A stretch of DNA of 64,000 nucleotides from Usitatibacteraceae bacterium (GCA_044346745.1 JBIIYQ010000001.1:26156-90155), one strand, 5' to 3'; numbered from the stretch's first letter, positions 1 to 64,000 are shown. The notes: generated by a model not told the origin, from the letters alone. Made by a program: numbers and translations.

Positions 1-1537
1 TCAGCGACCGCGTGAGAATGTTGGCCCCCTCCACAGTGATCGCGATCGGCACCTGCTGATAGGCGCGTCCAAGGTAATTGTTTGGCCCTAGGCAGATGCC
101 TTTACCACCATGAATGTCCATTGCGTCGACGACCACCTGTCGCATGCGCTCGGTCGCGTGGTACTTTGATATGGCAGAAAGAACCGAGGGTTTCTCGCCA
201 AGATCCAGCGCACCGGCAGTAATGGTGCGCGTTGCGTCCATTAGATATGTCATCGCGCCAATTCTGGCGAGCGGCTCTTCGATGCCTTCGAACTTGCCAA
301 TGGCGGTCTTGAACTGCTGTCGAACGCGTGAATACGCGCCAGCGGTGAACGAGGTGACTTTGCCGGCTGCAATCGATTGTGCTGGTAAGGAAATCGAGCG
401 TCCCGCCGCAAGACACTCCATCAGCATACGCCAGCCCTGCCCGAGCATCGCTTCGCCGCCAATGATCCATTCCATCGGAATAAACACATCTTTGCCGGAA
501 TTTGGGCCGTTCATGAACGCGGCGTTCAGCGTCATGTGGCGACGGCCAATCACAACGCCGGGATGGTTGGTGGGAATCAATGCGCAGGTGATACCAAGAT
601 CAGTTTCGCCGCCCAGTAATTTGTCTGGGTCGTACGCCTTGAAAGCCAAGCCGAGAATGGTCGCAATCGGGCCCAAGGTGATGTAACGTTTTTCCCATGT
701 GACACGCAGCCCGATCGTTTCCACACCCTGCCACATTTGTTTGCATACAATACCCGCGTCTGGCATTGACGCAGCATCCGAGCCGGCCTCCGGCGCAGTT
801 AGCGCGAAACAAGGAATCTCAAGACCTTTTGCGAGCCGCGGCAGATAGTAGTCTTTCTGAGCCTTGGTACCGTAGTGCATCAGCAATTCGCCTGGGCCTA
901 ACGAATTTGGCACCATGACCGAAACGGCGGCGGTCGAGGATCGCGTCGAGATCTTCATCACGACTTGGCTATGGCCATACGCGGAGAAACCCTTGCCGCC
1001 ATACTCCTTCGGGATGATCATACCGAGGAAGCCGTGGTCCTTGATGAAATGCCAGACACTCGGCGGCAGATCATGGGCTTGGTGTGTGATGTTCCACTCG
1101 TCCAACATGCTGCACAGCTCATGAGTTGGGCCGTCGATAAACGCCTGCTCTTCGGCAGACAGCGTGGCGCGCGGCACCGCGAGCCATTTATTCCAGTCTG
1201 GTTTGCCTGAAAAGAGATCACCATCCCACCAAACCGTACCGGCCTCGAGCGCTTCTTGCTCGGTGGAAGACATTTGCGGCAATAACTTCTTGTATGTCGC
1301 AAAAATCGGCGACGATAACAATGCGACGCGCAAGACTTTGCTGTTGGCGATTACAGCAAAGGCGATAAATGCGAGCCATAGCATGCCCGCCAGTACGCCA
1401 GTCACTGCGCCGGTCGCAGATCCGACCAGAAGGGTGATACACACAACCACCGACCAGACCAGCGCTGATGCAGAGTGGTAGGCCAGTGCCCAAACGACAG
1501 CTAAGGCAACAAGTAGAGTAATGAAGAAATTCAACAT
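1..1537 (-). CDS. fadE: FadE-type acyl-CoA dehydrogenase; C-terminal part lies beyond the left window edge
   Basis: Absent from the ORF track because no stop codon lies in the window. My translation of the minus strand from ATG (1537-1535) gives MLNFFITLLVALAVVWALAYH... with hydrophobic N-terminal segments. It continues through GMIIPKEYGGKGFSAYGHSQV, PCFALTAPEAGSDAASMPD and AYQQVPIAITVEGANILTRSL, still open at position 2. Collinear with E. coli FadE. Confidence 0.9.
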   Translation of the reverse strand, partial: MLNFFITLLVALAVVWALAYHSASALVWSVVVCITLLVGSATGAVTGVLAGMLWLAFIAFAVIANSKVLRVALLSSPIFATYKKLLPQMSSTEQEALEAGTVWWDGDLFSGKPDWNKWLAVPRATLSAEEQAFIDGPTHELCSMLDEWNITHQAHDLPPSVWHFIKDHGFLGMIIPKEYGGKGFSAYGHSQVVMKISTRSSTAAVSVMVPNSLGPGELLMHYGTKAQKDYYLPRLAKGLEIPCFALTAPEAGSDAASMPDAGIVCKQMWQGVETIGLRVTWEKRYITLGPIATILGLAFKAYDPDKLLGGETDLGITCALIPTNHPGVVIGRRHMTLNAAFMNGPNSGKDVFIPMEWIIGGEAMLGQGWRMLMECLAAGRSISLPAQSIAAGKVTSFTAGAYSRVRQQFKTAIGKFEGIEEPLARIGAMTYLMDATRTITAGALDLGEKPSVLSAISKYHATERMRQVVVDAMDIHGGKGICLGPNNYLGRAYQQVPIAITVEGANILTRSL

Positions 1538-1598
1538 GGCGCTTCCTTTTCGATAACGGGTCAGTCGTGCGGCGAACGTTTTACTTCCGTGGTATCTT

Positions 1599-2387
1599 TC
1601 AGTCTGATTCGGCAAACCATTGGTGCTGGTCCTGCGGTGTGCCGACCGGCGCTCGCAGCCCAGCAGCCAAGAACGGTGCCAATCGCATTAGGAGTAGTTC
1701 ATCGTTGTCGGCGTCATCCGGGCGAATCTGCGAAATCAACTTGAGACCGTCACTTCCTGCCAACGTGTAGGAAAGCGCACCCATTACAAAGTGCAGCCGC
1801 CACGAGACCTCCTCACGAGGCAGATGTGGCAATGCCTCACCAAATGCGGCACGGAAGCGACCAACCATCTCGGCATATTGCAGCGAGAGAAATTCGCGGA
1901 TGAATGGAGCAGGGTCGGCGTAAGCTCGACCGAGTAAACGAAGAAAGTTCTTTCCGCCTTGTTCGTGATCTCGGGCTAACTTCAACGCGGGGATGAACAT
2001 CGCGGAAATGATTCGCTCACAAGTTAACGGCTGGCCACCAGCGACCGCCTGATAAGCAGCGAGCAGTGCCACGCGCTCGTGGTTCATGGGGTCCAGACGC
2101 CGGGTAAACACCGCCTGGAAGAGCTCCTCTTTGGAGCCAAAGTGATAGTTGGAAGCGGCAACGTTAACCCCAGCGGCTGTTGTGATCAGGCGCAAACTGG
2201 TGGCCTCGAAGCCATGCTCCATAAACAGCTCTTCAGCTGCGTCGAGAATCCTGCGTTTGGTATCACCCACGTCGACCGACTTGTCGGTCAGCTTGCCGAC
2301 CACAGCGGCACCGACGACGTCAGATACGCGAGCCGCATCTCCAGAGGTAACCTCTTGAGGCAGTCGCCGCACTACTGGTTGGCTCAT
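1599..2387 (-). CDS. TetR/AcrR family transcriptional regulator, directly upstream of fadE on the same strand
   Basis: 262-aa ORF. The HTH region KRRILDAAEELFMEHGFEATSLRLITTAAGVNVAASNYHFGSKEELF is the TetR signature. A 61-nt gap to the fadE start suggests one unit. About 45 aa precede the HTH, so the true start is uncertain. Confidence 0.85.
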   Translation of the reverse strand: MSQPVVRRLPQEVTSGDAARVSDVVGAAVVGKLTDKSVDVGDTKRRILDAAEELFMEHGFEATSLRLITTAAGVNVAASNYHFGSKEELFQAVFTRRLDPMNHERVALLAAYQAVAGGQPLTCERIISAMFIPALKLARDHEQGGKNFLRLLGRAYADPAPFIREFLSLQYAEMVGRFRAAFGEALPHLPREEVSWRLHFVMGALSYTLAGSDGLKLISQIRPDDADNDELLLMRLAPFLAAGLRAPVGTPQDQHQWFAESD

Positions 2388-2437
2388 TGTCTTTTCATTT
2401 CAGTGAGTTACGCTGCAAGACCAAAGAATTCAAACGA

Positions 2438-2450
2438 TTGTTTAAAACAA
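2438..2450. promoter_or_regulatory. 13-bp perfect palindrome TTGTTTAAAACAA about 50 nt upstream of the TetR start; candidate operator
   Basis: Dyad TTGTTT-A-AAACAA read directly. The position fits an autoregulated TetR promoter. There is no other support. Confidence 0.2.
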
Positions 2451-2538
2451 GCGTATTACCACTTATGGATAGGTGTCAATCACAATCGATGTTGCGGCGC
2501 AGCAACCGGGCGCGATGGATCATCGTTTCACTTGGGAA

Positions 2539-2592
2539 GTTCCAATAACTCCTTCGTCCCAGCCTCCGCTGGGACGAAGGAGTTATTGGAAC
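2539..2592. repeat. REP-like perfect palindrome (25-bp arms, 4-nt loop)
   Basis: GTTCCAATAACTCCTTCGTCCCAGC-CTCC-GCTGGGACGAAGGAGTTATTGGAAC read directly. The core GTCCCAGC..GCTGGGAC resembles the partial copy GGTCCCCGCCTCCGCAGGGTC (minus strand) at 40708-40728. Both strands translate to ..VPA(S/E)AGT.., which explains the mirror ORFs 2476..2715 and 2528..2713. Confidence 0.8.
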
Positions 2593-2674
2593 CCCATTGT
2601 GGTGGAGACCATCTGGTGGGCACGTTGAGACACTTATGCCTGGAAAGGTGCGTGAATAAACGACTTTCACCAAC

Positions 2675-2704
2675 AAAAAAGCCGCTCGATGAGCGGCTTT
2701 CTTT
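2675..2704 (-). terminator. Rho-independent terminator (usable in both directions)
   Basis: Minus-strand RNA is AAAGCCGCUC-AUCG-AGCGGCUUU followed by UUUUGUUGG. It sits 15 nt downstream of the small ORF 2719..2850. Confidence 0.7.
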
Positions 2705-2718
2705 GAAATGCACAAAAT

Positions 2719-2850
2719 CTAGTTCTTCTTGATTGCTTCCAACATCTTAAAGGTCGACTTGTTTGCGCCGATGAAAAGGCGTTTGAAATATTTGCCTAAA
2801 CAACGACGCTCTAGCGCGTTGCGGCGGGTACGCTTGCGTTCGCCTGCCAT
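2719..2850 (-). CDS. small basic protein, 43 aa (below the ORF-track cutoff)
   Basis: My translation is MAGERKRTRRNALERRCLGKYFKRLFIGANKSTFKMLEAIKKN. It has AGGAG 5 nt upstream of the ATG, a perfect TATAAT about 40 nt upstream (2888-2893) and a canonical terminator just downstream. No family recognised. Confidence 0.5.
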   Translation of the reverse strand: MAGERKRTRRNALERRCLGKYFKRLFIGANKSTFKMLEAIKKN

Positions 2851-2934
2851 GGTGACTCCTATCGGTGATTAAGTTTCAAAGACTTTGAATTATAGAGGAT
2901 TCGGCAGATCAGACTGTGCGAGTATTGCGCCCCG

Positions 2935-5643
2935 CTAAGCCGCCGCGCGCTGTAGCGATGCCTTAAGCGCTTCTGTTAGCGTACTCAGGCTCTCGCCCAA
3001 GTGCGCTTTCGCTTCCTTGCTCATCGGTTTTGCCATCGCCGCACGGATTTGCCCCTGCAACTGGATTGCACCGTCGCGCATCAGACTACGAACGTCGGCT
3101 GGACTGTTGGCGGTCGCGCGGGTCAGCGCGTTGCCGATACGCTTGATGTGTTCACGCTGTAGGTTTCGACGCATGGTGCTGATTTCGCCGCCGGTTCGCA
3201 GTTCCGACCATATCGCGTTTTGCAGGGTATCGTAGACCTCGGACAACTTCATCGCATCAACGGGTTTTGCTACCTTGTCCTGACTATCCAACAGACGCTG
3301 TGCGACTGTGTCCGCGTACAAGATATCCAAAGTCCCACGTTGCAAATTCAGCACCGAGTTGGCAATCGAAATGTCTGGATTGCCGCGACCGGGGCCCCAG
3401 CGGTCAAAGTGATCAATGGAAAGTCGGGACACAAACTCAGGCTTCAATTTGAAACTATCCACCTTAAAGATACCGTCAGTCAACAGCTGCAGCGCTTCGC
3501 GTTGTTTGGCCACAGGTGTCGGCGTATAAAGGGCATTGGGACTACCGGCACGATCACGCACGTGTTTTACACCACCAACATACTTGGCGAGTGACGGTGT
3601 TATTTGGCTGAGCGAGCGGAACCCGGATGAAAAGGAGCGGGTCAGGCGTTCGTAACTTTCTCCCGGTTTCAACTGTAGTGTTTGCAGTCGATCCCACAAT
3701 TCACGTGTCAGCTTCATCCGTTTATGGTAGTACTCGATCGGGTCTGCGCCTAAGTCGCGCTGGTTGACTTCCGGATCCATGCCCGCGATCGCGTCCTCGT
3801 CGGTCGCGTAAGCGAGCAACGGATTCGTAGTGGCTTTCAGTGCAATTGCTGCCAGTTCAGCCTTTTCAGTCTTCGGGTCGAGCGGCTTGTAGGCGTATTC
3901 GACCGCGAGGTAATCGTACGGGCCTAGCGTCGACATGACATATTCACCCTGCTTCTCGCCATTCAGCGCGAGATTGAACGGGTTGTATTCCATCACCGAT
4001 CCAGCAATGCCATTGACCTTTGTAAAGTTCGGGTCTTGGATCTGTTTGGCCGTGTAGATCATGGACGAACGGAAGTTATGGCGGAACCCTAAGGTGTGCC
4101 CTACCTCGTGCATGATGACGTCAAGCACATAGGCTTGGGCGAGTTTTTCGGCTTCGGGGGAGTCCATCTCTAATCCGCGCGCTTCCAAGACATCCATCGC
4201 GAAATTGAGGTCATGCGCCTTTTCCGACATGTAGTTGCACTGCATGTATAGCGCCTGCTGCTTTAACGACGGCGTCATCGCACCGGCCAAAGCTGCGTCT
4301 AACACCAGCGGTTTGCCGATGTCTTCAACGACCAGTCGACGTGCACCACGACCAAAGACGTCTGACATACCGATGTCCGCATCGAGGATCTCACCGGTAC
4401 GCGGGTCCTTGTGCGATGGTCCGATCGCAAAACCGACATCGGCGCCGGTGAACCAACGCACGGACGCATGGCGCGCATCCATGGTGTCGAAATCGTCTTT
4501 TTCCGTCTGCTGTTTAGCCACAATCGCATCCTTGAAGCCAATCTTCTCAAACGCCTTGTTCCACTCGAGCACACCGAGTTCTACCGACTTGCGATATTTG
4601 ATCGGGATATTCTTGTCCAGCCAAAACACGATCGGCTGTTTTGGCTCAGACAGCGCGGCGACCGCATCCTTCTTCTCAAGTCTCCAACGATTGACAAAGT
4701 GTTGCTTGGTCTTTGCCGACAAATCCTCATCGTAACTTACCCGTGTGCTCACGAAGTGTCCGACTCGCTCGTCGGCTACGCGCGGCGCCATCGGCTCATC
4801 CGGCAACTTCGCAAACGAATACATGAAGCTAACAAACAAGCTGCGCGGATCCGGTGTGGCCTGCGGAGGCGTAGGCATCGGTACCGGCGACGGCGTCAGC
4901 GGTGGCGCTGACAACTTCGGCACGTTGAAATGCGCTTGCACCTTCATCGCCGTGATCATGTCATTGTTAGTGACTTGCGAAAAGCTGGTGTTGCGGGTAT
5001 CAAGCGCGAATGGCATGCGGTAAGCAAACTCAAGGCGTGTCAGGTATCCAGGGATATCGGCAAACAGCAGGGCGCTAGCGTCAATCAGAATCGCCTTGGA
5101 CTCCGGATCCGCTGCAGATGCTGCAACCGCACTGGAAAGTAAGGAGTCCGAAAAACTCTCGGAGACAAACTGCGCTTGGGGTGTGCCTGGTGTTGCGTAA
5201 AACTCGGCGTTCTTCGCCAGTAGCTGAATCTGATTGCCAATTTTCTTGAACACTGCCATTTCAGCCCCGCCCATCTGCGAGCCGTACAAGCCACGCTCCC
5301 CAACGCTTTGCGGAATGTTGTAGGTGAAGAAAAATGGCTTATCGAACTGCTCCGGCTTAATCGCCAGCCAGACTTTTTCATCCTTCTGGTAAGTCGTAAA
5401 GAACCCCGGCGTCATCTTTGCCTCTTTGATGATCTCGCGGAAGGGGCGCGGGGCGCTTGGCGTCGGCGCACCGGCCGCAGGTGCGCCCGATGCCGCAGTG
5501 GCACCGGTGGCCAGCGGAACTGGAGCACCTGTAGGCGCTTGGGCAAACCCTGAAGATGCAAACGTCGCAAGGACTACAGCAACGAGTGTTTTGCGTACCA
5601 GCGGTGTAAACGAATCGCGTGATGCTTTTAGAAACGACGGCAT
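2935..5643 (-). CDS. secreted zinc-dependent metalloprotease (HExxH)
   Basis: The ORF track gives 2935..5907, but that extension overlaps erpA and its terminator. The internal ATG at 5643 has GAAGGAA upstream and gives a signal peptide, MPSFLKASRDSFTPLVRKTLVAVVLATFASSGFAQAP. Zinc motif IMHEVGHTLGFRHNF. About 900 aa. Confidence 0.85.
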   Translation of the reverse strand: MPSFLKASRDSFTPLVRKTLVAVVLATFASSGFAQAPTGAPVPLATGATAASGAPAAGAPTPSAPRPFREIIKEAKMTPGFFTTYQKDEKVWLAIKPEQFDKPFFFTYNIPQSVGERGLYGSQMGGAEMAVFKKIGNQIQLLAKNAEFYATPGTPQAQFVSESFSDSLLSSAVAASAADPESKAILIDASALLFADIPGYLTRLEFAYRMPFALDTRNTSFSQVTNNDMITAMKVQAHFNVPKLSAPPLTPSPVPMPTPPQATPDPRSLFVSFMYSFAKLPDEPMAPRVADERVGHFVSTRVSYDEDLSAKTKQHFVNRWRLEKKDAVAALSEPKQPIVFWLDKNIPIKYRKSVELGVLEWNKAFEKIGFKDAIVAKQQTEKDDFDTMDARHASVRWFTGADVGFAIGPSHKDPRTGEILDADIGMSDVFGRGARRLVVEDIGKPLVLDAALAGAMTPSLKQQALYMQCNYMSEKAHDLNFAMDVLEARGLEMDSPEAEKLAQAYVLDVIMHEVGHTLGFRHNFRSSMIYTAKQIQDPNFTKVNGIAGSVMEYNPFNLALNGEKQGEYVMSTLGPYDYLAVEYAYKPLDPKTEKAELAAIALKATTNPLLAYATDEDAIAGMDPEVNQRDLGADPIEYYHKRMKLTRELWDRLQTLQLKPGESYERLTRSFSSGFRSLSQITPSLAKYVGGVKHVRDRAGSPNALYTPTPVAKQREALQLLTDGIFKVDSFKLKPEFVSRLSIDHFDRWGPGRGNPDISIANSVLNLQRGTLDILYADTVAQRLLDSQDKVAKPVDAMKLSEVYDTLQNAIWSELRTGGEISTMRRNLQREHIKRIGNALTRATANSPADVRSLMRDGAIQLQGQIRAAMAKPMSKEAKAHLGESLSTLTEALKASLQRAAA

Positions 5644-5817
5644 TGGTGTTCCTTCTCTAATGGCGTGAAACGACGGAGGGTTCGGCTTGTCTGGAAAACG
5701 GACAGAGTTTCGCGAAGCTATTACTGGCTTCCTGAAAACGGAAAACCATGCATTTACGACAAAACGCGAAAATGGTTCCAGCAATTGCCCTGAATAAAGA
5801 CTGGCATGATTTACAGC

Positions 5818-5843
5818 AAAAAAAACGGAGCCTGAAGGCTCCG
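5818..5843 (-). terminator. Rho-independent terminator of erpA
   Basis: Minus-strand RNA is CGGAGCC-UUCA-GGCUCCG followed by eight U. It begins 20 nt after the erpA stop. Confidence 0.8.
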
Positions 5844-5863
5844 CTGGTCTACGGCGTTTCCCG

Positions 5864-6214
5864 TTAAACCGAGAAGGACGATCCGCAACCGCATGTGCTA
5901 CTCGCATTTGGATTCTTGATCACAAACTGAGCGCCTTCCAGGCCTTCTGAGTAGTCAATCTCCGCCCCGATCAAGTACTGATAACTCATCGGGTCAATCA
6001 GTAATTGGACGCCATTCTTTTCCATTACCGTATCGTCTTCGTTGGATATCTCGTCAAACGTGAAGCCGTACTGTAGCCCGGAGCACCCACCGCCGGTCAC
6101 AAAGACGCGAAGTTTCAAGTCATCGTTGCCTTCTTCAACAATAAGCGCCTTGACCTTGTCAGCGGCGTTATCGGAAAAAACCAACGGGGCAGGCATCATG
6201 GACATGTCATTCAT
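5864..6214 (-). CDS. erpA: iron-sulfur cluster insertion protein ErpA (IscA/HesB family)
   Basis: 116 aa. [14 protein letters not shown] and C-terminal [11 protein letters not shown] are the A-type carrier motifs. It lies next to rpsI-rplM, as is common in Burkholderiales. Confidence 0.9.
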
Positions 6215-6277
6215 TTGGATCTCCTTACATCAATATTTCGGGACGGCAGAGTAATTGTCAAGCAGCGCGTTTGTGTT

Positions 6278-6682
6278 TCAGCCCTGTGCTGGTTTGAACT
6301 CGATGACTTTATCGCTGGCACGAACATCGGACTCGTGCACCATACGTCCCATGACAATCGCCCCGACATGAATTTCGATGATCTTGTAAGTCACGTCACC
6401 CATCACACGAGCCTTTGGCATCAACTCAATATACTCGCACGCCTTGATTGGCCCGGCTACCGAACCATTAACAACAACATGGGCGACTTCAATGTCGCCC
6501 TCAATTTTTGCCAGCTCCGACAAGACCAATGTGCTGGGCTTGTCACCAACAGCCTTGATGTTGCCCTTCACAGTACCATCCACTCGCAACCCGCCACTGA
6601 ATTGGATATCTCCAGTGATGATGGAACCCGCGCCGATGAGGCTGTCGATTGGGCTGGGTTTGTTCGATTTTGCGTTAAACAT
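6278..6682 (-). CDS. bactofilin family polymer-forming protein
   Basis: 134 aa of beta-helical repeat type: IITGDIQFSGGLRVDGTVKGNIKAVGDKPSTLVLSELAKIEGDIEVAHVVVNGSVAG. Confidence 0.85.
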   Translation of the reverse strand: MFNAKSNKPSPIDSLIGAGSIITGDIQFSGGLRVDGTVKGNIKAVGDKPSTLVLSELAKIEGDIEVAHVVVNGSVAGPIKACEYIELMPKARVMGDVTYKIIEIHVGAIVMGRMVHESDVRASDKVIEFKPAQG

Positions 6683-6700
6683 AACGACTCCCTGCTGATC

Positions 6701-7492
6701 CTAAAAATTGAGGCTACGCTGAGCCCTAACTTCATAGCTAGGGATCGCCAAGACTCGGACCTGTACACTTTTCAGTTGCGAACCTCCGGGAATTCTAAAC
6801 CTGCCGTCAATTTTTTGGTAAATGCGGAATTCGATTGTACCGCCTGCGGCGCGCAATTGGCCCTCTTCTGGAAAGCTTAGGACGGTTGGTGTCGCCACAC
6901 CGGGCACCTGTACCCGCGCGATGACCTGCACCTTGCCCTTAAAGTCCTGTTTGCGCTGTCCACCTTGGGTCAACAACAGTCGATAGCGGAATTCGTTGGG
7001 CAGCGCATCCGGTTCAACTTTAAAGTTCTGGATGGCAAATCCGTCCGGGACGCTACCAGAAGACATCACGTTGCGAAGAAAACCAAGGTCTTCCTTGAGC
7101 CCTGCGTTCTCATCTTGAAGCTGGGTTAGATTTTTTGTCAGCTCCGCTTGCGCCGCTGTTTCGACCTTAAGCTGACTTTCTTTGTCATTTAACATGGATT
7201 TGGTCGTCTCGTAGCCCAACTTAAGACGCAAATTTTCCGCTTTCAGCGACTCGATCTGCGCCTTGGCCTCCTCACGGCTAAACCCGGTGATCCGGTAGCT
7301 ATTGTCAACAATCACCCAAGCAATCGCGCAGGCTACCCCCATCGCCAAGCCATATGCACCGACCTTTACATACCATGGCACATGCGATTGAATCGCCACC
7401 TTTTCGGAGCGAATACCTATCTTTGAGCGAATCCTGCGCCACGATCCGCGTAATTTTATCTGGCCCAACATAGACGCTGATTGTCGGTGCAT
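6701..7492 (-). CDS. membrane-anchored coiled-coil protein upstream of bactofilin (function unknown)
   Basis: The ORF track gives 6701..7546. I prefer the ATG at 7492 (MHRQSASMLGQ...). One TM segment (WYVKVGAYGLAMGVACAIAWVIV) is followed by a heptad-rich segment, EEAKAQIESLKAENLRLKLGYETTKSML... The start is uncertain. Confidence 0.65.
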   Translation of the reverse strand: MHRQSASMLGQIKLRGSWRRIRSKIGIRSEKVAIQSHVPWYVKVGAYGLAMGVACAIAWVIVDNSYRITGFSREEAKAQIESLKAENLRLKLGYETTKSMLNDKESQLKVETAAQAELTKNLTQLQDENAGLKEDLGFLRNVMSSGSVPDGFAIQNFKVEPDALPNEFRYRLLLTQGGQRKQDFKGKVQVIARVQVPGVATPTVLSFPEEGQLRAAGGTIEFRIYQKIDGRFRIPGGSQLKSVQVRVLAIPSYEVRAQRSLNF

Positions 7493-7565
7493 GGTCGTTC
7501 GAAATGCGTGCCGAAACGAGAAGGGCTCCTTGTCGCAATGTGGCAACAGAAGCCAGTGCCTCGAA

Positions 7566-7598
7566 GGACAAAAAGCCGCATCAAGCGGCTTTTTGTCC
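7566..7598 (-). terminator. terminator after rpsI (14-bp perfect stem, bidirectional)
   Basis: GGACAAAAAGCCGC-ATCAA-GCGGCTTTTTGTCC read directly. It is 25 nt downstream of the rpsI stop. Confidence 0.8.
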
Positions 7599-7623
7599 TG
7601 TTTCTACGTCGCCCAATTCTCAA

Positions 7624-8016
7624 TTAGCGCTTCGAGAATTGCTTGCGACGGCGTGCCTTGTGCAAGCCAACTTTTTTACGTTCCACTTCCCGCGCATCGC
7701 GAGTAACTAAGCCGGCTTTCGACAACTGAGACTTCAGCGTTGCATCGAAATCGATCAGAGCACGGGTGATGCCGTGACGCACAGCGCCAGCCTGACCGGA
7801 TTCGCCACCACCAAAAACGTTGACCATGATGTCAAATGTGTCAGCATTCCCCGTCAGCTCTAGCGGCTGGCGGGCCACCATACGACCGGTCTCGCGAGAA
7901 AAATAGATGTCGATAGGCTTGTCATTGACAACAATGTTGCCCTTGCCAGGCTTGATAAAAACGCGTGCAACCGCACTTTTGCGGCGACCCGTACCATAGT
8001 GATATTTACCGACCAT
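7624..8016 (-). CDS. rpsI: 30S ribosomal protein S9
   Basis: 130 aa: [26 protein letters not shown] ... [11 protein letters not shown]. Confidence 0.95.
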
Positions 8017-8027
8017 TTTCGGGTTCC

Positions 8028-8456
8028 TTAAATCGAGAGTTCTTTGGGTTGCTGCGCCGCGTGCGGGTGGGAATTGCCAGCATAGATCTTGAGTTTCTTG
8101 ATCATCGCATAGCCAAGCGGGCCTTTTGGCAACATACCTTTCACGGCCTTTTCGAGGATACGCTCAGGATGTTTTTGTTGCAGCTTGTTGAAATTTGTTT
8201 CGTAGATGCCACCTGGATAGCCAGTGTGACGGTAGTATGTTTTATCTTCTGCTTTATTGCCTGTGACGCGCAGTTTTTCAATGTTGGTCACAACAATGAA
8301 ATCACCCGTGTCAACGTGTGGCGTGTATTCGGGCTTATGTTTGCCACGCAAACGACTCGCGACTTCTGCGGCCAACCGGCCCAGTACTTTGTCAGTCGCA
8401 TCAACGTGAAACCAACCGTGCACAACTTCATGCGGTTTGGCGGAAAAGGTCTTCAT
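8028..8456 (-). CDS. rplM: 50S ribosomal protein L13
   Basis: 142 aa: [56 protein letters not shown]. Confidence 0.95.
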
Positions 8457-8594
8457 AATGAGCTCGCTTAATTATTCGGTTTCTGCTTTGTCCACTCGTC
8501 GCGGTCGCGGTTCCGTCGCGATCTCACTAACTTGCGGACTCGTTATTTGCGCGGGTAACTTGCGCACGGGGGCAAACGATCAGCGAAGCATGAA

Positions 8595-8624
8595 ATTCTA
8601 ATGTATTCAATGGCATGCCGTCAA
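8595..8624 (-). promoter_or_regulatory. candidate sigma70 promoter of rplM-rpsI
   Basis: The minus strand reads TTGACG-N18-TAGAAT. It would give a leader of about 135 nt. Sequence match only. Confidence 0.4.
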
Positions 8625-8671
8625 CCCAAATCAAGCTGAGTTAGCGCTGACGGCAACTTAAGAGGTTCGAC

Positions 8672-9091
8672 ATGAAAACTCGCCTTCGCTGGAAACAGAA
8701 CGTCGCTTTTGAAGCGGAAACGGATTCCGGCCATAAATTGATGATGGACGGCTCGCCTGACGTAGGGGGCCAAAACCTTTGGCCAAGGCCAATGGAGACG
8801 GTGCTGGCTGGCACCGGCGCTTGCAGCGCCATCGACGTCATTCTCATTCTGAAAAAAGCTAGGCAACAGGTCACGGACTGCTACGTAGACGTAGAAGCCG
8901 AGCGGGCAACAACAGATCCGAAAGTGTTTACTCGCATACACTTCCATTTTGTGGTCACTGGCAAGGGCCTAGACTCTGCAAAGGTGGCGCGCGCTATCTC
9001 ATTATCAGCCGATGTTTACTGTTCGGCCTCCGCGATGTTGGCCAAGACCGCAAACATCACCCACGATTTCGAACTCATCGAGGCGCAATGA
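8672..9091 (+). CDS. OsmC family peroxiredoxin-like protein
   Basis: 139 aa: GGQNLWPRPMETVLAGTGACSAIDVILILKK ... SLSADVYCSASAML (two conserved Cys). RBS AAGAGG. Confidence 0.85.
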   Translation: MKTRLRWKQNVAFEAETDSGHKLMMDGSPDVGGQNLWPRPMETVLAGTGACSAIDVILILKKARQQVTDCYVDVEAERATTDPKVFTRIHFHFVVTGKGLDSAKVARAISLSADVYCSASAMLAKTANITHDFELIEAQ

Positions 9092-9127
9092 GAAAGGAAC
9101 GCCTTTCGTCCTTCTCCTACACCCGTT

Positions 9128-9760
9128 CTATACCCAGTATGTAGTGGTGGTCATCAGGCGCGATGTCGCGCGCATGGCAGCTTTGATCGGCAACGGTAAC
9201 GGCACCGCACCGGCGGCCTCCCCGCTGTTTCCATGTTCAATTTCATCAAGCCGCATACGCTCGACAATTGCCCTCGTGCGGTGGTCGGTTGCCGGCAGCG
9301 CCGAGAGGTGCCGGTCCAAATGCGCCTCAACCTGACGCTCGGTCTCCACCAAGAAACCCATGCTCCACTTATCACCGGCGAGCCCTGACGCCACGCCCAT
9401 TGTCCAAGCACCAACATAAAAAAGTGGACTCAAGACGCTGGTTTTTCCACCAAGTTCGGACACTCGGCTTGCGCACCATGCGAGATGGTCGCGCTCTTCC
9501 CGCGCCGCATGTTCAAGTATCCCGCGTGTTTTTGAATCGCGGGCGACGGCCAACTGGCCTTGATAGAGCGCTTGGGCGCAAACTTCGCCCACGTGATTGA
9601 TACGCATGAGACGCATGCTCTCCGTGACCTCCGCGGCCGCCATCGGTACGGCCCCTGGCGCTACCAAACCGACGGGCAAAGGTCGCGACGCAACGGGTTT
9701 GGCAAAAACGCTGCGCAAGCCAGCATCCAACTCACAGATCAGACTGTCGATTAGGTTCAT
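9128..9760 (-). CDS. coq7: demethoxyubiquinone hydroxylase Coq7 (di-iron carboxylate)
   Basis: 210 aa: INHVGEVCAQALYQGQ, EERDHLAW, ETERQVEAHL, RLDEIEHG (ExxH di-iron motifs). Confidence 0.9.
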   Translation of the reverse strand: MNLIDSLICELDAGLRSVFAKPVASRPLPVGLVAPGAVPMAAAEVTESMRLMRINHVGEVCAQALYQGQLAVARDSKTRGILEHAAREERDHLAWCASRVSELGGKTSVLSPLFYVGAWTMGVASGLAGDKWSMGFLVETERQVEAHLDRHLSALPATDHRTRAIVERMRLDEIEHGNSGEAAGAVPLPLPIKAAMRATSRLMTTTTYWV

Positions 9761-9772
9761 AAAAACATTCTA

Positions 9773-9803
9773 CAAAACAAAACGGGCACCCGAAGGTGCC
9801 CGC
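9773..9803 (-). terminator. Rho-independent terminator of the porin gene
   Basis: Minus-strand RNA is GCGGGCACC-UUCG-GGUGCCCGU followed by UUUUGUUUUG. Confidence 0.8.
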
Positions 9804-9841
9804 TGAACAACATTTCGCGATAATCCGCGATTTGGTGTGAT

Positions 9842-10933
9842 TTAGAACGTGTGACGCATACCAATCGAGAAGCCGCGTGGATCTTGATCGGCAGCGATTG
9901 CTAGGTTGTTGGCACCGAAGTTGCCCAAGCCCGCAACGTTGTTCTTGGTCTGCGTGTAAATAGCGATCAACGAGGTGCGACGTGAGAAGTTGTAGAAATA
10001 ACCCACTGAGTTCACCTTGGTATCCGGCTCGGTCACCGCGGTCGTCGGCGTTGCACGGGTTGCACCGTCCTTCGAGCGTTGGGTCTGGAACACAAACTGA
10101 TTTTTGCCAGCCGTGTAGATCAGGTTAAACATTTGTGCTTTTTGGTCAGACGTACGGGTCGTACCGCCGCCGTTCTTCTTGAACTTCTGCAACAATCCAC
10201 CAACGCGCACTGGGCCGAATGTTACGTGACCGCCCAACGAAACACCTGTTTCGTCAGCGCCGGCTACGTTAGCAACTGCGCCCGTGTAGTTCTTGAAGAT
10301 GTCCTTATGCTTTTCCCATGCGGTCGACACATAGATCGGGCCCTGGGCGTACACAGCATTGAAAGACGTCACAACTGGATTAACGGTCGCGGTCTTGCCT
10401 TCGTTAGCCGTGTAGCTGGCGCGGAAAGTCAAACCGGAGAAATTTGGCGACCAGTACTGAACAACGTTTTGTTCACGACGGTCGAAGTTGCCACGATCAC
10501 TCATTGCCGAGGTGAAACCGGCAATTGTGGTCGTGCCGAACGGATCAATTGAGGCGTTGGCAAGTTTGAATGGGGTATCCCAACGACCGAGCAATACACT
10601 ACCAAAACCGCCCTGCAACCCGACACCACTGTTGCGGGTGCCGAAGTTTGACAAATCGTTTTGGTCAGGACGGAACTCAGTTTCCGCTTGGAAGAAGGCT
10701 TTCAAACCGCCGCCCAAGTCTTCCGTACCACGGAAACCAATCAACGAAGCACCGTTGTTGTTCACGCGGTTACGGCTGCTAACCGGCGCTGCTGTACCAC
10801 CGTCGGCCTTGACGTTTTCAAACGCCACCCAGATGCGGCCGTAAAGTGTGACCGGATTGGCGGTCTGCGCCATTGCAGCCGGAGCCAATGTGGCGCCAGC
10901 AACTGCAAGAGCGATTAATTTTTTGTTCATCAA
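9842..10933 (-). CDS. trimeric outer-membrane porin (Burkholderiales OmpC-like)
   Basis: 363 aa. Signal peptide MMNKKLIALAVAGATLAPAAMAQ, then NPVTLYGRIWVAFENV, alternating beta-strand pattern and C-terminal ...GFSIGMRHTF. Confidence 0.9.
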   Translation of the reverse strand: MMNKKLIALAVAGATLAPAAMAQTANPVTLYGRIWVAFENVKADGGTAAPVSSRNRVNNNGASLIGFRGTEDLGGGLKAFFQAETEFRPDQNDLSNFGTRNSGVGLQGGFGSVLLGRWDTPFKLANASIDPFGTTTIAGFTSAMSDRGNFDRREQNVVQYWSPNFSGLTFRASYTANEGKTATVNPVVTSFNAVYAQGPIYVSTAWEKHKDIFKNYTGAVANVAGADETGVSLGGHVTFGPVRVGGLLQKFKKNGGGTTRTSDQKAQMFNLIYTAGKNQFVFQTQRSKDGATRATPTTAVTEPDTKVNSVGYFYNFSRRTSLIAIYTQTKNNVAGLGNFGANNLAIAADQDPRGFSIGMRHTF

Positions 10934-11156
10934 AAATCTCCTTTGGGTTTAACGATGAGGCTGTTAGATTTCTACTTAACGCTTGTAATGCAAACCTCTA
11001 GGCTGGAGCCGTCACCGACCGCAACGTTGCGTTTCCAACATTGTGTCTTCGGTCGACGCGACTTCTCCGCATGAATTCTTTCGAGAAGCTCCCCGTAGTT
11101 TGCCAAAAGCGGCAGGTTCTCTCAAGCTCACCCTATGAAAAACCCACTGCCACCCA

Positions 11157-11184
11157 TCGCATGTTGCGCCAATACAACATGCGA
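11157..11184 (-). terminator. 10-bp perfect hairpin downstream of trpC (possible operon terminator)
   Basis: TCGCATGTTG-N8-CAACATGCGA read directly, 67 nt after the trpC stop. The U-run (GGGUUUUUC) is not adjacent, so this is not a canonical terminator. Confidence 0.3.
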
Positions 11185-11250
11185 TCCAAGCCCGTAGGTT
11201 GGGTCATCATCTTGTCATGTCAGCCCAAAATGTGTGTGCAATGGGGCCAG

Positions 11251-12048
11251 TTAGTTGGGGAAAAGGGACTCAAAGGCGGCGCCGGGGTCCTCCTCGCGCA
11301 TCAAAGCACCACCGACCAAAAACGTATTGATGTTATTTTTTCTCATGGAATCAACAGCTTGACGGGTCTCAACACCGCTTTCCGTGATCAGAATGCGCGT
11401 TTTGGGAACGAGCGGCGCAAGATTGGTGGTCGTTTCGAGATCAGTCTTGAAACGGGTTAAGTCCCGATTATTGATGCCGATCAGGGGTGTTCTGAGCAAA
11501 AGAGCTTGCTGTAGTTGCGCCGCGGTGTGTGACTCGGCCAACACGTCCAGTCCGAGATCGGTCGCGATATCTTCGAGCCGCAGAAATTCGCTGATTGGCA
11601 GTGCGTCCATGATGAACAACACCGCGTCAGCGCCCATCGTACGGGCTTCGTAAACCTGATAGGCGTCGACGATAAAGTCTTTACGCAACACGGGAATCGT
11701 ACAGGCCACACGAGCGGCGACGAGGTCAGCCGCACTCCCGCCAAAATAATCTTGATCGGTCAGCACCGACAAACATGCCGCGCCATGCGCTTCGTAACTC
11801 GCGGCAAACCGCGCGGGATCAAAATCACCGTCGCGCCGAAACTGCCCTGCCGATGGGCTCTTTTTCTTAATCTCCGCAATCACCGCCGCTTTGCCGACTG
11901 CATGTTTTGCCCGGAGTGCACCAACAAAATCGCGTGTTGGCGGCAGATCAACGATACGCGCTTGAAGAGCCGCGATCGAATCCTGGCGCGCTGCCGCATC
12001 CACCTCGCGGCGTTTTGTCCGAAGAATTTCTTCGAGGATGTTGCTCAT
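11251..12048 (-). CDS. trpC: indole-3-glycerol phosphate synthase
   Basis: 265 aa: ILEEILRTKRREV, VIAEIKKKSPSAG, LSVLTDQDYFGGS, LRKDFIVDAYQVYEAR. Confidence 0.95.
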   Translation of the reverse strand: MSNILEEILRTKRREVDAAARQDSIAALQARIVDLPPTRDFVGALRAKHAVGKAAVIAEIKKKSPSAGQFRRDGDFDPARFAASYEAHGAACLSVLTDQDYFGGSAADLVAARVACTIPVLRKDFIVDAYQVYEARTMGADAVLFIMDALPISEFLRLEDIATDLGLDVLAESHTAAQLQQALLLRTPLIGINNRDLTRFKTDLETTTNLAPLVPKTRILITESGVETRQAVDSMRKNNINTFLVGGALMREEDPGAAFESLFPN

Positions 12049-12053
12049 CTTGT

Positions 12054-13088
12054 TTACAACTCTGGTGCCAGCGCCGTGGTGAAACCCACCAGCTCATCAA
12101 GCTTCTTTCTCGCCAAGCCCGTTTCAATCATTTCACGTGCACGTGAAACGCCACCCCACAGATCATTCGTGATACCCGCGACGTAGATTGCCGCACCGGC
12201 ATTCAGCATTACGATATCCTTGGCCGGTCCCGCCTTGTTGTTGAGAACGTCGAGCAACATTGACTTAGAGGCGTCTGCATCAACAGCCCGAATCGGCTCT
12301 AGTGGTCCTATGTCCAAACCGAACTGTTTTGGCTCGATCGTAAATTCGGTCACAAAACCATGTTTGAGCTCTGCTACCTGCGTTTTACCCGACAGGGTGA
12401 TTTCGTCCAATCCGTCTTCGCCGTGCACCACCATGACATGTTTGGAGCCCAGTTGCTTCAACACACGGGCTTGAATGCCAACCAGGTCAGTGTGAAAAAC
12501 GCCCATCACTTGGTTGGGCGCGCCCGCGGGATTGGTCAGCGGCCCCAAGATATTGAGGATGGTACGCATCCCCAGTTCTTTACGCACTGGTGCCGCGTAT
12601 TTCATCGCCGGGTGATGGCTGGGCGCAAACATAAAGCCGATACCGACCTTTTCAATCGCCTCGGCAACCTGTGCGGGTGTCAAAGTCAGATTCACTCCAA
12701 GCGCCTCCAGCACATCGGCACTTCCTGACTTAGACGATACCGATCGACCGCCGTGTTTCGCAACTTTAGCGCCCGCAGCCGCGGCTACAAATGCCGCGGT
12801 GGTGGAGATATTGAAGGTATGCGCTTTGTCGCCCCCAGTTCCACAAGTGTCAACCAGATGGGTGGTATCACTCACTGCAACCTTTGTCGCAAATTCGCGC
12901 ATTACCTGTGCTGCGGCGGCGATCTCCGACACTGACTCCGACTTCACATGCAGCCCCATCAATATGGCCGACAACTGAACAGGGGTGACCTTGCCTTCCA
13001 TCACTTGGCGAAACAGATCAACCATCTCATCAAAAAAAATCTCACGTTTATCGGAGAGTCGGTTAATGGCTTCTTGCGGTGTAAACAT
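12054..13088 (-). CDS. trpD: anthranilate phosphoribosyltransferase
   Basis: 344 aa: [49 protein letters not shown]. Confidence 0.95.
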
Positions 13089-13110
13089 GGATTACCTTCG
13101 ACTTGTTGGC

Positions 13111-13677
13111 CTAATAGGCGTTCAAAAAGTTGCGGAGCAGACTGTGCCCGTGTTCGGTCATGATCGATTCAGGGTGGAATTGCACGCCCTCAATCGGCAA
13201 AGACTTGTGGCGCACTCCCATGATTTCGCCGTCATCCGTCCAAGCGGTGATTTCGAGGCAATCTGGACATGATTCGCGCTCAATCACCAGCGAGTGATAA
13301 CGCGTCGCTCTGAACGGCGACGGCAACTCGGCAAACACCCCCTGACCGGTATGGCTGACTTGCGAGGTCTTGCCGTGCATCAACGTCTTGGCGTGAATGA
13401 TTTGTCCACCAAAGGCTTGCCCGATGGCCTGATGGCCCAAACAAACACCGAGCAGCGGAATTTTTCCCGCGAATTTCTCGATTGCAGCAACCGATATGCC
13501 GGCTTCACTCGGCGAACACGGTCCTGGTGAAATCACGATCTTGGTCGGCGCCAGCTTCTCGATTTCGCCGAGTGTGACTTCATCGTTGCGTCTCACAACG
13601 ACTTCCTCACCCAACTCGCCAAAATACTGCACGAGGTTGAAGGTGAATGAATCATAGTTATCGATCATTAGCAGCAT
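13111..13677 (-). CDS. trpG: anthranilate synthase component II (glutamine amidotransferase)
   Basis: 188 aa: [40 protein letters not shown]. The first 23 nt of the gene are the attL copy of the island direct repeat. Confidence 0.95.
13655..13677. repeat. attL: 23-nt direct repeat, identical to the trpG start codons
   Basis: TAGTTATCGATCATTAGCAGCAT matches 23464-23486 at 22 of 23 positions. The mismatch is the synonymous CTA/CTC codon. Confidence 0.85.
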
Positions 13678-13696
13678 TTCAAACCTTAACCATTTG

Positions 13697-13725
13697 ATTT
13701 AATTTGATTATTTTTCATTATTCAA
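13697..13725 (-). promoter_or_regulatory. candidate outward-facing sigma70 promoter at the island end, now the nearest promoter for trpGDC
   Basis: The minus strand reads TTGAAT-N17-TTAAAT, ending 19 nt before the trpG ATG (13677). A weak SD (AAGG) sits 6 nt before the ATG. Sequence match only. Confidence 0.3.
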
Positions 13726-13726
13726 T

Positions 13727-13768
13727 GCGGGTTAGTGCTTTGATACCCGCTGAAATACCCGCTTTTTT
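13727..13768 (+). repeat. left copy of a sub-terminal repeat (candidate integrase arm-type sites)
   Basis: GCGGGT-N6-TTGATACCCGC-TGAA-ATACCCGC-TTTTTT. The partner at 23312-23356 reads GCGGGT-N9-TTGATACCCGC-AAAG-ATACCCGC-ATTTTTT in the same orientation. Confidence 0.6.
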
Positions 13769-13990
13769 CGTTGCTAGGCCGGTTCGATCCGGTCAAAACT
13801 AGCAGGCCGGAAGCCCGGCGAAAGAAAAATAAATATTAGGCGATTGGCTTGCGCCAGCGCCAAGAGCGGGAGAGGTTTGAAAGGTTGCTGAGACTCATGC
13901 GCAAATTATTGCACCGTTGACAGCCATCGCCAAGTGCAGCGCATTGTGCGGCAATAGAAATATTCGCGTCGTGCCTGAGAGGTGAAAGCA

Positions 13991-14656
13991 TTAGGTCGGC
14001 GGGGCGGTAGATTCACAGTCCGACAGCTCTAGCATCAAGTCTGCGTGTTCCTCTAGCGTCTCTCTCACGCCGTGCCCTAGGGTAACCAAAAACAGCTGCG
14101 CTCCTTCGCGCCTCGCAAACTTCATAACCGGGACAAAATCGCTATCTCCAGTCACCAGAACGATTACGCTTGCGATTTTCTTTAATACCAATGATGCGAC
14201 GTCAAGACCGATCCGCATATCCACCCCTTTCTGGCCAATAACTGGTTGGATATCGTCTTTAGTAATCTCAATCTTCGCCACTTTTTCGCGTAACTTGTGG
14301 CCCTTAACCTGCCATCCTCGAAACACTGTTTCACCTAACCGCGTGGCAAAGAAAGGATATTTGGTAACGGCCTGAATAAGCTTGTTGTTTCTTATCGCAA
14401 CGTCGGTTACGCCAAAATTGATACGCTCCGCACAAAGCGGCATCTCCTTTGTATCAGTGAAAGGTAAGGCGTCGTAGAAGTAAATCCGGTGGAGAGATTT
14501 TGACCTGAGCGCCGGGTGCGCTTGGAGCTTTTCGGCAAACTCACGAATTTGCTCTGCCGTTGCGGGGTCCTTTGCGGTCCCTAGCTTCCGCTTAAGAAAC
14601 CCACCATCGATGAGGATTGCGTAAGCGGCCATAAAGTGAGAATGGCCACCAAACAC
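13991..14656 (-). CDS. NYN-domain (LabA/PIN-like) predicted ribonuclease, island cargo
   Basis: 221-aa ORF from GTG (SD AAGAG 6 nt upstream); an alternative ATG lies at 14632. NYN-type acidic motifs are present: AILIDGGF, QKGVDMRIGLD and VLVTGDSDFVPVMKFARREG. Confidence 0.8.
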   Translation of the reverse strand: MFGGHSHFMAAYAILIDGGFLKRKLGTAKDPATAEQIREFAEKLQAHPALRSKSLHRIYFYDALPFTDTKEMPLCAERINFGVTDVAIRNNKLIQAVTKYPFFATRLGETVFRGWQVKGHKLREKVAKIEITKDDIQPVIGQKGVDMRIGLDVASLVLKKIASVIVLVTGDSDFVPVMKFARREGAQLFLVTLGHGVRETLEEHADLMLELSDCESTAPPT

Positions 14657-15170
14657 GCGGGGCTCTTAACCCACTTGGATCGTGCGCGAATGGCGGCCGT
14701 TTTTTATTAGGCGCGAAGTGTAACTCAATCTGAATAGCAATGCTATTGAAGTTTTAACCGCGTAAATTTTTTGCAGGTGTTATGCGGCGATCCCTTGAAA
14801 AAATTTCTAACAGGTTCTTGGCATGCTACCAATGTTACGTTGGGTCGCTCAGCCCCAATTCAAATTGAAGAGCCGTAAACCCGGTCTATTTGGCCTGCAT
14901 GCAACTTAGGTTAGGTCACTGAAATTAATAAGGAATTTCCATAAAAACTGCAAATTACAAAATTCCCGTTTTCCTCATAGCTTTACCTTTCTCCGGATTT
15001 CGAAAAAAGCACGAAAAGGGGGATGCATAACGGCCGCTTGCTTGCTATCGTACAAAGCGCTAAAGCTAGGGTAGCGCAGTATGCGACCACTTGCATCGAC
15101 CATTACCCAGTCCAGAGAACGCCTTCGCCAATGGCGTACTTGGCACGAATTCGGGCAGAGAGGCACTAAG

Positions 15171-16025
15171 ATGAGAAAGCAGCTTAAGAAGGCCAGCGAT
15201 ACAGTTTTTCAGCAGCCAAGTGAGGGCAGCGGAAGGCCGCTAGAGTGGCGAAAGAGCCTTCAATTTGTCAATTTCGAAATGTTTAGCGCGACCGCGTCCA
15301 AAATCTACGACGTGAACGATGTTGACGGCTTTGGACAGATTCCCTTTGGCAAGGAAGCTGAAGCCAAAGCAGAACAAGGGCGAATTTTCCCGTTCGTTTC
15401 GCCGAAACCCGCGCGGAAACTAGTCGTCACCGGTCGCGCTAAGTCAAGGGATACCGTCTATACAACGAGCGGAGGCGCGTTTTCCAGCGAACCGCCGGAC
15501 GGCCTGTACTCGCTGGAGCGACCCAAGGATGGCGTTGAGATCCGATTGCAAAGTAATGGCGATTCGCCAGAATCGCACAAGTCCTTTCCAAAAGGCGTTT
15601 TCTTTGGCAATGCGCTGAGGAGTGACGCGGACGAGGGGCGAGATGAACTATGCATAAACTGCCAAATTCCTGAGTCGCAGCTTGCCGAGATTGTCGAAGC
15701 GCTTGCAGTGTCTCCCGACATTGCACTGGAAGTTGGGCTCTCCATCGAAGCTTTTTCATTTGAGGTCGATGATTCACTGCGCGAGTGGTATCAGCCGAGA
15801 GAATTATTCATCCACAGAGTAGCATTCGCGATTGTGCGTTCAGTAGTTGTTAAGCGCGCGCCTGATAATTCAGCAGCGGAAGGGAACATTGACACTAGCG
15901 AGGTTATGCTCGCTGCGCCCGCTCAGCCGGTCACGCCGCCTTTAAGGGAAATCAACAACCCTAAAAGCAGTAATGCGGTGCTATGGGCAATAGCCGTGAT
16001 TTTGCTTCTTCACTTATTTAAGTAG
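15171..16025 (+). CDS. hypothetical tail-anchored protein (284 aa), island cargo
   Basis: The ORF track gives 15081..16025. The ATG at 15171 has GAGAGG 7 nt upstream. It has a single C-terminal TM segment (AVLWAIAVILLLHLFK) and no motif I recognise. Confidence 0.65.
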   Translation: MRKQLKKASDTVFQQPSEGSGRPLEWRKSLQFVNFEMFSATASKIYDVNDVDGFGQIPFGKEAEAKAEQGRIFPFVSPKPARKLVVTGRAKSRDTVYTTSGGAFSSEPPDGLYSLERPKDGVEIRLQSNGDSPESHKSFPKGVFFGNALRSDADEGRDELCINCQIPESQLAEIVEALAVSPDIALEVGLSIEAFSFEVDDSLREWYQPRELFIHRVAFAIVRSVVVKRAPDNSAAEGNIDTSEVMLAAPAQPVTPPLREINNPKSSNAVLWAIAVILLLHLFK

Positions 16026-16108
16026 TTGCGCGGTTCGCAAGCGCAAGCGCCTTGCTAGCCGTTCTCAAAAGAGGCCTTGCTTCTATCGGGTTCAGGATGA
16101 GAGCTCGG

Positions 16109-16537
16109 CTAAAACCAAAACGGACTCCTAATCCAAAGCACCCATTCCAGACCCGGTATGCCGCTGGCTATGACAAATACGTAGCAAAGCAGGGCAATCC
16201 ATAGCACGGCGTTTTCAGCGACCACCCTCGGCCCGTGATATTTCTTCTCAAGGTACGCGATCAAAACTTCCAGACGCTTTCGCCTTGGGTGCTCGTTTGG
16301 CAGTGCGTTTCGCCGCTTCCGCAGTGTACGTAATGTCACCGGAAGATTGGTAAATGCAAACACATACATTGGTAGCACCATGACGAGAGATACGATAGCT
16401 ACCTTACTTGGATTGGCGAATTGCAAACAAGCGAGTGCTGTGGAAAAAGTAAAAATTCCAAATATCCAATTCAACCAATTCGAGTGACTCCTCACTTCTT
16501 CTGCATATTCTGCTTCCGTGGGGCTTATGTAATCCAT
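16109..16537 (-). CDS. hypothetical integral membrane protein (142 aa, about 3 TM), island cargo
   Basis: ATG at 16537 with GGGAGG 7 nt upstream. Hydrophobic segments WLNWIFGIFTFSTALACLQF, VAIVSLVMVLPMYVFAFT and AVLWIALLCYVFVIASGIPGL are separated by a basic loop, RTLRKRRNALPNEHPRRKR. Confidence 0.7.
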   Translation of the reverse strand: MDYISPTEAEYAEEVRSHSNWLNWIFGIFTFSTALACLQFANPSKVAIVSLVMVLPMYVFAFTNLPVTLRTLRKRRNALPNEHPRRKRLEVLIAYLEKKYHGPRVVAENAVLWIALLCYVFVIASGIPGLEWVLWIRSPFWF

Positions 16538-16575
16538 AACAATTCCTCCCAATCTACGGGCGTGGATGTGCGTGT

Positions 16576-16761
16576 TTAACGCAGGCTCTTTAGCAACTTA
16601 GCGACAGATTTTAACAATCCTCTAACGCTCCCCTTATAAGCGTTCTGCGATACCTTTGCTTTTCCCTCTGGCGTTCGTGCGCCGGTGGATCGCTCCCACG
16701 GTTTCCACTTGTGAATTAGTTGCGCCTGCCGTTGCCGCTCCTCTGCTGTCCACTGTCTCAT
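16576..16761 (-). CDS. small basic hypothetical protein (61 aa), island cargo
   Basis: MRQWTAEERQRQAQLIHKWKPWERSTGARTPEGKAKVSQNAYKGSVRGLL... with SD AAGGA 8 nt upstream. It lies 38 nt upstream of the membrane protein gene. I have a vague recollection of similar small KPWxxSTG..T.EGKA proteins in proteobacterial mobile DNA, which I could not verify. Confidence 0.5.
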   Translation of the reverse strand: MRQWTAEERQRQAQLIHKWKPWERSTGARTPEGKAKVSQNAYKGSVRGLLKSVAKLLKSLR

Positions 16762-16943
16762 GCGTCAATTCCTTTAATAGTTCGTTTGGCTTGTTTTCTT
16801 TTTTCTCCGCGTGCGTACTGCTCACAAAACGCTATGTGGCCTTCCGGGTTCAATCGAACCACCTCGGCAAAATCACCTCCACAAATTTGCACTTGAGCCA
16901 ACTTGGTGAGCAGGGGGAAACTACTTCTATCGTAACCAACCAA
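16758..16943 (-). CDS. possible small ORF (61 aa, TTG start) overlapping the next gene by ATGA
   Basis: The 4-nt overlap with 16576..16761 suggests coupling. However, the only possible start is TTG with a weak SD. It might instead be the 3' part of a frameshifted gene together with 16850..17059. Confidence 0.3.
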   Translation of the reverse strand: MVGYDRSSFPLLTKLAQVQICGGDFAEVVRLNPEGHIAFCEQYARGEKRKQAKRTIKGIDA

Positions 16944-17082
16944 TAGAAGGTCTCACCATGAACATCGAAATCGCCGCTTGTCTGCCACTCTTTCTCGTCT
17001 TTTTTGTCGCTAAGGGCGGTAACATTCTGACTATCAAATGTCCCGTAACAATTATCCAAAGAACCGTCAAACAGGAGAGGGT

Positions 17083-17466
17083 ATGCAAAAAATAACCGCC
17101 GGGCTCATAGCGTTCACATTACTAAGTAGTACCGCCCCTGTTTTTGCCAAGGTAATCACTCTAGATTGTGAATTCGTCATAGAGGCCAACAACAAATTTC
17201 GCGCTGATTTAACTATGGACACAGCAAACCAGACCGCAAGCGCAACAAGAAAGGACAGAAAAGGGGAACCGTTCACGTTGGCCGGCAAACTTTTTACAGA
17301 CGGATCGCAATACTGGTTCACTGGGAAAAGCGACGCCACTACCAACAAGTATCAAATCGACAGGAATAACCTAAAGGCGATTTTTTCGCAGGATCTTGGC
17401 GGATTCATTCCGAAACCAATACAAGGCCAGTGCGAAGTAGTCGAAAAAGCGCAGCCGAAGATTTGA
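17083..17466 (+). CDS. hypothetical secreted protein (127 aa), island cargo
   Basis: The ORF track gives 17038..17466. The ATG at 17083 has AGGAGAGG upstream. Signal peptide MQKITAGLIAFTLLSSTAPVFA-KV. No recognisable domain. Confidence 0.7.
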   Translation: MQKITAGLIAFTLLSSTAPVFAKVITLDCEFVIEANNKFRADLTMDTANQTASATRKDRKGEPFTLAGKLFTDGSQYWFTGKSDATTNKYQIDRNNLKAIFSQDLGGFIPKPIQGQCEVVEKAQPKI

Positions 17467-17517
17467 GTCTATTGATGGGCTGCCTCTAAGATTCAACGGC
17501 AGAGTCTCAACATTTCG

Positions 17518-18105
17518 CTACTTTCGTTGCGTCTGAGGGATTTCCGCTCTCGCGTGCGCGTACTTCTTAGAGGATGCCGATTGATCCGCGTGCGAGGGTG
17601 CGCCGTTGTTCACTTGTTGATGCCCTTGCGCGATGTTTGCCTGCTTCACGAATGCAATAGCCTTAGGGTTTTTCATTTCCGCGAGCGCCTCTAATGCCAT
17701 CCTGCTTTGGCTTTGCGCCCTTAACGCCAGTCTGAAGTGCGTCTCAAATTGTGGGATTTGGCTTTGCCCCATGCCTGAGCGTGTGAAGTGATAAAAGAGC
17801 GCCTCTAGTGTTTGGGCTTGCCCTAGTAGCATTGCCTAAGGCTGGCTCATATCCCCAGCGCCCACGGTCTTAGCTTGCGCCCTCAGCACGTCCACAAGTG
17901 CGTTAACGTCTAGCCATTCGTTAGGATCAATCTTTTGCATCGCCATTGCCGCACCTGCTGTGGTGTTGGTAATTTGCGCCGCGATTGTTTGGTATAGCTT
18001 GGGATCGTTTTCTTTGACTTTGATATTGAGCGCCTCGCGTGTTGCCTTGTCTCTTAACTGCGGTTTACCGTCTGCCGGTGTTTGTTTCGTTTGCTTTGTT
18101 GCCAT
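17518..18105 (-). pseudogene. island backbone gene split by one in-frame TAG (89 aa + stop + Ala + 104 aa)
   Basis: ORFs 17836..18105 and 17518..17832 are in the same frame. They are separated only by TAG (17838-17836) and GCA, and the junction reads ...GAGDMSQP*AMLLGQAQTLEALFYHF... Confidence 0.55.
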
Positions 18106-18107
18106 CG

Positions 18108-18404
18108 TTAGATTCCTTTAATTTGTTTCGCCATGCTGCGGTAAGTCTCGATTGCTGCCGCCATGTCACCCGCTGCCGCTTCTCGTATCTCTGCATATTC
18201 GTGCGCTGGCGTGTCGTAAGCTGGCGCAACGATTGAAAGCAGCGCCTCAAATTCCTGCCGCTTGAGTTCGTCAACGATTTGGACTTTCTGCGTTTTGATC
18301 GCTGACCGTAGTGAATCGCTAAGCGTGCCAATGGCTCGCACGTTGTCACCGTCCGCCAATTCCAGCCGGATGCCGCGCCGTGTGAATTGTTCGACCGCAC
18401 CCAT
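18108..18404 (-). CDS. hypothetical protein (98 aa) translationally coupled to the primase-helicase
   Basis: The ORF track gives 18108..18473. The ATG at 18404-18402 overlaps the primase TGA (18406-18404) by one base. Sequence MGAVEQFTRRGIRLELADGDNVRAIGTLSDSLRSAIKTQKVQIVDELKRQ... Confidence 0.6.
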   Translation of the reverse strand: MGAVEQFTRRGIRLELADGDNVRAIGTLSDSLRSAIKTQKVQIVDELKRQEFEALLSIVAPAYDTPAHEYAEIREAAAGDMAAAIETYRSMAKQIKGI

Positions 18405-20497
18405 CAAAGCACCTCGCCAATCTGGGGTTGCGCTCCATTCGTGCCATATGTGCCAAGATTTTCCATATGGCATTTATTGGCATGATTGGCACGATTGACG
18501 GTTTCGACCTCGATTGGCAGTTTCCAGATACTCCGCTTTGACTTACCAAAGCCGGTCATCGTGGCAACGATTCCCAGCCGTCCGCGAGCACGTTGAATAG
18601 TCCGCTCAGAAAATCCGGCACCTTTGGCCAGCAGCATGACGTTCTGCTTATCAAGCTGCCCGCCTTCCTCGGTGAGAATTTCTTTTAGCCATTCGGACGT
18701 ATCGGACAATGCGCCGCCCTCGTCGTCGGCCATCTCCGCCGTGGCCAGCATCTCGCGTGCGCTGCCTGCCATCTCGTCACCCCAGACAACATAAGATGCA
18801 ATGACGCCGCGATGTTCTTGTAATTCGGCTTGGTGTAGGTCATAACTAAACCCGCCGTCATCCTGGCCTATGTTCGACTTGGCACGCGCCAGCATTCGGG
18901 TTGCCTCGCCCTCCTGAGGCTCACGCTTTTTTGCTGCGACCAAAACAACCCGCGCCAGCGCTGCAAATGCGATTGAACCCGTCACCCGTTCAACAGGATC
19001 GCTGCCGCCCGTTCCTTTGGTGAAGTGCGTAATACCTAACACCGCACAGTTAAGCGCCGTTCCTAATTCAACCAAAGGCTGTAAACACCGCCGCGTCTCT
19101 GCGTTGTTGTGGGAGTTACCCGCAACCGCTGACACAATCGGATCAACTATCAACAACCGCACGTTCCCAATCTTGTGCGCTGCCTCTGTTAGCCGTTGCA
19201 TATCCGTTGCGGGATCGAAAGGCAACTCTCCGCCGCTGCCGTTAGTGTTGCCAACAAAGAAAACGCGCCCACGATTGCCGCCGGACAGAATCAGGCGAGG
19301 GACTAGCGTATTGGCTGGGTCATCCTCGCCCGACCATATCAGCACGTTACCGGCTTCCGCCGTTGTGCCATCTGGCCAACGTCCGCCGCTTGATAGGGTT
19401 GCGGCCATTGCAATGGCGAGGGTGGTTTTACCGGTTCCCGGTGCGCCGCCTAGCAAGTGAAACTTACCCGCCGCCAGCCAGCCATTCCAAAGCCATTCGA
19501 TTGGTTCGGGGTGAATCTCGGTCGCCGGAATCAAAGCAACGTAACGCCCTCGCGCCATATCGTCGTTAGAAGCCGTAAAGCTAGCCGCTTGGTATGTTTC
19601 CCTTGCCGGAATAGTCGCGGCCTCTATCGCAGCTTTAACCGCCTCCGCGCCGCTATGCGTTGCGAGGTCGTTAAAGTCGGTCGCACCCTCTGGCCTTGTT
19701 TCCCCAAAATCAGGAAGTGCGAGCCTCGCACCAATCGCCAGCGCTGCCGCCCTTGATTTAGTTAGGCCGGTTGGATCAAGTTCGCCACATAGGATGATTG
19801 GCATATCTGGCAACTTCGCACGCATGGCGAGTGCAACGGCCTCAAGGTTTCCGGCGTTGAATGCCACCGCAACGGGATAGCCGGTTATCTCGTGAAGGGT
19901 CGCACCGGTAGCGAAGCCCTCAGCAATGCAAAGCGCCGCCGCTCCCTTTGTTGTGCCGATACTGAAATACCCGCCAGCTACTCTGCCATCAGTGAGGAAG
20001 CGCTTAGTGCCATCGTCGCCGATAAATTGCGCCGAGTGAATATCTGCACCCTCTCGGACAGCAATCACTAGCGCACCGTTATGCAACTTAGCGCCATGCG
20101 GTTTGATGCCCTTGCGGACTAGATAGGCGTGGTCGCTAGGCGCTGGCGTTGCGGCCTGCCAGATTGATACTGCCTTGGCTGCCGCCTCGCTTTGGCGTTG
20201 CTTTCGCTCTGCCTCAGCACTTGCCCTCGCCTCTGCAATTTGGCGATTTAATGCCTCGCGTTCTGCCGGGGTGAATGGTGCGGATCGCGCCGCCTGCCAA
20301 CTGGCGTTAAGGTCGTTAGACCAATCACCATAGACGCCGCCTAAGCCATCGGCAAACATCCTGCACCATCCCGCCTCGTTTCCTTTTCCTTTATCAATGC
20401 CGGGGAATCGGTGAAGCGTACCGGGTTCGATTGCATCCGGCGGAGCAAGCCCCGCCGCCCGCATTGCGTTGCGGAATTCGTTGATGTTGTTCAGCAT
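18404..20497 (-). CDS. bifunctional primase-helicase-like replication protein (N-terminal Toprim primase region + RecA-fold/RepA-like ATPase)
   Basis: The ATG at 20497 has GGAGGG upstream (MLNNINEFRNAMRAAGL...). The Toprim-like segment is LCIAEGFATGATLHEITGYPVAVAFNAGNL ... ILCGELD. Walker A is LLGGAPGTGKTTLAIAMAA, with VLIWSGEDD and LLIVDPIVS as Walker B/RecA-like strands. A basic C-terminal tail may be an HTH. Confidence 0.85.
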   Translation of the reverse strand: MLNNINEFRNAMRAAGLAPPDAIEPGTLHRFPGIDKGKGNEAGWCRMFADGLGGVYGDWSNDLNASWQAARSAPFTPAEREALNRQIAEARASAEAERKQRQSEAAAKAVSIWQAATPAPSDHAYLVRKGIKPHGAKLHNGALVIAVREGADIHSAQFIGDDGTKRFLTDGRVAGGYFSIGTTKGAAALCIAEGFATGATLHEITGYPVAVAFNAGNLEAVALAMRAKLPDMPIILCGELDPTGLTKSRAAALAIGARLALPDFGETRPEGATDFNDLATHSGAEAVKAAIEAATIPARETYQAASFTASNDDMARGRYVALIPATEIHPEPIEWLWNGWLAAGKFHLLGGAPGTGKTTLAIAMAATLSSGGRWPDGTTAEAGNVLIWSGEDDPANTLVPRLILSGGNRGRVFFVGNTNGSGGELPFDPATDMQRLTEAAHKIGNVRLLIVDPIVSAVAGNSHNNAETRRCLQPLVELGTALNCAVLGITHFTKGTGGSDPVERVTGSIAFAALARVVLVAAKKREPQEGEATRMLARAKSNIGQDDGGFSYDLHQAELQEHRGVIASYVVWGDEMAGSAREMLATAEMADDEGGALSDTSEWLKEILTEEGGQLDKQNVMLLAKGAGFSERTIQRARGRLGIVATMTGFGKSKRSIWKLPIEVETVNRANHANKCHMENLGTYGTNGAQPQIGEVL

Positions 20498-20632
20498 TAG
20501 CGCCCTCCGAATACTCGGAGTACAGCTAAGCCAATGCAGCAAGCCGCCTGCCGCCAAAGGTTGCGCGATGATGCGTGAGCCTGCCGCAATTCCTCAAGGT
20601 TGTAAGCCCACTGCCATAAAACGAGGTCGAGC

Positions 20633-20950
20633 CTATACATGGTCGGCCTCCGAAACGTACTCGTTAGCGAGCCAATAGCGCCGCACCCTCAAGCGTGTTT
20701 CACTGAGGCGACTTTCCCGCAACGTCTGCCAGCTTGTGCGGACTGGTAACTCATCGCATAGCCTTGCGAGGGTGCCGAGCAATTCCGGCCTATCCTCTGG
20801 CTTGAAGTCGATTACTCGGAGATCGCGCCCCGATTGCAGCGTCGCCTTAATCGCTTCATAATCAGGTTTGCTTTGCATTAAGTTTGAAGTACTCGCGCCG
20901 GGTTGCCCCCCGGCGTTTCCTTTTGTGGAGTTCGTGAGGCCGCGCTTCAT
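20633..20950 (-). CDS. hypothetical protein (105 aa), ATGA-coupled to alpA
   Basis: The start ATG overlaps the alpA stop. No recognisable domain. Confidence 0.55.
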   Translation of the reverse strand: MKRGLTNSTKGNAGGQPGASTSNLMQSKPDYEAIKATLQSGRDLRVIDFKPEDRPELLGTLARLCDELPVRTSWQTLRESRLSETRLRVRRYWLANEYVSEADHV

Positions 20951-21156
20951 ACTGCACCCCCCGCCGCTTCAATGCGCGATTCGATCCAGCTATTTATTGC
21001 TTCTGAATCCCATGCGACGGCGCGTCCGTTTTTGCTCAGCTTGATAGGCGACGGGAATTCGCCGCTTTTTACTTTCGAGTAGATCGCACTGCGACCTAGT
21101 CCGACTTGGTGCTTTACTTCATGTAGGCGCATGAAGCGCCGTGTGGTTGATTGCAT
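20947..21156 (-). CDS. alpA: AlpA-family (MerR-type HTH) transcriptional regulator/excisionase
   Basis: 69 aa: RRFMRLHEVKHQVGLGRSAIYSKVKSGEFPSPIKLSKNGRAVAWDSEAINSWIESR. SD AAGGA 6 nt upstream. Confidence 0.85.
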   Translation of the reverse strand: MQSTTRRFMRLHEVKHQVGLGRSAIYSKVKSGEFPSPIKLSKNGRAVAWDSEAINSWIESRIEAAGGAV

Positions 21157-21248
21157 CGCTGATCCTTTTAGAGAATTACAACGCTGCGAATCGTATTTCT
21201 TTGGACTATATGTCCGCGAGCAAAGAAAGGCGGATTCTAAAGTGCCAT

Positions 21249-21962
21249 TTATTTTTTCCGTTGGGCTTTCTTGGCGATTCGCTCAATGGTTTTGGCTCGT
21301 TCAGAAGGTAGTGCGCATTCGGGGTCGTGAAAGAACGCAGCTAGTCCGGTGTAGCTTTTGGGGATCAGCCGGGCGTCCCGCAATGCCACTTCAACGAATG
21401 CCCTTTCGCTTTGCTCTCGCGGCGACAGCGTTTCAAACGCACCTTGTTTTTCTCTTGGCGAATTCTCCCCTCGATATCCTTTTTGGAAAGCTAGCCGCAA
21501 TTCCAGTACGGTCTTTTTAAGCGCAGTGCTTTTTCGTGCTCCCTTAGGGTTAGGGATTGCCTTGTATTCCTCTGCCGCTTTATAGGCCGCGTTGGTTAAT
21601 TTGAACAGCACTTGCTCCGCTTCATTTAGATCGACACCGCGCTTTGTGAGCGCCTCGCTGTAATACCCGCTGATTTTAGTGATGTTCTCCAGAAGGGACT
21701 CGGCAGACTTCCACATAGGGTCAAACTTGGCGACGTAGTCGCTAGGATATGGAGCGTGGTCAACGTGTTTTTCCGCGACGGGTTGGAAGCCTAGCCATTG
21801 TTCTACGTCTAATAGTGCTAAATCTTGCGCCTCGCATTGCTCGCTTGTATCGCTGGGAAGCACCCCCAATAGTTCCCTTAGCACTTGTCTTGCGCCATCG
21901 CTCAGGCGATGCGCGTGAGCGATGAAAGTGGGTTCTGCTTCGCTAGGCTTTCGCGTTTTCAT
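21249..21962 (-). CDS. hypothetical protein (237 aa) directly downstream of the integrase
   Basis: SD GAAGGG 5 nt upstream and a 21-nt gap after int. No motif recognised. Confidence 0.6.
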   Translation of the reverse strand: MKTRKPSEAEPTFIAHAHRLSDGARQVLRELLGVLPSDTSEQCEAQDLALLDVEQWLGFQPVAEKHVDHAPYPSDYVAKFDPMWKSAESLLENITKISGYYSEALTKRGVDLNEAEQVLFKLTNAAYKAAEEYKAIPNPKGARKSTALKKTVLELRLAFQKGYRGENSPREKQGAFETLSPREQSERAFVEVALRDARLIPKSYTGLAAFFHDPECALPSERAKTIERIAKKAQRKK

Positions 21963-21983
21963 ATGCGCCCTTCAAAGATTCAG

Positions 21984-23309
21984 TTATGCCGCTTGTTTCG
22001 CCTTGATTGGCGTTACGTTGGAATCTTTCGCCGCCATTGAGTCAATCAAGTTAGCCCAATCCTGCATCATCGTTATCCGCTCAGGCAAATACTCCGCCCG
22101 GTTGTATGCGTTGCGTACAGCGTTTCTTTCCTTGTGCGCTAACTGGCGCTCGATAACATCTGGGCGATAGTTCAATTCGTTTAGCAGCGTTGATGCCGTT
22201 GTCCGCCAGCCATACTGCGAAAACAGCCCCGCATAGCCCATGCGCTCTAGCACTCGGTTAAGCGTTGTTAGAGAAATACACTTTTCGGGATCGCGTTGAT
22301 TCGGGAAAAGAAACTTCTGTCCGCCGGTGAATTTCTTGAGTTCGGTTAGCAGGGCGATAGCCTGAGCGCTGAGCGGTACGATATGCGCCTCCCGCATTTT
22401 CATCCGATGCGCTGGCACATCCCAGCGAGCGCCCTCAAGGTCAAACTCGCTCCATTCGGCTTGGCGTAACTCGCTAGGCCGCACAAAGGTAAGCGATAAC
22501 AGCCGCATACAAATAACCGTTTGCCGATAGCCGCCATACTCGGACAGCTTTTTCATAAAGTCTGGGAAGTCGGTTTTCTCTAGCGGTTTCTTGTGCTGAA
22601 CCTTAGGCCGCTTAATCGCCCCCTTGAGCGCTGCCGCCGGATCGTGATCCGCCATTAGCTTAGTTACAGCAAACCGGAAAATGGCGCTGAGCCATTGGCG
22701 CATTAAGATCGCCAGCGAGGGTGCGCCGCGTTTTTCCATTCTTTCGATGATCGCCAGCAAGTGCGCTGCCGTAATTGATCGCATAGGCATAAAGCCAATA
22801 TGCCGGTATGCGTCTAACTCAAGGTTACGCTCCACTTGGTGCAAATAGGTACCCGACCAATGATCGCGATTGCGCTCGATCCAAGCCTTAGCCACGGCCT
22901 CAAAGTTATTGGCGTTTTCCGTTGTCCTAGCGAGTTCTACCGCCCTGCGATTGTGCGAGGGGTGAATGCCCTGCTTCACCATGCTACGGCACCTATCGCG
23001 CTCTGTACGCGCCTCAGCGAGGGTGAATACATGACGGTTGCGCCGCTCTGCCGCTGCCGCCTCCATTGCCTCCTGAGCGGCCTTTAGTGCCTCTGGGGAT
23101 AGCTTGGTCTTTGGCGCTTTCTCATCGTCGCCGGGTTTGCCGTACTCGCCAATGGCGAAAACGTTTTCTTTCCCGTTGATCCGGTACCGATAGCGCCAGA
23201 GTTTCGAGCCACTAGGCCGCACCTCAAGATAAAGCCCCTTTTCGTCGGTTAGCTTTTGGGGTTTGTCGCCAGCCTTTGCAGCTTCAATTTCTGAGGTCGT
23301 GAGTGCCAT
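21984..23309 (-). CDS. int: tyrosine recombinase, P4/CP4-57 integrase family (N-terminal arm-binding domain)
   Basis: The ORF track gives 21984..23351. I prefer the ATG at 23309: MALTTSEIEAAKAGDKPQKLTDEKGLYLEVRPSGSKLWRYRYRINGKENVFAIGEY. The C-terminal catalytic region has HGWRTTASTLLNE and the final ...LAHKERNAVRNAYNRAEY (H-x-x-R ... Y). Confidence 0.9.
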   Translation of the reverse strand: MALTTSEIEAAKAGDKPQKLTDEKGLYLEVRPSGSKLWRYRYRINGKENVFAIGEYGKPGDDEKAPKTKLSPEALKAAQEAMEAAAAERRNRHVFTLAEARTERDRCRSMVKQGIHPSHNRRAVELARTTENANNFEAVAKAWIERNRDHWSGTYLHQVERNLELDAYRHIGFMPMRSITAAHLLAIIERMEKRGAPSLAILMRQWLSAIFRFAVTKLMADHDPAAALKGAIKRPKVQHKKPLEKTDFPDFMKKLSEYGGYRQTVICMRLLSLTFVRPSELRQAEWSEFDLEGARWDVPAHRMKMREAHIVPLSAQAIALLTELKKFTGGQKFLFPNQRDPEKCISLTTLNRVLERMGYAGLFSQYGWRTTASTLLNELNYRPDVIERQLAHKERNAVRNAYNRAEYLPERITMMQDWANLIDSMAAKDSNVTPIKAKQAA

Positions 23310-23311
23310 TT

Positions 23312-23356
23312 GCGGGTACCGGTGAATTGATACCCGCAAAGATACCCGCATTTTTT
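23312..23356 (+). repeat. right copy of the sub-terminal repeat, immediately upstream of the int start
   Basis: GCGGGT-N9-TTGATACCCGC-AAAG-ATACCCGC-ATTTTTT. See 13727-13768. Confidence 0.6.
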
Positions 23357-23463
23357 GTGGATTGCAACGGACTAATGCGGCCTACATCGGCGCATAACTA
23401 TCTGTATTTTATTGTTATTTTCAGCTCTTCCGGCTTGCTTTGGACTAATCCGGTTAAAGGTAT

Positions 23464-23486
23464 TAGTTATCGATCATGAGCAGCAT
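23464..23486. repeat. attR: 23-nt direct repeat, an orphaned trpG start (MLLMIDN-stop)
   Basis: The minus strand reads ATGCTGCTCATGATCGATAACTAA, 2 nt after the ltaE stop codon. The SD AGGAG lies inside the ltaE 3' end. Confidence 0.85.
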
Positions 23487-23488
23487 CG

Positions 23489-24514
23489 CTAGCTCCTTTG
23501 CCGGCCACGATAGAAGGCCGCGAACACATCAACAACGCGCTCTACATCGGCTGCGCTGATGTCGAGGTGCGTGACGATTCTGGTGCGGGGACCGACAATG
23601 GCAACAATACTGTTTTGATGCAGGTGGGCTTTGAGCGCCGCAACGTCTGTTGAGGGCACATCAACAAACAATATATTTGTCTGCGGCATCTGCACGGTCA
23701 GGGGGCGAATCTGCGCCAAGGCCGCGGCAAGTTGTGAGGCGTTCTTGTGGTCGTCTTCTAGGCGTTGCACATGATGATCCAATGCATAGTCGCAGGCCGC
23801 AGCAAGGATTCCCACCTGCCGCATGCCGCCGCCGAGCATTTTTCGATGCCGCTGTGCGCGTTTGATCAGCGCCTTTGTTCCACAGAGCACCGAACCTGCG
23901 GGTGTGCCGAGCCCCTTCGACAAACACACGGAGACAGAATCAAAGTAACTGCAAACATCTTTGGCGCTGCGCTGTGTCTTTACGACCGCATTAAATAGCC
24001 GCGCCCCGTCGAGATGCATGCCAAGCGAGTGCGCTTTTGCAAAGGCACTCACCTCTGCCATGTAAGTCTCGGGAATCACCATGCCGCCAATGGTATTTTC
24101 CAATGCGATGAGCCGTGTGATCGCAAAGTGTGAATCGTCGGGCTTCACCGCCGCCCGAATTTTTTCGATGGGTATCGTTCCGTCCGCAGCGTTTTCAATT
24201 GGCTGCGGTTGAATCGAGCCAAGCACGGCGGCACCGCCACCTTCGTACTTGTAGGTATGTGCATTCTGGCCAACGATGTATTCCTCGCCGCGCGCACAAT
24301 GGGCCATCAATGCGCAGAGGTTGCTCTGTGTGCCGGACGGCATAAACAGCCCGGCCTCCATGCCTACCATGTCGGCCATTTTTTCTTGCAAGGCATTCAC
24401 GGTGGGATCGTCACCAAACACGTCATCACCCACTTCTGCGCTGGCCATCACGGCACGCATTGCCGCAGTTGGCCGCGTGACCGTGTCGCTTCTAAGATCA
24501 ATTTTTTTCATCAT
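23489..24514 (-). CDS. ltaE: low-specificity L-threonine aldolase
   Basis: 341 aa, collinear with E. coli LtaE: IDLRSDTVTRPT, GDDVFGDDPTVNALQ, GEEYIVGQNAHTYKYEGGGAAVLGSIQPQPI, CLSKGLGTPAGSVL, RKMLGGGMRQVGILAAA. Confidence 0.9.
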   Translation of the reverse strand: MMKKIDLRSDTVTRPTAAMRAVMASAEVGDDVFGDDPTVNALQEKMADMVGMEAGLFMPSGTQSNLCALMAHCARGEEYIVGQNAHTYKYEGGGAAVLGSIQPQPIENAADGTIPIEKIRAAVKPDDSHFAITRLIALENTIGGMVIPETYMAEVSAFAKAHSLGMHLDGARLFNAVVKTQRSAKDVCSYFDSVSVCLSKGLGTPAGSVLCGTKALIKRAQRHRKMLGGGMRQVGILAAACDYALDHHVQRLEDDHKNASQLAAALAQIRPLTVQMPQTNILFVDVPSTDVAALKAHLHQNSIVAIVGPRTRIVTHLDISAADVERVVDVFAAFYRGRQRS

Positions 24515-24527
24515 CTGGTCCTCGAAA

Positions 24528-26036
24528 CTAGCTGGTCATGTCCAAGCCGGTGGCAACCATTTCCGCGGCGCGGAGCAGCGCTCTTGCTTTGTTTTCGGTC
24601 TCCTGCCATTCGAGCTCGGGCACAGAATCTGCGACGATTCCCGCAGCCGCTTGAGCATACAGCACACCGTCTTTAACGACACCGGTTCGAATGGCGATTG
24701 CTAGATCAAGATTGCCATTGAAGCCAAGGTATCCGGCCGCACCGGCATAGATGCCCCGCTTCGACGGTTCAAGCTCGTCGATGATTTCCATGGCGCGCAC
24801 TTTTGTTGTGCCCGTCACGGTGCCCGCGGGAAAGGTCGCTCGCAACAAATCAATCGGGCCGACGTCGTCTCGTATCTTGCCGTCAACATTAGAAACGAGG
24901 TGCATCACATGTGAGTAACGTTCGACCACATATTGCTCGGTGACATTTACGCTGCCGATTTTTGCGATGCGGCCCAAATCATTGCGACCGAGATCGATCA
25001 GCATCAAGTGTTCCGCGAGTTCCTTCGGATCTGCGAGCAGTTCTGCCTCGAGGGCCGCGTCGAGTTCGGGGGACGCGCCGCGTTTCCGTGTACCGGCAAT
25101 CGGCCTGACCGTGACTTTTTCGCCCTCTTGCCGGACCAATATTTCCGGGGATGCACCGACGATGTGGAATTCACCCATGTCGAAATAAAACATGTAAGGC
25201 GAGGGATTGATGGAGCGTAAGGCGCGATATAAGTTAATCGGCGGCGCGTCGTAGGGCTGCGAAATTCGCTGCGAAATCTGCACCTGCATGATGTCGCCGT
25301 CCACGATGTACTGTTTGGAGCGCTCCACCGCCTTCAGGAATCGCTCCTTGCCGATTTCCGACTTCGGCTCATGTTTCCGTCCAGATGGAACATAGACCGG
25401 CAGTGGTGCTTGGCTACGCAGCTGCATCCTGAGTTCTGTCAGGCGACGCTGTGCATTTTCAAAAGCGTTTTCGATGCCGGGGTCTGCGTAGACGATCATC
25501 GTCAACCGACCCGAGAGGTTATCCACCACCGCCAGTTCGTCAGACAACATCAAGACGATATCCGGTGTGCCTAGTGCATCCGGCTTTGCGACAAACTTGT
25601 CATCGAGATGTTTGGCGAGTTTGGGCTCGATATAGCGCACCGTGTCGTAGCCGAAGTAACCAGCCAATCCGCCAGCGAATCGCAGCGCCCCCTCGATCGG
25701 AGCCGCACGAAATCGCGCCTGATACTTTTCGATGAACGCCAGCGGGTCTTCAACAAATTTGTGTTCGGCCCTTTCAGCAGTACCACCGGTCTTTGCGCGG
25801 AGCACCGTGACTTCACGGCCGCGAACTTCCAGCCACTCCCGCGCAGGCAAACCGATGATCGAGTAACGACCAAAGCGCTCGCCGCCAATCACTGACTCCA
25901 ACAAATAGGAGTGTGGCTTATTGGCTAGTTTCAAATAAATCGAAAGAGGCGTATCGAGATCTGCAAAGGTCTCGAGCGTGACGGGGATTCGGTTGTAGCC
26001 TTCAACGGCGAGGCGCTGAAACTGGGCTTCGTTCAT
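24528..26036 (-). CDS. trpE: anthranilate synthase component I
   Basis: The ORF track starts at a TTG (26060). The ATG at 26036 gives MNEAQFQRLAVEGYNRIPV..., typical of TrpE. Motifs include LLESVIGGERFGRYS and GAAGYLGFNGNLDLAIAIRT. Confidence 0.95.
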   Translation of the reverse strand: MNEAQFQRLAVEGYNRIPVTLETFADLDTPLSIYLKLANKPHSYLLESVIGGERFGRYSIIGLPAREWLEVRGREVTVLRAKTGGTAERAEHKFVEDPLAFIEKYQARFRAAPIEGALRFAGGLAGYFGYDTVRYIEPKLAKHLDDKFVAKPDALGTPDIVLMLSDELAVVDNLSGRLTMIVYADPGIENAFENAQRRLTELRMQLRSQAPLPVYVPSGRKHEPKSEIGKERFLKAVERSKQYIVDGDIMQVQISQRISQPYDAPPINLYRALRSINPSPYMFYFDMGEFHIVGASPEILVRQEGEKVTVRPIAGTRKRGASPELDAALEAELLADPKELAEHLMLIDLGRNDLGRIAKIGSVNVTEQYVVERYSHVMHLVSNVDGKIRDDVGPIDLLRATFPAGTVTGTTKVRAMEIIDELEPSKRGIYAGAAGYLGFNGNLDLAIAIRTGVVKDGVLYAQAAAGIVADSVPELEWQETENKARALLRAAEMVATGLDMTS

Positions 26037-26102
26037 GAGGTTCTCGACAAAGACAATCAAACAAATGGCACGACAACGACAGCAATAATATGGCGCGTGA
26101 TT

Positions 26103-26153
26103 TCACCGCCAGTTATGCCATCGCCACGACCAGTTAGTTTTGTCGACAAACAT
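26103..26153 (-). CDS. trpL: trp operon leader peptide (16 aa, 4 Trp): MFVDKTNWSWRWHNWR
   Basis: My translation is ATG TTT GTC GAC AAA ACT AAC TGG TCG TGG CGA TGG CAT AAC TGG CGG TGA, ending 66 nt upstream of trpE. A hairpin, UGGCGGUGAAAUCACGCGCCA (26091-26111), overlaps the last Trp and stop codons. A U-rich tract precedes trpE. The SD (AAGGA) is 14 nt away, which is suboptimal. Confidence 0.6.
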   Translation of the reverse strand: MFVDKTNWSWRWHNWR

Positions 26154-26177
26154 GATGAAAGGAAAGTCCTTAGTGGT

Positions 26178-27017
26178 TTACGAGCCAACTTTAACGTATT
26201 TCAAGGCACTCGGCAGATCGTCGATGAACGCGTCACAATCCAGCCCCCGCAACTCCTGTCCTTCGTTGTAGCCATAGGGGACAATAAACACCGGGCAGCC
26301 GGCGGCACGTGCGGCGGCGGCGTCATGCATTGAGTCGCCGATCAATACAACCTCTTCTACCTTGACGCCAAAGTGACTCGCCGCGTGCTGGATCGGTAGC
26401 GGATGAGGCTTTTTTTCTTCTAACGAATCACCCGACAAGACCAACTCAAAGTACGGTGCCAGGCCGGTTTTCTCCAAGAGCGGCAACGTAAAGCGCTCAG
26501 CCTTATTAGTCACACAGCCGAGGCGAAAACCCTTCTCGCGGAACAATTCGAGCCCCTCGAAAACGCCGGGGAAAGGATGAGAAACCTCGGCGAGGCTCGT
26601 TTCGTACTGCTTTTCAAACTGTGCAATCGCGACCTTGGAGGCACTTGCGCCGAGTTCGCCGACTGAGCTTTTCATCGACTGCGAAACCAGATTCGCGATC
26701 CCCCGACCGATGAAGTTTCGTACCACCGGCAAGTCAAGCGGGCCAAACCCAAACGCGGCGCGCATTCGATTGACCGCAGTGGTGATGTCGCCTGCGGTGT
26801 CCAGCATCGTGCCGTCCAAATCGAGCAGCAATACTTTGGCCGGAACCGGCATGGGAAATTTCGGTTTGGCACGGTAACGAATTTTCTTGGCGTCTGCCTT
26901 CGCTGCGACATCGCCGACCAAAGTGTCCGCCAGCTGGTCGTTTTCAAGCCCTTCCGCCCCAAGCCGCCCGTCATTGCTGGTGTTTAGCATTGAATTTGTA
27001 TGTTCTGACATAGACAC
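26178..27017 (-). CDS. gph: phosphoglycolate phosphatase (HAD family)
   Basis: 279-aa ORF: VLLLDLDGTMLDT, LGCVTNK, VLIGDSMHDAAAARAAG. About 55 aa precede the HAD motif I, so an internal start (MPVPAKV..., 26852) is possible. Confidence 0.85.
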   Translation of the reverse strand: MSMSEHTNSMLNTSNDGRLGAEGLENDQLADTLVGDVAAKADAKKIRYRAKPKFPMPVPAKVLLLDLDGTMLDTAGDITTAVNRMRAAFGFGPLDLPVVRNFIGRGIANLVSQSMKSSVGELGASASKVAIAQFEKQYETSLAEVSHPFPGVFEGLELFREKGFRLGCVTNKAERFTLPLLEKTGLAPYFELVLSGDSLEEKKPHPLPIQHAASHFGVKVEEVVLIGDSMHDAAAARAAGCPVFIVPYGYNEGQELRGLDCDAFIDDLPSALKYVKVGS

Positions 27018-27029
27018 TGACTTTGCGGA

Positions 27030-27716
27030 TCAGGCAGTGGCGAGCCGCGCACGCATTGCGGCGATTGTTTTCGCGTAATCCGCCGAATTAAAGATGGCCG
27101 AGCCTGCAACGAACGTATCGGCCCCGGCGTGAGCAATTTCGGCAATGTTGTCGGTCTTTACGCCGCCATCGACCTCCAGCCAAATGTCCCGACCACTCTG
27201 CTCGATCCGCGCACGGGCCTGACGTAACTTATCGAGCGCGACCGGAATAAATTTCTGTCCGCCAAAGCCCGGATTTACACTCATGATGAGAATCAAATCG
27301 ACCTTGTCCATGACGTGGTCGAGATACGTCAAAGGTGTGGCGGGATTAAACACCAAGCCGGCCTTACAACCGCATTCGCGAATCAGCGCCAACGTACGAT
27401 CGATGTGCTCACTGGCTTCTGGATGAAACGAAATGATGTCGGCACCGGCCTTGGCAAAATCCGGAATGATGCGATCCACTGGCTTGACCATCAGATGTAC
27501 ATCGATCAGCACCTTGCCGCCATCGGCCCGAACCGCATGGGGCCGAACGGCTTCACACACCATGGGGCCAATCGTCAGATTGGGGACGTAGTGGTTGTCC
27601 ATCACGTCGAAGTGGATTACGTCGGCGCCGGCCGCAATGACGGCACGCACCTCTTCACCCAAGCGGGCGAAATCCGCAGAAAGAACAGATGGAGCAATTC
27701 GATAGGGCATAGGCAA
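27030..27716 (-). CDS. rpe: ribulose-phosphate 3-epimerase
   Basis: 228 aa: [55 protein letters not shown]. Confidence 0.95.
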
Positions 27717-27782
27717 ATTTTACGCGTAACTTGAAGCATTACGACGTGATGACGGCAAAGGCTGGCGTGATAGCATCTTGCC

Positions 27783-28166
27783 ATGGCTGAGCCCAAACAA
27801 TATGGCATGAAGGTGTCGGCGAACGCGTTTTACCTGCCCGACCAATCGGACGAGGAAAACGATCAGTTTGTCTTTGCCTATCACATCAAGATCACCAACA
27901 CCGGCGAAGTCGCGGCGAAGCTGGTTTCGCGTCATTGGATCATCACTGATGCGGACGGCAAGGTGCAGGAAGTTCGTGGCGTCGGCGTGGTGGGCGAACA
28001 GCCCGAACTAAATCCGGGGGAGTCGTTCGAATACACATCAGGTTCGTCACTAGAGACCAGCGTAGGCACCATGCGCGGCACCTACCAAATGCTCGCCAGC
28101 GACGGCAAGCGCTTTGATGCCATCGTGCCGGAATTCACCCTCTCTGCTCCCCGCGTCCTGCATTAG
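27783..28166 (+). CDS. apaG: ApaG (DUF525) protein
   Basis: 127 aa: FVFAYHIKITNTGEVAAKLVSRHWIITDADGKVQEVRGVGVVGEQPELNPGESFEYTSG. Confidence 0.9.
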   Translation: MAEPKQYGMKVSANAFYLPDQSDEENDQFVFAYHIKITNTGEVAAKLVSRHWIITDADGKVQEVRGVGVVGEQPELNPGESFEYTSGSSLETSVGTMRGTYQMLASDGKRFDAIVPEFTLSAPRVLH

Positions 28167-28172
28167 GCCCTG

Positions 28173-28313
28173 CTACGTGTCGTTTCCTAATGGGGGCTGC
28201 GGGGTCTGTTCTGGCTGACGATGGGGTTTCTTTTTCTTCTTTGGAAATGTCCACCAGACAATAAAGATCGCAATGCCGAACGCCAGCAAAACCTCAAACA
28301 ACACCCAAGCCAT
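28173..28313 (-). CDS. possible small membrane protein (46 aa, below ORF-track cutoff)
   Basis: My translation is MAWVLFEVLLAFGIAIFIVWWTFPKKKKKPHRQPEQTPQPPLGNDT. One TM segment is followed by a Lys/Pro-rich tail. SD AGAGG lies upstream. Divergent from mltA. Confidence 0.35.
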   Translation of the reverse strand: MAWVLFEVLLAFGIAIFIVWWTFPKKKKKPHRQPEQTPQPPLGNDT

Positions 28314-28443
28314 AACTACCGCCTCTTGATCCACTCGTCGTTACACGATTCCACGACCGCCTATGCCACTTGCGATCCGCCCGCTCTACTGTCGCAACAC
28401 TAGTTCTGGTAGCATTTTCGCACGAGCTAAGGTGCGCGCGTGC

Positions 28444-29766
28444 ATGTTGGCGCTCTGCACCACGACGCTGCTTGTGTTGGCAGGCTGCGCAGCGGGTCCG
28501 TCCCTGTCACCTGCCACCCCGGCGCTAGGCATGAACCATGTCTGTCCAGCGCCAACCACGGCTTCGAGCGCGACCTGCTTGATCTGTCCAATCTGTCCGG
28601 CTGTCCCGGAGGATCCGCTCTTCATGGATACCACCGCGCTGTCGACAAGGCCAGAAGTGCCCAGAGGACGACTCGAGAAAGGTGCTTGGGCAGGGTTACG
28701 CGATTGGCACAACGATGACAACAGCGACGCCCTCACCGCCTTCGAGCAGGGCTGCCCGGTATTACGCACACGTGCTGAATGGCAGGATGTTTGCAGACGC
28801 GCCTCGGCGCTGGTCGCAGGTAGTTTTAGCAAAGTTAGCGCTACGAATTTTTTCCGCGAGAATTTTCAACCATTTCGCGTCCTCAACGCCGATGACACGA
28901 CAAGCGGCACTGTCACCGGTTACTACGAACCCTTGCTTAAGGGCTCGCGCACCCGCACTAACGTCTACAAGTACCCGATCTATGCACGGCCACAAGACTT
29001 GGTGACCGTTGAACTGGCCGATGTCTACGCTGACCTTAAGTTCAGACGCTTGCGCGGCCGCTTGGTCGACAACAAGTTGGTGCCCTATTACGACCGCGCC
29101 GAAATCGAATCTGCCAAAGCGCCGCTAGAGGGACTAGAGCTCGTTTGGGTCGACAACGCTGTTGAGCTGTTCTTCTTGCAGATACAAGGTTCCGGACAGG
29201 TTCAGCTGCCGGACGGCTCGCGCATCCGTCTCGGCTACGCAGACCAAAACGGACATCCATTTCGCTCGCTGGGCGGTGTGTTGATTCGTCGCGGCGAAAT
29301 TAAACCGGAGCGTGCGTCCATGCAGGGGATCAAGGCCTGGGCGGAACGCAATCCCCGCAAGTTGCAGCAGTTCATGAATGCGAATCCGAGTTACGTATTC
29401 TTTAAGGAAATCGACGCGGGCGGTACGGGGCCAATCGGCACGCTCGGTGTGCCATTGACTGCGGAACGCTCCATCGCTGTGGACCCGCGTGTCATCCCCC
29501 TTGGTGTACCGGTGTTTCTATCAACAACATTTCCTGGCACAAATCAGCCGTTAAATCGCTTGATGGTGGCGCAAGACACGGGCGGTGCCATCGCTGGTGC
29601 CGTCAGGGTGGATTTCTTTTGGGGCTTTGGCGACGACGCCGGTGCCCAAGCCGGCCGCATGAAACAGCGCGGCGAGAAATGGGTGCTGCTACCGAATGGA
29701 TACGACCCGAACGACGCCAGCAACTCGACTACACCAAAAATAGCCAACCGAGAAGCCGCCCGCTAG
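28444..29766 (+). CDS. mltA: membrane-bound lytic murein transglycosylase A
   Basis: The ORF track gives 28363..29766. The ATG at 28444 gives a lipoprotein signal, MLALCTTTLLVLAGC. MltA-type segments: TGYYEPLLKGS, FFLQIQGSGQVQLPDG, AVDPRVIPLGVPVFL, AQDTGGAI. Confidence 0.9.
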   Translation: MLALCTTTLLVLAGCAAGPSLSPATPALGMNHVCPAPTTASSATCLICPICPAVPEDPLFMDTTALSTRPEVPRGRLEKGAWAGLRDWHNDDNSDALTAFEQGCPVLRTRAEWQDVCRRASALVAGSFSKVSATNFFRENFQPFRVLNADDTTSGTVTGYYEPLLKGSRTRTNVYKYPIYARPQDLVTVELADVYADLKFRRLRGRLVDNKLVPYYDRAEIESAKAPLEGLELVWVDNAVELFFLQIQGSGQVQLPDGSRIRLGYADQNGHPFRSLGGVLIRRGEIKPERASMQGIKAWAERNPRKLQQFMNANPSYVFFKEIDAGGTGPIGTLGVPLTAERSIAVDPRVIPLGVPVFLSTTFPGTNQPLNRLMVAQDTGGAIAGAVRVDFFWGFGDDAGAQAGRMKQRGEKWVLLPNGYDPNDASNSTTPKIANREAAR

Positions 29767-29803
29767 CGCGAAGACTGCTTCTACTTCAGCGCTCGATGCC
29801 CCC

Positions 29804-30583
29804 TTATTTTTTCGCCGGTGCAGCTGCTGACGCTGCGACCGCTGGTGGCGCGACGACATTCGACTTAGGGGGCGCGACAGCGGACGCTAGCTTCGCCTCG
29901 ATAGTGGTCAGTGGGAGCGCGCCGACAACACGTTCACCGTCGACAAAAAACGTCACCGGTGTGCCATTGATACGAAGCTTTTTCCCCAACGCGACGTTCT
30001 GCTCTACCGGCGTCTGACACGATTCCGGGGCGGGTGATGGCGGGGCTTTATCACGCAGCATCCAATCTTGCCATGCCGCACCACTATCCTTGGCGCACCA
30101 GATGGCCTTTGATTTGACGAACGAATCCTGCGCGAGGATCGGGTACAGAAATACGTATGCCGTGATGTTGTTGAGTGAGTTCACATCCGCTTCGAATTTC
30201 TTGCAGTAGCCGCAAAGTGGATCTTCAAAAATCGCAATGCGCCGTGAGCCATCACCCCGCACAATCTTAATCGCGTTTTCAAACGGCAGTTCATCAAACT
30301 TGATCGCAGTGAGTTTGTTTACCCGCGCCTCGGTCACATTCGCGCGTGTCGCGGTATCGATTAGGTTACCCGTCACAACAAATGTCGCCTTCTCGTCGGT
30401 ATAGAAGATCTCGGTGCCGGTGAATACCTCGAAAAGGCCGCCGTAGGTGGTCTTTGTGATCCGCTCTGTCTTCAGGTCTGGAAACTTCTTCGCCAGCTCT
30501 TTTTTAACTTCATCGGGGTTTGCTTGCACGCCGCAGGAGACCGCAAAAAACGCCGCCGCGAGTGCGACAAATACCTTTTTCAT
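29804..30583 (-). CDS. DsbC/DsbG-family periplasmic thiol:disulfide isomerase with Ala/Pro-rich C-terminal tail
   Basis: The ATG at 30583 gives the signal peptide MKKVFVALAAAFFAVSCGVQA. Thioredoxin motif DPLCGYCKKF. The tail is ...APPKSNVVAPPAVAASAAAPAKK. Confidence 0.85.
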   Translation of the reverse strand: MKKVFVALAAAFFAVSCGVQANPDEVKKELAKKFPDLKTERITKTTYGGLFEVFTGTEIFYTDEKATFVVTGNLIDTATRANVTEARVNKLTAIKFDELPFENAIKIVRGDGSRRIAIFEDPLCGYCKKFEADVNSLNNITAYVFLYPILAQDSFVKSKAIWCAKDSGAAWQDWMLRDKAPPSPAPESCQTPVEQNVALGKKLRINGTPVTFFVDGERVVGALPLTTIEAKLASAVAPPKSNVVAPPAVAASAAAPAKK

Positions 30584-30636
30584 AAGATCAACTCTCTGAT
30601 TTAAAAATTCTTTCAACACGCCGCATTGCCGATGCC

Positions 30637-31821
30637 TCATGAGCGCGCGGCGTATTCTGTAGCCAGGCGCTTAGCCAGCGTTGCGCGATCGAACCAACTG
30701 AAACCCGACCGTCTGACCCACTTTGACACGTTATCGTTCCGCAAGAAAAGTGTGTGCAGATAATCGGTCGCCTCGCCCATCGCAACGGTCGCTTCCGAGC
30801 GGGCCCGTGCATAACGACGCAACACCGCCATGTCTCCGACCGCCGAAAACTTACCCCTGCCGGCAAGCGCATCTACCAAGGCGTTTACATCACCAAACCC
30901 GAGGTTTACCCCTTGCCCGGCGAGCGGATGGATGGCGTGGGCGGCGTCACCGATCAGCGCAAGCCCCGATGCGACGACACGATCGGCGGTGATGCGCTTT
31001 AGCGGAATCTCTTCGATGGCGGAACTCAACGACAGCCGGCCAAGACTGTGGTGGCCTGCTGTAGCGACGGCATCCAGAAAAGCCGTGGAATCACGTTGCG
31101 GCAGGCCGGCTGCGTACTGTCGTTTAACTGACCAGACAATTGAGATCTGCTGTGCCGGCATCGGCAGGTAGGCGAGCACGCCGTCCGGCGTAAACCACTG
31201 ACGCGCGATATTGGCGTGCGGGAGTTCGCAAATAAAGTTAGCGACGATTCCCACACTCTCATAATCTTTGACATCCGTCCCGATCTCGGCAAGTTTGCGA
31301 ACCGATGATTGCCGGCCATCTGCTGCAACGACGAGATCTGCCTCAATACACGCGCCATCCGTCAACACCAGTGCGCGCCTGCTGCCATTGACCGTCATTG
31401 ATTCGATGGTGACGCCAAACTTCAACACCACATCCGTCTCTGCAATCGCCTCACTCAGCGCCGTGACGAGCTCACGATGCTCAACAATATGAGCGAGCGC
31501 CGCACCACGCGAAAAACGCATGCCGGGCAACACGGCGCCAGAGTCGTCGGCATCGCCGGCAACGCGCATTTCGTCGACGGGCGTGACACGTGCGCTACGC
31601 AGGCGCGACCAAACGCCGATACTCTCGAGCAGTGCAACTGACTGCGGGGATAACGCGTAGACGCGATTGTCGTAGGCTGATTCGTCTACCCGGTCAGTCA
31701 ACGCCGCGGGAACCGGCGCCCTTTCCAGCACGACAACTTCGGTATTGCTCATCGATTGGGCGGCACGAATGGCAAACGCCAGCCCGACCGGCCCACCGCC
31801 GACAACAACGATGCGATTCAC
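30637..31821 (-). CDS. UbiH/UbiF/VisC/COQ6-family FAD-dependent ubiquinone hydroxylase
   Basis: 394 aa: IVVVGGGPVGLAFA (GxGxxG), LIGDAAHAIHPLAGQGVNLGFGD. Confidence 0.85.
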   Translation of the reverse strand: MNRIVVVGGGPVGLAFAIRAAQSMSNTEVVVLERAPVPAALTDRVDESAYDNRVYALSPQSVALLESIGVWSRLRSARVTPVDEMRVAGDADDSGAVLPGMRFSRGAALAHIVEHRELVTALSEAIAETDVVLKFGVTIESMTVNGSRRALVLTDGACIEADLVVAADGRQSSVRKLAEIGTDVKDYESVGIVANFICELPHANIARQWFTPDGVLAYLPMPAQQISIVWSVKRQYAAGLPQRDSTAFLDAVATAGHHSLGRLSLSSAIEEIPLKRITADRVVASGLALIGDAAHAIHPLAGQGVNLGFGDVNALVDALAGRGKFSAVGDMAVLRRYARARSEATVAMGEATDYLHTLFLRNDNVSKWVRRSGFSWFDRATLAKRLATEYAARS

Positions 31822-32984
31822 GATTGCGCCCCAAACAACATCCGGTTCGCCAACGCCCTGCGGGCAAACGGCAACATATCAACCGCAGCAAGCACAAGCC
31901 CACGTGGTAGCCGCAGTGTGGCTGCGTCGGATAAAAACGCACTCGCCAGTAAGTCGGTAAATCCGACCCCACGCGTGATGTCTGTTTCACGTGTCGCGGC
32001 GTACTTAGCGAGCGCCTCGCCTGTGTGCGAAAACTGTCCGAGTTTGCCGGCACGGGTGGGCGCAAGCGTGGCTGCCAGTGCGGAAGCATCGCGCAAGCCG
32101 AGGTTAAACCCTTGTCCGGCGACTGGATGCATCGCCTGCGCGGCGTTACCAATGATCGCGACGTTATCAACCACGCGGACACTCGTTTGTTTGAGCTTTA
32201 GTGGATAACGTCGTCGGTTTGCAAGCTTCATAAATTGACCAGCCCGTTTACCGAAGTGCGTCTGAAAGGCCACTTTTGCGTCGTCGTCACTAAGCGCCAT
32301 GAGTTCGTCGATCTTTTCATGCGCCGCGACCCAGACCATCGAAAATTCGCAATCACCACCAACCGTCGGCAGCAGCGCTGCCGGCCCTTCCGGCGTGAAT
32401 CGCTCGTAGGCGACATTTAAATGCGGACGATCAGCCACGACATGCGCAAGCATCGCAGACTGTCCATAGTCTTTGACAGCTGAATCGACCCCCTCAAGCT
32501 TGTCTAGATTCGCCCCACCATCAGCCATCACGACGATCGCAGCAGTCGAACAAAACTCTCCATCCTTGGTCGCATATTTGACAACCCCTGCGCCGGATTG
32601 AATCGCTGTCACGCGTGCACCAAATACAACAGGAATGCCGTTTGCGATTAGCGCGTCATCAAGCCTTGCTTGAAGTTCCGAATATCTCACCACGTAGCCA
32701 AGCGCCGGAACTCCAACTTCGGAACGATCGAGCATCACGCGGCCAAAGCCGCCCTTCTGCGAGGTGTGAATGCGGTGAATCTCGGTCGCCGACAAGCCGT
32801 TGCCCCAGCCACCGGCGCGCTCCAGCAACACACGACTGCCGTGGGAGAGCGCCAGCGTTCGTGTCTCGGTCGAGGGACCTTCACGCGCGTCGATGAGCGA
32901 CACGTCAAGACCGTGCGTCTTTGCCAATAACGCAAAGGTCGCACCGACTGGCCCGGCACCGATTACGAGAAGATGAGACATCAA
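31818..32984 (-). CDS. UbiH/UbiF/VisC/COQ6-family FAD-dependent ubiquinone hydroxylase (second paralogue, ATGA-coupled)
   Basis: 388 aa: LLVIGAGPVGATFA, IIGNAAQAMHPVAGQGFNLGLRD. Confidence 0.85.
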   Translation of the reverse strand: MMSHLLVIGAGPVGATFALLAKTHGLDVSLIDAREGPSTETRTLALSHGSRVLLERAGGWGNGLSATEIHRIHTSQKGGFGRVMLDRSEVGVPALGYVVRYSELQARLDDALIANGIPVVFGARVTAIQSGAGVVKYATKDGEFCSTAAIVVMADGGANLDKLEGVDSAVKDYGQSAMLAHVVADRPHLNVAYERFTPEGPAALLPTVGGDCEFSMVWVAAHEKIDELMALSDDDAKVAFQTHFGKRAGQFMKLANRRRYPLKLKQTSVRVVDNVAIIGNAAQAMHPVAGQGFNLGLRDASALAATLAPTRAGKLGQFSHTGEALAKYAATRETDITRGVGFTDLLASAFLSDAATLRLPRGLVLAAVDMLPFARRALANRMLFGAQS

Positions 32985-33013
32985 TTCATCTAGCTTGCGT
33001 GGGCCAATTACAT

Positions 33014-34360
33014 TTAGCCCGCAGCCATCGCGGTCGCGGCTTCAACTTCCTTGACCGTCTTCGGGCAAGAGGCTGTCAGATTTTCGTTGCCCTTCTTCGT
33101 CACCAGAATATCGTCCTCGATACGCACACCGATGTCCCAAAACGCCTTGGGCACATTGTCTGCAGGGCGAATGTAGATGCCTGGCTCGACTGTCACCACC
33201 ATGCCCGGCTCCATCTCTACCCACTTGCCATTCGCTTGCCGATAGTTGCCGGCATCGTGTACGTCAAGGCCGAGCCAATGTCCGGCACGATGCATATAGA
33301 ACTGTTTGTAGGCTTCCGTTTCGATGACGCTGGCGAGGCTGCCCTTGCACAACTTTAGGTCGATGAGGCCCTGTGCGAGCACATTCACCGCCACCTCATG
33401 ATATTTGCCGAACGGATTGCCCGGCTTGACCGCCTTGATACAAGCCAGCTGCGACTCGAGTACCAGTTCATAAACGTCGCGTTGGGCGGCGGAGAATTTT
33501 CCGGCGATCGGGAAGGTTCTTGTGATGTCTGCAGCATAACTTTCCAACTCGCAACCGGCGTCAATGAGCATGAGCTCGCCCTTTTTGAGCTGCGCACTGT
33601 TCTCGCTATAGTGCAACACACACGCGTTACCGCCAGCGGCGACAATCGAGCCATAAGCCGGCTGACGCGCCCCGTTGCGGACAAACTCATGCAATAGCTC
33701 CGCCTCTACTTGGTACTCATACATGCCCGGTTTTGCCATCCGCATGGCTCGGGTATGCGCGTCCGAGGAAATCTTGCCCGCCCGGCGCATGATGTCGATC
33801 TCAGTCTCGTCTTTTATCAAGCGCTGAAAATCGATGTGACGACGGACATCGTGAACTTCCGATGGCGCCGAAATGCCTTGGCGGCTCTTCGCGCGCACCG
33901 CATTGAGCCACTTCGCAATCGAGGCGTCCCACTCAGCGTCAGCGCCGACAGGTGTGTGAATCACTGCTTGGTTGCTCATCAAGTCGGGTACGAGTCGGTC
34001 GAGATCAGCGATGGGATAACACTCGTCGAAACTGAAAATCTCTTTTGCCATCGTCGGCCCGAAACGAAATCCGTCCCAGATCTCGCGCTCAATGTTTTTC
34101 TCGCGGCAGAAAAGAATATGTCGGGGTTTTTTGCCCAAGGTAATCGCAATCACCGCCTCCGGTTCGCGAAAACCCGTGAGGTAGTAGAAATAACTGTCCC
34201 AGCGGTAGTCGTAGAGAGCGTCAGCGTTACGCGTGGCTTCCCGGGCAGTAGGCAGTAACATCAAGCCTTCTTTCATCGACTTCGCCAATCGTTGGCGACG
34301 CTTGAGGTGTGGGGCAATTTTTGGAACAACCACGGGAAGCGGCAAGGTTTCGCGTTTCAT
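33014..34360 (-). CDS. pepP: Xaa-Pro aminopeptidase
   Basis: The ORF track starts at 34423; the ATG at 34360 gives MKRETLPLP... M24B motifs: LMLIDAGCELESYAADITRTFP, HRAGHWLGLDVHD, VVTVEPGIY, GVRIEDD. Confidence 0.9.
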   Translation of the reverse strand: MKRETLPLPVVVPKIAPHLKRRQRLAKSMKEGLMLLPTAREATRNADALYDYRWDSYFYYLTGFREPEAVIAITLGKKPRHILFCREKNIEREIWDGFRFGPTMAKEIFSFDECYPIADLDRLVPDLMSNQAVIHTPVGADAEWDASIAKWLNAVRAKSRQGISAPSEVHDVRRHIDFQRLIKDETEIDIMRRAGKISSDAHTRAMRMAKPGMYEYQVEAELLHEFVRNGARQPAYGSIVAAGGNACVLHYSENSAQLKKGELMLIDAGCELESYAADITRTFPIAGKFSAAQRDVYELVLESQLACIKAVKPGNPFGKYHEVAVNVLAQGLIDLKLCKGSLASVIETEAYKQFYMHRAGHWLGLDVHDAGNYRQANGKWVEMEPGMVVTVEPGIYIRPADNVPKAFWDIGVRIEDDILVTKKGNENLTASCPKTVKEVEAATAMAAG

Positions 34361-34519
34361 ATTCTGTTCCGTATTCGAAAAAGTCTGCGCATTAACAAGA
34401 AACATTACCCAATTGACTAACAACGCCGGAACTAGGAATCAACTCCCTAATATCCTTGGCCTATATTATCCATGTTCTGCCTCGAACTGGTATCTGCATT
34501 TCGACTCATTATGGTGCGA

Positions 34520-35338
34520 CTATCTACGATCAGTTCGAACGACAACGTCCCGCTCATTAACGTCAAACGTCATACACTTACCTTTGCAGTTAAAGACCTG
34601 CGTTTTTAGAGGTTCCATGTACTTGGCTGTACCGTACCCCTCAGGTGCTTCGACGTTGTTGATACCAAACTTTTGCATCGCGCGGACGGTTGCAACCCAA
34701 GCGTCCGAAGCATTCGCTGTTTTTGGCTCTTGTCCAAGCCGCGTAATGTACTCATTGATTTGAAGCTCATCGTAGAATTGGCGCTCCATCTCACGGAATT
34801 TGATTAGGGTCGCGATCGAAGATTTTTTTTCGTCAAGGAAAGCTTGATCGTCCTTAGTCAATTGTTCCTTCGAAAAATAACTCTTTTCAAGGGTTTCGAC
34901 ATACTTGACCAATAATTCACGCAAATCCTTTTGATGTGAACTTCCGTGCCACGTAACGAGACTACCTGCACCGATGATCTTCTTATTGCCGGCAAGGAAT
35001 ACCAAATTCGCACACGCCGAATGACAGTAAAGATATGCTTCCACATCTAAATTATTGTCTTTGACCCAGCGAGCAAGCTTCATTCCCGCAATAGCACTCC
35101 CACCATCGGAGCTAATAATCAATTTTTTTGTTGTCCCTGGCGGACGCTCAGCAATGAATTTGTCCACTTTTTCAATCGTTATCGGGCCATTGAAAAAGTG
35201 CTTAAACTCAGCGACGCGGGCAGCGGACATATTGTTGCCGGGCTGCTGCTTCGGTTCGGCGGCAGCGTGAGGACAAGCAAGTACAAAGCAGGCGCAGAAC
35301 AATAGGGACTTACGAAAAAAATCTCCACCGATTTTCAA
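34520..35338 (-). CDS. AT-rich periplasmic protein with ClpP/NfeD-like fold signature (function unknown)
   Basis: 272 aa. Signal peptide ...FCACFVLACPHAAAEP. The segment ISSDGGSAIAGMKLARWVKDNNLDVEAYLYCHSACANLVFLAGNKK is reminiscent of COG3904-type predicted periplasmic proteins (from memory, unverified). Base composition is visibly lower in GC than the neighbours. Confidence 0.6.
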   Translation of the reverse strand: MKIGGDFFRKSLLFCACFVLACPHAAAEPKQQPGNNMSAARVAEFKHFFNGPITIEKVDKFIAERPPGTTKKLIISSDGGSAIAGMKLARWVKDNNLDVEAYLYCHSACANLVFLAGNKKIIGAGSLVTWHGSSHQKDLRELLVKYVETLEKSYFSKEQLTKDDQAFLDEKKSSIATLIKFREMERQFYDELQINEYITRLGQEPKTANASDAWVATVRAMQKFGINNVEAPEGYGTAKYMEPLKTQVFNCKGKCMTFDVNERDVVVRTDRR

Positions 35339-35367
35339 TGAGACCGTCCAAATGAAGAAGCTACACC

Positions 35368-36315
35368 TCAGCCGTCAGGCCTTTCAACATACATTCTCGC
35401 CACAATCAGCGAATCATCGCGAAAATACGCGTGCGGCATATGCGCCGTGCTGTGATTCGCCACCGCGTGCCCATTCGCATCGATGGCAATGAAGCCAACG
35501 TCAGCATCAAAATCGCGCGTCATTTGCGATAGCACCTCAGTCACGCTTGCTTCGAGCGACTTGCCTTTTTCAACACCTTCTGAAATCGCCCTGCAAGATA
35601 GCGAACGAATCACGTACTCGCCGGTGCCGGTGGCAGAGGAAGCCGCAAACTTATTAGCGTAGGTCCCTGCACCAGGCAGTGGCGTATCACCCACACGTCC
35701 GGGCAGCTTCAGCGTCACGCCGCCGGTTGAAGTTGCAGCACACAACACGCCATTTTGGTCGAGTGCGACCACCCCGATCGTTCCCCCCGCGTATTCGGGG
35801 TGTTTGCGGAGGAACTCGCGAATTTTCATCGAGCCCCTGGCGTCTTTGCCAACGCCGATTTCGAGTGTCGCCTTCTTGCTTTTCCAATCTTCAAAGCGGG
35901 CAGGTGTGATGGGGTCGTGGTCGCCGTGCCCCATCACACGGGCAAAACGCAACGCACCCTCCCCCGTCAACATGACGTGGTCGGTCTCTTCCATCACTTG
36001 TCGGGCGACCAAGATCGGATTCTTCACACGCTGGAGTCCCGATACGGAGCCGATCTGCGCACGCTCAGCGACCATCACGCAGGCGTCAAACTCAACGTAT
36101 CCGTCGTAGTTCAACACCGCTCCCGTGCCGGCGTTAAAAATCGGATTGTCTTCGAGCATGACCGCTGCGGCACAAGCTGCATCAAGCGCAGAACCACCCG
36201 CCTGCAAAATTTTGCGGCCGGCGTCGACTGCGGCGGTTGTACCCGCGATAGCGTCGGCGTCCGAGCCTGGGCGCCAAGAGCCGGCTCCACCGTGGACAAT
36301 AAGTGCGATGGTCAT
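35368..36315 (-). CDS. isoaspartyl peptidase / L-asparaginase (Ntn hydrolase, asparaginase-2 family)
   Basis: 315 aa: ALIVHGGAGS and the autoprocessing site GGTIGVVALDQNGVLCAATSTGG. Confidence 0.85.
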   Translation of the reverse strand: MTIALIVHGGAGSWRPGSDADAIAGTTAAVDAGRKILQAGGSALDAACAAAVMLEDNPIFNAGTGAVLNYDGYVEFDACVMVAERAQIGSVSGLQRVKNPILVARQVMEETDHVMLTGEGALRFARVMGHGDHDPITPARFEDWKSKKATLEIGVGKDARGSMKIREFLRKHPEYAGGTIGVVALDQNGVLCAATSTGGVTLKLPGRVGDTPLPGAGTYANKFAASSATGTGEYVIRSLSCRAISEGVEKGKSLEASVTEVLSQMTRDFDADVGFIAIDANGHAVANHSTAHMPHAYFRDDSLIVARMYVERPDG

Positions 36316-36334
36316 CTAGAGCCTCTGCTAGCTT

Positions 36335-38119
36335 TTAGGCTGCTGGTGTTTGTGTTCTGAGCTTTATGTGCAACTCACGCAACTGCTTCTCAGTAACCGC
36401 TGATGGTGTTTCGATCAGCAGATCTTGCCCGCGCTGTGTTTTCGGGAACGCGATCACGTCGCGAATGGAATCCCACTTCTCACACATCAGCGTTACGATA
36501 CGATCCAAGCCAAACGCCACACCACCCATCGGCGGTGCACCATACTTCAGTGCCTCGAGCAGGAAACCAAATTTGGCTTGTTGGTCCGCCTCGGAGATAC
36601 CGAGCACTGCAAATTGTGTCGCTTGTAGTTCAGGCGAATGAATACGCACCGAGCCGCCGCCAATTTCCCAGCCGTTCATTGCCACATCGTAGGCTTTAGC
36701 CAACACCTTCGAAGGATCGAACTCCATCAGTGCCACGTGTTCGTCTTTTGGCGCTGTAAACGGATGGTGTGCGGACACAAATCGTTTGTTCTCTTCGTCG
36801 TAATCGTATGCGGGGAAATCTACTACCCACAACGGCCGGTAACCCTTTTCTGCGAAGCCCTTTTCGTGGCCGATTTTGGTTCGCAACGCACCAAGCGAGT
36901 CGTTGACGATTTTAGCTTTGTCGGCACAGAAGAAAATGACGTCCCCATTCTTGGCGTTGCAGGCCTTCAGGATTCCACCAAGCGATTCTGCGTTCAAGAA
37001 CTTCACGATCGGCGACTGTAGTCCCTCTTCGTTCAACTTGGTGACGTCGTTAACCTTGATGTACGCCAAGCCCTTCGCGCCGTAGATGGCAACGAAGGTG
37101 GTCATGTCATCAATCTCCTTCCGCGAGAATTTTTCGTTTCCACCCGGCACACAAAGTGCCGCCACGCGCCCGCTTTTCATATCTGCCGCAGCTCTGAAGA
37201 CTTTGAAGTCGACGGCCTTCATTAATTCCGTCAACTCCGTTAGCTCCAACGAAACACGCAGGTCCGGCTTGTCTGAGCCGTAGCGGCGCATTGCATCTGC
37301 GTAGGTCATGCGAGGGAAGTCGGGCAGGTCAACACCAACACCGGCCTTCCAAATCGTCTTGATGAGGCCTTCCATGATGTCTTGGATTTCGCGCTCATTT
37401 AGGAACGAGGTCTCGATATCAATTTGCGTGAACTCTGGTTGACGATCAGCACGTAGATCTTCGTCGCGGAAACACTTCACGATTTGGTAGTAACGGTCGA
37501 ACCCCGCCACCATCAGGAGTTGTTTAAACAACTGCGGGCTTTGCGGCAGTGCGTAAAACTGTCCGTCGTGAATACGCGAAGGCACCAAAAACTCGCGCGC
37601 CCCCTCCGGGGTCGATTTGTACAGAAACGGCGTTTCAACGTCGACAAAACCCATGTCGTCGAGATAACGACGTGCGGTTGACGCGACCCGATGGCGAAGC
37701 CGCAAATTGTTTTGCATCTGTGGGCGACGTAGGTCGAGATACCGATACTTGAGGCGCGTCTCTTCGTTAATCGTATCATCGTCAATCATGAAGGGCGGCG
37801 TCAACGATGCGTTCAGCACTTCAATCTCTTTGGCGAGCACTTCAATCTCACCCGATTTCAGGTTTGTGTTGATCGTTCCCGCCGGCCGGTTGCGCACCAC
37901 GCCACTGATCCGCATGACATATTCATTGCGTGATTGGTCGGCGGTGGCAAACGCCTCCGGTGTATCGGGATCGATGACGACCTGCAACAGCCCCTCCCGG
38001 TCGCGCAGGTCGATGAAGATTACGCCACCATGGTCGCGACGCCGATGCGCCCAACCGAACACCGTCACGGTCTGGCCAAGATAGCTTGAGTCAATTAAGC
38101 CGCAGTAGTTTGTTCTCAT
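36335..38119 (-). CDS. aspS: aspartate--tRNA ligase
   Basis: The ORF track starts at 38182; the ATG at 38119 gives [40 protein letters not shown]. Class II motifs: [34 protein letters not shown]. Confidence 0.95.
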
Positions 38120-38328
38120 ACATTCACTCACAAAATTTGGGACTTCAGCCCGATCAATAGGCGGCGCAAGTTGAAAAAACATCAGGCCGCAAGTTGATTC
38201 GCTAAAGCAATACCGTTAAAGGATTGTCAACCGCGCCGTAAATCAACGAAACACTTGAACGAATTTTCGCGGCCGGATCGCAGTGGCAATGACGCTCGCC
38301 GCCCGGCCCTTGTTGCTTGGCCGAGCGG

Positions 38329-38985
38329 CTACGGATTGGGGTCGGTGCCGGATTTTTTCATCTCGGCCCCGTTGGCGTGGGAGGGTAGATTAATCGGACG
38401 GGGTGGCTCCGCCACACCCATCGAAATGATGTACTTAAGCGCTTGGTCGATGGTCATCTTAAGTTCTATCACGTCGCTCTTCGGCACGATGAGGAAAAAC
38501 CCGGCGGTAATGTTGGGCGTGGTCGGCACAAAGACCGAAAAATTGTTGGTGCCGAGGTGGTCCGTCACTTCGTGCTCTGGCTCACCGGTCAAGAGTGCAA
38601 CGGTCCACGTATCCCGTTGTGGGTAACGTACCAGTACCGCCTTGCGAAATGCCTTCCCCTCGGGGGAGAACAGGGTGTCTGAAATCTGCTTAACGCCACC
38701 ATACACGGAGTTGACGATGGGGATACGGTGAAGAATGTGATCCCACCATCCCAGCAATTTTTTACCAAAGAAGTTCGCCGCAATAACGCCCGTACTCAAG
38801 ACAATCAGCAACGTCAGGATGACACCCATTCCCGGCACGTGAAAGCCAAACAAAGCATCGGTGCGAAATCGTTCCGGTAACAGCAGCAACGTTTGATCCA
38901 TGGTGTCGATCAATAACTTCAGCACGAACAACGTGATGACCACCGGGATCCAAACCAACAACCCAGCAATTAAATATTTGCGCAT
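38329..38985 (-). CDS. DUF502-family membrane protein
   Basis: 218 aa: MRKYLIAGLLVWIPVVITLFVLKLLIDTMD ... RIPIVNSVYGGVKQ ... PTTPNITAGFFLIVP. Confidence 0.8.
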   Translation of the reverse strand: MRKYLIAGLLVWIPVVITLFVLKLLIDTMDQTLLLLPERFRTDALFGFHVPGMGVILTLLIVLSTGVIAANFFGKKLLGWWDHILHRIPIVNSVYGGVKQISDTLFSPEGKAFRKAVLVRYPQRDTWTVALLTGEPEHEVTDHLGTNNFSVFVPTTPNITAGFFLIVPKSDVIELKMTIDQALKYIISMGVAEPPRPINLPSHANGAEMKKSGTDPNP

Positions 38986-39011
38986 GCGCGACCGTGCCTT
39001 AGGAAAAAAAT

Positions 39012-39359
39012 TCAGGTCGACGAAGGCGTCGAGGCCGGCGATGAAGTCGCGGCGGCAGCCGGAGTCGCTGCCGGTGAAGGAGTAGAAGGGGCGGCGGAAG
39101 CTGGAGCGGTCGCGCCCGCTGCCGGTGCGGGAGTAGCTGTCTTTTCAGTCGATGGCGCGCCATCAGCCGGCTTGTTCCCTCCGCGAAAGTCAGTCACGTA
39201 CCAACCACTACCCTTGAGCGCGAAATTCGGCGCAGTCACTTGTCTAGAGTAGGTCTCGGCACCACACGCTGGACACTTGGTCAGCGCGTCGTCGGACATT
39301 TTCTGCATGACATCGTCGGCGTGGCCGCATGTCGCACATTTGTAGGCGTAGATCGGCAT
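39012..39359 (-). CDS. FmdB-family zinc-ribbon protein with Ala/Pro/Ser/Thr-rich tail
   Basis: The ATG at 39359 gives MPIYAYKCATCGHADDVMQKMSDDALTKCPACGAETYSRQV (CxxC...CxxC). The ORF-track N-terminal extension to 39476 is unlikely. Confidence 0.8.
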   Translation of the reverse strand: MPIYAYKCATCGHADDVMQKMSDDALTKCPACGAETYSRQVTAPNFALKGSGWYVTDFRGGNKPADGAPSTEKTATPAPAAGATAPASAAPSTPSPAATPAAAATSSPASTPSST

Positions 39360-39679
39360 CTTGGGTCGGAAAAAATCTTCGTGTCGGAAATGTTTGGAGT
39401 GAAGTATTTTAGCAGACCGCTCTGCGCACATGTTGCACCGCAGCGACAACATCGTGTCGGTAGAAAGGCGAAACACTAATATCGACGGTCATTTCCACGC
39501 GTTTCCGCCTGTAACCGCCCGCCGGTCTTTGTGTTTGTTGTCTCTGTAATTCCCCTCCTCGGGTCTCTACCAACGCGAACTCGCACGACTTGGTTCGGTT
39601 GTATTGTCTAATGTTGCATCTCCCCTCTACCGACGACAGTCCCATGACCCCCCAAACATCCACACCATTACCAACCACA

Positions 39680-40663
39680 ATGCGATTCGTTACCGCCCCA
39701 ACCCTAGGCGAGCCGGACGTGATGTCGTTGACCAGCGGGCCACTCCCTGCGTTTGGCCCGCAAGACGTGCTGATCAAAGTTCTATACGCCGGCGTTAATC
39801 GACCTGACGTCGCGCAACGGTCCGGCAACTACGCGCCGCCGCCCGGTGCCTCGCCAACGATGGGTCTTGAGGTGTCGGGCGAGATCGTCGCTCGCGGTGC
39901 GGATGTGAGACGCTGGAAAGTGGGCGATCAAGTATGTGCGCTCACACCCGGCGGTGGGTACGCTGAGTACTGCACAGCACCGGCCGAACATTGCCTGCCA
40001 ATTCCAGCTGGCCTGAGCATGCTCGAGGCCGCCGGTGTGCCTGAGAATTTTTTCACAGTTTGGGTAAACGTATTCGACACCTGTCAGCTTAAGGCGGGTG
40101 AGAAGTTTCTGGTGCATGGTGGCTCAAGCGGCATCGGCTTAACCGCGATCCAGCTGGCAAAAGCGTTTGGTGCCGAAGTGTTGACTACCGCTGGCAACGA
40201 AGACAAAGCCGCCTTCTGCAAACAAATCGGCGCGGATCATGCCTTTAACTACAAGACGCAGGACTGGATGGCAGAGATCGCCGCCGTCACGCTGAAAAAA
40301 GGCGTCAACGTCATTCTGGATATGGTCGGCGGTTCTTACATCGAGAAGAATTTGCGCTCGCTGGCATTAGAAGGCCGCTACTGTTTCATCGCGTTTTTAG
40401 AAGGAGGCAAGGTGGAAGTTGACTTTCGTCCGCTGATGATGAAACGCCAAACCATCACTGGCTCGACGCTACGCGCGCGGCCCGATGCGCAGAAGACTGC
40501 CATTGCCGTACAGCTTGAGGAGCAGGTGTGGCCGTTGTTGGCCAGCGGCAAGGTCCGCCCGGTCATCCACAAAACCTTCGCCTTGTCAGAAGTTGTGGAG
40601 GCACATCGCTTGATGGAGTCTAGTGCGCATATTGGGAAGATTATGTTGAAGGTGGCGGGGTAG
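39680..40663 (+). CDS. NAD(P)H:quinone oxidoreductase (zeta-crystallin/MDR family)
   Basis: The ATG at 39680 gives MRFVTAPTLGEPDVMSL... Motifs: GVNRPDVAQRSGNYAPPPGASP, LVHGGSSGIGLTAIQLAK, C-terminal GKIMLKV. Confidence 0.85.
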   Translation: MRFVTAPTLGEPDVMSLTSGPLPAFGPQDVLIKVLYAGVNRPDVAQRSGNYAPPPGASPTMGLEVSGEIVARGADVRRWKVGDQVCALTPGGGYAEYCTAPAEHCLPIPAGLSMLEAAGVPENFFTVWVNVFDTCQLKAGEKFLVHGGSSGIGLTAIQLAKAFGAEVLTTAGNEDKAAFCKQIGADHAFNYKTQDWMAEIAAVTLKKGVNVILDMVGGSYIEKNLRSLALEGRYCFIAFLEGGKVEVDFRPLMMKRQTITGSTLRARPDAQKTAIAVQLEEQVWPLLASGKVRPVIHKTFALSEVVEAHRLMESSAHIGKIMLKVAG

Positions 40664-40805
40664 CTATTGGATATTTGTCGCTATCGCTACGGCACTTAAG
40701 ACTGTCGACCCTGCGGAGGCGGGGACCCAGTTTTTGTTGCAGAAGGAAGCGGTTGTCTTTTGTTCACGACCGATGCGGGGGCGGCCCCGCTGTTTGGCCA
40801 CCGAT

Positions 40806-41381
40806 GCCGGGGGTTGCCCGGCGGCAAGTTGCTTTCTTTTGCTTCGCCAAAAGAAAGCAACCAAAGAAAAGGCGACCCGGTTCGTCGGCCCTTCGGGCTG
40901 CCCTGCGCTGCTCTGAGCAGCGGGCCACTCGCAAAACTCGGACTCGTTGTGAAGTAGGTGCCTCCTATGTGTGCTGGCGCTCGCCCTCAAACATTGCTCG
41001 CGGACTTCCCCCGCAACTCTTGCGCTGCTCGGCGACTCGCACGGGACACTCCTCTATGCGAGCAGTCCCACTTAATCTGAAACGCCAACCATCAAACTTT
41101 CAAAACAGCAATGGTGGGTGACATCGGCAAAACCCGTGCGAGCCGCCGAGCAACGGAGTGGCTGAAGGGGGAGTCGGCGAGGACTGCCTTAGGAGGGCGC
41201 CAAGGCAACTGCCAGAGAAGTAACAAACATTCAACCGACGAGTTCCGCAGCCGCCTTCTGCGCCGAGTAGCACAGGGAACCCAAAGGGCGACCGATGTTG
41301 CCAACCGCGCGGGGTCGCCTTCTGTTGGTTACTTTTCTTGGCGAAGCAAGAAAAGTGACTAGCCGCCGGGCTACCCCCGGC
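40806..41381. repeat. composite repeat: two diverged ~240-bp copies in inverted orientation, each ending in a ~70-bp module with its own hairpin
   Basis: 40807-40878 reads CCGGGGGTTGCCCGGCGGCAAGTTGCTTTCTTTTGCTTCGCCAAAAGAAAGCAACCAAAGAAAAGGCGACCC. The reverse complement of 41312-41380 reads CCGGGGGTAGCCCGGCGGCTAGTCACTTTTCTTGCTTCGCCAAGAAAAGTAACCAACAGAAGGCGACCC, about 80% identical by eye. The internal parts are also similar (GCTCGGCG[A/G]CTCGCACGGG near the centre). The ORFs listed over this region look like translation artefacts. Confidence 0.75.
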
Positions 41382-41391
41382 CTCCTTTTGA

Positions 41392-41889
41392 TCAGTCCGC
41401 GAGTTTAACTGGAAGACTGGACCGCCCCGCTAGCAACTCCATTACAGCTTTCCTCAGCGCTTCCTGCTCTTGCTGAACGTTTCCAAACCCTTCAGGGTAA
41501 TAGGTTTGGTTCTTTATGTGAGTCTTGTCGAATTCGAAACCTAGAAAGACCGCCATGGAATGCAGCAGATCGACTAACAACTCCACTCGTTTTGTACCCC
41601 AGCTTTCTTTGGGATAAGACTTGTCGCCGAAATGATCAAGGTATTGCTTCCACTTAGACCGAATCTCGCGCTCCTGAGTGGTGGCGGAAGAAAACACAAC
41701 GTCAATCAAGCTAAGAGCTTCAACGTGCTTCGGATCCAGCGTCGAAGCTCTTGTCGCCATCAACGTCTTAAAAATTTTCAGCTTCTCTTCCCGCTCGTCG
41801 CGCCGTCTTTCTAACCACAAGCTAATTTGAACGGCAAAGAGTGGGGCCAGCAAGGTCGCAAGCCCGATCATCCAGTCTTTCGATTCCAT
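41392..41889 (-). CDS. hypothetical protein with N-terminal TM anchor (165 aa)
   Basis: MESKDWMIGLATLLAPLFAVQISLWLERRRDEREEKLKIF... Lower GC than the neighbours. It is wedged between ssb and the repeat element, 11 nt downstream of ssb. Confidence 0.6.
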   Translation of the reverse strand: MESKDWMIGLATLLAPLFAVQISLWLERRRDEREEKLKIFKTLMATRASTLDPKHVEALSLIDVVFSSATTQEREIRSKWKQYLDHFGDKSYPKESWGTKRVELLVDLLHSMAVFLGFEFDKTHIKNQTYYPEGFGNVQQEQEALRKAVMELLAGRSSLPVKLAD

Positions 41890-41900
41890 GGTTGTTCTCC

Positions 41901-42386
41901 CTAAAACGGAATATCGTCATCCATATCATCGAACTTCGCCGCACCACCTTTACTAGGCGCAGGCTTTGCGGCTCCTCCGGCACTCGCTGATGCAGGACGT
42001 GACGCATATTCAGGCGCACCTCCAGATCCTCCCGCGTCACCACCGCCCATGCCGCCGCGCGAACCCAACATTTGCATCGAATCCGCGAGAACCTCGGTCG
42101 TGTATTTTTCGACGCCATCTTTATCTTGCCACTTGCGAGTGCGTAGTTTGCCCTCGACGTATACCTGCGAGCCCTTTTTCAAATACTCACCGGCGATTTC
42201 GGCCAGCTTGCCAAAGAACGCGACGCGGTGCCATTCGGTTTGCTCCTGCTTTTCGCCGCTCTTATCTTTCCACTGAGAAGTGGTTGCGATCGAAATGTTG
42301 GTAATCGCGCCGCCGTCCGGCATGTAGCGCGTTTCTGGGTCGCGGCCAAGATTGCCGACGAGGATTACTTTGTTTACTGAGGCCAT
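41901..42386 (-). CDS. ssb: single-stranded DNA-binding protein
   Basis: The ATG at 42386 gives [42 protein letters not shown]. Gly-rich linker and acidic tip DDMDDDIPF. Confidence 0.95.
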
Positions 42387-42442
42387 AGCGTGTTTCCTTA
42401 CATTAACGTGGAAAAACTGCACCCAATGTGCTGAATGGAATT

Positions 42443-42458
42443 CTGGTTCGAAGACCAG
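42443..42458. promoter_or_regulatory. dyad CTGG-N8-CCAG in the ssb/uvrA divergent region (SOS-box-like variant)
   Basis: CTGGTTCGAAGACCAG read directly, 57 nt upstream of ssb. The canonical CTGT-N8-ACAG is not present anywhere in 42387-42626. Confidence 0.2.
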
Positions 42459-42626
42459 CATTGCGTTTCAAGAAATAGGTGCAGAACAGTGATGCGAGCG
42501 AGTAATATAGCAGGTTGCATTTTTTAGATTCGCACCGAATTTCGGGGGCGAATCTGCTCGTTAAAGAGCGTTGAATCAACATCCCTTGATTCAAGGATTT
42601 AGCCGGGAAAGCTCATCAAGCACGTT

Positions 42627-45491
42627 ATGGATTACATCAAGATTCGCGGCGCACGGACGCACAACCTCAAGAACGTCAACTTAGATTTGCCCCGTCACTC
42701 CCTCGTCGTCATTACCGGCCTGTCGGGCTCTGGAAAATCATCACTCGCTTTCGACACGTTGTACGCCGAAGGCCAACGTCGTTACGTCGAATCGTTGTCT
42801 GCGTATGCACGCCAGTTTCTGCAGTTGATGGAAAAGCCCGATGTTGATTTGATCGAAGGATTGTCGCCGGCGATTTCAATCGAACAGAAGGCAACATCAC
42901 ACAACCCAAGATCGACGGTTGGTACCGTAACCGAGATTCACGATTACTTGCGGCTGCTCTTCGCCCGCGCCGGCACGCCGTATTGCCCTGAACATCAGCT
43001 CGCGCTGGAGGCACAGACCGTTTCACAAATGGTGGATACCGTCTTGGCAATGCCCGCGGGTACAAAACTGATGCTACTGGCGCCCGCGATTGTCGACCGA
43101 AAGGGTGAACACGCTGAACTCGTCGACGAGTTTCGGAGCCAGGGTTTTGTCCGCATGCGCGTTGACGCCAAGGTCATCGAAATCGATCAATTCCCAAAGT
43201 TAGACAAACAAAAGAAACACACCATTGAGGTGGTTGTTGATCGCATCAAGACAGCGCCAGATCTTAAGCAGCGCATCGCCGAGTCTTTTGAGACATGCCT
43301 TCGTGTCGGCAATGGCAAAGCTCTCGCGGTTGATATGGATTCAGGCAAAGAGCTGCTGTTCTCGTCAAAGTTTTCCTGCCCGATTTGCGACTATTCGCTC
43401 TCGGAAATGGAACCGCGACTGTTTTCGTTCAACAACCCGATGGGTGCATGCCCCAGTTGCGACGGGCTGGGCGAGATTACTTTTTTCGATCCCAAACGCA
43501 TCGTTTCCTACCCCGGCTTGTCGCTGGCCGGCGGCGCAATCAAGGGGTGGGATCGCCGCAACCAATTCTATTTTCAGACGCTGATTGGATTGGCGGAACA
43601 CTATCAGTTTGATATTGACAAGCCGTTCGACAAACTCACGCCTGAAGCGCAGCAGATTATCTTGTTTGGATCTGGCAAAGACAAAGTCCCATTCAAGTAT
43701 CCCGGCGAGCGGGGTAAACCCATCATTCGCGCTGACGTCTTTGAAGGTATCGTGCCCAATTTGGAGCGCCGCTATCGCGAAACCGATTCAATGGCGGTGC
43801 GCGAAGAACTGGCGAAATATATCTCAACCAAGGCCTGCCCCGAGTGCGCTGGTACGCGGCTGCGCAAGGAGGCACGTAACGTTCGTGTTGGCGAAAAGTC
43901 CCTGCATGAAATTTCCGCGATGGCGCTCAAAGAGTCCGCCCGCTGGTTTGCAGGAGTCAAGCTGACCAAACAAAAGATGGCAATCGCGGACAAGATCATT
44001 GGTGAGATCTCTGCACGCCTACAGTTCTTGAACAACGTCGGGCTGGATTACCTGTCGCTCGTTCGCTCCGCTGACACGCTTTCCGGCGGAGAGGCGCAAC
44101 GAATCCGTCTTGCATCGCAGATCGGCTCCGGTCTTACCGGCGTGATGTATGTGCTGGATGAGCCATCCATCGGTCTGCACCAGCGTGACAACGATCGTTT
44201 GCTGGAAACACTTAAGCGTTTGCGCGACTTAGGCAACTCGGTCATCGTTGTTGAGCACGATGAGGATGCAATAAACAGCGCCGACTACGTCGTTGACATG
44301 GGGCCTGGTGCCGGCGTCCACGGCGGTATGGTCGTGGCAGAGGGAACACCCGCGCAGATCAAAAAATCATCGCAGTCGCTGACCGGACAGTATCTATCTG
44401 GCAAGAAGCGCATCAGCATGCCGAAATCGCGCTTTAAGTTAGACAAAAGGAAGCAGCTCGTCATCAAGGGTGCTCGTGGCAACAACTTGAAGAATGTGAC
44501 GCTCGAATTGCCGGTTGGTGGCATGATTTGCATCACCGGTGTATCGGGCTCTGGAAAGTCGACACTCATCAACGACACCCTCTATAAAACCGTCGCACAC
44601 CATCTTTACGCTTCAACCAATGATCCCGCGCCTTTCGATTCAATTGAAGGTCTGGACCATTTTGATAAGGTGATCTCGGTTGACCAATCGCCGATTGGCC
44701 GCACGCCCCGCTCCAACCCAGCCACCTACACCGGCCTGTTCACGCCGATTCGTGATTTGTTTTCATCGGTGCCGGAAGCCCGTGCACGTGGTTATGGCCC
44801 GGGCAGATTTTCGTTCAATGTAAAGGGTGGCCGTTGCGAAGCCTGCCAGGGTGACGGCGTGATCAAAGTGGAGATGCATTTCCTGCCGGACGTCTATGTG
44901 CCATGCGACGTTTGCCACGGCAAACGTTACAACCGCGAGACCCTGGAGGTTCATTACAAGGGTAAGAACATCACCGAAGTGCTGGCAATGACCGTTGAGA
45001 ATGCCTTTGAGTTTTTCAAGCCAGTGCCGGTGGTTGCGAGAAAGCTACAGACGCTACTGGATGTCGGACTCGGCTACATTCGGCTTGGTCAAAGTGCAAC
45101 TACGCTATCTGGTGGTGAAGCTCAACGTGTAAAGCTGTCGCTGGAGCTCTCCAAACGAGACACCGGCAAGACACTCTTTGTTCTCGATGAACCGACCACG
45201 GGATTGCATTTCGCAGACATCGACATGTTGCTAAAGGTGTTGCACCGTCTGCGCGATCACGGCAATACGGTGGTGGTGATCGAACACAACCTCGACGTCA
45301 TCCGCACTGCTGACTGGGTGATTGATCTCGGACCAGAAGGTGGCGATGGCGGCGGGATGATTCTCTGTGAGGGTCCACCGGCAACAGTTGCGCAGCACCC
45401 AACGAGTTATACCGCGAAGTATCTGCGCCCAATGTTGGGCATGAATCAGAACAAGCCCGCCGGCACCCCAAAGAAAACAGTAAATGCCTAG
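42627..45491 (+). CDS. uvrA: excinuclease ABC subunit A
   Basis: 954 aa: [61 protein letters not shown]. Two ABC modules and zinc fingers (CPICDY..., CEACQGDG). Confidence 0.97.
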
Positions 45492-45562
45492 ATTCGGCGG
45501 GCATTTTCGAGCATTTTTGCCCCAAACTGCCCGTCAATCCTTGTGTTTTATACTCGTTACCT

Positions 45563-46855
45563 ATGAGCCCTCGCGACCTATTACTCGATAGCTTTCGTGC
45601 TGCGTTGGCGGTCGCCGACCCCCTTCAGATCGTGCCAAAACACTTACCGGCACCACCAGCTTCCGGCAAGACGATTGTTGTTGGCGCAGGCAAAGCTGCA
45701 GCCGCGATGGCCAAAGCAGTTGAGGATAACTGGCCGCCTACAGCCGATCTGCAAGGGCTGGTGATCACGCGTTACGCGCATGGCTATACCGGCGCTGCAA
45801 GCCTTAAGCGCATCCGCGTGGTCGAGGCCGGGCACCCCGTACCAGACGAGTCCGGCGAACGCGCCGCGCAAGAGATCCTTTCTCTCGCCCGTTCTGCGCA
45901 GCCCGAAGACTCGTTACTGGTGCTTATCTCCGGCGGAGGCTCGAGCCTGCTGTCACTGCCTGCCGGTGAAGTCAGCATGGTGGACCTAAAGGCGGTTACG
46001 AGAGCCTTGCTCAGCAGTGGCGCGCCCATCCAAGAGATGAACATCGTACGCAAACATCTCTCTTCGATTCAAGGTGGAAGGCTAGCCGCGGCAACACAAG
46101 CCAAGGTAGTGACGCTCATTATTTCCGACGTGACGGGAGACGACCCGTCCGCCATCGCTTCAGGCCCAACGGCACCGGATGTGTCGAGTTACCAAGATGC
46201 ACTCGACATCCTCAATAGATTTAGGATTACGCCGCCTGTATCCATCGCACGACATCTTTCCAACGGCGCACGCGGCGAGATCGCCGAGACACTAAAGCCC
46301 GGCGACGCGGTGTTCGGCCGCGTTGAGAACCATGTCATCGCGACGGCGCATCAAAGTCTTTCCATGGCGGCTGCATTCTTCCAACAACACGGCATTACGC
46401 CGATGATCCTGGGCGATAGCGTGACCGGTGAGGCTCGCGAGGTCGCCAAAGTCTACGCGGCGCTGGCACGGCAAATCCAACAACATCATCACCCCCTCAA
46501 GCCGCCGGTTGCCCTGATCTCTGGTGGCGAATGTACGGTGACACTCGCACCGGGCAATCAGGGACGCGGTGGCCGATGTAGCGAGTTTTTGTTGTCGCTG
46601 GCGATCAGTCTGGACGGTCTGCCGCACGTGGCAGCGATTGCCTGCGACACCGATGGCATTGACGGCTCCGAGCAAAACGCCGGCGCGGTTCTGACCGATC
46701 AGTCTTTGCCACGCGCCCGCGCCATGGGAATGAATGCACAGCAACGACTCGACGCCAACGATGCGTTCGGGTTCTTTGCCCCGCTGGGAGATCTCGTGGT
46801 CACCGGCCCCACCCGTACCAATGTCAACGACTACCGGGCCATTCTCGTCTTCTGA
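45563..46855 (+). CDS. glycerate 2-kinase / hydroxypyruvate reductase-type protein (MOFRL family)
   Basis: 430 aa: VVGAGKAAAAMA, LISGGGSSLL, ALISGGECTVT, ACDTDGIDG, VTGPTRTNVND. Confidence 0.8.
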   Translation: MSPRDLLLDSFRAALAVADPLQIVPKHLPAPPASGKTIVVGAGKAAAAMAKAVEDNWPPTADLQGLVITRYAHGYTGAASLKRIRVVEAGHPVPDESGERAAQEILSLARSAQPEDSLLVLISGGGSSLLSLPAGEVSMVDLKAVTRALLSSGAPIQEMNIVRKHLSSIQGGRLAAATQAKVVTLIISDVTGDDPSAIASGPTAPDVSSYQDALDILNRFRITPPVSIARHLSNGARGEIAETLKPGDAVFGRVENHVIATAHQSLSMAAAFFQQHGITPMILGDSVTGEAREVAKVYAALARQIQQHHHPLKPPVALISGGECTVTLAPGNQGRGGRCSEFLLSLAISLDGLPHVAAIACDTDGIDGSEQNAGAVLTDQSLPRARAMGMNAQQRLDANDAFGFFAPLGDLVVTGPTRTNVNDYRAILVF

Positions 46856-46973
46856 GCCCGCTTGTGTTGCGCTCACCTATGGCGGCCCCACGCGGTTTGG
46901 GGTATCAGGATCCCGGTGAACTTGGTGGGGGTCGCGTGTTACCTAGATGTCACTGCGTCGTGGTTGAAAAACA

Positions 46974-47000
46974 AAAAGGCCGACTTACGCCGGCTTTTTT
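46974..47000 (-). terminator. terminator after rplQ (bidirectional, bulged stem)
   Basis: Minus-strand RNA is AAAAAAGCCG-GCGUAAGU-CGGCCUUUUU followed by GUUUUUC. Confidence 0.55.
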
Positions 47001-47008
47001 GTCTAGCC

Positions 47009-47410
47009 CTAGCCTACTGCTTTTTCTTCGACGTCAGGCGCTTCGCTTGCAACCGGACGATCTACCAACTCTACAAGAGCCATCGGTGCATTGTCACCCT
47101 GACGGAAACCGAACTTCAAGATGCGCAGGTATCCGCCCTTACGCTCTTTATAACGTGGGCCAAGTTCAGCGAACATTTTGACAACAATCTCACGATCGCG
47201 CAGGCGATCAAACGCCAAACGCTTGTTCGCCAGCGTATCTTCTTTTGCAAGAGTGATCAATGGCTCGGCCACGCGACGCAACTCCTTCGCTTTCGGCAAC
47301 GTTGTCTTGATTACTTCATGCAGAAAAAGAGAGTTGGTCATGTTGCGTAACATCGCGAGACGATGGGAGCTGGTTTTGTTGAGTTTACGAAGACCGTGAC
47401 GGTGACGCAT
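47009..47410 (-). CDS. rplQ: 50S ribosomal protein L17
   Basis: 133 aa: [24 protein letters not shown]... It follows rpoA. Confidence 0.95.
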
Positions 47411-47492
47411 AGTAAATTTCCTTTGTTCTCTTGGCCGTTTTGCTTAGTGCAACTAAGCCAGCCTTGTTATCGTTATGGGTTATAAATAAAAA

Positions 47493-48470
47493 CTACTTCA
47501 TCACACCGGCGACGGGCCAGTTCTCGAGTTTCATCCCGAGTGTCAGACCCTTGCTAGCGAGGACTTCCTTAATTTCGTTGAGCGATTTACGACCCAAGTT
47601 AGGCGTCTTGAGCAGCTCGTTTTCGGTGCGTTGGATCAAGTCACCGATGTAGTAAATGTTTTCAGCCTTGAGGCAATTTGCAGAACGCACGGTAAGTTCG
47701 AGGTCATCGACCGGCTGCAGCAGAATCGGATCGACTTGTGGCGATTTCGCTTCTTCAGCCTGCATCGGTGTACCTTGCAAGTCGGCGAACACAGACAACT
47801 GGTCAACTAACACGCGTGCGGCATAACGTACAGCTTCCTCCGGCTCAATGGAACCGTTGGTTTCAATGTCCATTACCAAGCGATCGAGGTCGGTACGCTG
47901 TTCGACACGAGCGCTCTCTACGGCGTATGAAACACGACGCACTGGCGAGTAAGAAGCATCAAGAAGAATCGAGCCAATAGTACGACCTTCATCATTACGG
48001 CGCGCTGTCGCAGCAACGTAACCACGGCCTTTCTCGACCTTGATTTGCATGTCGATCTTGCCACCAGCCGTTAGATTGGCGATAACGTGGTCCGGGTTAA
48101 CAATTTCCACGTCGTGTGACTGCTCGATGTCTGCCCCGGTGACGGGACCCGGCGTCGACTTCTTGAGCTTCAACGTTGTGTCAGCACGGCTGTGCAGCTT
48201 GAGCACCAGACCCTTGAGGTTCAACAAAATATCAACGACGTCTTCCTGAACGCCTTCAATGGTTGAGTACTCGTGCAAAACACCCGAAATCTTGACTTCG
48301 GTTGGTGCATAGCCCGGCATGGAGGACAACAGAATGCGGCGAAGCGCATTACCTAGGGTGTGGCCATAACCGCGCTCGAACGGCTCCATCACAACTTTTG
48401 CGTGTGCTGGAGAAATGTTTTCGACGTCGATGATGCGCGGCTTCAGAAAAGTCGTGGCATTGCTTTGCAT
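47493..48470 (-). CDS. rpoA: DNA-directed RNA polymerase subunit alpha
   Basis: 325 aa: [26 protein letters not shown] ... [44 protein letters not shown]. Confidence 0.97.
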
Positions 48471-48532
48471 TGACGAGGGCCTCTATAGATTAACGCGCGC
48501 CGTGGCGTCCCACGGCGCTGGGATGAAACGGA

Positions 48533-49153
48533 TTACTTCGAGTAAAGTTCGACGACGAGTTGCTCGTTGATATCTGCAGCAAACTCTTGGCGGTCCGGAA
48601 GCGCTTTGAACACGCCAGCGAATTTCTTTGTATCGACTTCTACCCAGTTCGGGAAGCCATTGGCTTCAGCAAGCTTGAGCGCATCTTGAACGCGCAACTG
48701 CTTTTGCGCCTTTTCTTTCAGCGACACAACATCGTTTGGCTTCAACAGGTACGACGGGATATTCACCGGCTTGCCGTTGACCAAAATGCCGCAATGGCTG
48801 ACCAACTGACGCGCCTCTGCACGAGTCGAGCCAAAGCCCATACGGTAGACGGCATTATCCAAGCGTGATTCGAGCAGTTGCAGGAGATTCTCGCCAGTAG
48901 CCCCTTTGCGGCGCTCGGCTTCAGCGAAGTAGGTACGGAACTGGCGCTCTAGAACACCATACATACGACGAATCTTTTGCTTCTCGCGGAGCTGCGTACC
49001 GTACTCAGATACGCGTGACTGTTTCGCGCCGTGCTGACCTGGACGCGATTCAAGTTTGCACTTCGAGTCAAGCGGACGACGCGCGCTTTTCAGGAAGAGA
49101 TCAGTACCCTCGCGACGCGAGAGTTTGCATTTAGGACCGATATAACGTGCCAT
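48533..49153 (-). CDS. rpsD: 30S ribosomal protein S4
   Basis: 206 aa: [23 protein letters not shown]... Confidence 0.95.
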
Positions 49154-49173
49154 TTGGATATCTCTTTTGCTAA

Positions 49174-49572
49174 TTACATGCGACGACGCTTGGGTGGACG
49201 GCAGCCGTTGTGCGGAACTGGCGTCACATCGGCGATCGACATGATTTTGATTCCCAACGCGTTCAACGCGCGAACGGCAGACTCACGGCCGGGGCCTGGC
49301 CCCTTGATGCGCACCTCGAGGTTCTTGATGCCACATTCCTGTGCAGCCTTACCAGCAGCCTCGGCCGCGATCTGCGCTGCAAATGGAGTGGACTTCCTCG
49401 AACCTTTAAAGCCAGCGCCGCCAGACGTCGCCCACGACAAGGCGTTGCCCTGACGGTCGGTGATCGTGATGATGGTGTTATTGAACGACGCGTGAATATG
49501 TGCGATTCCTTCCGACACATTCTTTTTGACTTTCTTGCGAACGCGTGTTGCTGCAGCAGTCGGTTTAACCAT
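49174..49572 (-). CDS. rpsK: 30S ribosomal protein S11
   Basis: 132 aa: [31 protein letters not shown] ... [13 protein letters not shown]. Confidence 0.95.
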
Positions 49573-49596
49573 TGTGTGTACCTCGTTTCCGAAACT

Positions 49597-49959
49597 TTAT
49601 TTCGCCAGGCGAACAGCTTTGCGTGGTCCCTTGCGGGTGCGCGCGTTGGTGCGAGTGCGCTGACCACGAACTGGCAAGCCCTTGCGATGACGGGTGCCGC
49701 GATAACAACCAAGGTCCATCAGACGCTTGATTGACATCGAAATTTCACGCCGCAAATCGCCTTCGACTGTTACCTTGCCAATCTGCTCACGCAGTTTGTC
49801 CATGTCGCTGTCGTTCAGATCTTTGATCTTCGCTGAACCGCTAACACCGGCAGCCTCACAAATCTTCTGCGCGGTATGACGACCAATGCCGTAAATCGCC
49901 GTAAGGGCGATTTCTGCATGTTGATGATTGGGGATATTTACACCAGCAATACGTGCCAT
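49597..49959 (-). CDS. rpsM: 30S ribosomal protein S13
   Basis: 120 aa: [26 protein letters not shown]... Confidence 0.95.
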
Positions 49960-49971
49960 GATGGATGACCT

Positions 49972-50085
49972 TTAGCCTTGACGTTGCTTATGACGCGGAT
50001 CTTTGCAAATGACGCGCAAAACACCTTTGCGGCGCACCAACTTGCAATTGCGACAGATTTTTTTAACAGATGCCTGAACTCGCAT
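49972..50085 (-). CDS. rpmJ: 50S ribosomal protein L36 (37 aa; missing from ORF track)
   Basis: My translation is [45 protein letters not shown] lies upstream. It sits between infA and rpsM as expected. Confidence 0.9.
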
Positions 50086-50109
50086 TTCTTTCTCCTTGCT
50101 CTCCGACGC

Positions 50110-50328
50110 CTATTTGGCGCGGAAGGTAATTCGTGCTTTCGTTAAATCGTAGGGCGAAATCTCAACCGTGACTTTGTCCCCCGGCAATATGCGAATGTAG
50201 TGCATACGCATCTTTCCCGAGATATGACCCAACACGACATGCCCGTTTTCCAACTTAACCCGGAACATCGCATTCGGCAATGTTTCCTGGATGACGCCCT
50301 GCATTTCAATCGTTTCTTCTTTTGACAT
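50110..50328 (-). CDS. infA: translation initiation factor IF-1
   Basis: 72 aa: [53 protein letters not shown]. Confidence 0.95.
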
Positions 50329-50360
50329 TAATCTACGACCGTTCCCTTTTTCGCTAAAGC

Positions 50361-51683
50361 TTACCGAACAGGGAAGCCTGCGCCGCCTTTGAAGTTCGCC
50401 TTCTTGAGCAGGCTTTCATATTGGTGAGACATCAAATACGCTTGCATCTGCGCCATGAAATCCATCGTAGTTACAACAATGATCAAAAGTGACGTTCCAC
50501 CGAAGTAAAAGGGCACGTTCCAACGCATGTGTAAGAACTCCGGAAGCATGCAGACGGCAGTGATGTAAGCTGCACCGACTAACGTCAGTCTCATCAAAAT
50601 TTTGTCGATGTATCGTGCAGTTTGCTCGCCGGGACGAATACCAGGAACAAATGCACCACTTTTCTTCAAGTTCTCTGCGGTTTCTTTGGAATTGAATACC
50701 AATGCCGTGTAGAAGAAGCAGAAGAAAATTATCGCAGCGGCATAAAGCATCGTATACAGCGGTTGTCCCGGAGCCAGCGCGGCACCCAAATCCTTCAACC
50801 ACACCATCTGATCACTTTGGCCAAACCAACCGGCAACAGTTGCCGGAAACAAGATGATCGACGATGCAAAAATCGGAGGGATGACACCCGACATATTCAG
50901 TTTCAATGGAAGGTGTGAGGCTTGCCCGCCGTACAACTTGTTACCTACCTGCCGCTTGGCGTAGTTCACCAGAATCTTTCTCTGGCCACGCTCAACAAAC
51001 ACCACAAAGAACGTAACAAACACCACCAAAGCCAGAATAAACAAAAAGGCTGGAATAGACATTGTCCCGTTATTGACTAATTCCATCGTTCCACCGATTG
51101 CACCTGGCAAACCCGCAACGATACCGGCAAAGATGATCAGGGAAATGCCGTTACCAATACCGCGCTCGGTAATCTGCTCACCGAGCCACATCAAGAACAT
51201 TGTGCCGCCAACCAACGTGGTCACGGTGACAAAACGGAACATCATGCCCGGATCAACGACCAACCCTTGTTGCGACTCAAGCGCAATCGAAATGCCGACT
51301 GCCTGAAACAAGGCAAGGGCCACCGTGCCATATCGGGTGTACTGTGTAATCTTCCGACGACCGGCCTCACCCTCCTTCTTCAGCGCCTCGAGTTGCGGAG
51401 AGACCACCGTCAAAAGCTGCATGATGATCGAGGCGGAAATGTAAGGCATGATGCCAAGGGCGAACACGGAGAAGCGCGACAAGGCTCCGCCCGAGAACAT
51501 GTTGAACATGGCAAAGATGCCGCCACCTTGCGTATCGAATAACTTGGCCAGCTGCACTGGATCGATTCCCGGCACTGGAATATGCGTTCCAATGCGGAAG
51601 ACAATCAACGCAAGTACCAAGAAAATCAAGCGACGCTTCAGGTCGCCCATTTTTCCGATCGCTGCTAATGGATTTGTAGCCAA
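50361..51683 (-). CDS. secY: preprotein translocase subunit SecY
   Basis: 440 aa, 10-TM pattern: [32 protein letters not shown]. Confidence 0.95.
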
Positions 51684-51715
51684 ACGTTTGTCCCTAGTCC
51701 TTAAATCGCCGTCAA

Positions 51716-52162
51716 TTACGCAGCTGGTGCAGCTTCAACTGTGCCGCCAGCAGCTTCAATAGCGGCTTTTGCGCCCTTGGTCACGCCGATGCCAACCAAC
51801 TTGACTTTCTTATAGATGCTGCCAGACAGAAAGACTTTTGCACCGAGCGCACCAGGCGCAACGACGTTAGCCTGCTTCAACACGGCGAGATCAATAGTGT
51901 CGACTGGCAGCATAGCGATTTCAGACAACCGCACTTGCGCGGTGTCGTAACGCGTCAACGACACAAAACCGCGCTTTGGCAAGCGACGCTGTAGCGGCAT
52001 TTGACCGCCTTCAAAGCCAACTTTATGAAAGCCGCCGGAACGGGATTTCTGCCCTTTATGACCACGACCAGCGGTCTTACCGAGACCAGACCCGATACCG
52101 CGACCTACACGGCGACGTGGCTTTTTGGAACCCTCACCGGGTTTAATGTCATTCAAATCCAT
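51716..52162 (-). CDS. rplO: 50S ribosomal protein L15
   Basis: 148 aa: [28 protein letters not shown]. Confidence 0.95.
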
Positions 52163-52167
52163 GTTTC

Positions 52168-52353
52168 TTAGCCTTCAACTTGGAGCATGTAGCTCACTTT
52201 GTTGATCATGCCGCGATTTGCGGGTGTATCAATAACGGTGACGGTGTGGTGAAGTCTTTTCAAGCCCAACCCACGAACACAGGCCTTATGCGCCTCTAGG
52301 CGACCGATCGTGCTCTTACGGAGCGTCACTGTGATGGTTTTCTGGTTAGTCAT
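52168..52353 (-). CDS. rpmD: 50S ribosomal protein L30
   Basis: 61 aa: [32 protein letters not shown]. Confidence 0.9.
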
Positions 52354-52376
52354 GCGGTTTTCTCCAAGCGCCTCGA

Positions 52377-52886
52377 TTAGCCCAAAATCTCTTCGACCGT
52401 TTTGCCGCGTTTTGCAGCAACTTCGGATGGGCGTGAAATTTTTGCTAAGCCGTCAAGCGTTGCGCGAACCACGTTGTACGGGTTGGTTGAACCATGACAC
52501 TTTGCCGAGATGTTGGTGATACCCATCACCTCAAACACCGCGCGCATTGCGCCACCGGCCTTAATGCCGTTACCGTCAGCAGCTGGCTGCATAAACACCT
52601 TGGTGCCGCCGTGCTTACCGATAACTTCGTGATGAAGCGTGCCATTTTTCAGCGGTATCTTGACGAGCTTGCGACGAGCCTGCTCCATTGCCTTTTGAAC
52701 GGCAACTGGAACCTCTTTCGATTTGCCCTTGCCCATACCGATACGGCCATCGCCGTCACCAACGACGGTCAACGCAGCGAAGCCAAGAATACGACCACCC
52801 TTAACAACTTTCGTGACTCGGTTAACCGAGATCATCTTTTCGCGGAGACCGTCGCCTTCTTTATCCTGAGTTTCTGGTTTTGCCAT
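52377..52886 (-). CDS. rpsE: 30S ribosomal protein S5
   Basis: 169 aa: [46 protein letters not shown]. Confidence 0.95.
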
Positions 52887-52900
52887 TTGGACGTCCTTGA

Positions 52901-53257
52901 CTAAAACTTAAGGCCGGCTTCACGCGCGGCGTCTGCCAGCGCTTTCACGCGGCCGTGGTAAGCGAAACCAGCGCGGTCGAACGCAACGTCCGAGACCCCG
53001 GCGGCTTTTGCACGCTCAGCAATACGTTTGCCAACTTCGGCGGCGGCAGCCGATGTGGCACCGCTTTTCAACGCGGCACGCAACTCTTTTTCGGCGGTAG
53101 ATGCTGCAGCCAGAACTTTCGCGCCGGTTGCGTCGATCACCTGCGCGTAGATGTGCGTATTGGTGCGATGTACGGTCAAACGCACCGCCTTCAAACGCGC
53201 GATGATTGCGCGGGTTTTTGCGGCGCGACGCAGACGGGATTGTTTTTTGTCGATCAT
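52901..53257 (-). CDS. rplR: 50S ribosomal protein L18
   Basis: 118 aa: [17 protein letters not shown] ... [26 protein letters not shown]. Confidence 0.95.
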
Positions 53258-53268
53258 GATCGAATTCC

Positions 53269-53802
53269 TTACTTCTTCTTCGTCTCTTTAAGAACGATGA
53301 CTTCGTCCGAGTAGCGTACGCCCTTGCCCTTGTAGGGCTCTGGCGGACGATAACCACGCACGATGGCAGCGACTTGGCCAACCTTCTGCTTGTCAACGCC
53401 CTTCAAAATGATTTCCGTCGGGGTTGGCGTTTCCGCCTTCACACCTTCTGGCATCTCGTGGACGACGGGGTGCGAGTATCCCAACGCCAGATTCAACTTC
53501 GTGCCTTGCGCTGCGGCCTTATAGCCCACGCCGACGAGCATCAACTTGCGCTCAAACCCCTTGTCTACGCCATGAACCATATTCGCCAACAAAGCACGCA
53601 TGGTTCCAGACATAGCATTGGCAGCCTGCGAATCATTCGCCGCCTCCAACACAAGCTTGTCGCCATCACGCTTGATGTTGACCAGCGAGGTCGCTGCTTG
53701 TTTCAAGACGCCCAACGGGCCCTTGACGGTAATTTCGTCAGCCGCAAGTGTCACTTCGACTTTTGCGGGCACAGTGATAGGGAGCTTACCAACGCGTGAC
53801 AT
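53269..53802 (-). CDS. rplF: 50S ribosomal protein L6
   Basis: 177 aa: [19 protein letters not shown] ... [15 protein letters not shown]. Confidence 0.95.
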
Positions 53803-53813
53803 TCATACTCTCC

Positions 53814-54209
53814 TTACACCACGATGCAAAGCACTTCGCCACCAACACCGGTAGCGCGGGCTTTGCGATCAGTCATAACGCCGCGCGAGGTGGAAACAAT
53901 CGCCACACCAAGGCCGTTCATAACAGGTTTGATATCTTCACGCCCGCGGTAAATCCTCAGACCAGGACGGGAAACGCGCTCGATCTTTTCGATCACAGGC
54001 CTACCCGCGTAGTATTTGAGACCGACATTCAGCTCAGATTTGCCGTCGACCGTGCGCACATCAAAACCTTCGATGTATCCCTCGTCTTTCAGCACATTTG
54101 CGATTGCAACCTTCACTTTGGAAGAAGGCATCGTCACGTCAACTTTTTCCGATTGTTGCGCATTACGGATGCGAGTCAACATATCGGCGATCGGATCACT
54201 CATGCTCAT
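53814..54209 (-). CDS. rpsH: 30S ribosomal protein S8
   Basis: 131 aa: [18 protein letters not shown]... Confidence 0.95.
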
Positions 54210-54235
54210 AATTTTTTCTCCGCCCTACTTCCCGG

Positions 54236-54541
54236 CTACCAGCTAGCCTTAACCAAGCCCGGCACTTCACCGCGCATGGCAATTTCACGCAACTTGTTAC
54301 GACCCAAACCAAACTTGCTGTAGACGCCACGTGGACGACCGGTGATCGCACAACGATTGCGGAGGCGAGTTGGATTGGAGTTTCGCGGAAGCGCCTGCAA
54401 TTTAAGACGCGCCTGATAACGATCTTCGTCAGAAGCACTTTGATCGTTAATGATCTTAAAAAGCGCTTCGCGCTTCGCCTTGAATTTCGCGACAAGCTTT
54501 TCGCGCTTGGCTTGACGGTTAATCACTGCAAGTTTGGCCAT
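54236..54541 (-). CDS. rpsN: 30S ribosomal protein S14
   Basis: The ORF track extends to 54601. The ATG at 54541 gives the standard 101 aa: [20 protein letters not shown] ... [12 protein letters not shown]. Confidence 0.93.
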
Positions 54542-54545
54542 GCGC

Positions 54546-55085
54546 TTAACCCCTGAAAGGAAACTTGAATGCAGCGAGGAGCGCTTTGGCTTCTGCGTCA
54601 TTCTTAGCGGTGGTAGTAATCGAAATATTCATGCCGCGTATCGCGTCTATCTTGTCGTACTCAATTTCTGGGAAGATGATCTGCTCTTTTACGCCCATGT
54701 TGTAGTTGCCACGGCCATCAAAAGAACGACCTGAAATACCACGGAAGTCGCGCACCCGTGGCAACGAAACAGTGATCAGGCGGTCAAGGAATTCATACAT
54801 GCGATTCGCGCGCAACGTCACCATGCAACCGATCGGATAACCGTCACGAATCTTGAATCCTGCGATCGACTTCTTTGACTTGGTTACGACGGGCTTCTGA
54901 CCGGCAATTTTGGTCATGTCGCCAACGGCGTGTTCCATAATTTTCTTGTCCGCCACGGCCTCGCCTACCCCCATGTTGAGGGTGATCTTGGTGATCCGTG
55001 GCACTTCCATCACCGACTTGTAACCAAGGTCTTTCATCAACTTCGGTACAACTGTTTCTTTGTAAAACGATTGGAGTCGAGCCAT
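54546..55085 (-). CDS. rplE: 50S ribosomal protein L5
   Basis: 179 aa: [43 protein letters not shown]. Confidence 0.95.
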
Positions 55086-55098
55086 GTTAAGCGCCCCC

Positions 55099-55419
55099 TT
55101 AAGCGTCTATTTGTTCGCCATTGGAAGCAAACACGCGCACTTTGCGCTTGTCGTCCAAGGACTTAAATCCGACGCGATCCGCTTTTCCGGAGGTCGGGTT
55201 GAAAATTGCGATGTTGGAAAGATGAATAGACATCTCTTTTTCAACGATACCGCCAGTTGAGCCCTTCATCGGGTTTGGCTTGGTGTGTTTCTTCACTCGG
55301 TTGATTCCCTCAACCAGCACGCGCTCGGTTTCAAGGATCATTGACAGCACGGTTCCGCGCTTGCCTTTATCCTTACCGGTGATGACGACCACTTGGTCGC
55401 CCTTACGTATCTTGTTCAT
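55099..55419 (-). CDS. rplX: 50S ribosomal protein L24
   Basis: 106 aa: [25 protein letters not shown]. Confidence 0.95.
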
Positions 55420-55440
55420 GGCGTATTTTCCTTTGCGTCT

Positions 55441-55809
55441 TTACAGCACTTCAGGCGCCAGCGACACGATCTTCATGAACTTTTCAGTGCGCAACTCGCG
55501 TGTCACTGGTCCAAAGATACGAGTGCCAATCGGCTCAAGCTTTGCGTTCAACAACACCGCAGCATTGCCATCGAATTTAATCAACGACCCGTCGTTACGA
55601 CGAACACCTTTGGCGGTACGCACAACTACGGCGTTATAGACCTCGCCTTTTTTGACGCGTCCGCGCGGCTGCGCTGATTTGATACTGACTTTGATGACAT
55701 CACCAACGCCCGCGTAACGACGCTTAGAGCCGCCAAGGACTTTGATACACATCACCGAACGCGCGCCGGTGTTATCGGCGACGTCGAGAATCGACTGCAT
55801 CTGAATCAT
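55441..55809 (-). CDS. rplN: 50S ribosomal protein L14
   Basis: 122 aa: [44 protein letters not shown]. Confidence 0.95.
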
Positions 55810-56052
55810 TTTTTTATCTCCAACTTACCCGCCACAGGTGGCAGCCAGTTTTGGATCCGTCTTATGCCCTCGCACCCGATTCGGAGACCCGAATTAAATG
55901 CGCCGACAGGTTAGAAAGCTTCTTTTGCCCGATTGCTTAAAGCACTTTTGCAAGTGCGGCTTGTGCAGACTCTCAGGCGGCAAGGCCAGATTGCACCCTG
56001 TTTTTGCAGACTTTCAGCCGACATAGCCACGGCTGGAGCAGCGAAGTCCGCT

Positions 56053-56082
56053 AGTATAAGCGAACCTTGTTCCCCAAAGCAA
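56053..56082 (-). promoter_or_regulatory. candidate sigma70 promoter for the rplN (spc-type) operon
   Basis: The minus strand reads TTGCTT-N18-TATACT, about 240 nt upstream of rplN. Sequence match only. Confidence 0.3.
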
Positions 56083-56187
56083 GCGGTTTTCTCGGATTAT
56101 TCAATGGGTTGGCCAAACGCGATGGGGGGCAATGCAGTGGCGATGGGGCGCAAACGCCAGTTTGTGGCCAACTAACCCGGGCGTGCG

Positions 56188-56961
56188 CTACACGGCAGTC
56201 ATGCCACCATCGACCGACAGAATTTGCCCTGTTACATAGCTGGCAGCATCGGAGGCAAGAAAGATGGCTGGGCCCATCAGATCTTCTTCACCGCCCAGCC
56301 GACCCAGCGGCGTCATCGCAATGATTTGATTTTCAATCACCTGCAGTACACCCGCACTCATTTTTGAGGGGAAGAACCCTGGCGCCAGGGCATTGACGCG
56401 TATTCCGTACTTCGCCCACTCCGCCGCTAAGGCACGGGTGAGATTGACCAAGCCACCCTTACTCGTATTGTAGGCAAGCGTTTGCATCGGCCCCAGCTGT
56501 CCCCGTAGCCCCGCCACGGATGCAACGTTGATGATCGCTCCGGCACGGTTCGGGATCATCGATTTTGCGCCTACCTGCTGTGTAACAAGCCAAGAGCCTG
56601 TGAGATTGGTGGCGATAATCTTGTTCCAAGCCTCGGTGGGATACGACTCAGCAGGTGCGCCCCAAGACGCGCCTGCGTTGTTCATCAAAATATCGATTCT
56701 TCCAAAGTGCTTTAGTACCGCATCGACCATGGGTTCGATGGTTTCGGGTTTGGCAAGGTCGCTGGGGACGACGAAAACGTCATAGCCCAGCGCGACCAGC
56801 TCTGCTTTGGCCTCTTCGAGTTCGCCAGTTTTGCGCGCTGTGAGTGCAAGCATGGCGCCCTGCGCGCCGTAGCCCTTGGCGATCTGCAGCCCCAGCCCGC
56901 GAGAGCCGCCCGTGATCAACGCCACGCGGTTGGATAAATCGAAGAGTTTGTTGGCAGCCAT
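56188..56961 (-). CDS. SDR-family oxidoreductase
   Basis: 257 aa: ALITGGSRGLGLQIA (TGxxxGxG), NNAG, and YNTSKGG (YxxxK). Confidence 0.85.
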   Translation of the reverse strand: MAANKLFDLSNRVALITGGSRGLGLQIAKGYGAQGAMLALTARKTGELEEAKAELVALGYDVFVVPSDLAKPETIEPMVDAVLKHFGRIDILMNNAGASWGAPAESYPTEAWNKIIATNLTGSWLVTQQVGAKSMIPNRAGAIINVASVAGLRGQLGPMQTLAYNTSKGGLVNLTRALAAEWAKYGIRVNALAPGFFPSKMSAGVLQVIENQIIAMTPLGRLGGEEDLMGPAIFLASDAASYVTGQILSVDGGMTAV

Positions 56962-57105
56962 GATCGTTTTCCTGCGTTAGTTATCGATTGATTTCCCGCT
57001 GTGTTGTGCATGGGGAACTAGTCAAAAGCCAAAGTGCCCGAATGGCGGGCGGTTACAAACATTTATGGCTGGAAACACCCGCCAATAAATGGTTTTCATA
57101 TTCTG

Positions 57106-58794
57106 TTAGTACGGGCTTGCTTGGTCATCCAATACGGCTCGCTTGTGGCGGGTGGCGACTGTGCCACCGAGTATCGACAACGCTACCGCCTCCGCAATCT
57201 TGATGCCGTCGACGCCGGCACTCATGATGCCGCCAGCGTATCCCGCCCCCTCTCCCGCCGGGAACAATCCTGCAGTGTTGACGCTTTGAAAATTATCGTC
57301 GCGCCGCGTAATCCGGATGGGCGATGACGTTCTTGTCTCAACTCCCGTCAGAACAGCATCATGCATCGCAAAGCCAGCAATCTGTTTGTCAAATGCTGGC
57401 AGCGCCTCACGCACAGCGTCGATTACAAAATCTGGCACACAAAGCGACAGGTCCGTCATCTTTACACCGGGTTTGTACGAAGGCACAACCGACCCAAGCG
57501 CGGTTGAGGCACGCCCTGCGAGAAAATCACCGACGAGTTGCGCAGGGGCATTGTAGTTTTCACCGCCAGACGCAAATGCAGCCGTCTCCCAACGTCGTTG
57601 AAAGTCGATGCCGGCTAGTACGTCGTCGGGATAGTCGACTGCCGGTGTGATGCCAACAACAATGCCTGCGTTGGCGTTTCGTTCGGTTCGCGAGTATTGA
57701 CTCATGCCGTTTGTCACCACACGCCCAACTTCTGAGGTTGCGGCCACCACAGTCCCGCCAGGGCACATACAAAAGCTGTAAACACTCCGCCCGTTCGAAG
57801 CGTGATGTACGAGTTTGTAATCGGCGGCACCTAACATCTGGTTGCCTGCGTTCGGCCCGAAGCGAGCGCGGTCGATCAGACCCTGCGGATGCTCGATTCG
57901 AAATCCAATCGAAAATGGTTTGGCTTCAACAAATACACCGCGTTCACGCAATTTTTGAAAGGTGTCGCGCGCACTGTGGCCGATAGCCAAGATGAGGTGA
58001 TCCGTCTTGATCGTTTCGCCGTTCTCGAGGACAACAGCCCGCAGATGTCGTTCTCCGGCACGCTCAGCGATGTCAAAATCGACCACCTTCTGCTTGAAGC
58101 GAATCTCGCCGCCAAGCGACTCAATGTTCGCCCGCATGATTTCTATCATTGATACCAGCTTGAAGGTGCCGATATGCGGCTTAGAGACGTACATTATTTC
58201 GGGCGGCGCACCAGCTGCGACGAACTCTCGCAGCACTTTCCGGCCAAGAAAATGCGGATCCTTAATTTGGCTCCACAGTTTGCCGTCAGAAAAAGTGCCG
58301 GCTCCCCCTTCGCCGAACTGCACGTTGGATTCAGGATTGAGAGTCGATTTGCGCCACAGCCCCCACGTATCTTGTGTGCGCTCACGGACTGCTTTCCCTC
58401 GTTCAAGCACAATCGGCCGAAAACCCATCTGCGCGAGCGTCAATGCCGCAAAGAGCCCGCACGGCCCAAGTCCGATCACGAGCGGTCTTGCGTTTGATAC
58501 CCCGGTCGGCGCGCGCGCGATGAATTTGTACTCCGTATCCGGCGTAGCGATTACCTTGGGGTCGCCACGAAACCTGCGGAGTACTTCCCCTTCATTGCTC
58601 AATTCAACGTCGAGCGTATAGACCAAAAGAATCTGTGCTTTCTTGCGCGCATCGTAGCCTCGGCGGTAGATCGAGAGGGCAAGCAAATCCTCACCCTTAA
58701 TCTTTAGGCGTGCCAAGACAGCGGCACGCAGCGCGGCAATATCGTCCTCACTGGAGGCGTCTAGCGGCAACTTTATTTCGTTCAAGCGAAGCAT
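57106..58794 (-). CDS. FAD-dependent oxidoreductase (COG2509-like, uncharacterised dehydrogenase)
   Basis: The ORF track starts at 58857; the ATG at 58794 gives MLRLNEIKLPLD... Dinucleotide fold: PLVIGLGPCGLFAALTLAQMGFRPIVLERG. C-terminal GLFPAGEGAGYAGGIMSAGVDG. Confidence 0.8.
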   Translation of the reverse strand: MLRLNEIKLPLDASSEDDIAALRAAVLARLKIKGEDLLALSIYRRGYDARKKAQILLVYTLDVELSNEGEVLRRFRGDPKVIATPDTEYKFIARAPTGVSNARPLVIGLGPCGLFAALTLAQMGFRPIVLERGKAVRERTQDTWGLWRKSTLNPESNVQFGEGGAGTFSDGKLWSQIKDPHFLGRKVLREFVAAGAPPEIMYVSKPHIGTFKLVSMIEIMRANIESLGGEIRFKQKVVDFDIAERAGERHLRAVVLENGETIKTDHLILAIGHSARDTFQKLRERGVFVEAKPFSIGFRIEHPQGLIDRARFGPNAGNQMLGAADYKLVHHASNGRSVYSFCMCPGGTVVAATSEVGRVVTNGMSQYSRTERNANAGIVVGITPAVDYPDDVLAGIDFQRRWETAAFASGGENYNAPAQLVGDFLAGRASTALGSVVPSYKPGVKMTDLSLCVPDFVIDAVREALPAFDKQIAGFAMHDAVLTGVETRTSSPIRITRRDDNFQSVNTAGLFPAGEGAGYAGGIMSAGVDGIKIAEAVALSILGGTVATRHKRAVLDDQASPY

Positions 58795-58855
58795 GATTGA
58801 GAACCGTCTATCTTCGTCTACCCAGTCGTGATTATCTATTGCTCTGTCTACCAAC

Positions 58856-58884
58856 AAAAAAGCCCGCAGAAGCGGGCTTTTTTG
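58856..58884 (-). terminator. Rho-independent terminator after rpsQ (bidirectional)
   Basis: Minus-strand RNA is AAAAAAGCCCGC-UUCU-GCGGGCUUUUUU, 20 nt after the rpsQ stop. Confidence 0.8.
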
Positions 58885-58903
58885 ATCTAAACCAAATCAA
58901 GAC

Positions 58904-59179
58904 TTATTCGACTTTTGCTTTCTCGACGAGTTTGGTGACTGCCCATGCTTTTGTCTTCGACATTGGCTTGGTTTCTTCGATAGTTACCGTATCACCCATC
59001 TTGAACTCGTTGTTCGGACTATGTGCGTGGTACTTCTTCGAACGGCGCAAAACTTTACCCAAGACCGGGTGCTTTACCGCGCGTTCAACCAGCACAGTAA
59101 CCGTTTTGTCCATCTTGTCGCTCGTGATAACGCCGGTCAGCGTACGCTTGCTTTTGGTGATTTCAGCAGTAGTCGTCAT
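58904..59179 (-). CDS. rpsQ: 30S ribosomal protein S17
   Basis: 91 aa: [42 protein letters not shown]. Confidence 0.95.
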
Positions 59180-59373
59180 TATTGTGCCTTCGCTTTTTCG
59201 GTAAGGATGGTCTTGATCTGCGCAATCTCGCGCTTCACACGACCAAGCTCCGTCGTCTTAGACATTTGCTGCGTTGCAACCTGCATACGCATCGAAAATT
59301 GTGCGCGGCGCAGATCCAGCAATTCTTTGTTGAGGTCTTCCGGGGATTTCGCCCGCATTTCTTTGGTGTTCAT
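59179..59373 (-). CDS. rpmC: 50S ribosomal protein L29
   Basis: 64 aa: [31 protein letters not shown]. Confidence 0.93.
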
Positions 59374-59387
59374 GGCGTAGTCCTTTC

Positions 59388-59801
59388 TTAGCCCAACAGA
59401 CGATGTACAAACGTGGTCCGGATCGGCAGCTTTGCGGCGGCGAGTGCAAACGCCTCACGCGCCAATGTCTCTTGAACGCCGTCCATCTCATAAAGTACTT
59501 TGCCTGGCTGGATTTCAGCCACAAAATACTCAGGCGATCCCTTACCGTTACCCATACGAACTTCGGCAGGCTTCTTGGAGATTGGTTTATCCGGGAAAAT
59601 ACGAATCCACACGCGACCGCCACGCTTGATGTGACGTGTCATTGCGCGACGCGCAGCTTCGATTTGACGTGCGGTCAAACGACCGCGACCAACCGCCTTC
59701 AGACCAAACTCGCCGAACGAAACTTTGGCTCCCGTCGTGGCGATCCCTTTGTTCCGACCTTTTTGTTCTTTGCGATATTTTCTTCTAGCTGGCTGCAGCA
59801 T
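59388..59801 (-). CDS. rplP: 50S ribosomal protein L16
   Basis: The ATG at 59801 gives [22 protein letters not shown]... (137 aa). The ORF-track extension to 59864 is unlikely. Confidence 0.95.
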
Positions 59802-60507
59802 TTTTCGCTCCTGGACGGCCACGCGGCTTACGCGCTGGCTCAGCTTGTGGCTCCGGTGCGGCAACCGGCGTTTCGCCCTTTGCCAGCATGTTGCCCTTGT
59901 AAACGAGAACTTGTACGCCGATCACGCCATAAGTCGTACGCGCTTCAGAAAAACCTTGATCGATATCTGCACGCAACGTGTGGAGTGGCACGCGCCCCTC
60001 GCGGTACCATTCGGTACGCGCAATCTCTGCACCGTTCAAGCGGCCGCTCGAAGTGATCTTGATACCTTGTGCACCCAAACGCATTGCGTTTTGCATCGCA
60101 CGCTTCATTGCACGACGGAACATCACACGCTTTTCGAGCTGTGCGGTAATACCATCAGCGATCAGCTGGGCATCGGTTTCTGGCTTGCGGATTTCTTCGA
60201 TGTTGACGTGCACCGGCACACCCATCATCTTGGAAAGGCTCACGCGCAGATTTTCAATATCTTCGCCTTTCTTACCGATCACCACACCTGGACGTGATGA
60301 ATAGATAGTGATCTTTGCGTTCTTCGCAGGACGCTCAATCACGATCTTGCCGACAGAGGCGCTGGCCAACTTCTTCTTCAAGTAGGTGCGGACTTTGATG
60401 TCTTCCAGCAACATGATCGGGAAGTTTTTGCTATTGGCGTACCACTTCGATGCGAAGTTTTTGGTGACGGCCAGGCGAAAACCGGTTGGGGAAATTTTTT
60501 GTCCCAT
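59785..60507 (-). CDS. rpsC: 30S ribosomal protein S3 (with basic/Pro-rich C-terminal extension overlapping the rplP start by 17 nt)
   Basis: 240 aa: [24 protein letters not shown]... Confidence 0.95.
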
Positions 60508-60516
60508 TGCGACTCC

Positions 60517-60855
60517 TTATTGCTTGCCGTCGCCGACGGTCACAAAAACGTGACATGTCGGTTTGACAATGCGGTTACCACGGCCTTTTGCGCGCGCGGT
60601 AAAGCGCTTCAATACAGGGCCCTTTTCAACGATGATCTTGGCGACTTTGAGGTCGTCAATGTCAGCACCGTTGTTATGCTCAGCATTTGCAATGGCGGAT
60701 TCCAACACCTTCTTGATGATCGTTGCGCCCTTTTTCGGCGTAAACGTGAGGATGTTGAGCGCTTGGTCTACTTTCTTGCCGCGAATGAGGTCAGCAACCA
60801 AACGGCCTTTTTGCGCGGAGAGGCGTACGCCCCAAAGATTAGCGGATACGTTCAT
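60517..60855 (-). CDS. rplV: 50S ribosomal protein L22
   Basis: 112 aa: [30 protein letters not shown]. Confidence 0.95.
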
Positions 60856-60867
60856 TGGTATCGCTCC

Positions 60868-61155
60868 TTATTTCTTGCCAGCCGCCGCAGCCTTCTTATC
60901 GGCTGGATGGCCTTTGAAGGTACGGGTCAAGGCGAATTCGCCCAACTTGTGGCCGACCATGTTTTCGCTGACGAACACCGGGATGTGCTGCTTCCCGTTG
61001 TGAACTGCGATGGTCAAACCAACAAAATCCGGCAGGATGGTGGAACGGCGCGACCAAGTCTTGATTGGCTTGCGGTCTTTGATGGCAGCGGCCTTTTCGA
61101 CCTTTGCTGCCAAGTGCCCGTCTACAAACGGGCCCTTCTTAATGGAACGTGCCAT
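60868..61155 (-). CDS. rpsS: 30S ribosomal protein S19
   Basis: 95 aa: [15 protein letters not shown] ... [35 protein letters not shown]. Confidence 0.95.
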
Positions 61156-61160
61156 GGCGG

Positions 61161-61982
61161 TTAACCTTTCCGACGATCGCGAACGATCATGTTCTGTGTG
61201 CGCTTGTTGGTGCGGGTCTTGAGACCCTTAGTTGCCTGCCCCCACGGCGTGCGTGGATGACCACCGCCGTTGGAACGACCACCGTGCGGGTGATCCACTG
61301 GGTTCATACAAATACCACGAACCGTAGGACGCCAGCCGCGCCAGCGATTTGCACCAGCCTTGCCGATTACGCGAAGTGCGTGCTCACCGTTACCAACCTC
61401 ACCGATAGTGGCGCGGCAGTCAACGTGAACCTTGCGAATCTCGCCGGAACGCATTCGAAGCTGTGCGTACAAACCCTCACGTGCCAGCAGTTGCACAGAA
61501 GCCCCAGCAGAGCGCGCCAACTGGGCACCCTTTCCTGGCAGCAACTCGATACAGTGAATCGTTGAACCAACCGGGATGTTGCGGATCGGCAAGCAGTTAC
61601 CGACTTTGATTGGCGCGTCTTGGCCGGATACAACTTGCTGGCCAACTTCGACACCTTTCGGAGCAATCATGTAGCGACGCTCGCCGTCTGCGTAACAAAG
61701 CAGAACAATGTTCGCGCTACGATTTGGATCGTATTCAAGACGCTCAACTTTTGCAACGATACCGTCTTTGTCGTTACGCTTGAAATCGATGATACGGTAG
61801 TGTTGCTTATGACCGCCACCTTGGTGACGCGTCGTGATATGGCCGTGGTGATTACGACCAGCATTTTTTGACTGCGGTTCCAGTAGCGCTGCGTGCGGCG
61901 CACCTTTATGCAGATCGGCATTGACCACCTTCAACATGCTGCGGCGGCCAGGCGAAGTCGGTTTTGTTTTAACGAGAGCCAT
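61161..61982 (-). CDS. rplB: 50S ribosomal protein L2
   Basis: The ATG at 61982 gives [21 protein letters not shown]... It overlaps the rplW stop by 1 nt. Confidence 0.95.
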
Positions 61983-62290
61983 TACACCGCCCCTTCCGTA
62001 AACTGGATGTCGCCATCGCCCTTCAAGCAAACATAAGCTTTCTTGACGTGATTGCGACGGCCTTCAAAACGTCCGTGACGTTTTGCTTTGCCTTTTTGGT
62101 TAACGATATTCACGCTAGCCACTTCAACTTTTTGATCTTTAAACAGGAGCTCAACCGCAGCTTTAACTTCGGCCTTGGTTGCGCTTTGCAGGACTTCGAA
62201 CACGACCTGCTTCTGCTTATCGGCCACCATGGTGGCCTTTTCGGAAATAACGGGTCGCAGTACGACCGTCAGAAGACGTTCGGCATTCAT
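61982..62290 (-). CDS. rplW: 50S ribosomal protein L23
   Basis: 102 aa: [24 protein letters not shown]. Confidence 0.93.
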
Positions 62291-62907
62291 GCGAGCACCT
62301 CTTCAAATTGTTTGACTGCACCCTTAGTCAAAACCACATTCGCGAAGCGAACGAGGTTAACTGGGTCAGCGTGCTTAGCTTCAAGAACCATTACGTTCTC
62401 GAGGTTGCGCGAGGAAAGATACAAATTCTCGTTGAAGTTTTCGGTGATGATCAGCACCTGATCAAGCCCCATCCCCTTAAGCTTGGACACCAAACCCTTG
62501 GTCTTTGGAGCGTCGAGCGTCATATCTTCAACAACGGATAGGCGATTTTCTCGCACCAACTGAGAAAGAATCGCAGCGATACCCGCACGATACATCTTGC
62601 GGTTCAGTTTTTGTGTGAAGTTTTCGTCGGGCGAGTTCGGGAAAATCTTACCGCCGCCACGCCATAGCGGGGACGATGCCATACCCGCGCGAGCGCGGCC
62701 GGTGCCCTTTTGGCGCCACGGCTTTTTGGTCGACTTCTGAACGTCGCTACGACCTTTTTGCGCGCGGTTACCCGAACGTGCATTGGCCTGAAATGCAGTT
62801 ACAACTTGGTGGACAAGCGCTTCGTTGTAATCGCGGCCAAACAATTCTGCCGACGCTGCAACGGTACCCTCAGAGGCACCCTTGTCGTTAATTAGCTTTA
62901 GTTCCAT
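62287..62907 (-). CDS. rplD: 50S ribosomal protein L4
   Basis: 206 aa: [30 protein letters not shown]. Confidence 0.95.
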
Positions 62908-63566
62908 TACTTGGCTCCTTTCGCTTTAGGAGCTTTGGCAGCGGGACGCACGACGATTGTTCCATTCTTTGCACCAGGAACCGCACCCTTTACCAAAATC
63001 AGCGAACGCGCAACATCAACGCGTGCGACTTCTAGCATAGGCATCGTAGAGGACACATCACCCAAATGGCCAGCCATGCGCTTACCAGGGAAAACTCGAC
63101 CTGGATCCTGCGCCATACCAATCGAGCCCGGAACGTTGTGCGACTTCGAGTTACCGTGCGATGCGCGGTTAGACGCAAAGTGGTGGCGCTTGATAACGCC
63201 CGAAAAGCCCTTACCCAGCGTGGTGCCCGACACATCAACCTTTTGGCCAACGGCGAACATTTCCACAGAGAGTACTTCGCCAACTTTTAATTCGGCGAGC
63301 TTTTCCGGCGAAACAGCAAATTCCTTTACGACTGAACCGGCTTCGACACCAGCTTTGGCGTAGTGGCCAGCTTGCGCTTTTGCCACGCGTGATGCACGGC
63401 GCGTTCCGAATGCTACCTGGACGCCTGCATACCCATCATTCTCAGGGGTTTTTAGTTGTGTGACTCGGTTATTCGACACATCAAGCACTGTCACGGGGAT
63501 GGCTGTACCATCATCCGCGAAGATGCGAGTCATGCCGACCTTCCGGCCGACGAGACCTAAGCTCAT
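62907..63566 (-). CDS. rplC: 50S ribosomal protein L3
   Basis: The ATG at 63566 gives [16 protein letters not shown]... (SD AAGGA 6 nt upstream). The ORF-track extension to 63593 is unlikely. Confidence 0.95.
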
Positions 63567-63709
63567 CTTCATTCCTTTTGTGATTAGCCTCATTTCACTT
63601 TAAAAATCAAAGCGTTACGAGGTGTCCGCTACAATTGGCGAACGGGTTATTTACTTGCTGCTGTTGCTTGTCGGCCTCTACGGCTCATTCCAAGCGGAAA
63701 AGAGGCGAA

Positions 63710-63738
63710 ATTATAATCGCCCCTTCTCAATAAATCAA
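63710..63738 (-). promoter_or_regulatory. promoter-like element TTGATT-N17-TATAAT in the long rpsJ-rplC spacer, overlapping a 12-bp hairpin
   Basis: The minus strand reads TTGATTtattgagaaggggcgatTATAAT. The same region folds as GAGAAGGGGCGA-UUAUAAUU-UCGCCUCUUUUC. Sequence match only. Confidence 0.3.
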
Positions 63739-63750
63739 ATACTTACGCGA

Positions 63751-64000
63751 TTACAACTTAATTTCTACATCTACGCCGGCTGGCAGATCAAGTTTCATCA
63801 ACGCGTCGACTGTCTTGTCCGTCGGGTCAATGATGTCCATCAAACGCAAATGGGTACGAATCTCCATCTGGTCGCGCGATGTTTTGTTGACGTGGGGCGA
63901 ACGCAAAAGATCGAAACGCTCAATCTTGGTTGGTAGCGGAACTGGGCCTTTTACGACCGCGCCGGTACGCTTCGCGGTTTCCACGATTTCCAAGGCCGAC
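63751..64000 (-). CDS. rpsJ: 30S ribosomal protein S10; N-terminus beyond the right window edge
   Basis: The ORF track begins at an internal TTG (63993), but the frame stays open to 64000 (..[39 protein letters not shown]...). Collinear with E. coli S10 from about residue 20. Confidence 0.93.

Follow-up and report, generated by a model that had tools for sequence, protein, structure and literature searches.

A 9.8-kb element with a P4-family integrase lies at the start of trpG and splits the trp operon of a Usitatibacteraceae bacterium

In a Usitatibacteraceae bacterium, the trp operon is interrupted by a mobile element. In the window, a 64,000-nucleotide stretch (GCA_044346745.1 JBIIYQ010000001.1:26156-90155), the operon runs on the minus strand in two blocks: trpE (24528-26060) and ltaE (23489-24514) make up the upstream half (23489..26060), and trpG (13111-13677), trpD (12054-13088) and trpC (11251-12048) follow downstream (11251..13677). 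Between them lies the 9.8-kb integrative element (13678-23463), the integrase gene of which, int, is co-oriented with trpE and ltaE. Because the element is in line with the operon, trpGDC would have to be transcribed either from it or through it. A search for an outward promoter yields no convincing candidate: one 9/12 sigma-70-like site (13933-13905) is followed by a weak hairpin (13817-13803).

The element is bordered by a 23-nt direct repeat, present in exactly two copies in the window (13655-13677 and 23464-23486; core-to-core distance, 9,809 bp) that are identical at 22/23 positions; 100 shuffles lead to no expected chance match. On the minus strand, the repeat reads ATGCTGCT[A/C]ATGATCGATAACTA and encodes MLLMIDN, and the lone mismatch falls in a CTA/CTC codon and is synonymous. 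The left copy, the attL core, is an element-derived start (allele A) joined to the host remainder of trpG; it begins an ORF of 188 aa (13111-13677) that matches Pfam GATase (E=1.2e-62). The right copy, the attR core, is the host-derived trpG start (allele C): an AGGAG stands 7 nt ahead of it, and it begins, 2 nt past the ltaE stop, an orphan 7-codon ORF, MLLMIDN-TAA (23463-23486). The original prediction, made from the sequence alone, had described this repeat, its single synonymous mismatch and its peptide, all of which hold in every detail; the ORFs likewise bear out its assignment of the left copy as the working trpG start and of the right copy as an orphaned one.

What does the locus look like in the absence of the element? 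Ten metagenome contigs, with flanks 99.3-100% identical to the window, contain an empty site, ltaE-TAG-CG-ATGCTGCTCATGATCGATAACTA-TGATTCA; this sequence had been predicted for relatives and is found verbatim in ten independent contigs. Homology between these contigs and the window ends exactly at 13677 and 23464, with an overlap of 23 nt. At the mismatched position, attB and attR carry C, the host allele, and attL carries A, the element allele. The working trpG copy has A; thus its ribosome-binding site, its ATG and at least 9 nt are element-derived, and the TrpG protein is identical between occupied and empty alleles. The C/C/A pattern and the empty sites together demonstrate what had been proposed, namely that the element integrated at the trpG 5′ end and supplied a replacement start of its own. 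The occupied allele is present in at least seven samples, and one sample (3300042946) contains both alleles, empty in L083 and occupied in L097. Naive or repaired attB is abundant in the sequence collections scanned; no attP junction or circular form appears in scans of these collections, which are incomplete (one scan also missed the known attR of L097), and the contigs with the last element gene all show attL, none an excised form.

The element genes nearest attR lie on the minus strand and begin with int (21984..23309), which encodes a 441-aa tyrosine integrase composed of Arm-DNA-bind_3 (E=1.4e-20), central Phage_int_M (1.3e-25) and catalytic Phage_integrase (2e-16) domains and 37.2% identical to P4 Int, with 96% of the query covered; an upstream start at 23351 is rejected because homologue lengths favour 23309. 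This three-domain plan, the similarity to P4 Int and a tandem-repeat attP with a repeat at the int start identify the protein as a P4-family integrase. Contiguous with int is orf237 (21249..21962), which occupies the same position as iolg/icg in PICMI, an analogy of position only. Next comes alpA (20947..21156; PF05930, E=1.9e-14), which encodes an AlpA-family HTH protein, by analogy with its family probably an excision/directionality factor and regulator; it overlaps orf105 (20633..20950) by 4 nt. A primase-helicase gene (18404..20497; 697 aa by the gene calls of sister copies) combines Toprim_3 and AAA_25 domains and matches a DNA primase PHROG; it is followed by an ORF call, orf98 (18108..18404), and by a conserved 195-aa backbone gene (17518..18105) interrupted by an amber TAG at 17836-17838. 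Farther along lies orf61 (16576..16761, minus), a small conserved gene with homologues after the 195-aa-family gene in L004, L005, L006 and L012. Composition and ORF calls delimit an AT-richer cargo on both strands (13991..17466), consisting of orf142 (17038-17466, plus strand), with a signal-peptide-like N-terminus; orf142b (16109-16537, minus); orf284/314 (15081-16025, plus); and a gene for an NYN-domain protein (13991-14632, minus). The flanks have a GC content of 54-54.5%; inside the element, it is 49.1% for 13678-17500 vs 54.4% for 17501-23463. Domain searches and composition thus recover the gene set anticipated by the prediction (P4-family integrase, AlpA, Toprim plus RecA-fold primase-helicase, hypotheticals) as well as its AT-richer cargo half. 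Among ORFs of at least 50 aa, there is no family match to capsid, tail, terminase or lysis genes, the virion and lysis functions of a prophage, nor to a relaxase, coupling protein or T4SS, of which relaxase and T4SS would mark an ICE; the window holds no tRNA genes.

The termini of the element are laid out as a P4-type attP. The putative P-arm integrase sites (23312..23349, minus strand), which have the geometry of the annotated P4 attP, comprise a tandem pair of GCGGGTATC (23329-23337 and 23341-23349), 115-135 nt away from the core, together with a copy in inverted orientation, GCGGGTACC (plus strand, 23312-23320), 2 nt ahead of the int ATG. On the other side, a repeat search and alignment of complete elements reveal putative P′-arm sites (13727..13762, minus strand): a tandem pair of GCGGGTAT(C/T) (13742-13750 and 13754-13762), 65-85 nt away from the core, with a degenerate inverted copy at 13727-13734, an arrangement kept in 9/9 complete elements aligned. 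Adjoining the core is an IHF-like site, AATCAAATGGTTA (13687..13699, minus strand), which fits the IHF consensus, WATCAANNNNTTR; judged from its sequence, the AAGG within it may be the replacement Shine-Dalgarno of trpG, and related elements place ATCAAnAGGTT 9 nt 5′ of the ATG. P4 follows the same plan, two tandem arm repeats before the core, RTCC-rich spacers and two repeats after it: the former lie at 54-77 nt in P4 vs 65-85 nt here, the latter at 113-136 vs 115-135 nt, and in both, the int start, 152 nt from the core in P4 vs 155 nt here, bears an inverted copy. The two differ in the arm repeat itself (GGGGGCAT in P4, GCGGGTAT here) and in the core, which is a tRNA 3′ end in P4 but mimics the trpG 5′ end (codons 1-8) here.

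P4-family integrases classically target tRNA or tmRNA genes at their 3′ ends; is the trpG 5′ end an exception? The prediction had called this target unusual, which is right for the P4 family overall but not for the clade to which this integrase belongs, where the trpG start is the rule; the genome collection has at least 546 stretches encoding integrase relatives, so this target is not rare in nature. An orphaned trpG start is present 171-297 nt upstream of int in 63/76 integrase-homologue loci (48-88% identity) and farther upstream in another five, and none of the 76 has a tRNA within 1.5 kb of int; the flanks of homologues, which had been singled out as a check, thus show the opposite of the refuting outcome, with orphaned trpG starts and not tRNA genes beside the integrase. 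Same-strand trpE lies upstream in 48/79 loci. Hosts belong to the Beta-, Gamma- and Alphaproteobacteria, with one Geobacteraceae MAG in addition, and in one Pectobacterium the clade integrase targets pabA. IMG/VR relatives at 44-57% identity have the same orphan start, and those at 40% or less adjoin tRNA or tmRNA genes; all 81 trpG-labelled integrases (labels from a motif search) fall in one clade of a neighbour-joining tree without support values. The integrase is a member of a large, apparently undescribed clade that uses the trpG start in many bacteria. Eight additional complete elements of 6.0-9.9 kb are bordered by 17-22-nt direct repeats, and the architecture is shared by >80 loci, in isolates as well as in MAGs. 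At the small end, the clade integrase is found in int-alpA-primase islands of 6-10 kb, and at the large end in myovirus prophages of 40-60 kb; the cargo includes type I R-M systems, AbiEii-like ATPases, TonB receptors, efflux pumps and rhamnose/LPS genes.

Repeats at a gene 5′ end, an intact reading frame, empty sites and a single site across taxa are the hallmarks of dusA- and prfC-type islands, and all are found here. Like the dusA-associated integrases, this is a dedicated tyrosine-integrase family that uses one site, at a conserved housekeeping gene's 5′ end; the islands, whose very diverse cargo extends to prophages, have the integrase as their sole universal feature, and insertions into paralogues, dusB/dusC there and pabA here, are less frequent (PMC4482086). 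Integration of dusA islands is also thought to restore the target gene (Farrugia et al. 2015, PMC4482086), and their excision has been demonstrated by PCR (PMC4482086). Unlike them, the present clade targets trpG/pabA with a clearly P4-family integrase and a P4-type attP, and the insertion interrupts an operon, with three biosynthetic genes downstream of it. SXT enters prfC, an essential gene, at its 5′ end and reconstitutes a working hybrid gene (PMC7251087), and ICESh95, reported to be integrated “at the gene pabA” by a unique int/xis module, shares a target gene with the present clade in Pectobacterium; SXT/R391 and ICESh95, however, are conjugative and ~100 kb in size. The published ICESh95 primers have no match among the loci examined.

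Taken together, these data make it very probable that the 9.8-kb element was inserted by its own P4-family integrase, through recombination between a trpG-mimicking attP core and a trpG-start attB, the clade as a whole having as its target the conserved 5′ ends of trpG/pabA-type amidotransferase genes. In the proposed mechanism, the integrase would recombine the chromosomal trpG start with the 23-bp attP core, its mimic (codons 1-8); the tandem GCGGGTAT repeats flanking the core would serve its N-terminal arm-binding domain, IHF could act at the site adjoining the core, and the inverted repeat at the int start would probably mediate autoregulation. Strand exchange is expected 3′ of nucleotide 9, most likely inside ATGATCGA. 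The host Shine-Dalgarno and ATG thereby remain at attR as the 7-codon orphan ORF ahead of int, and at attL the element-borne leader, ATG and first codons are joined to trpG with no change in the protein. In the resulting order, trpE-ltaE, int through the cargo, then trpGDC, transcription from the trp promoter could enter int. Excision would presumably require Int and the AlpA-type factor, the Toprim/AAA_25 primase-helicase could replicate the circle, and transfer would most likely occur via a helper phage, as suggested by the gene layout of PICMI and Type C PICI satellites.

How does such an element move? The likeness to phage satellites that had been noted holds for int, alpA and primase but not beyond them: no hijacking, packaging or helper-phage genes are found among the element ORFs by Pfam and PHROG searches. 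The P4-like model of SatelliteFinder (int, psu, delta, sid, alpA, epsilon and alpha; at least 5/7) finds int and alpA only; psu, delta, sid, epsilon and a P4-type alpha protein, all features of P4, are not found here. The PICI model has five core components, int, alpA and primase/replicase along with genes for packaging or capsid redirection, at least four of which define Types A and B; the three present here correspond to “Type C PICI”, a set treated as inconclusive by its authors (PMC10085698). PICMI and Type C PICI are similarly small and have no structural or lysis genes (PMC10803314, PMC10085698), and they share the co-oriented order int - contiguous gene - alpA - small gene - primase - small genes. 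The present element has the int and alpA of PICMI, but its primase is Toprim_3 plus AAA_25 rather than DUF3987 or DUF5906, its site is trpG and not beside fis (PMC10803314), and it has no known helper phage; a related element, L004, encodes PriCT_2, Toprim and DUF3987. An integrative mobilizable element or plasmid-like island moving by conjugation or natural transformation would account for the very varied clade cargo (R-M, TonB, efflux and LPS genes) and for the report of an ICE, ICESh95, in pabA; moreover, int, AlpA and primase are not diagnostic of satellites (PMC10085698), and Toprim and AAA_25 replication proteins are not confined to them. We nevertheless consider this route unlikely: no ORF has a family match to a relaxase, coupling protein or T4SS, the co-oriented order int - gene - alpA - gene - primase is found likewise in PICMI and Gram-negative PICIs, and the 6-kb sister element L003 has a Dit-like tail protein.

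The amber codon in the 195-aa backbone gene, the absence of a detectable attP in the scans and the one-position difference between the direct repeats could instead point to a decaying, immobile remnant fixed in part of the population. This is improbable, since int, alpA, the primase-helicase and both sets of arm sites are intact, the repeat mismatch is the original attP/attB difference and not decay, and the amber position is GAG in the sister copy L097, where the gene is intact; presence and absence also vary among strains with near-identical flanks, even in one sample. Finally, although metagenome-assembled genomes can be chimeric, the probability that chimeric assembly or accidental duplication gave rise to the repeat and the insertion is practically nil: the empty sites and the same two junctions in independent assemblies from at least seven samples effectively refute it, a 23-mer match is not expected by chance, and the architecture recurs in isolates and MAGs alike.

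Insertion of the element by its own integrase also bears on other residents of this slot. Tailocin clusters of Pseudomonas, the R/F pyocins among them, occupy the trpE-trpG interval, and in Xanthomonas arboricola the interval from ltaE to trpG holds an island of hrp or type I R-M genes, the same chromosomal slot as the present element; these tailocin, hrp and R-M clusters differ in being fixed and in having neither integrase nor repeats. Tentatively, and with chances somewhat short of even, the long-known trpE-trpG hot spot could be the attB of one undescribed P4-family integrase clade that switched from tRNA ends to the conserved first codons of trpG/pabA; in that case, tailocins would be fossils without an integrase, left by myovirus prophages that had come in there. 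Since every insertion is in line with the trp operon, int and alpA would receive read-through from the trp promoter, and trpGDC would depend on the element. If so, mobile-element activity would be coupled to tryptophan and folate metabolism. Regions of 10-22 kb with tail genes only and no integrase directly adjoin an intact trpG, and their attL-like junction has the element-type ATCAAnAGGTT 9 nt 5′ of the trpG ATG; this junction suggests a link between the present clade and the known tailocin hot spot, with descent of the tailocin clusters from elements of the clade a possibility.

The 23-nt sequence TAGTTATCGATCAT[T/G]AGCAGCAT occurs exactly twice in the 64-kb window, at 13655-13677 (attL) and 23464-23486 (attR), with none expected by chance. 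On the minus strand, trpG (13111-13677), a 188-aa class-I glutamine amidotransferase gene with trpD and trpC downstream, opens with the left copy. The right copy lies 2 nt past the stop of ltaE, the low-specificity threonine aldolase gene downstream of trpE; an AGGAG sits 7 nt ahead, and MLLMIDN is followed by TAA. The repeat and the orphaned start behind ltaE are where the original prediction had placed them, and domain hits bear out the gene content it had read between the copies: a minus-strand integrase gene, int (441 aa, start at 23309, chosen from the lengths of homologues; Arm-DNA-bind_3, Phage_int_M and Phage_integrase), AlpA, a primase-helicase (Toprim_3 and AAA_25), an NYN-domain protein and several hypotheticals. 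The cargo half is indeed AT-richer (49.1% GC, versus 54.4% in the int/alpA/primase backbone and ~54% in the flanks). The window contains no tRNA genes and no Rfam families.

What did the locus look like before the element arrived? An exact look-up of the TrpG protein led to 10 contigs from different metagenomes, in all of which trpE-ltaE-trpG-trpD-trpC are contiguous and the junction reads ...AAAGGAGCTAGCG ATGCTGCTCATGATCGATAACTA TGATTCATTC..., exactly the empty site that had been foretold. Their flanks align to the window at 99.3-100% identity over up to 9.3 and 10.6 kb; the alignments stop at 23464 and 13677, and the two pieces share the 23-nt core as overlap. At the single mismatch the host allele has C, which attR keeps, and attL has A; the crossover thus lay 3' of nucleotide 9. 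The working trpG owes its Shine-Dalgarno sequence, its ATG and at least its first 9 nt to the element: an attP core that mimics trpG recombined with the trpG start, leaving the host-derived start orphaned at attR, supplying a new one at attL and keeping the TrpG protein unchanged. The element (99.95% identical) and an identical attL recur in at least seven samples, one of which (3300042946) holds the empty allele (L083) and an occupied sister copy (L097) together, and sample 3300059473 is also occupied; the insertion is recent, strain-variable and site-specific. Excision would create the attP junction ...GGTTAAGGTTTGAA-ATGCTGCT(A)ATGATCGATAACTA-ATACCTTTAACCGG... Exact-pattern scans of metagenome and viral collections for attP and attR gave no match, a weak negative since the metagenome scan also missed one known attR contig, and a search for the circle through the last element gene (NYN) found attL or a contig end short of the junction in 6 of 6 contigs. 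In two occupied contigs (L180:1208 and L181:1311) the TrpG start is called at Met4 (185 aa), not Met1, as could be expected if the ribosome-binding site that the element brings is weaker or spaced differently.

The recombination module is P4-type, as the shared attP plan and the similarity of the integrases (37% identity over 96% of the length) indicate. At each element end GCGGGTAT(C/T) is repeated in tandem: the cargo-side pair precedes the core by 65-85 nt, and the int-side pair follows it at 115-135 nt; an inverted copy comes after each pair, the int-side one 2 nt ahead of the int ATG and 155 nt from the core. In the annotated P4 record, tandem arm repeats lie 54-77 nt before a 20-bp core, RTCC-rich spacers and then tandem repeats (113-136 nt) follow it, and at 152 nt from the core an inverted repeat spans the start of int. 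The two systems differ in the core, which is a tRNA 3' end in P4 and the trpG 5' end here, and in the arm repeat, GGGGGCAT in P4 and GCGGGTAT here. When the 146 nt upstream of trpG are aligned across nine complete elements, the arm repeats are conserved, as is a motif adjoining the core, ATCAAnAGGTTA, which reads AATCAAATGGTTA in the window. The window motif agrees with the IHF consensus, WATCAANNNNTTR, and is a putative IHF site; the AAGG within it may serve as the replacement trpG ribosome-binding site. In other elements repeat identity ends after nucleotides 17-22, and one pair differs at nucleotide 15; combined with the exchange 3' of nucleotide 9 here, these limits put the overlap region probably within ATGATCGA. 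The string GCGGGTATY occurs 10 times in the window (0.52 expected), and only four copies form the arm-site pairs; the others (749, 4993, 12171, 19966, 21662 and 62578) may reflect codon usage (GAT-ACC-CGC).

Taken singly, the element is an ordinary small island; the interesting part is a clade-wide switch of target within the P4 family. The original prediction had called the target unusual for this family and would have yielded to homologues always found by tRNA genes; the opposite is the case. A scan of a genome collection with an alignment of 27 homologues returned at least 546 stretches encoding a relative, and the best 79 (47-88% identity) were analyzed. Among these best 79, 48 have a same-strand trpE no more than 10 kb upstream, and the trpE-to-int orientation is constant in every locus among the matches listed. 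Enough upstream sequence for an orphan-start search (ATGCTGCTGATGATCGA, up to 4 mismatches) was present in 76 of the best 79: an orphan start precedes the int ATG by 171-297 nt in 63 of the 76, nearly always by 171-198 nt as in the window, and no tRNA gene was found less than 1.5 kb from int in any of the 76. In five more loci the orphan start lies at a greater distance upstream; four of these (L064, L066, L067 and L069) have it directly after trpE, with int 3.1-5.7 kb further downstream, so other genes or a remnant lie between att and int. Hosts among the matches listed include Usitatibacteraceae (closest, 87-88%), Thiobacillus, Thauera, Azoarcus, Rhodanobacter, Xanthomonas, Stenotrophomonas, Pseudomonas, Oceanimonas, Pectobacterium, Hyphomicrobiales, Rhodobacter and one Geobacteraceae MAG. 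Where both ends were found, in eight further loci, the elements span 6.0-9.9 kb between 17-22-nt direct repeats that begin at the ATG. One locus (L005) holds two related elements in tandem at trpG (9823 and 17262), each with its own orphan start and integrase, which argues that islands accrete here as they do at tRNA genes.

The target is not always trpG. In Pectobacterium sp. B2J-2 a 9.8-kb element of the clade (L013:9820-20164) occupies pabA, the aminodeoxychorismate synthase II gene (408 bits against NF005271, cut-off 340); its int DNA matches nothing in 5,426 E. coli genomes. The target may likewise be pabA in loci with no trpE upstream, such as two in Oceanimonas (L015 and L034). Integrases from IMG/VR that are 44-57% identical lie 173-193 nt behind an orphan trpG start, and relatives at or below 40% adjoin tRNA-Leu, -Gly, -Met or -Arg genes or tmRNA and provide an internal positive control for the tRNA search. 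A neighbor-joining tree (rooted on P4 Int, drawn without support values and indicative only) gathers all 81 trpG-labeled integrases in one 123-leaf clade, whose other leaves mostly lack upstream sequence, and leaves 5 of 6 tRNA/tmRNA-associated integrases outside it. The integrase of the window is thus a member of a large clade that targets the start of trpG (or pabA).

How does such an island travel? The original prediction likened it to phage satellites of the PICI or P4 kind, and the likeness stands for gene order and content: int, a contiguous gene, alpA, an overlapping small gene, primase and small genes, all co-oriented and with no structural genes, the same order as in PICMI and Gram-negative PICIs (PMC10803314). 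It fails for the specific models: psu, delta, sid and epsilon of the P4-like satellite are absent, and so are two traits of PICMI, a primase with DUF3987/DUF5906 and a position beside fis. What is left in SatelliteFinder terms is an element with three core components only, a "Type C PICI," a class in which its authors allow satellites, defective elements or other mobile elements (PMC10085698). For the transfer step only, two rival accounts are live, conjugative mobilization as the route and decay of the element; family searches of the element ORFs matched no virion, lysis, relaxase or T4SS families. The island accordingly ranks as a candidate satellite-like one by its gene content. Its DNA matches no known phage (the best phage integrase is 42% identical), and PADLOC found a single weak NYN match as a defense gene in the cargo. 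Among the clade's elements, one of 6.0 kb has a gene for a Dit-like phage tail protein (L003:5018-5728; PF21821, E=4e-32), a possible hint of phage dependence.

Across the clade the cargo ranges from small islands to prophages, leaving the integrase as the only universal feature, as has also been reported for dusA-associated integrases (PMC4482086). Close relatives in Usitatibacteraceae-like hosts keep int-alpA-primase at trpE-ltaE and add HigB/HigA; in L090-L093 (Int 90% identical) this toxin-antitoxin pair lies between int and alpA (about 11630-12214). Thiobacillus elements have orf61 and a 195-aa-family gene in common with the window and a PriCT_2-Toprim-DUF3987 primase. Larger islands carry type I restriction-modification, AbiEii-like ATPases, TonB receptors, efflux pumps and rhamnose/LPS genes. 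In two IMG/VR proviruses of 44-48 kb (L103 and L107) myovirus baseplate and tail-fiber genes adjoin int, and the orphan start marks the exact beginning of L103. With the trpG start itself as the query, 21 int-bearing loci were recovered, most of them in 40-60-kb proviruses, with integrases 42-47% identical and mostly with GCGGGTAT arm repeats. Eight such proviruses with these arms (L191, L198, L200, L216, L220, L225, L233 and L238; Int 43-46% identical) are inserted at the trpG start behind host sequence identical to that ahead of intact trpG in tail-only regions; in L238 a run of ATACCCGC repeats is expanded ahead of int.

The slot between trpE and trpG is a known hot spot: in Pseudomonas it houses R/F pyocins and other tailocins, for which one paper notes an absent integrase, and in Xanthomonas arboricola the space from ltaE to trpG is taken up by an hrp cluster or a type I R-M island (PMC4686621). 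An integrase of the clade is present at the trpG site in X. arboricola (L042) and X. cannabis (L029). IMG/VR also yields 38 trpG-start loci with no integrase in the DNA stretch examined, mostly virus-like regions of 10-22 kb that abut intact trpG (L195, L218 and 36 others among L185-L243). The two inspected, L195 and L218, carry nothing but baseplate, tail-fiber, tape-measure and lysis genes. In these integrase-less regions ATCAAnAGGTT stands 9 nt ahead of the trpG ATG, as at the attL of intact elements; they resemble tailocin clusters that retain an old attL junction. Of 36 distinct intact trpG starts behind an element or tail cluster, 29 have this motif 9-10 nt ahead of the ATG; it precedes only 17 of 128 orphan starts and is missing from the true empty site. 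Identical host upstream sequence precedes both intact trpG and the orphan starts of newly inserted prophages. Both features fit tailocin clusters that are integrase-less remains of prophages which entered via the trpG site, as we infer from the trpG-proximal ends of the IMG/VR regions. If so, a decayed orphan start ATGYTGCTGATGATCGA would be expected after trpE/ltaE and decayed GCGGGTAT repeats near trpG. As an integrase target, the trpG start would account for the crowding of unrelated tailocins, prophages, defense islands and pathogenicity clusters into the trpE-trpG slot.

Insertion into a gene 5' end that is then restored has precedents in SXT, at prfC (PMC7251087), and in dusA islands (PMC4482086). 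ICESh95 is an ICE reported as "integrated at pabA"; the int and xis primers published for it find no match in the loci examined. The papers searched describe no integrase clade or att site specific for the trpG or pabA start, nor a link to the hot spot, and TIGER/Islander target lists may name trpG. With a whole clade using them across at least three proteobacterial classes, the first codons of trpG/pabA (M-L-L-M-I-D-N-Y) would be a broadly conserved, tRNA-like landing pad, and an integrase with a short attB common to many bacteria is a possible genome-engineering tool.

What does the insertion mean for the host? In this lineage ltaE (23489-24514) is native between trpE and trpG, so the operon was already trpE-ltaE-trpGDC; ltaE flanks the slot in X. 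arboricola too (PMC4686621), and a Pseudoxanthomonas locus (L036) has an aldolase-like gene (25% identity) in its place. In the empty site the ltaE-trpG gap is 2 nt, so the genes must be co-transcribed; in the occupied one trpGDC lies 9.8 kb from ltaE, separated from its promoter, and the trp promoter lies upstream of int. The last two cargo ORFs and every backbone gene are co-oriented with the trp operon, and the stretch from the orphan ORF to int showed no terminator-like site. A consensus scan for an outward trpG promoter showed no enrichment (3 sites versus 8.2 expected); the only trpG-facing promoter-like site, at 13933-13905, is weak (9/12) and followed by a weak hairpin. On these sequence features, read-through from the trp promoter into int is plausible, as is dependence of trpGDC on element transcription. 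NCBIfam scores the TrpG of the window as a shared aminodeoxychorismate/anthranilate synthase component II, a role that would account for strong selection in favor of an element able to restore trpG; the host may depend on element transcription to make tryptophan, and possibly folate.

One conserved backbone gene encodes a 195-aa protein with 314 homologues, all annotated "hypothetical" and devoid of Pfam domains. Its AlphaFold model is helical (pLDDT 68.6), and Foldseek found nothing at E<=0.001 in PDB and BFVD. In the window copy an amber TAG at 17836-17838 (minus strand) cuts the gene into orf89 and orf104; the L097 sister copy has GAG in its place, and the homologue in L004 is a single 229-aa ORF.
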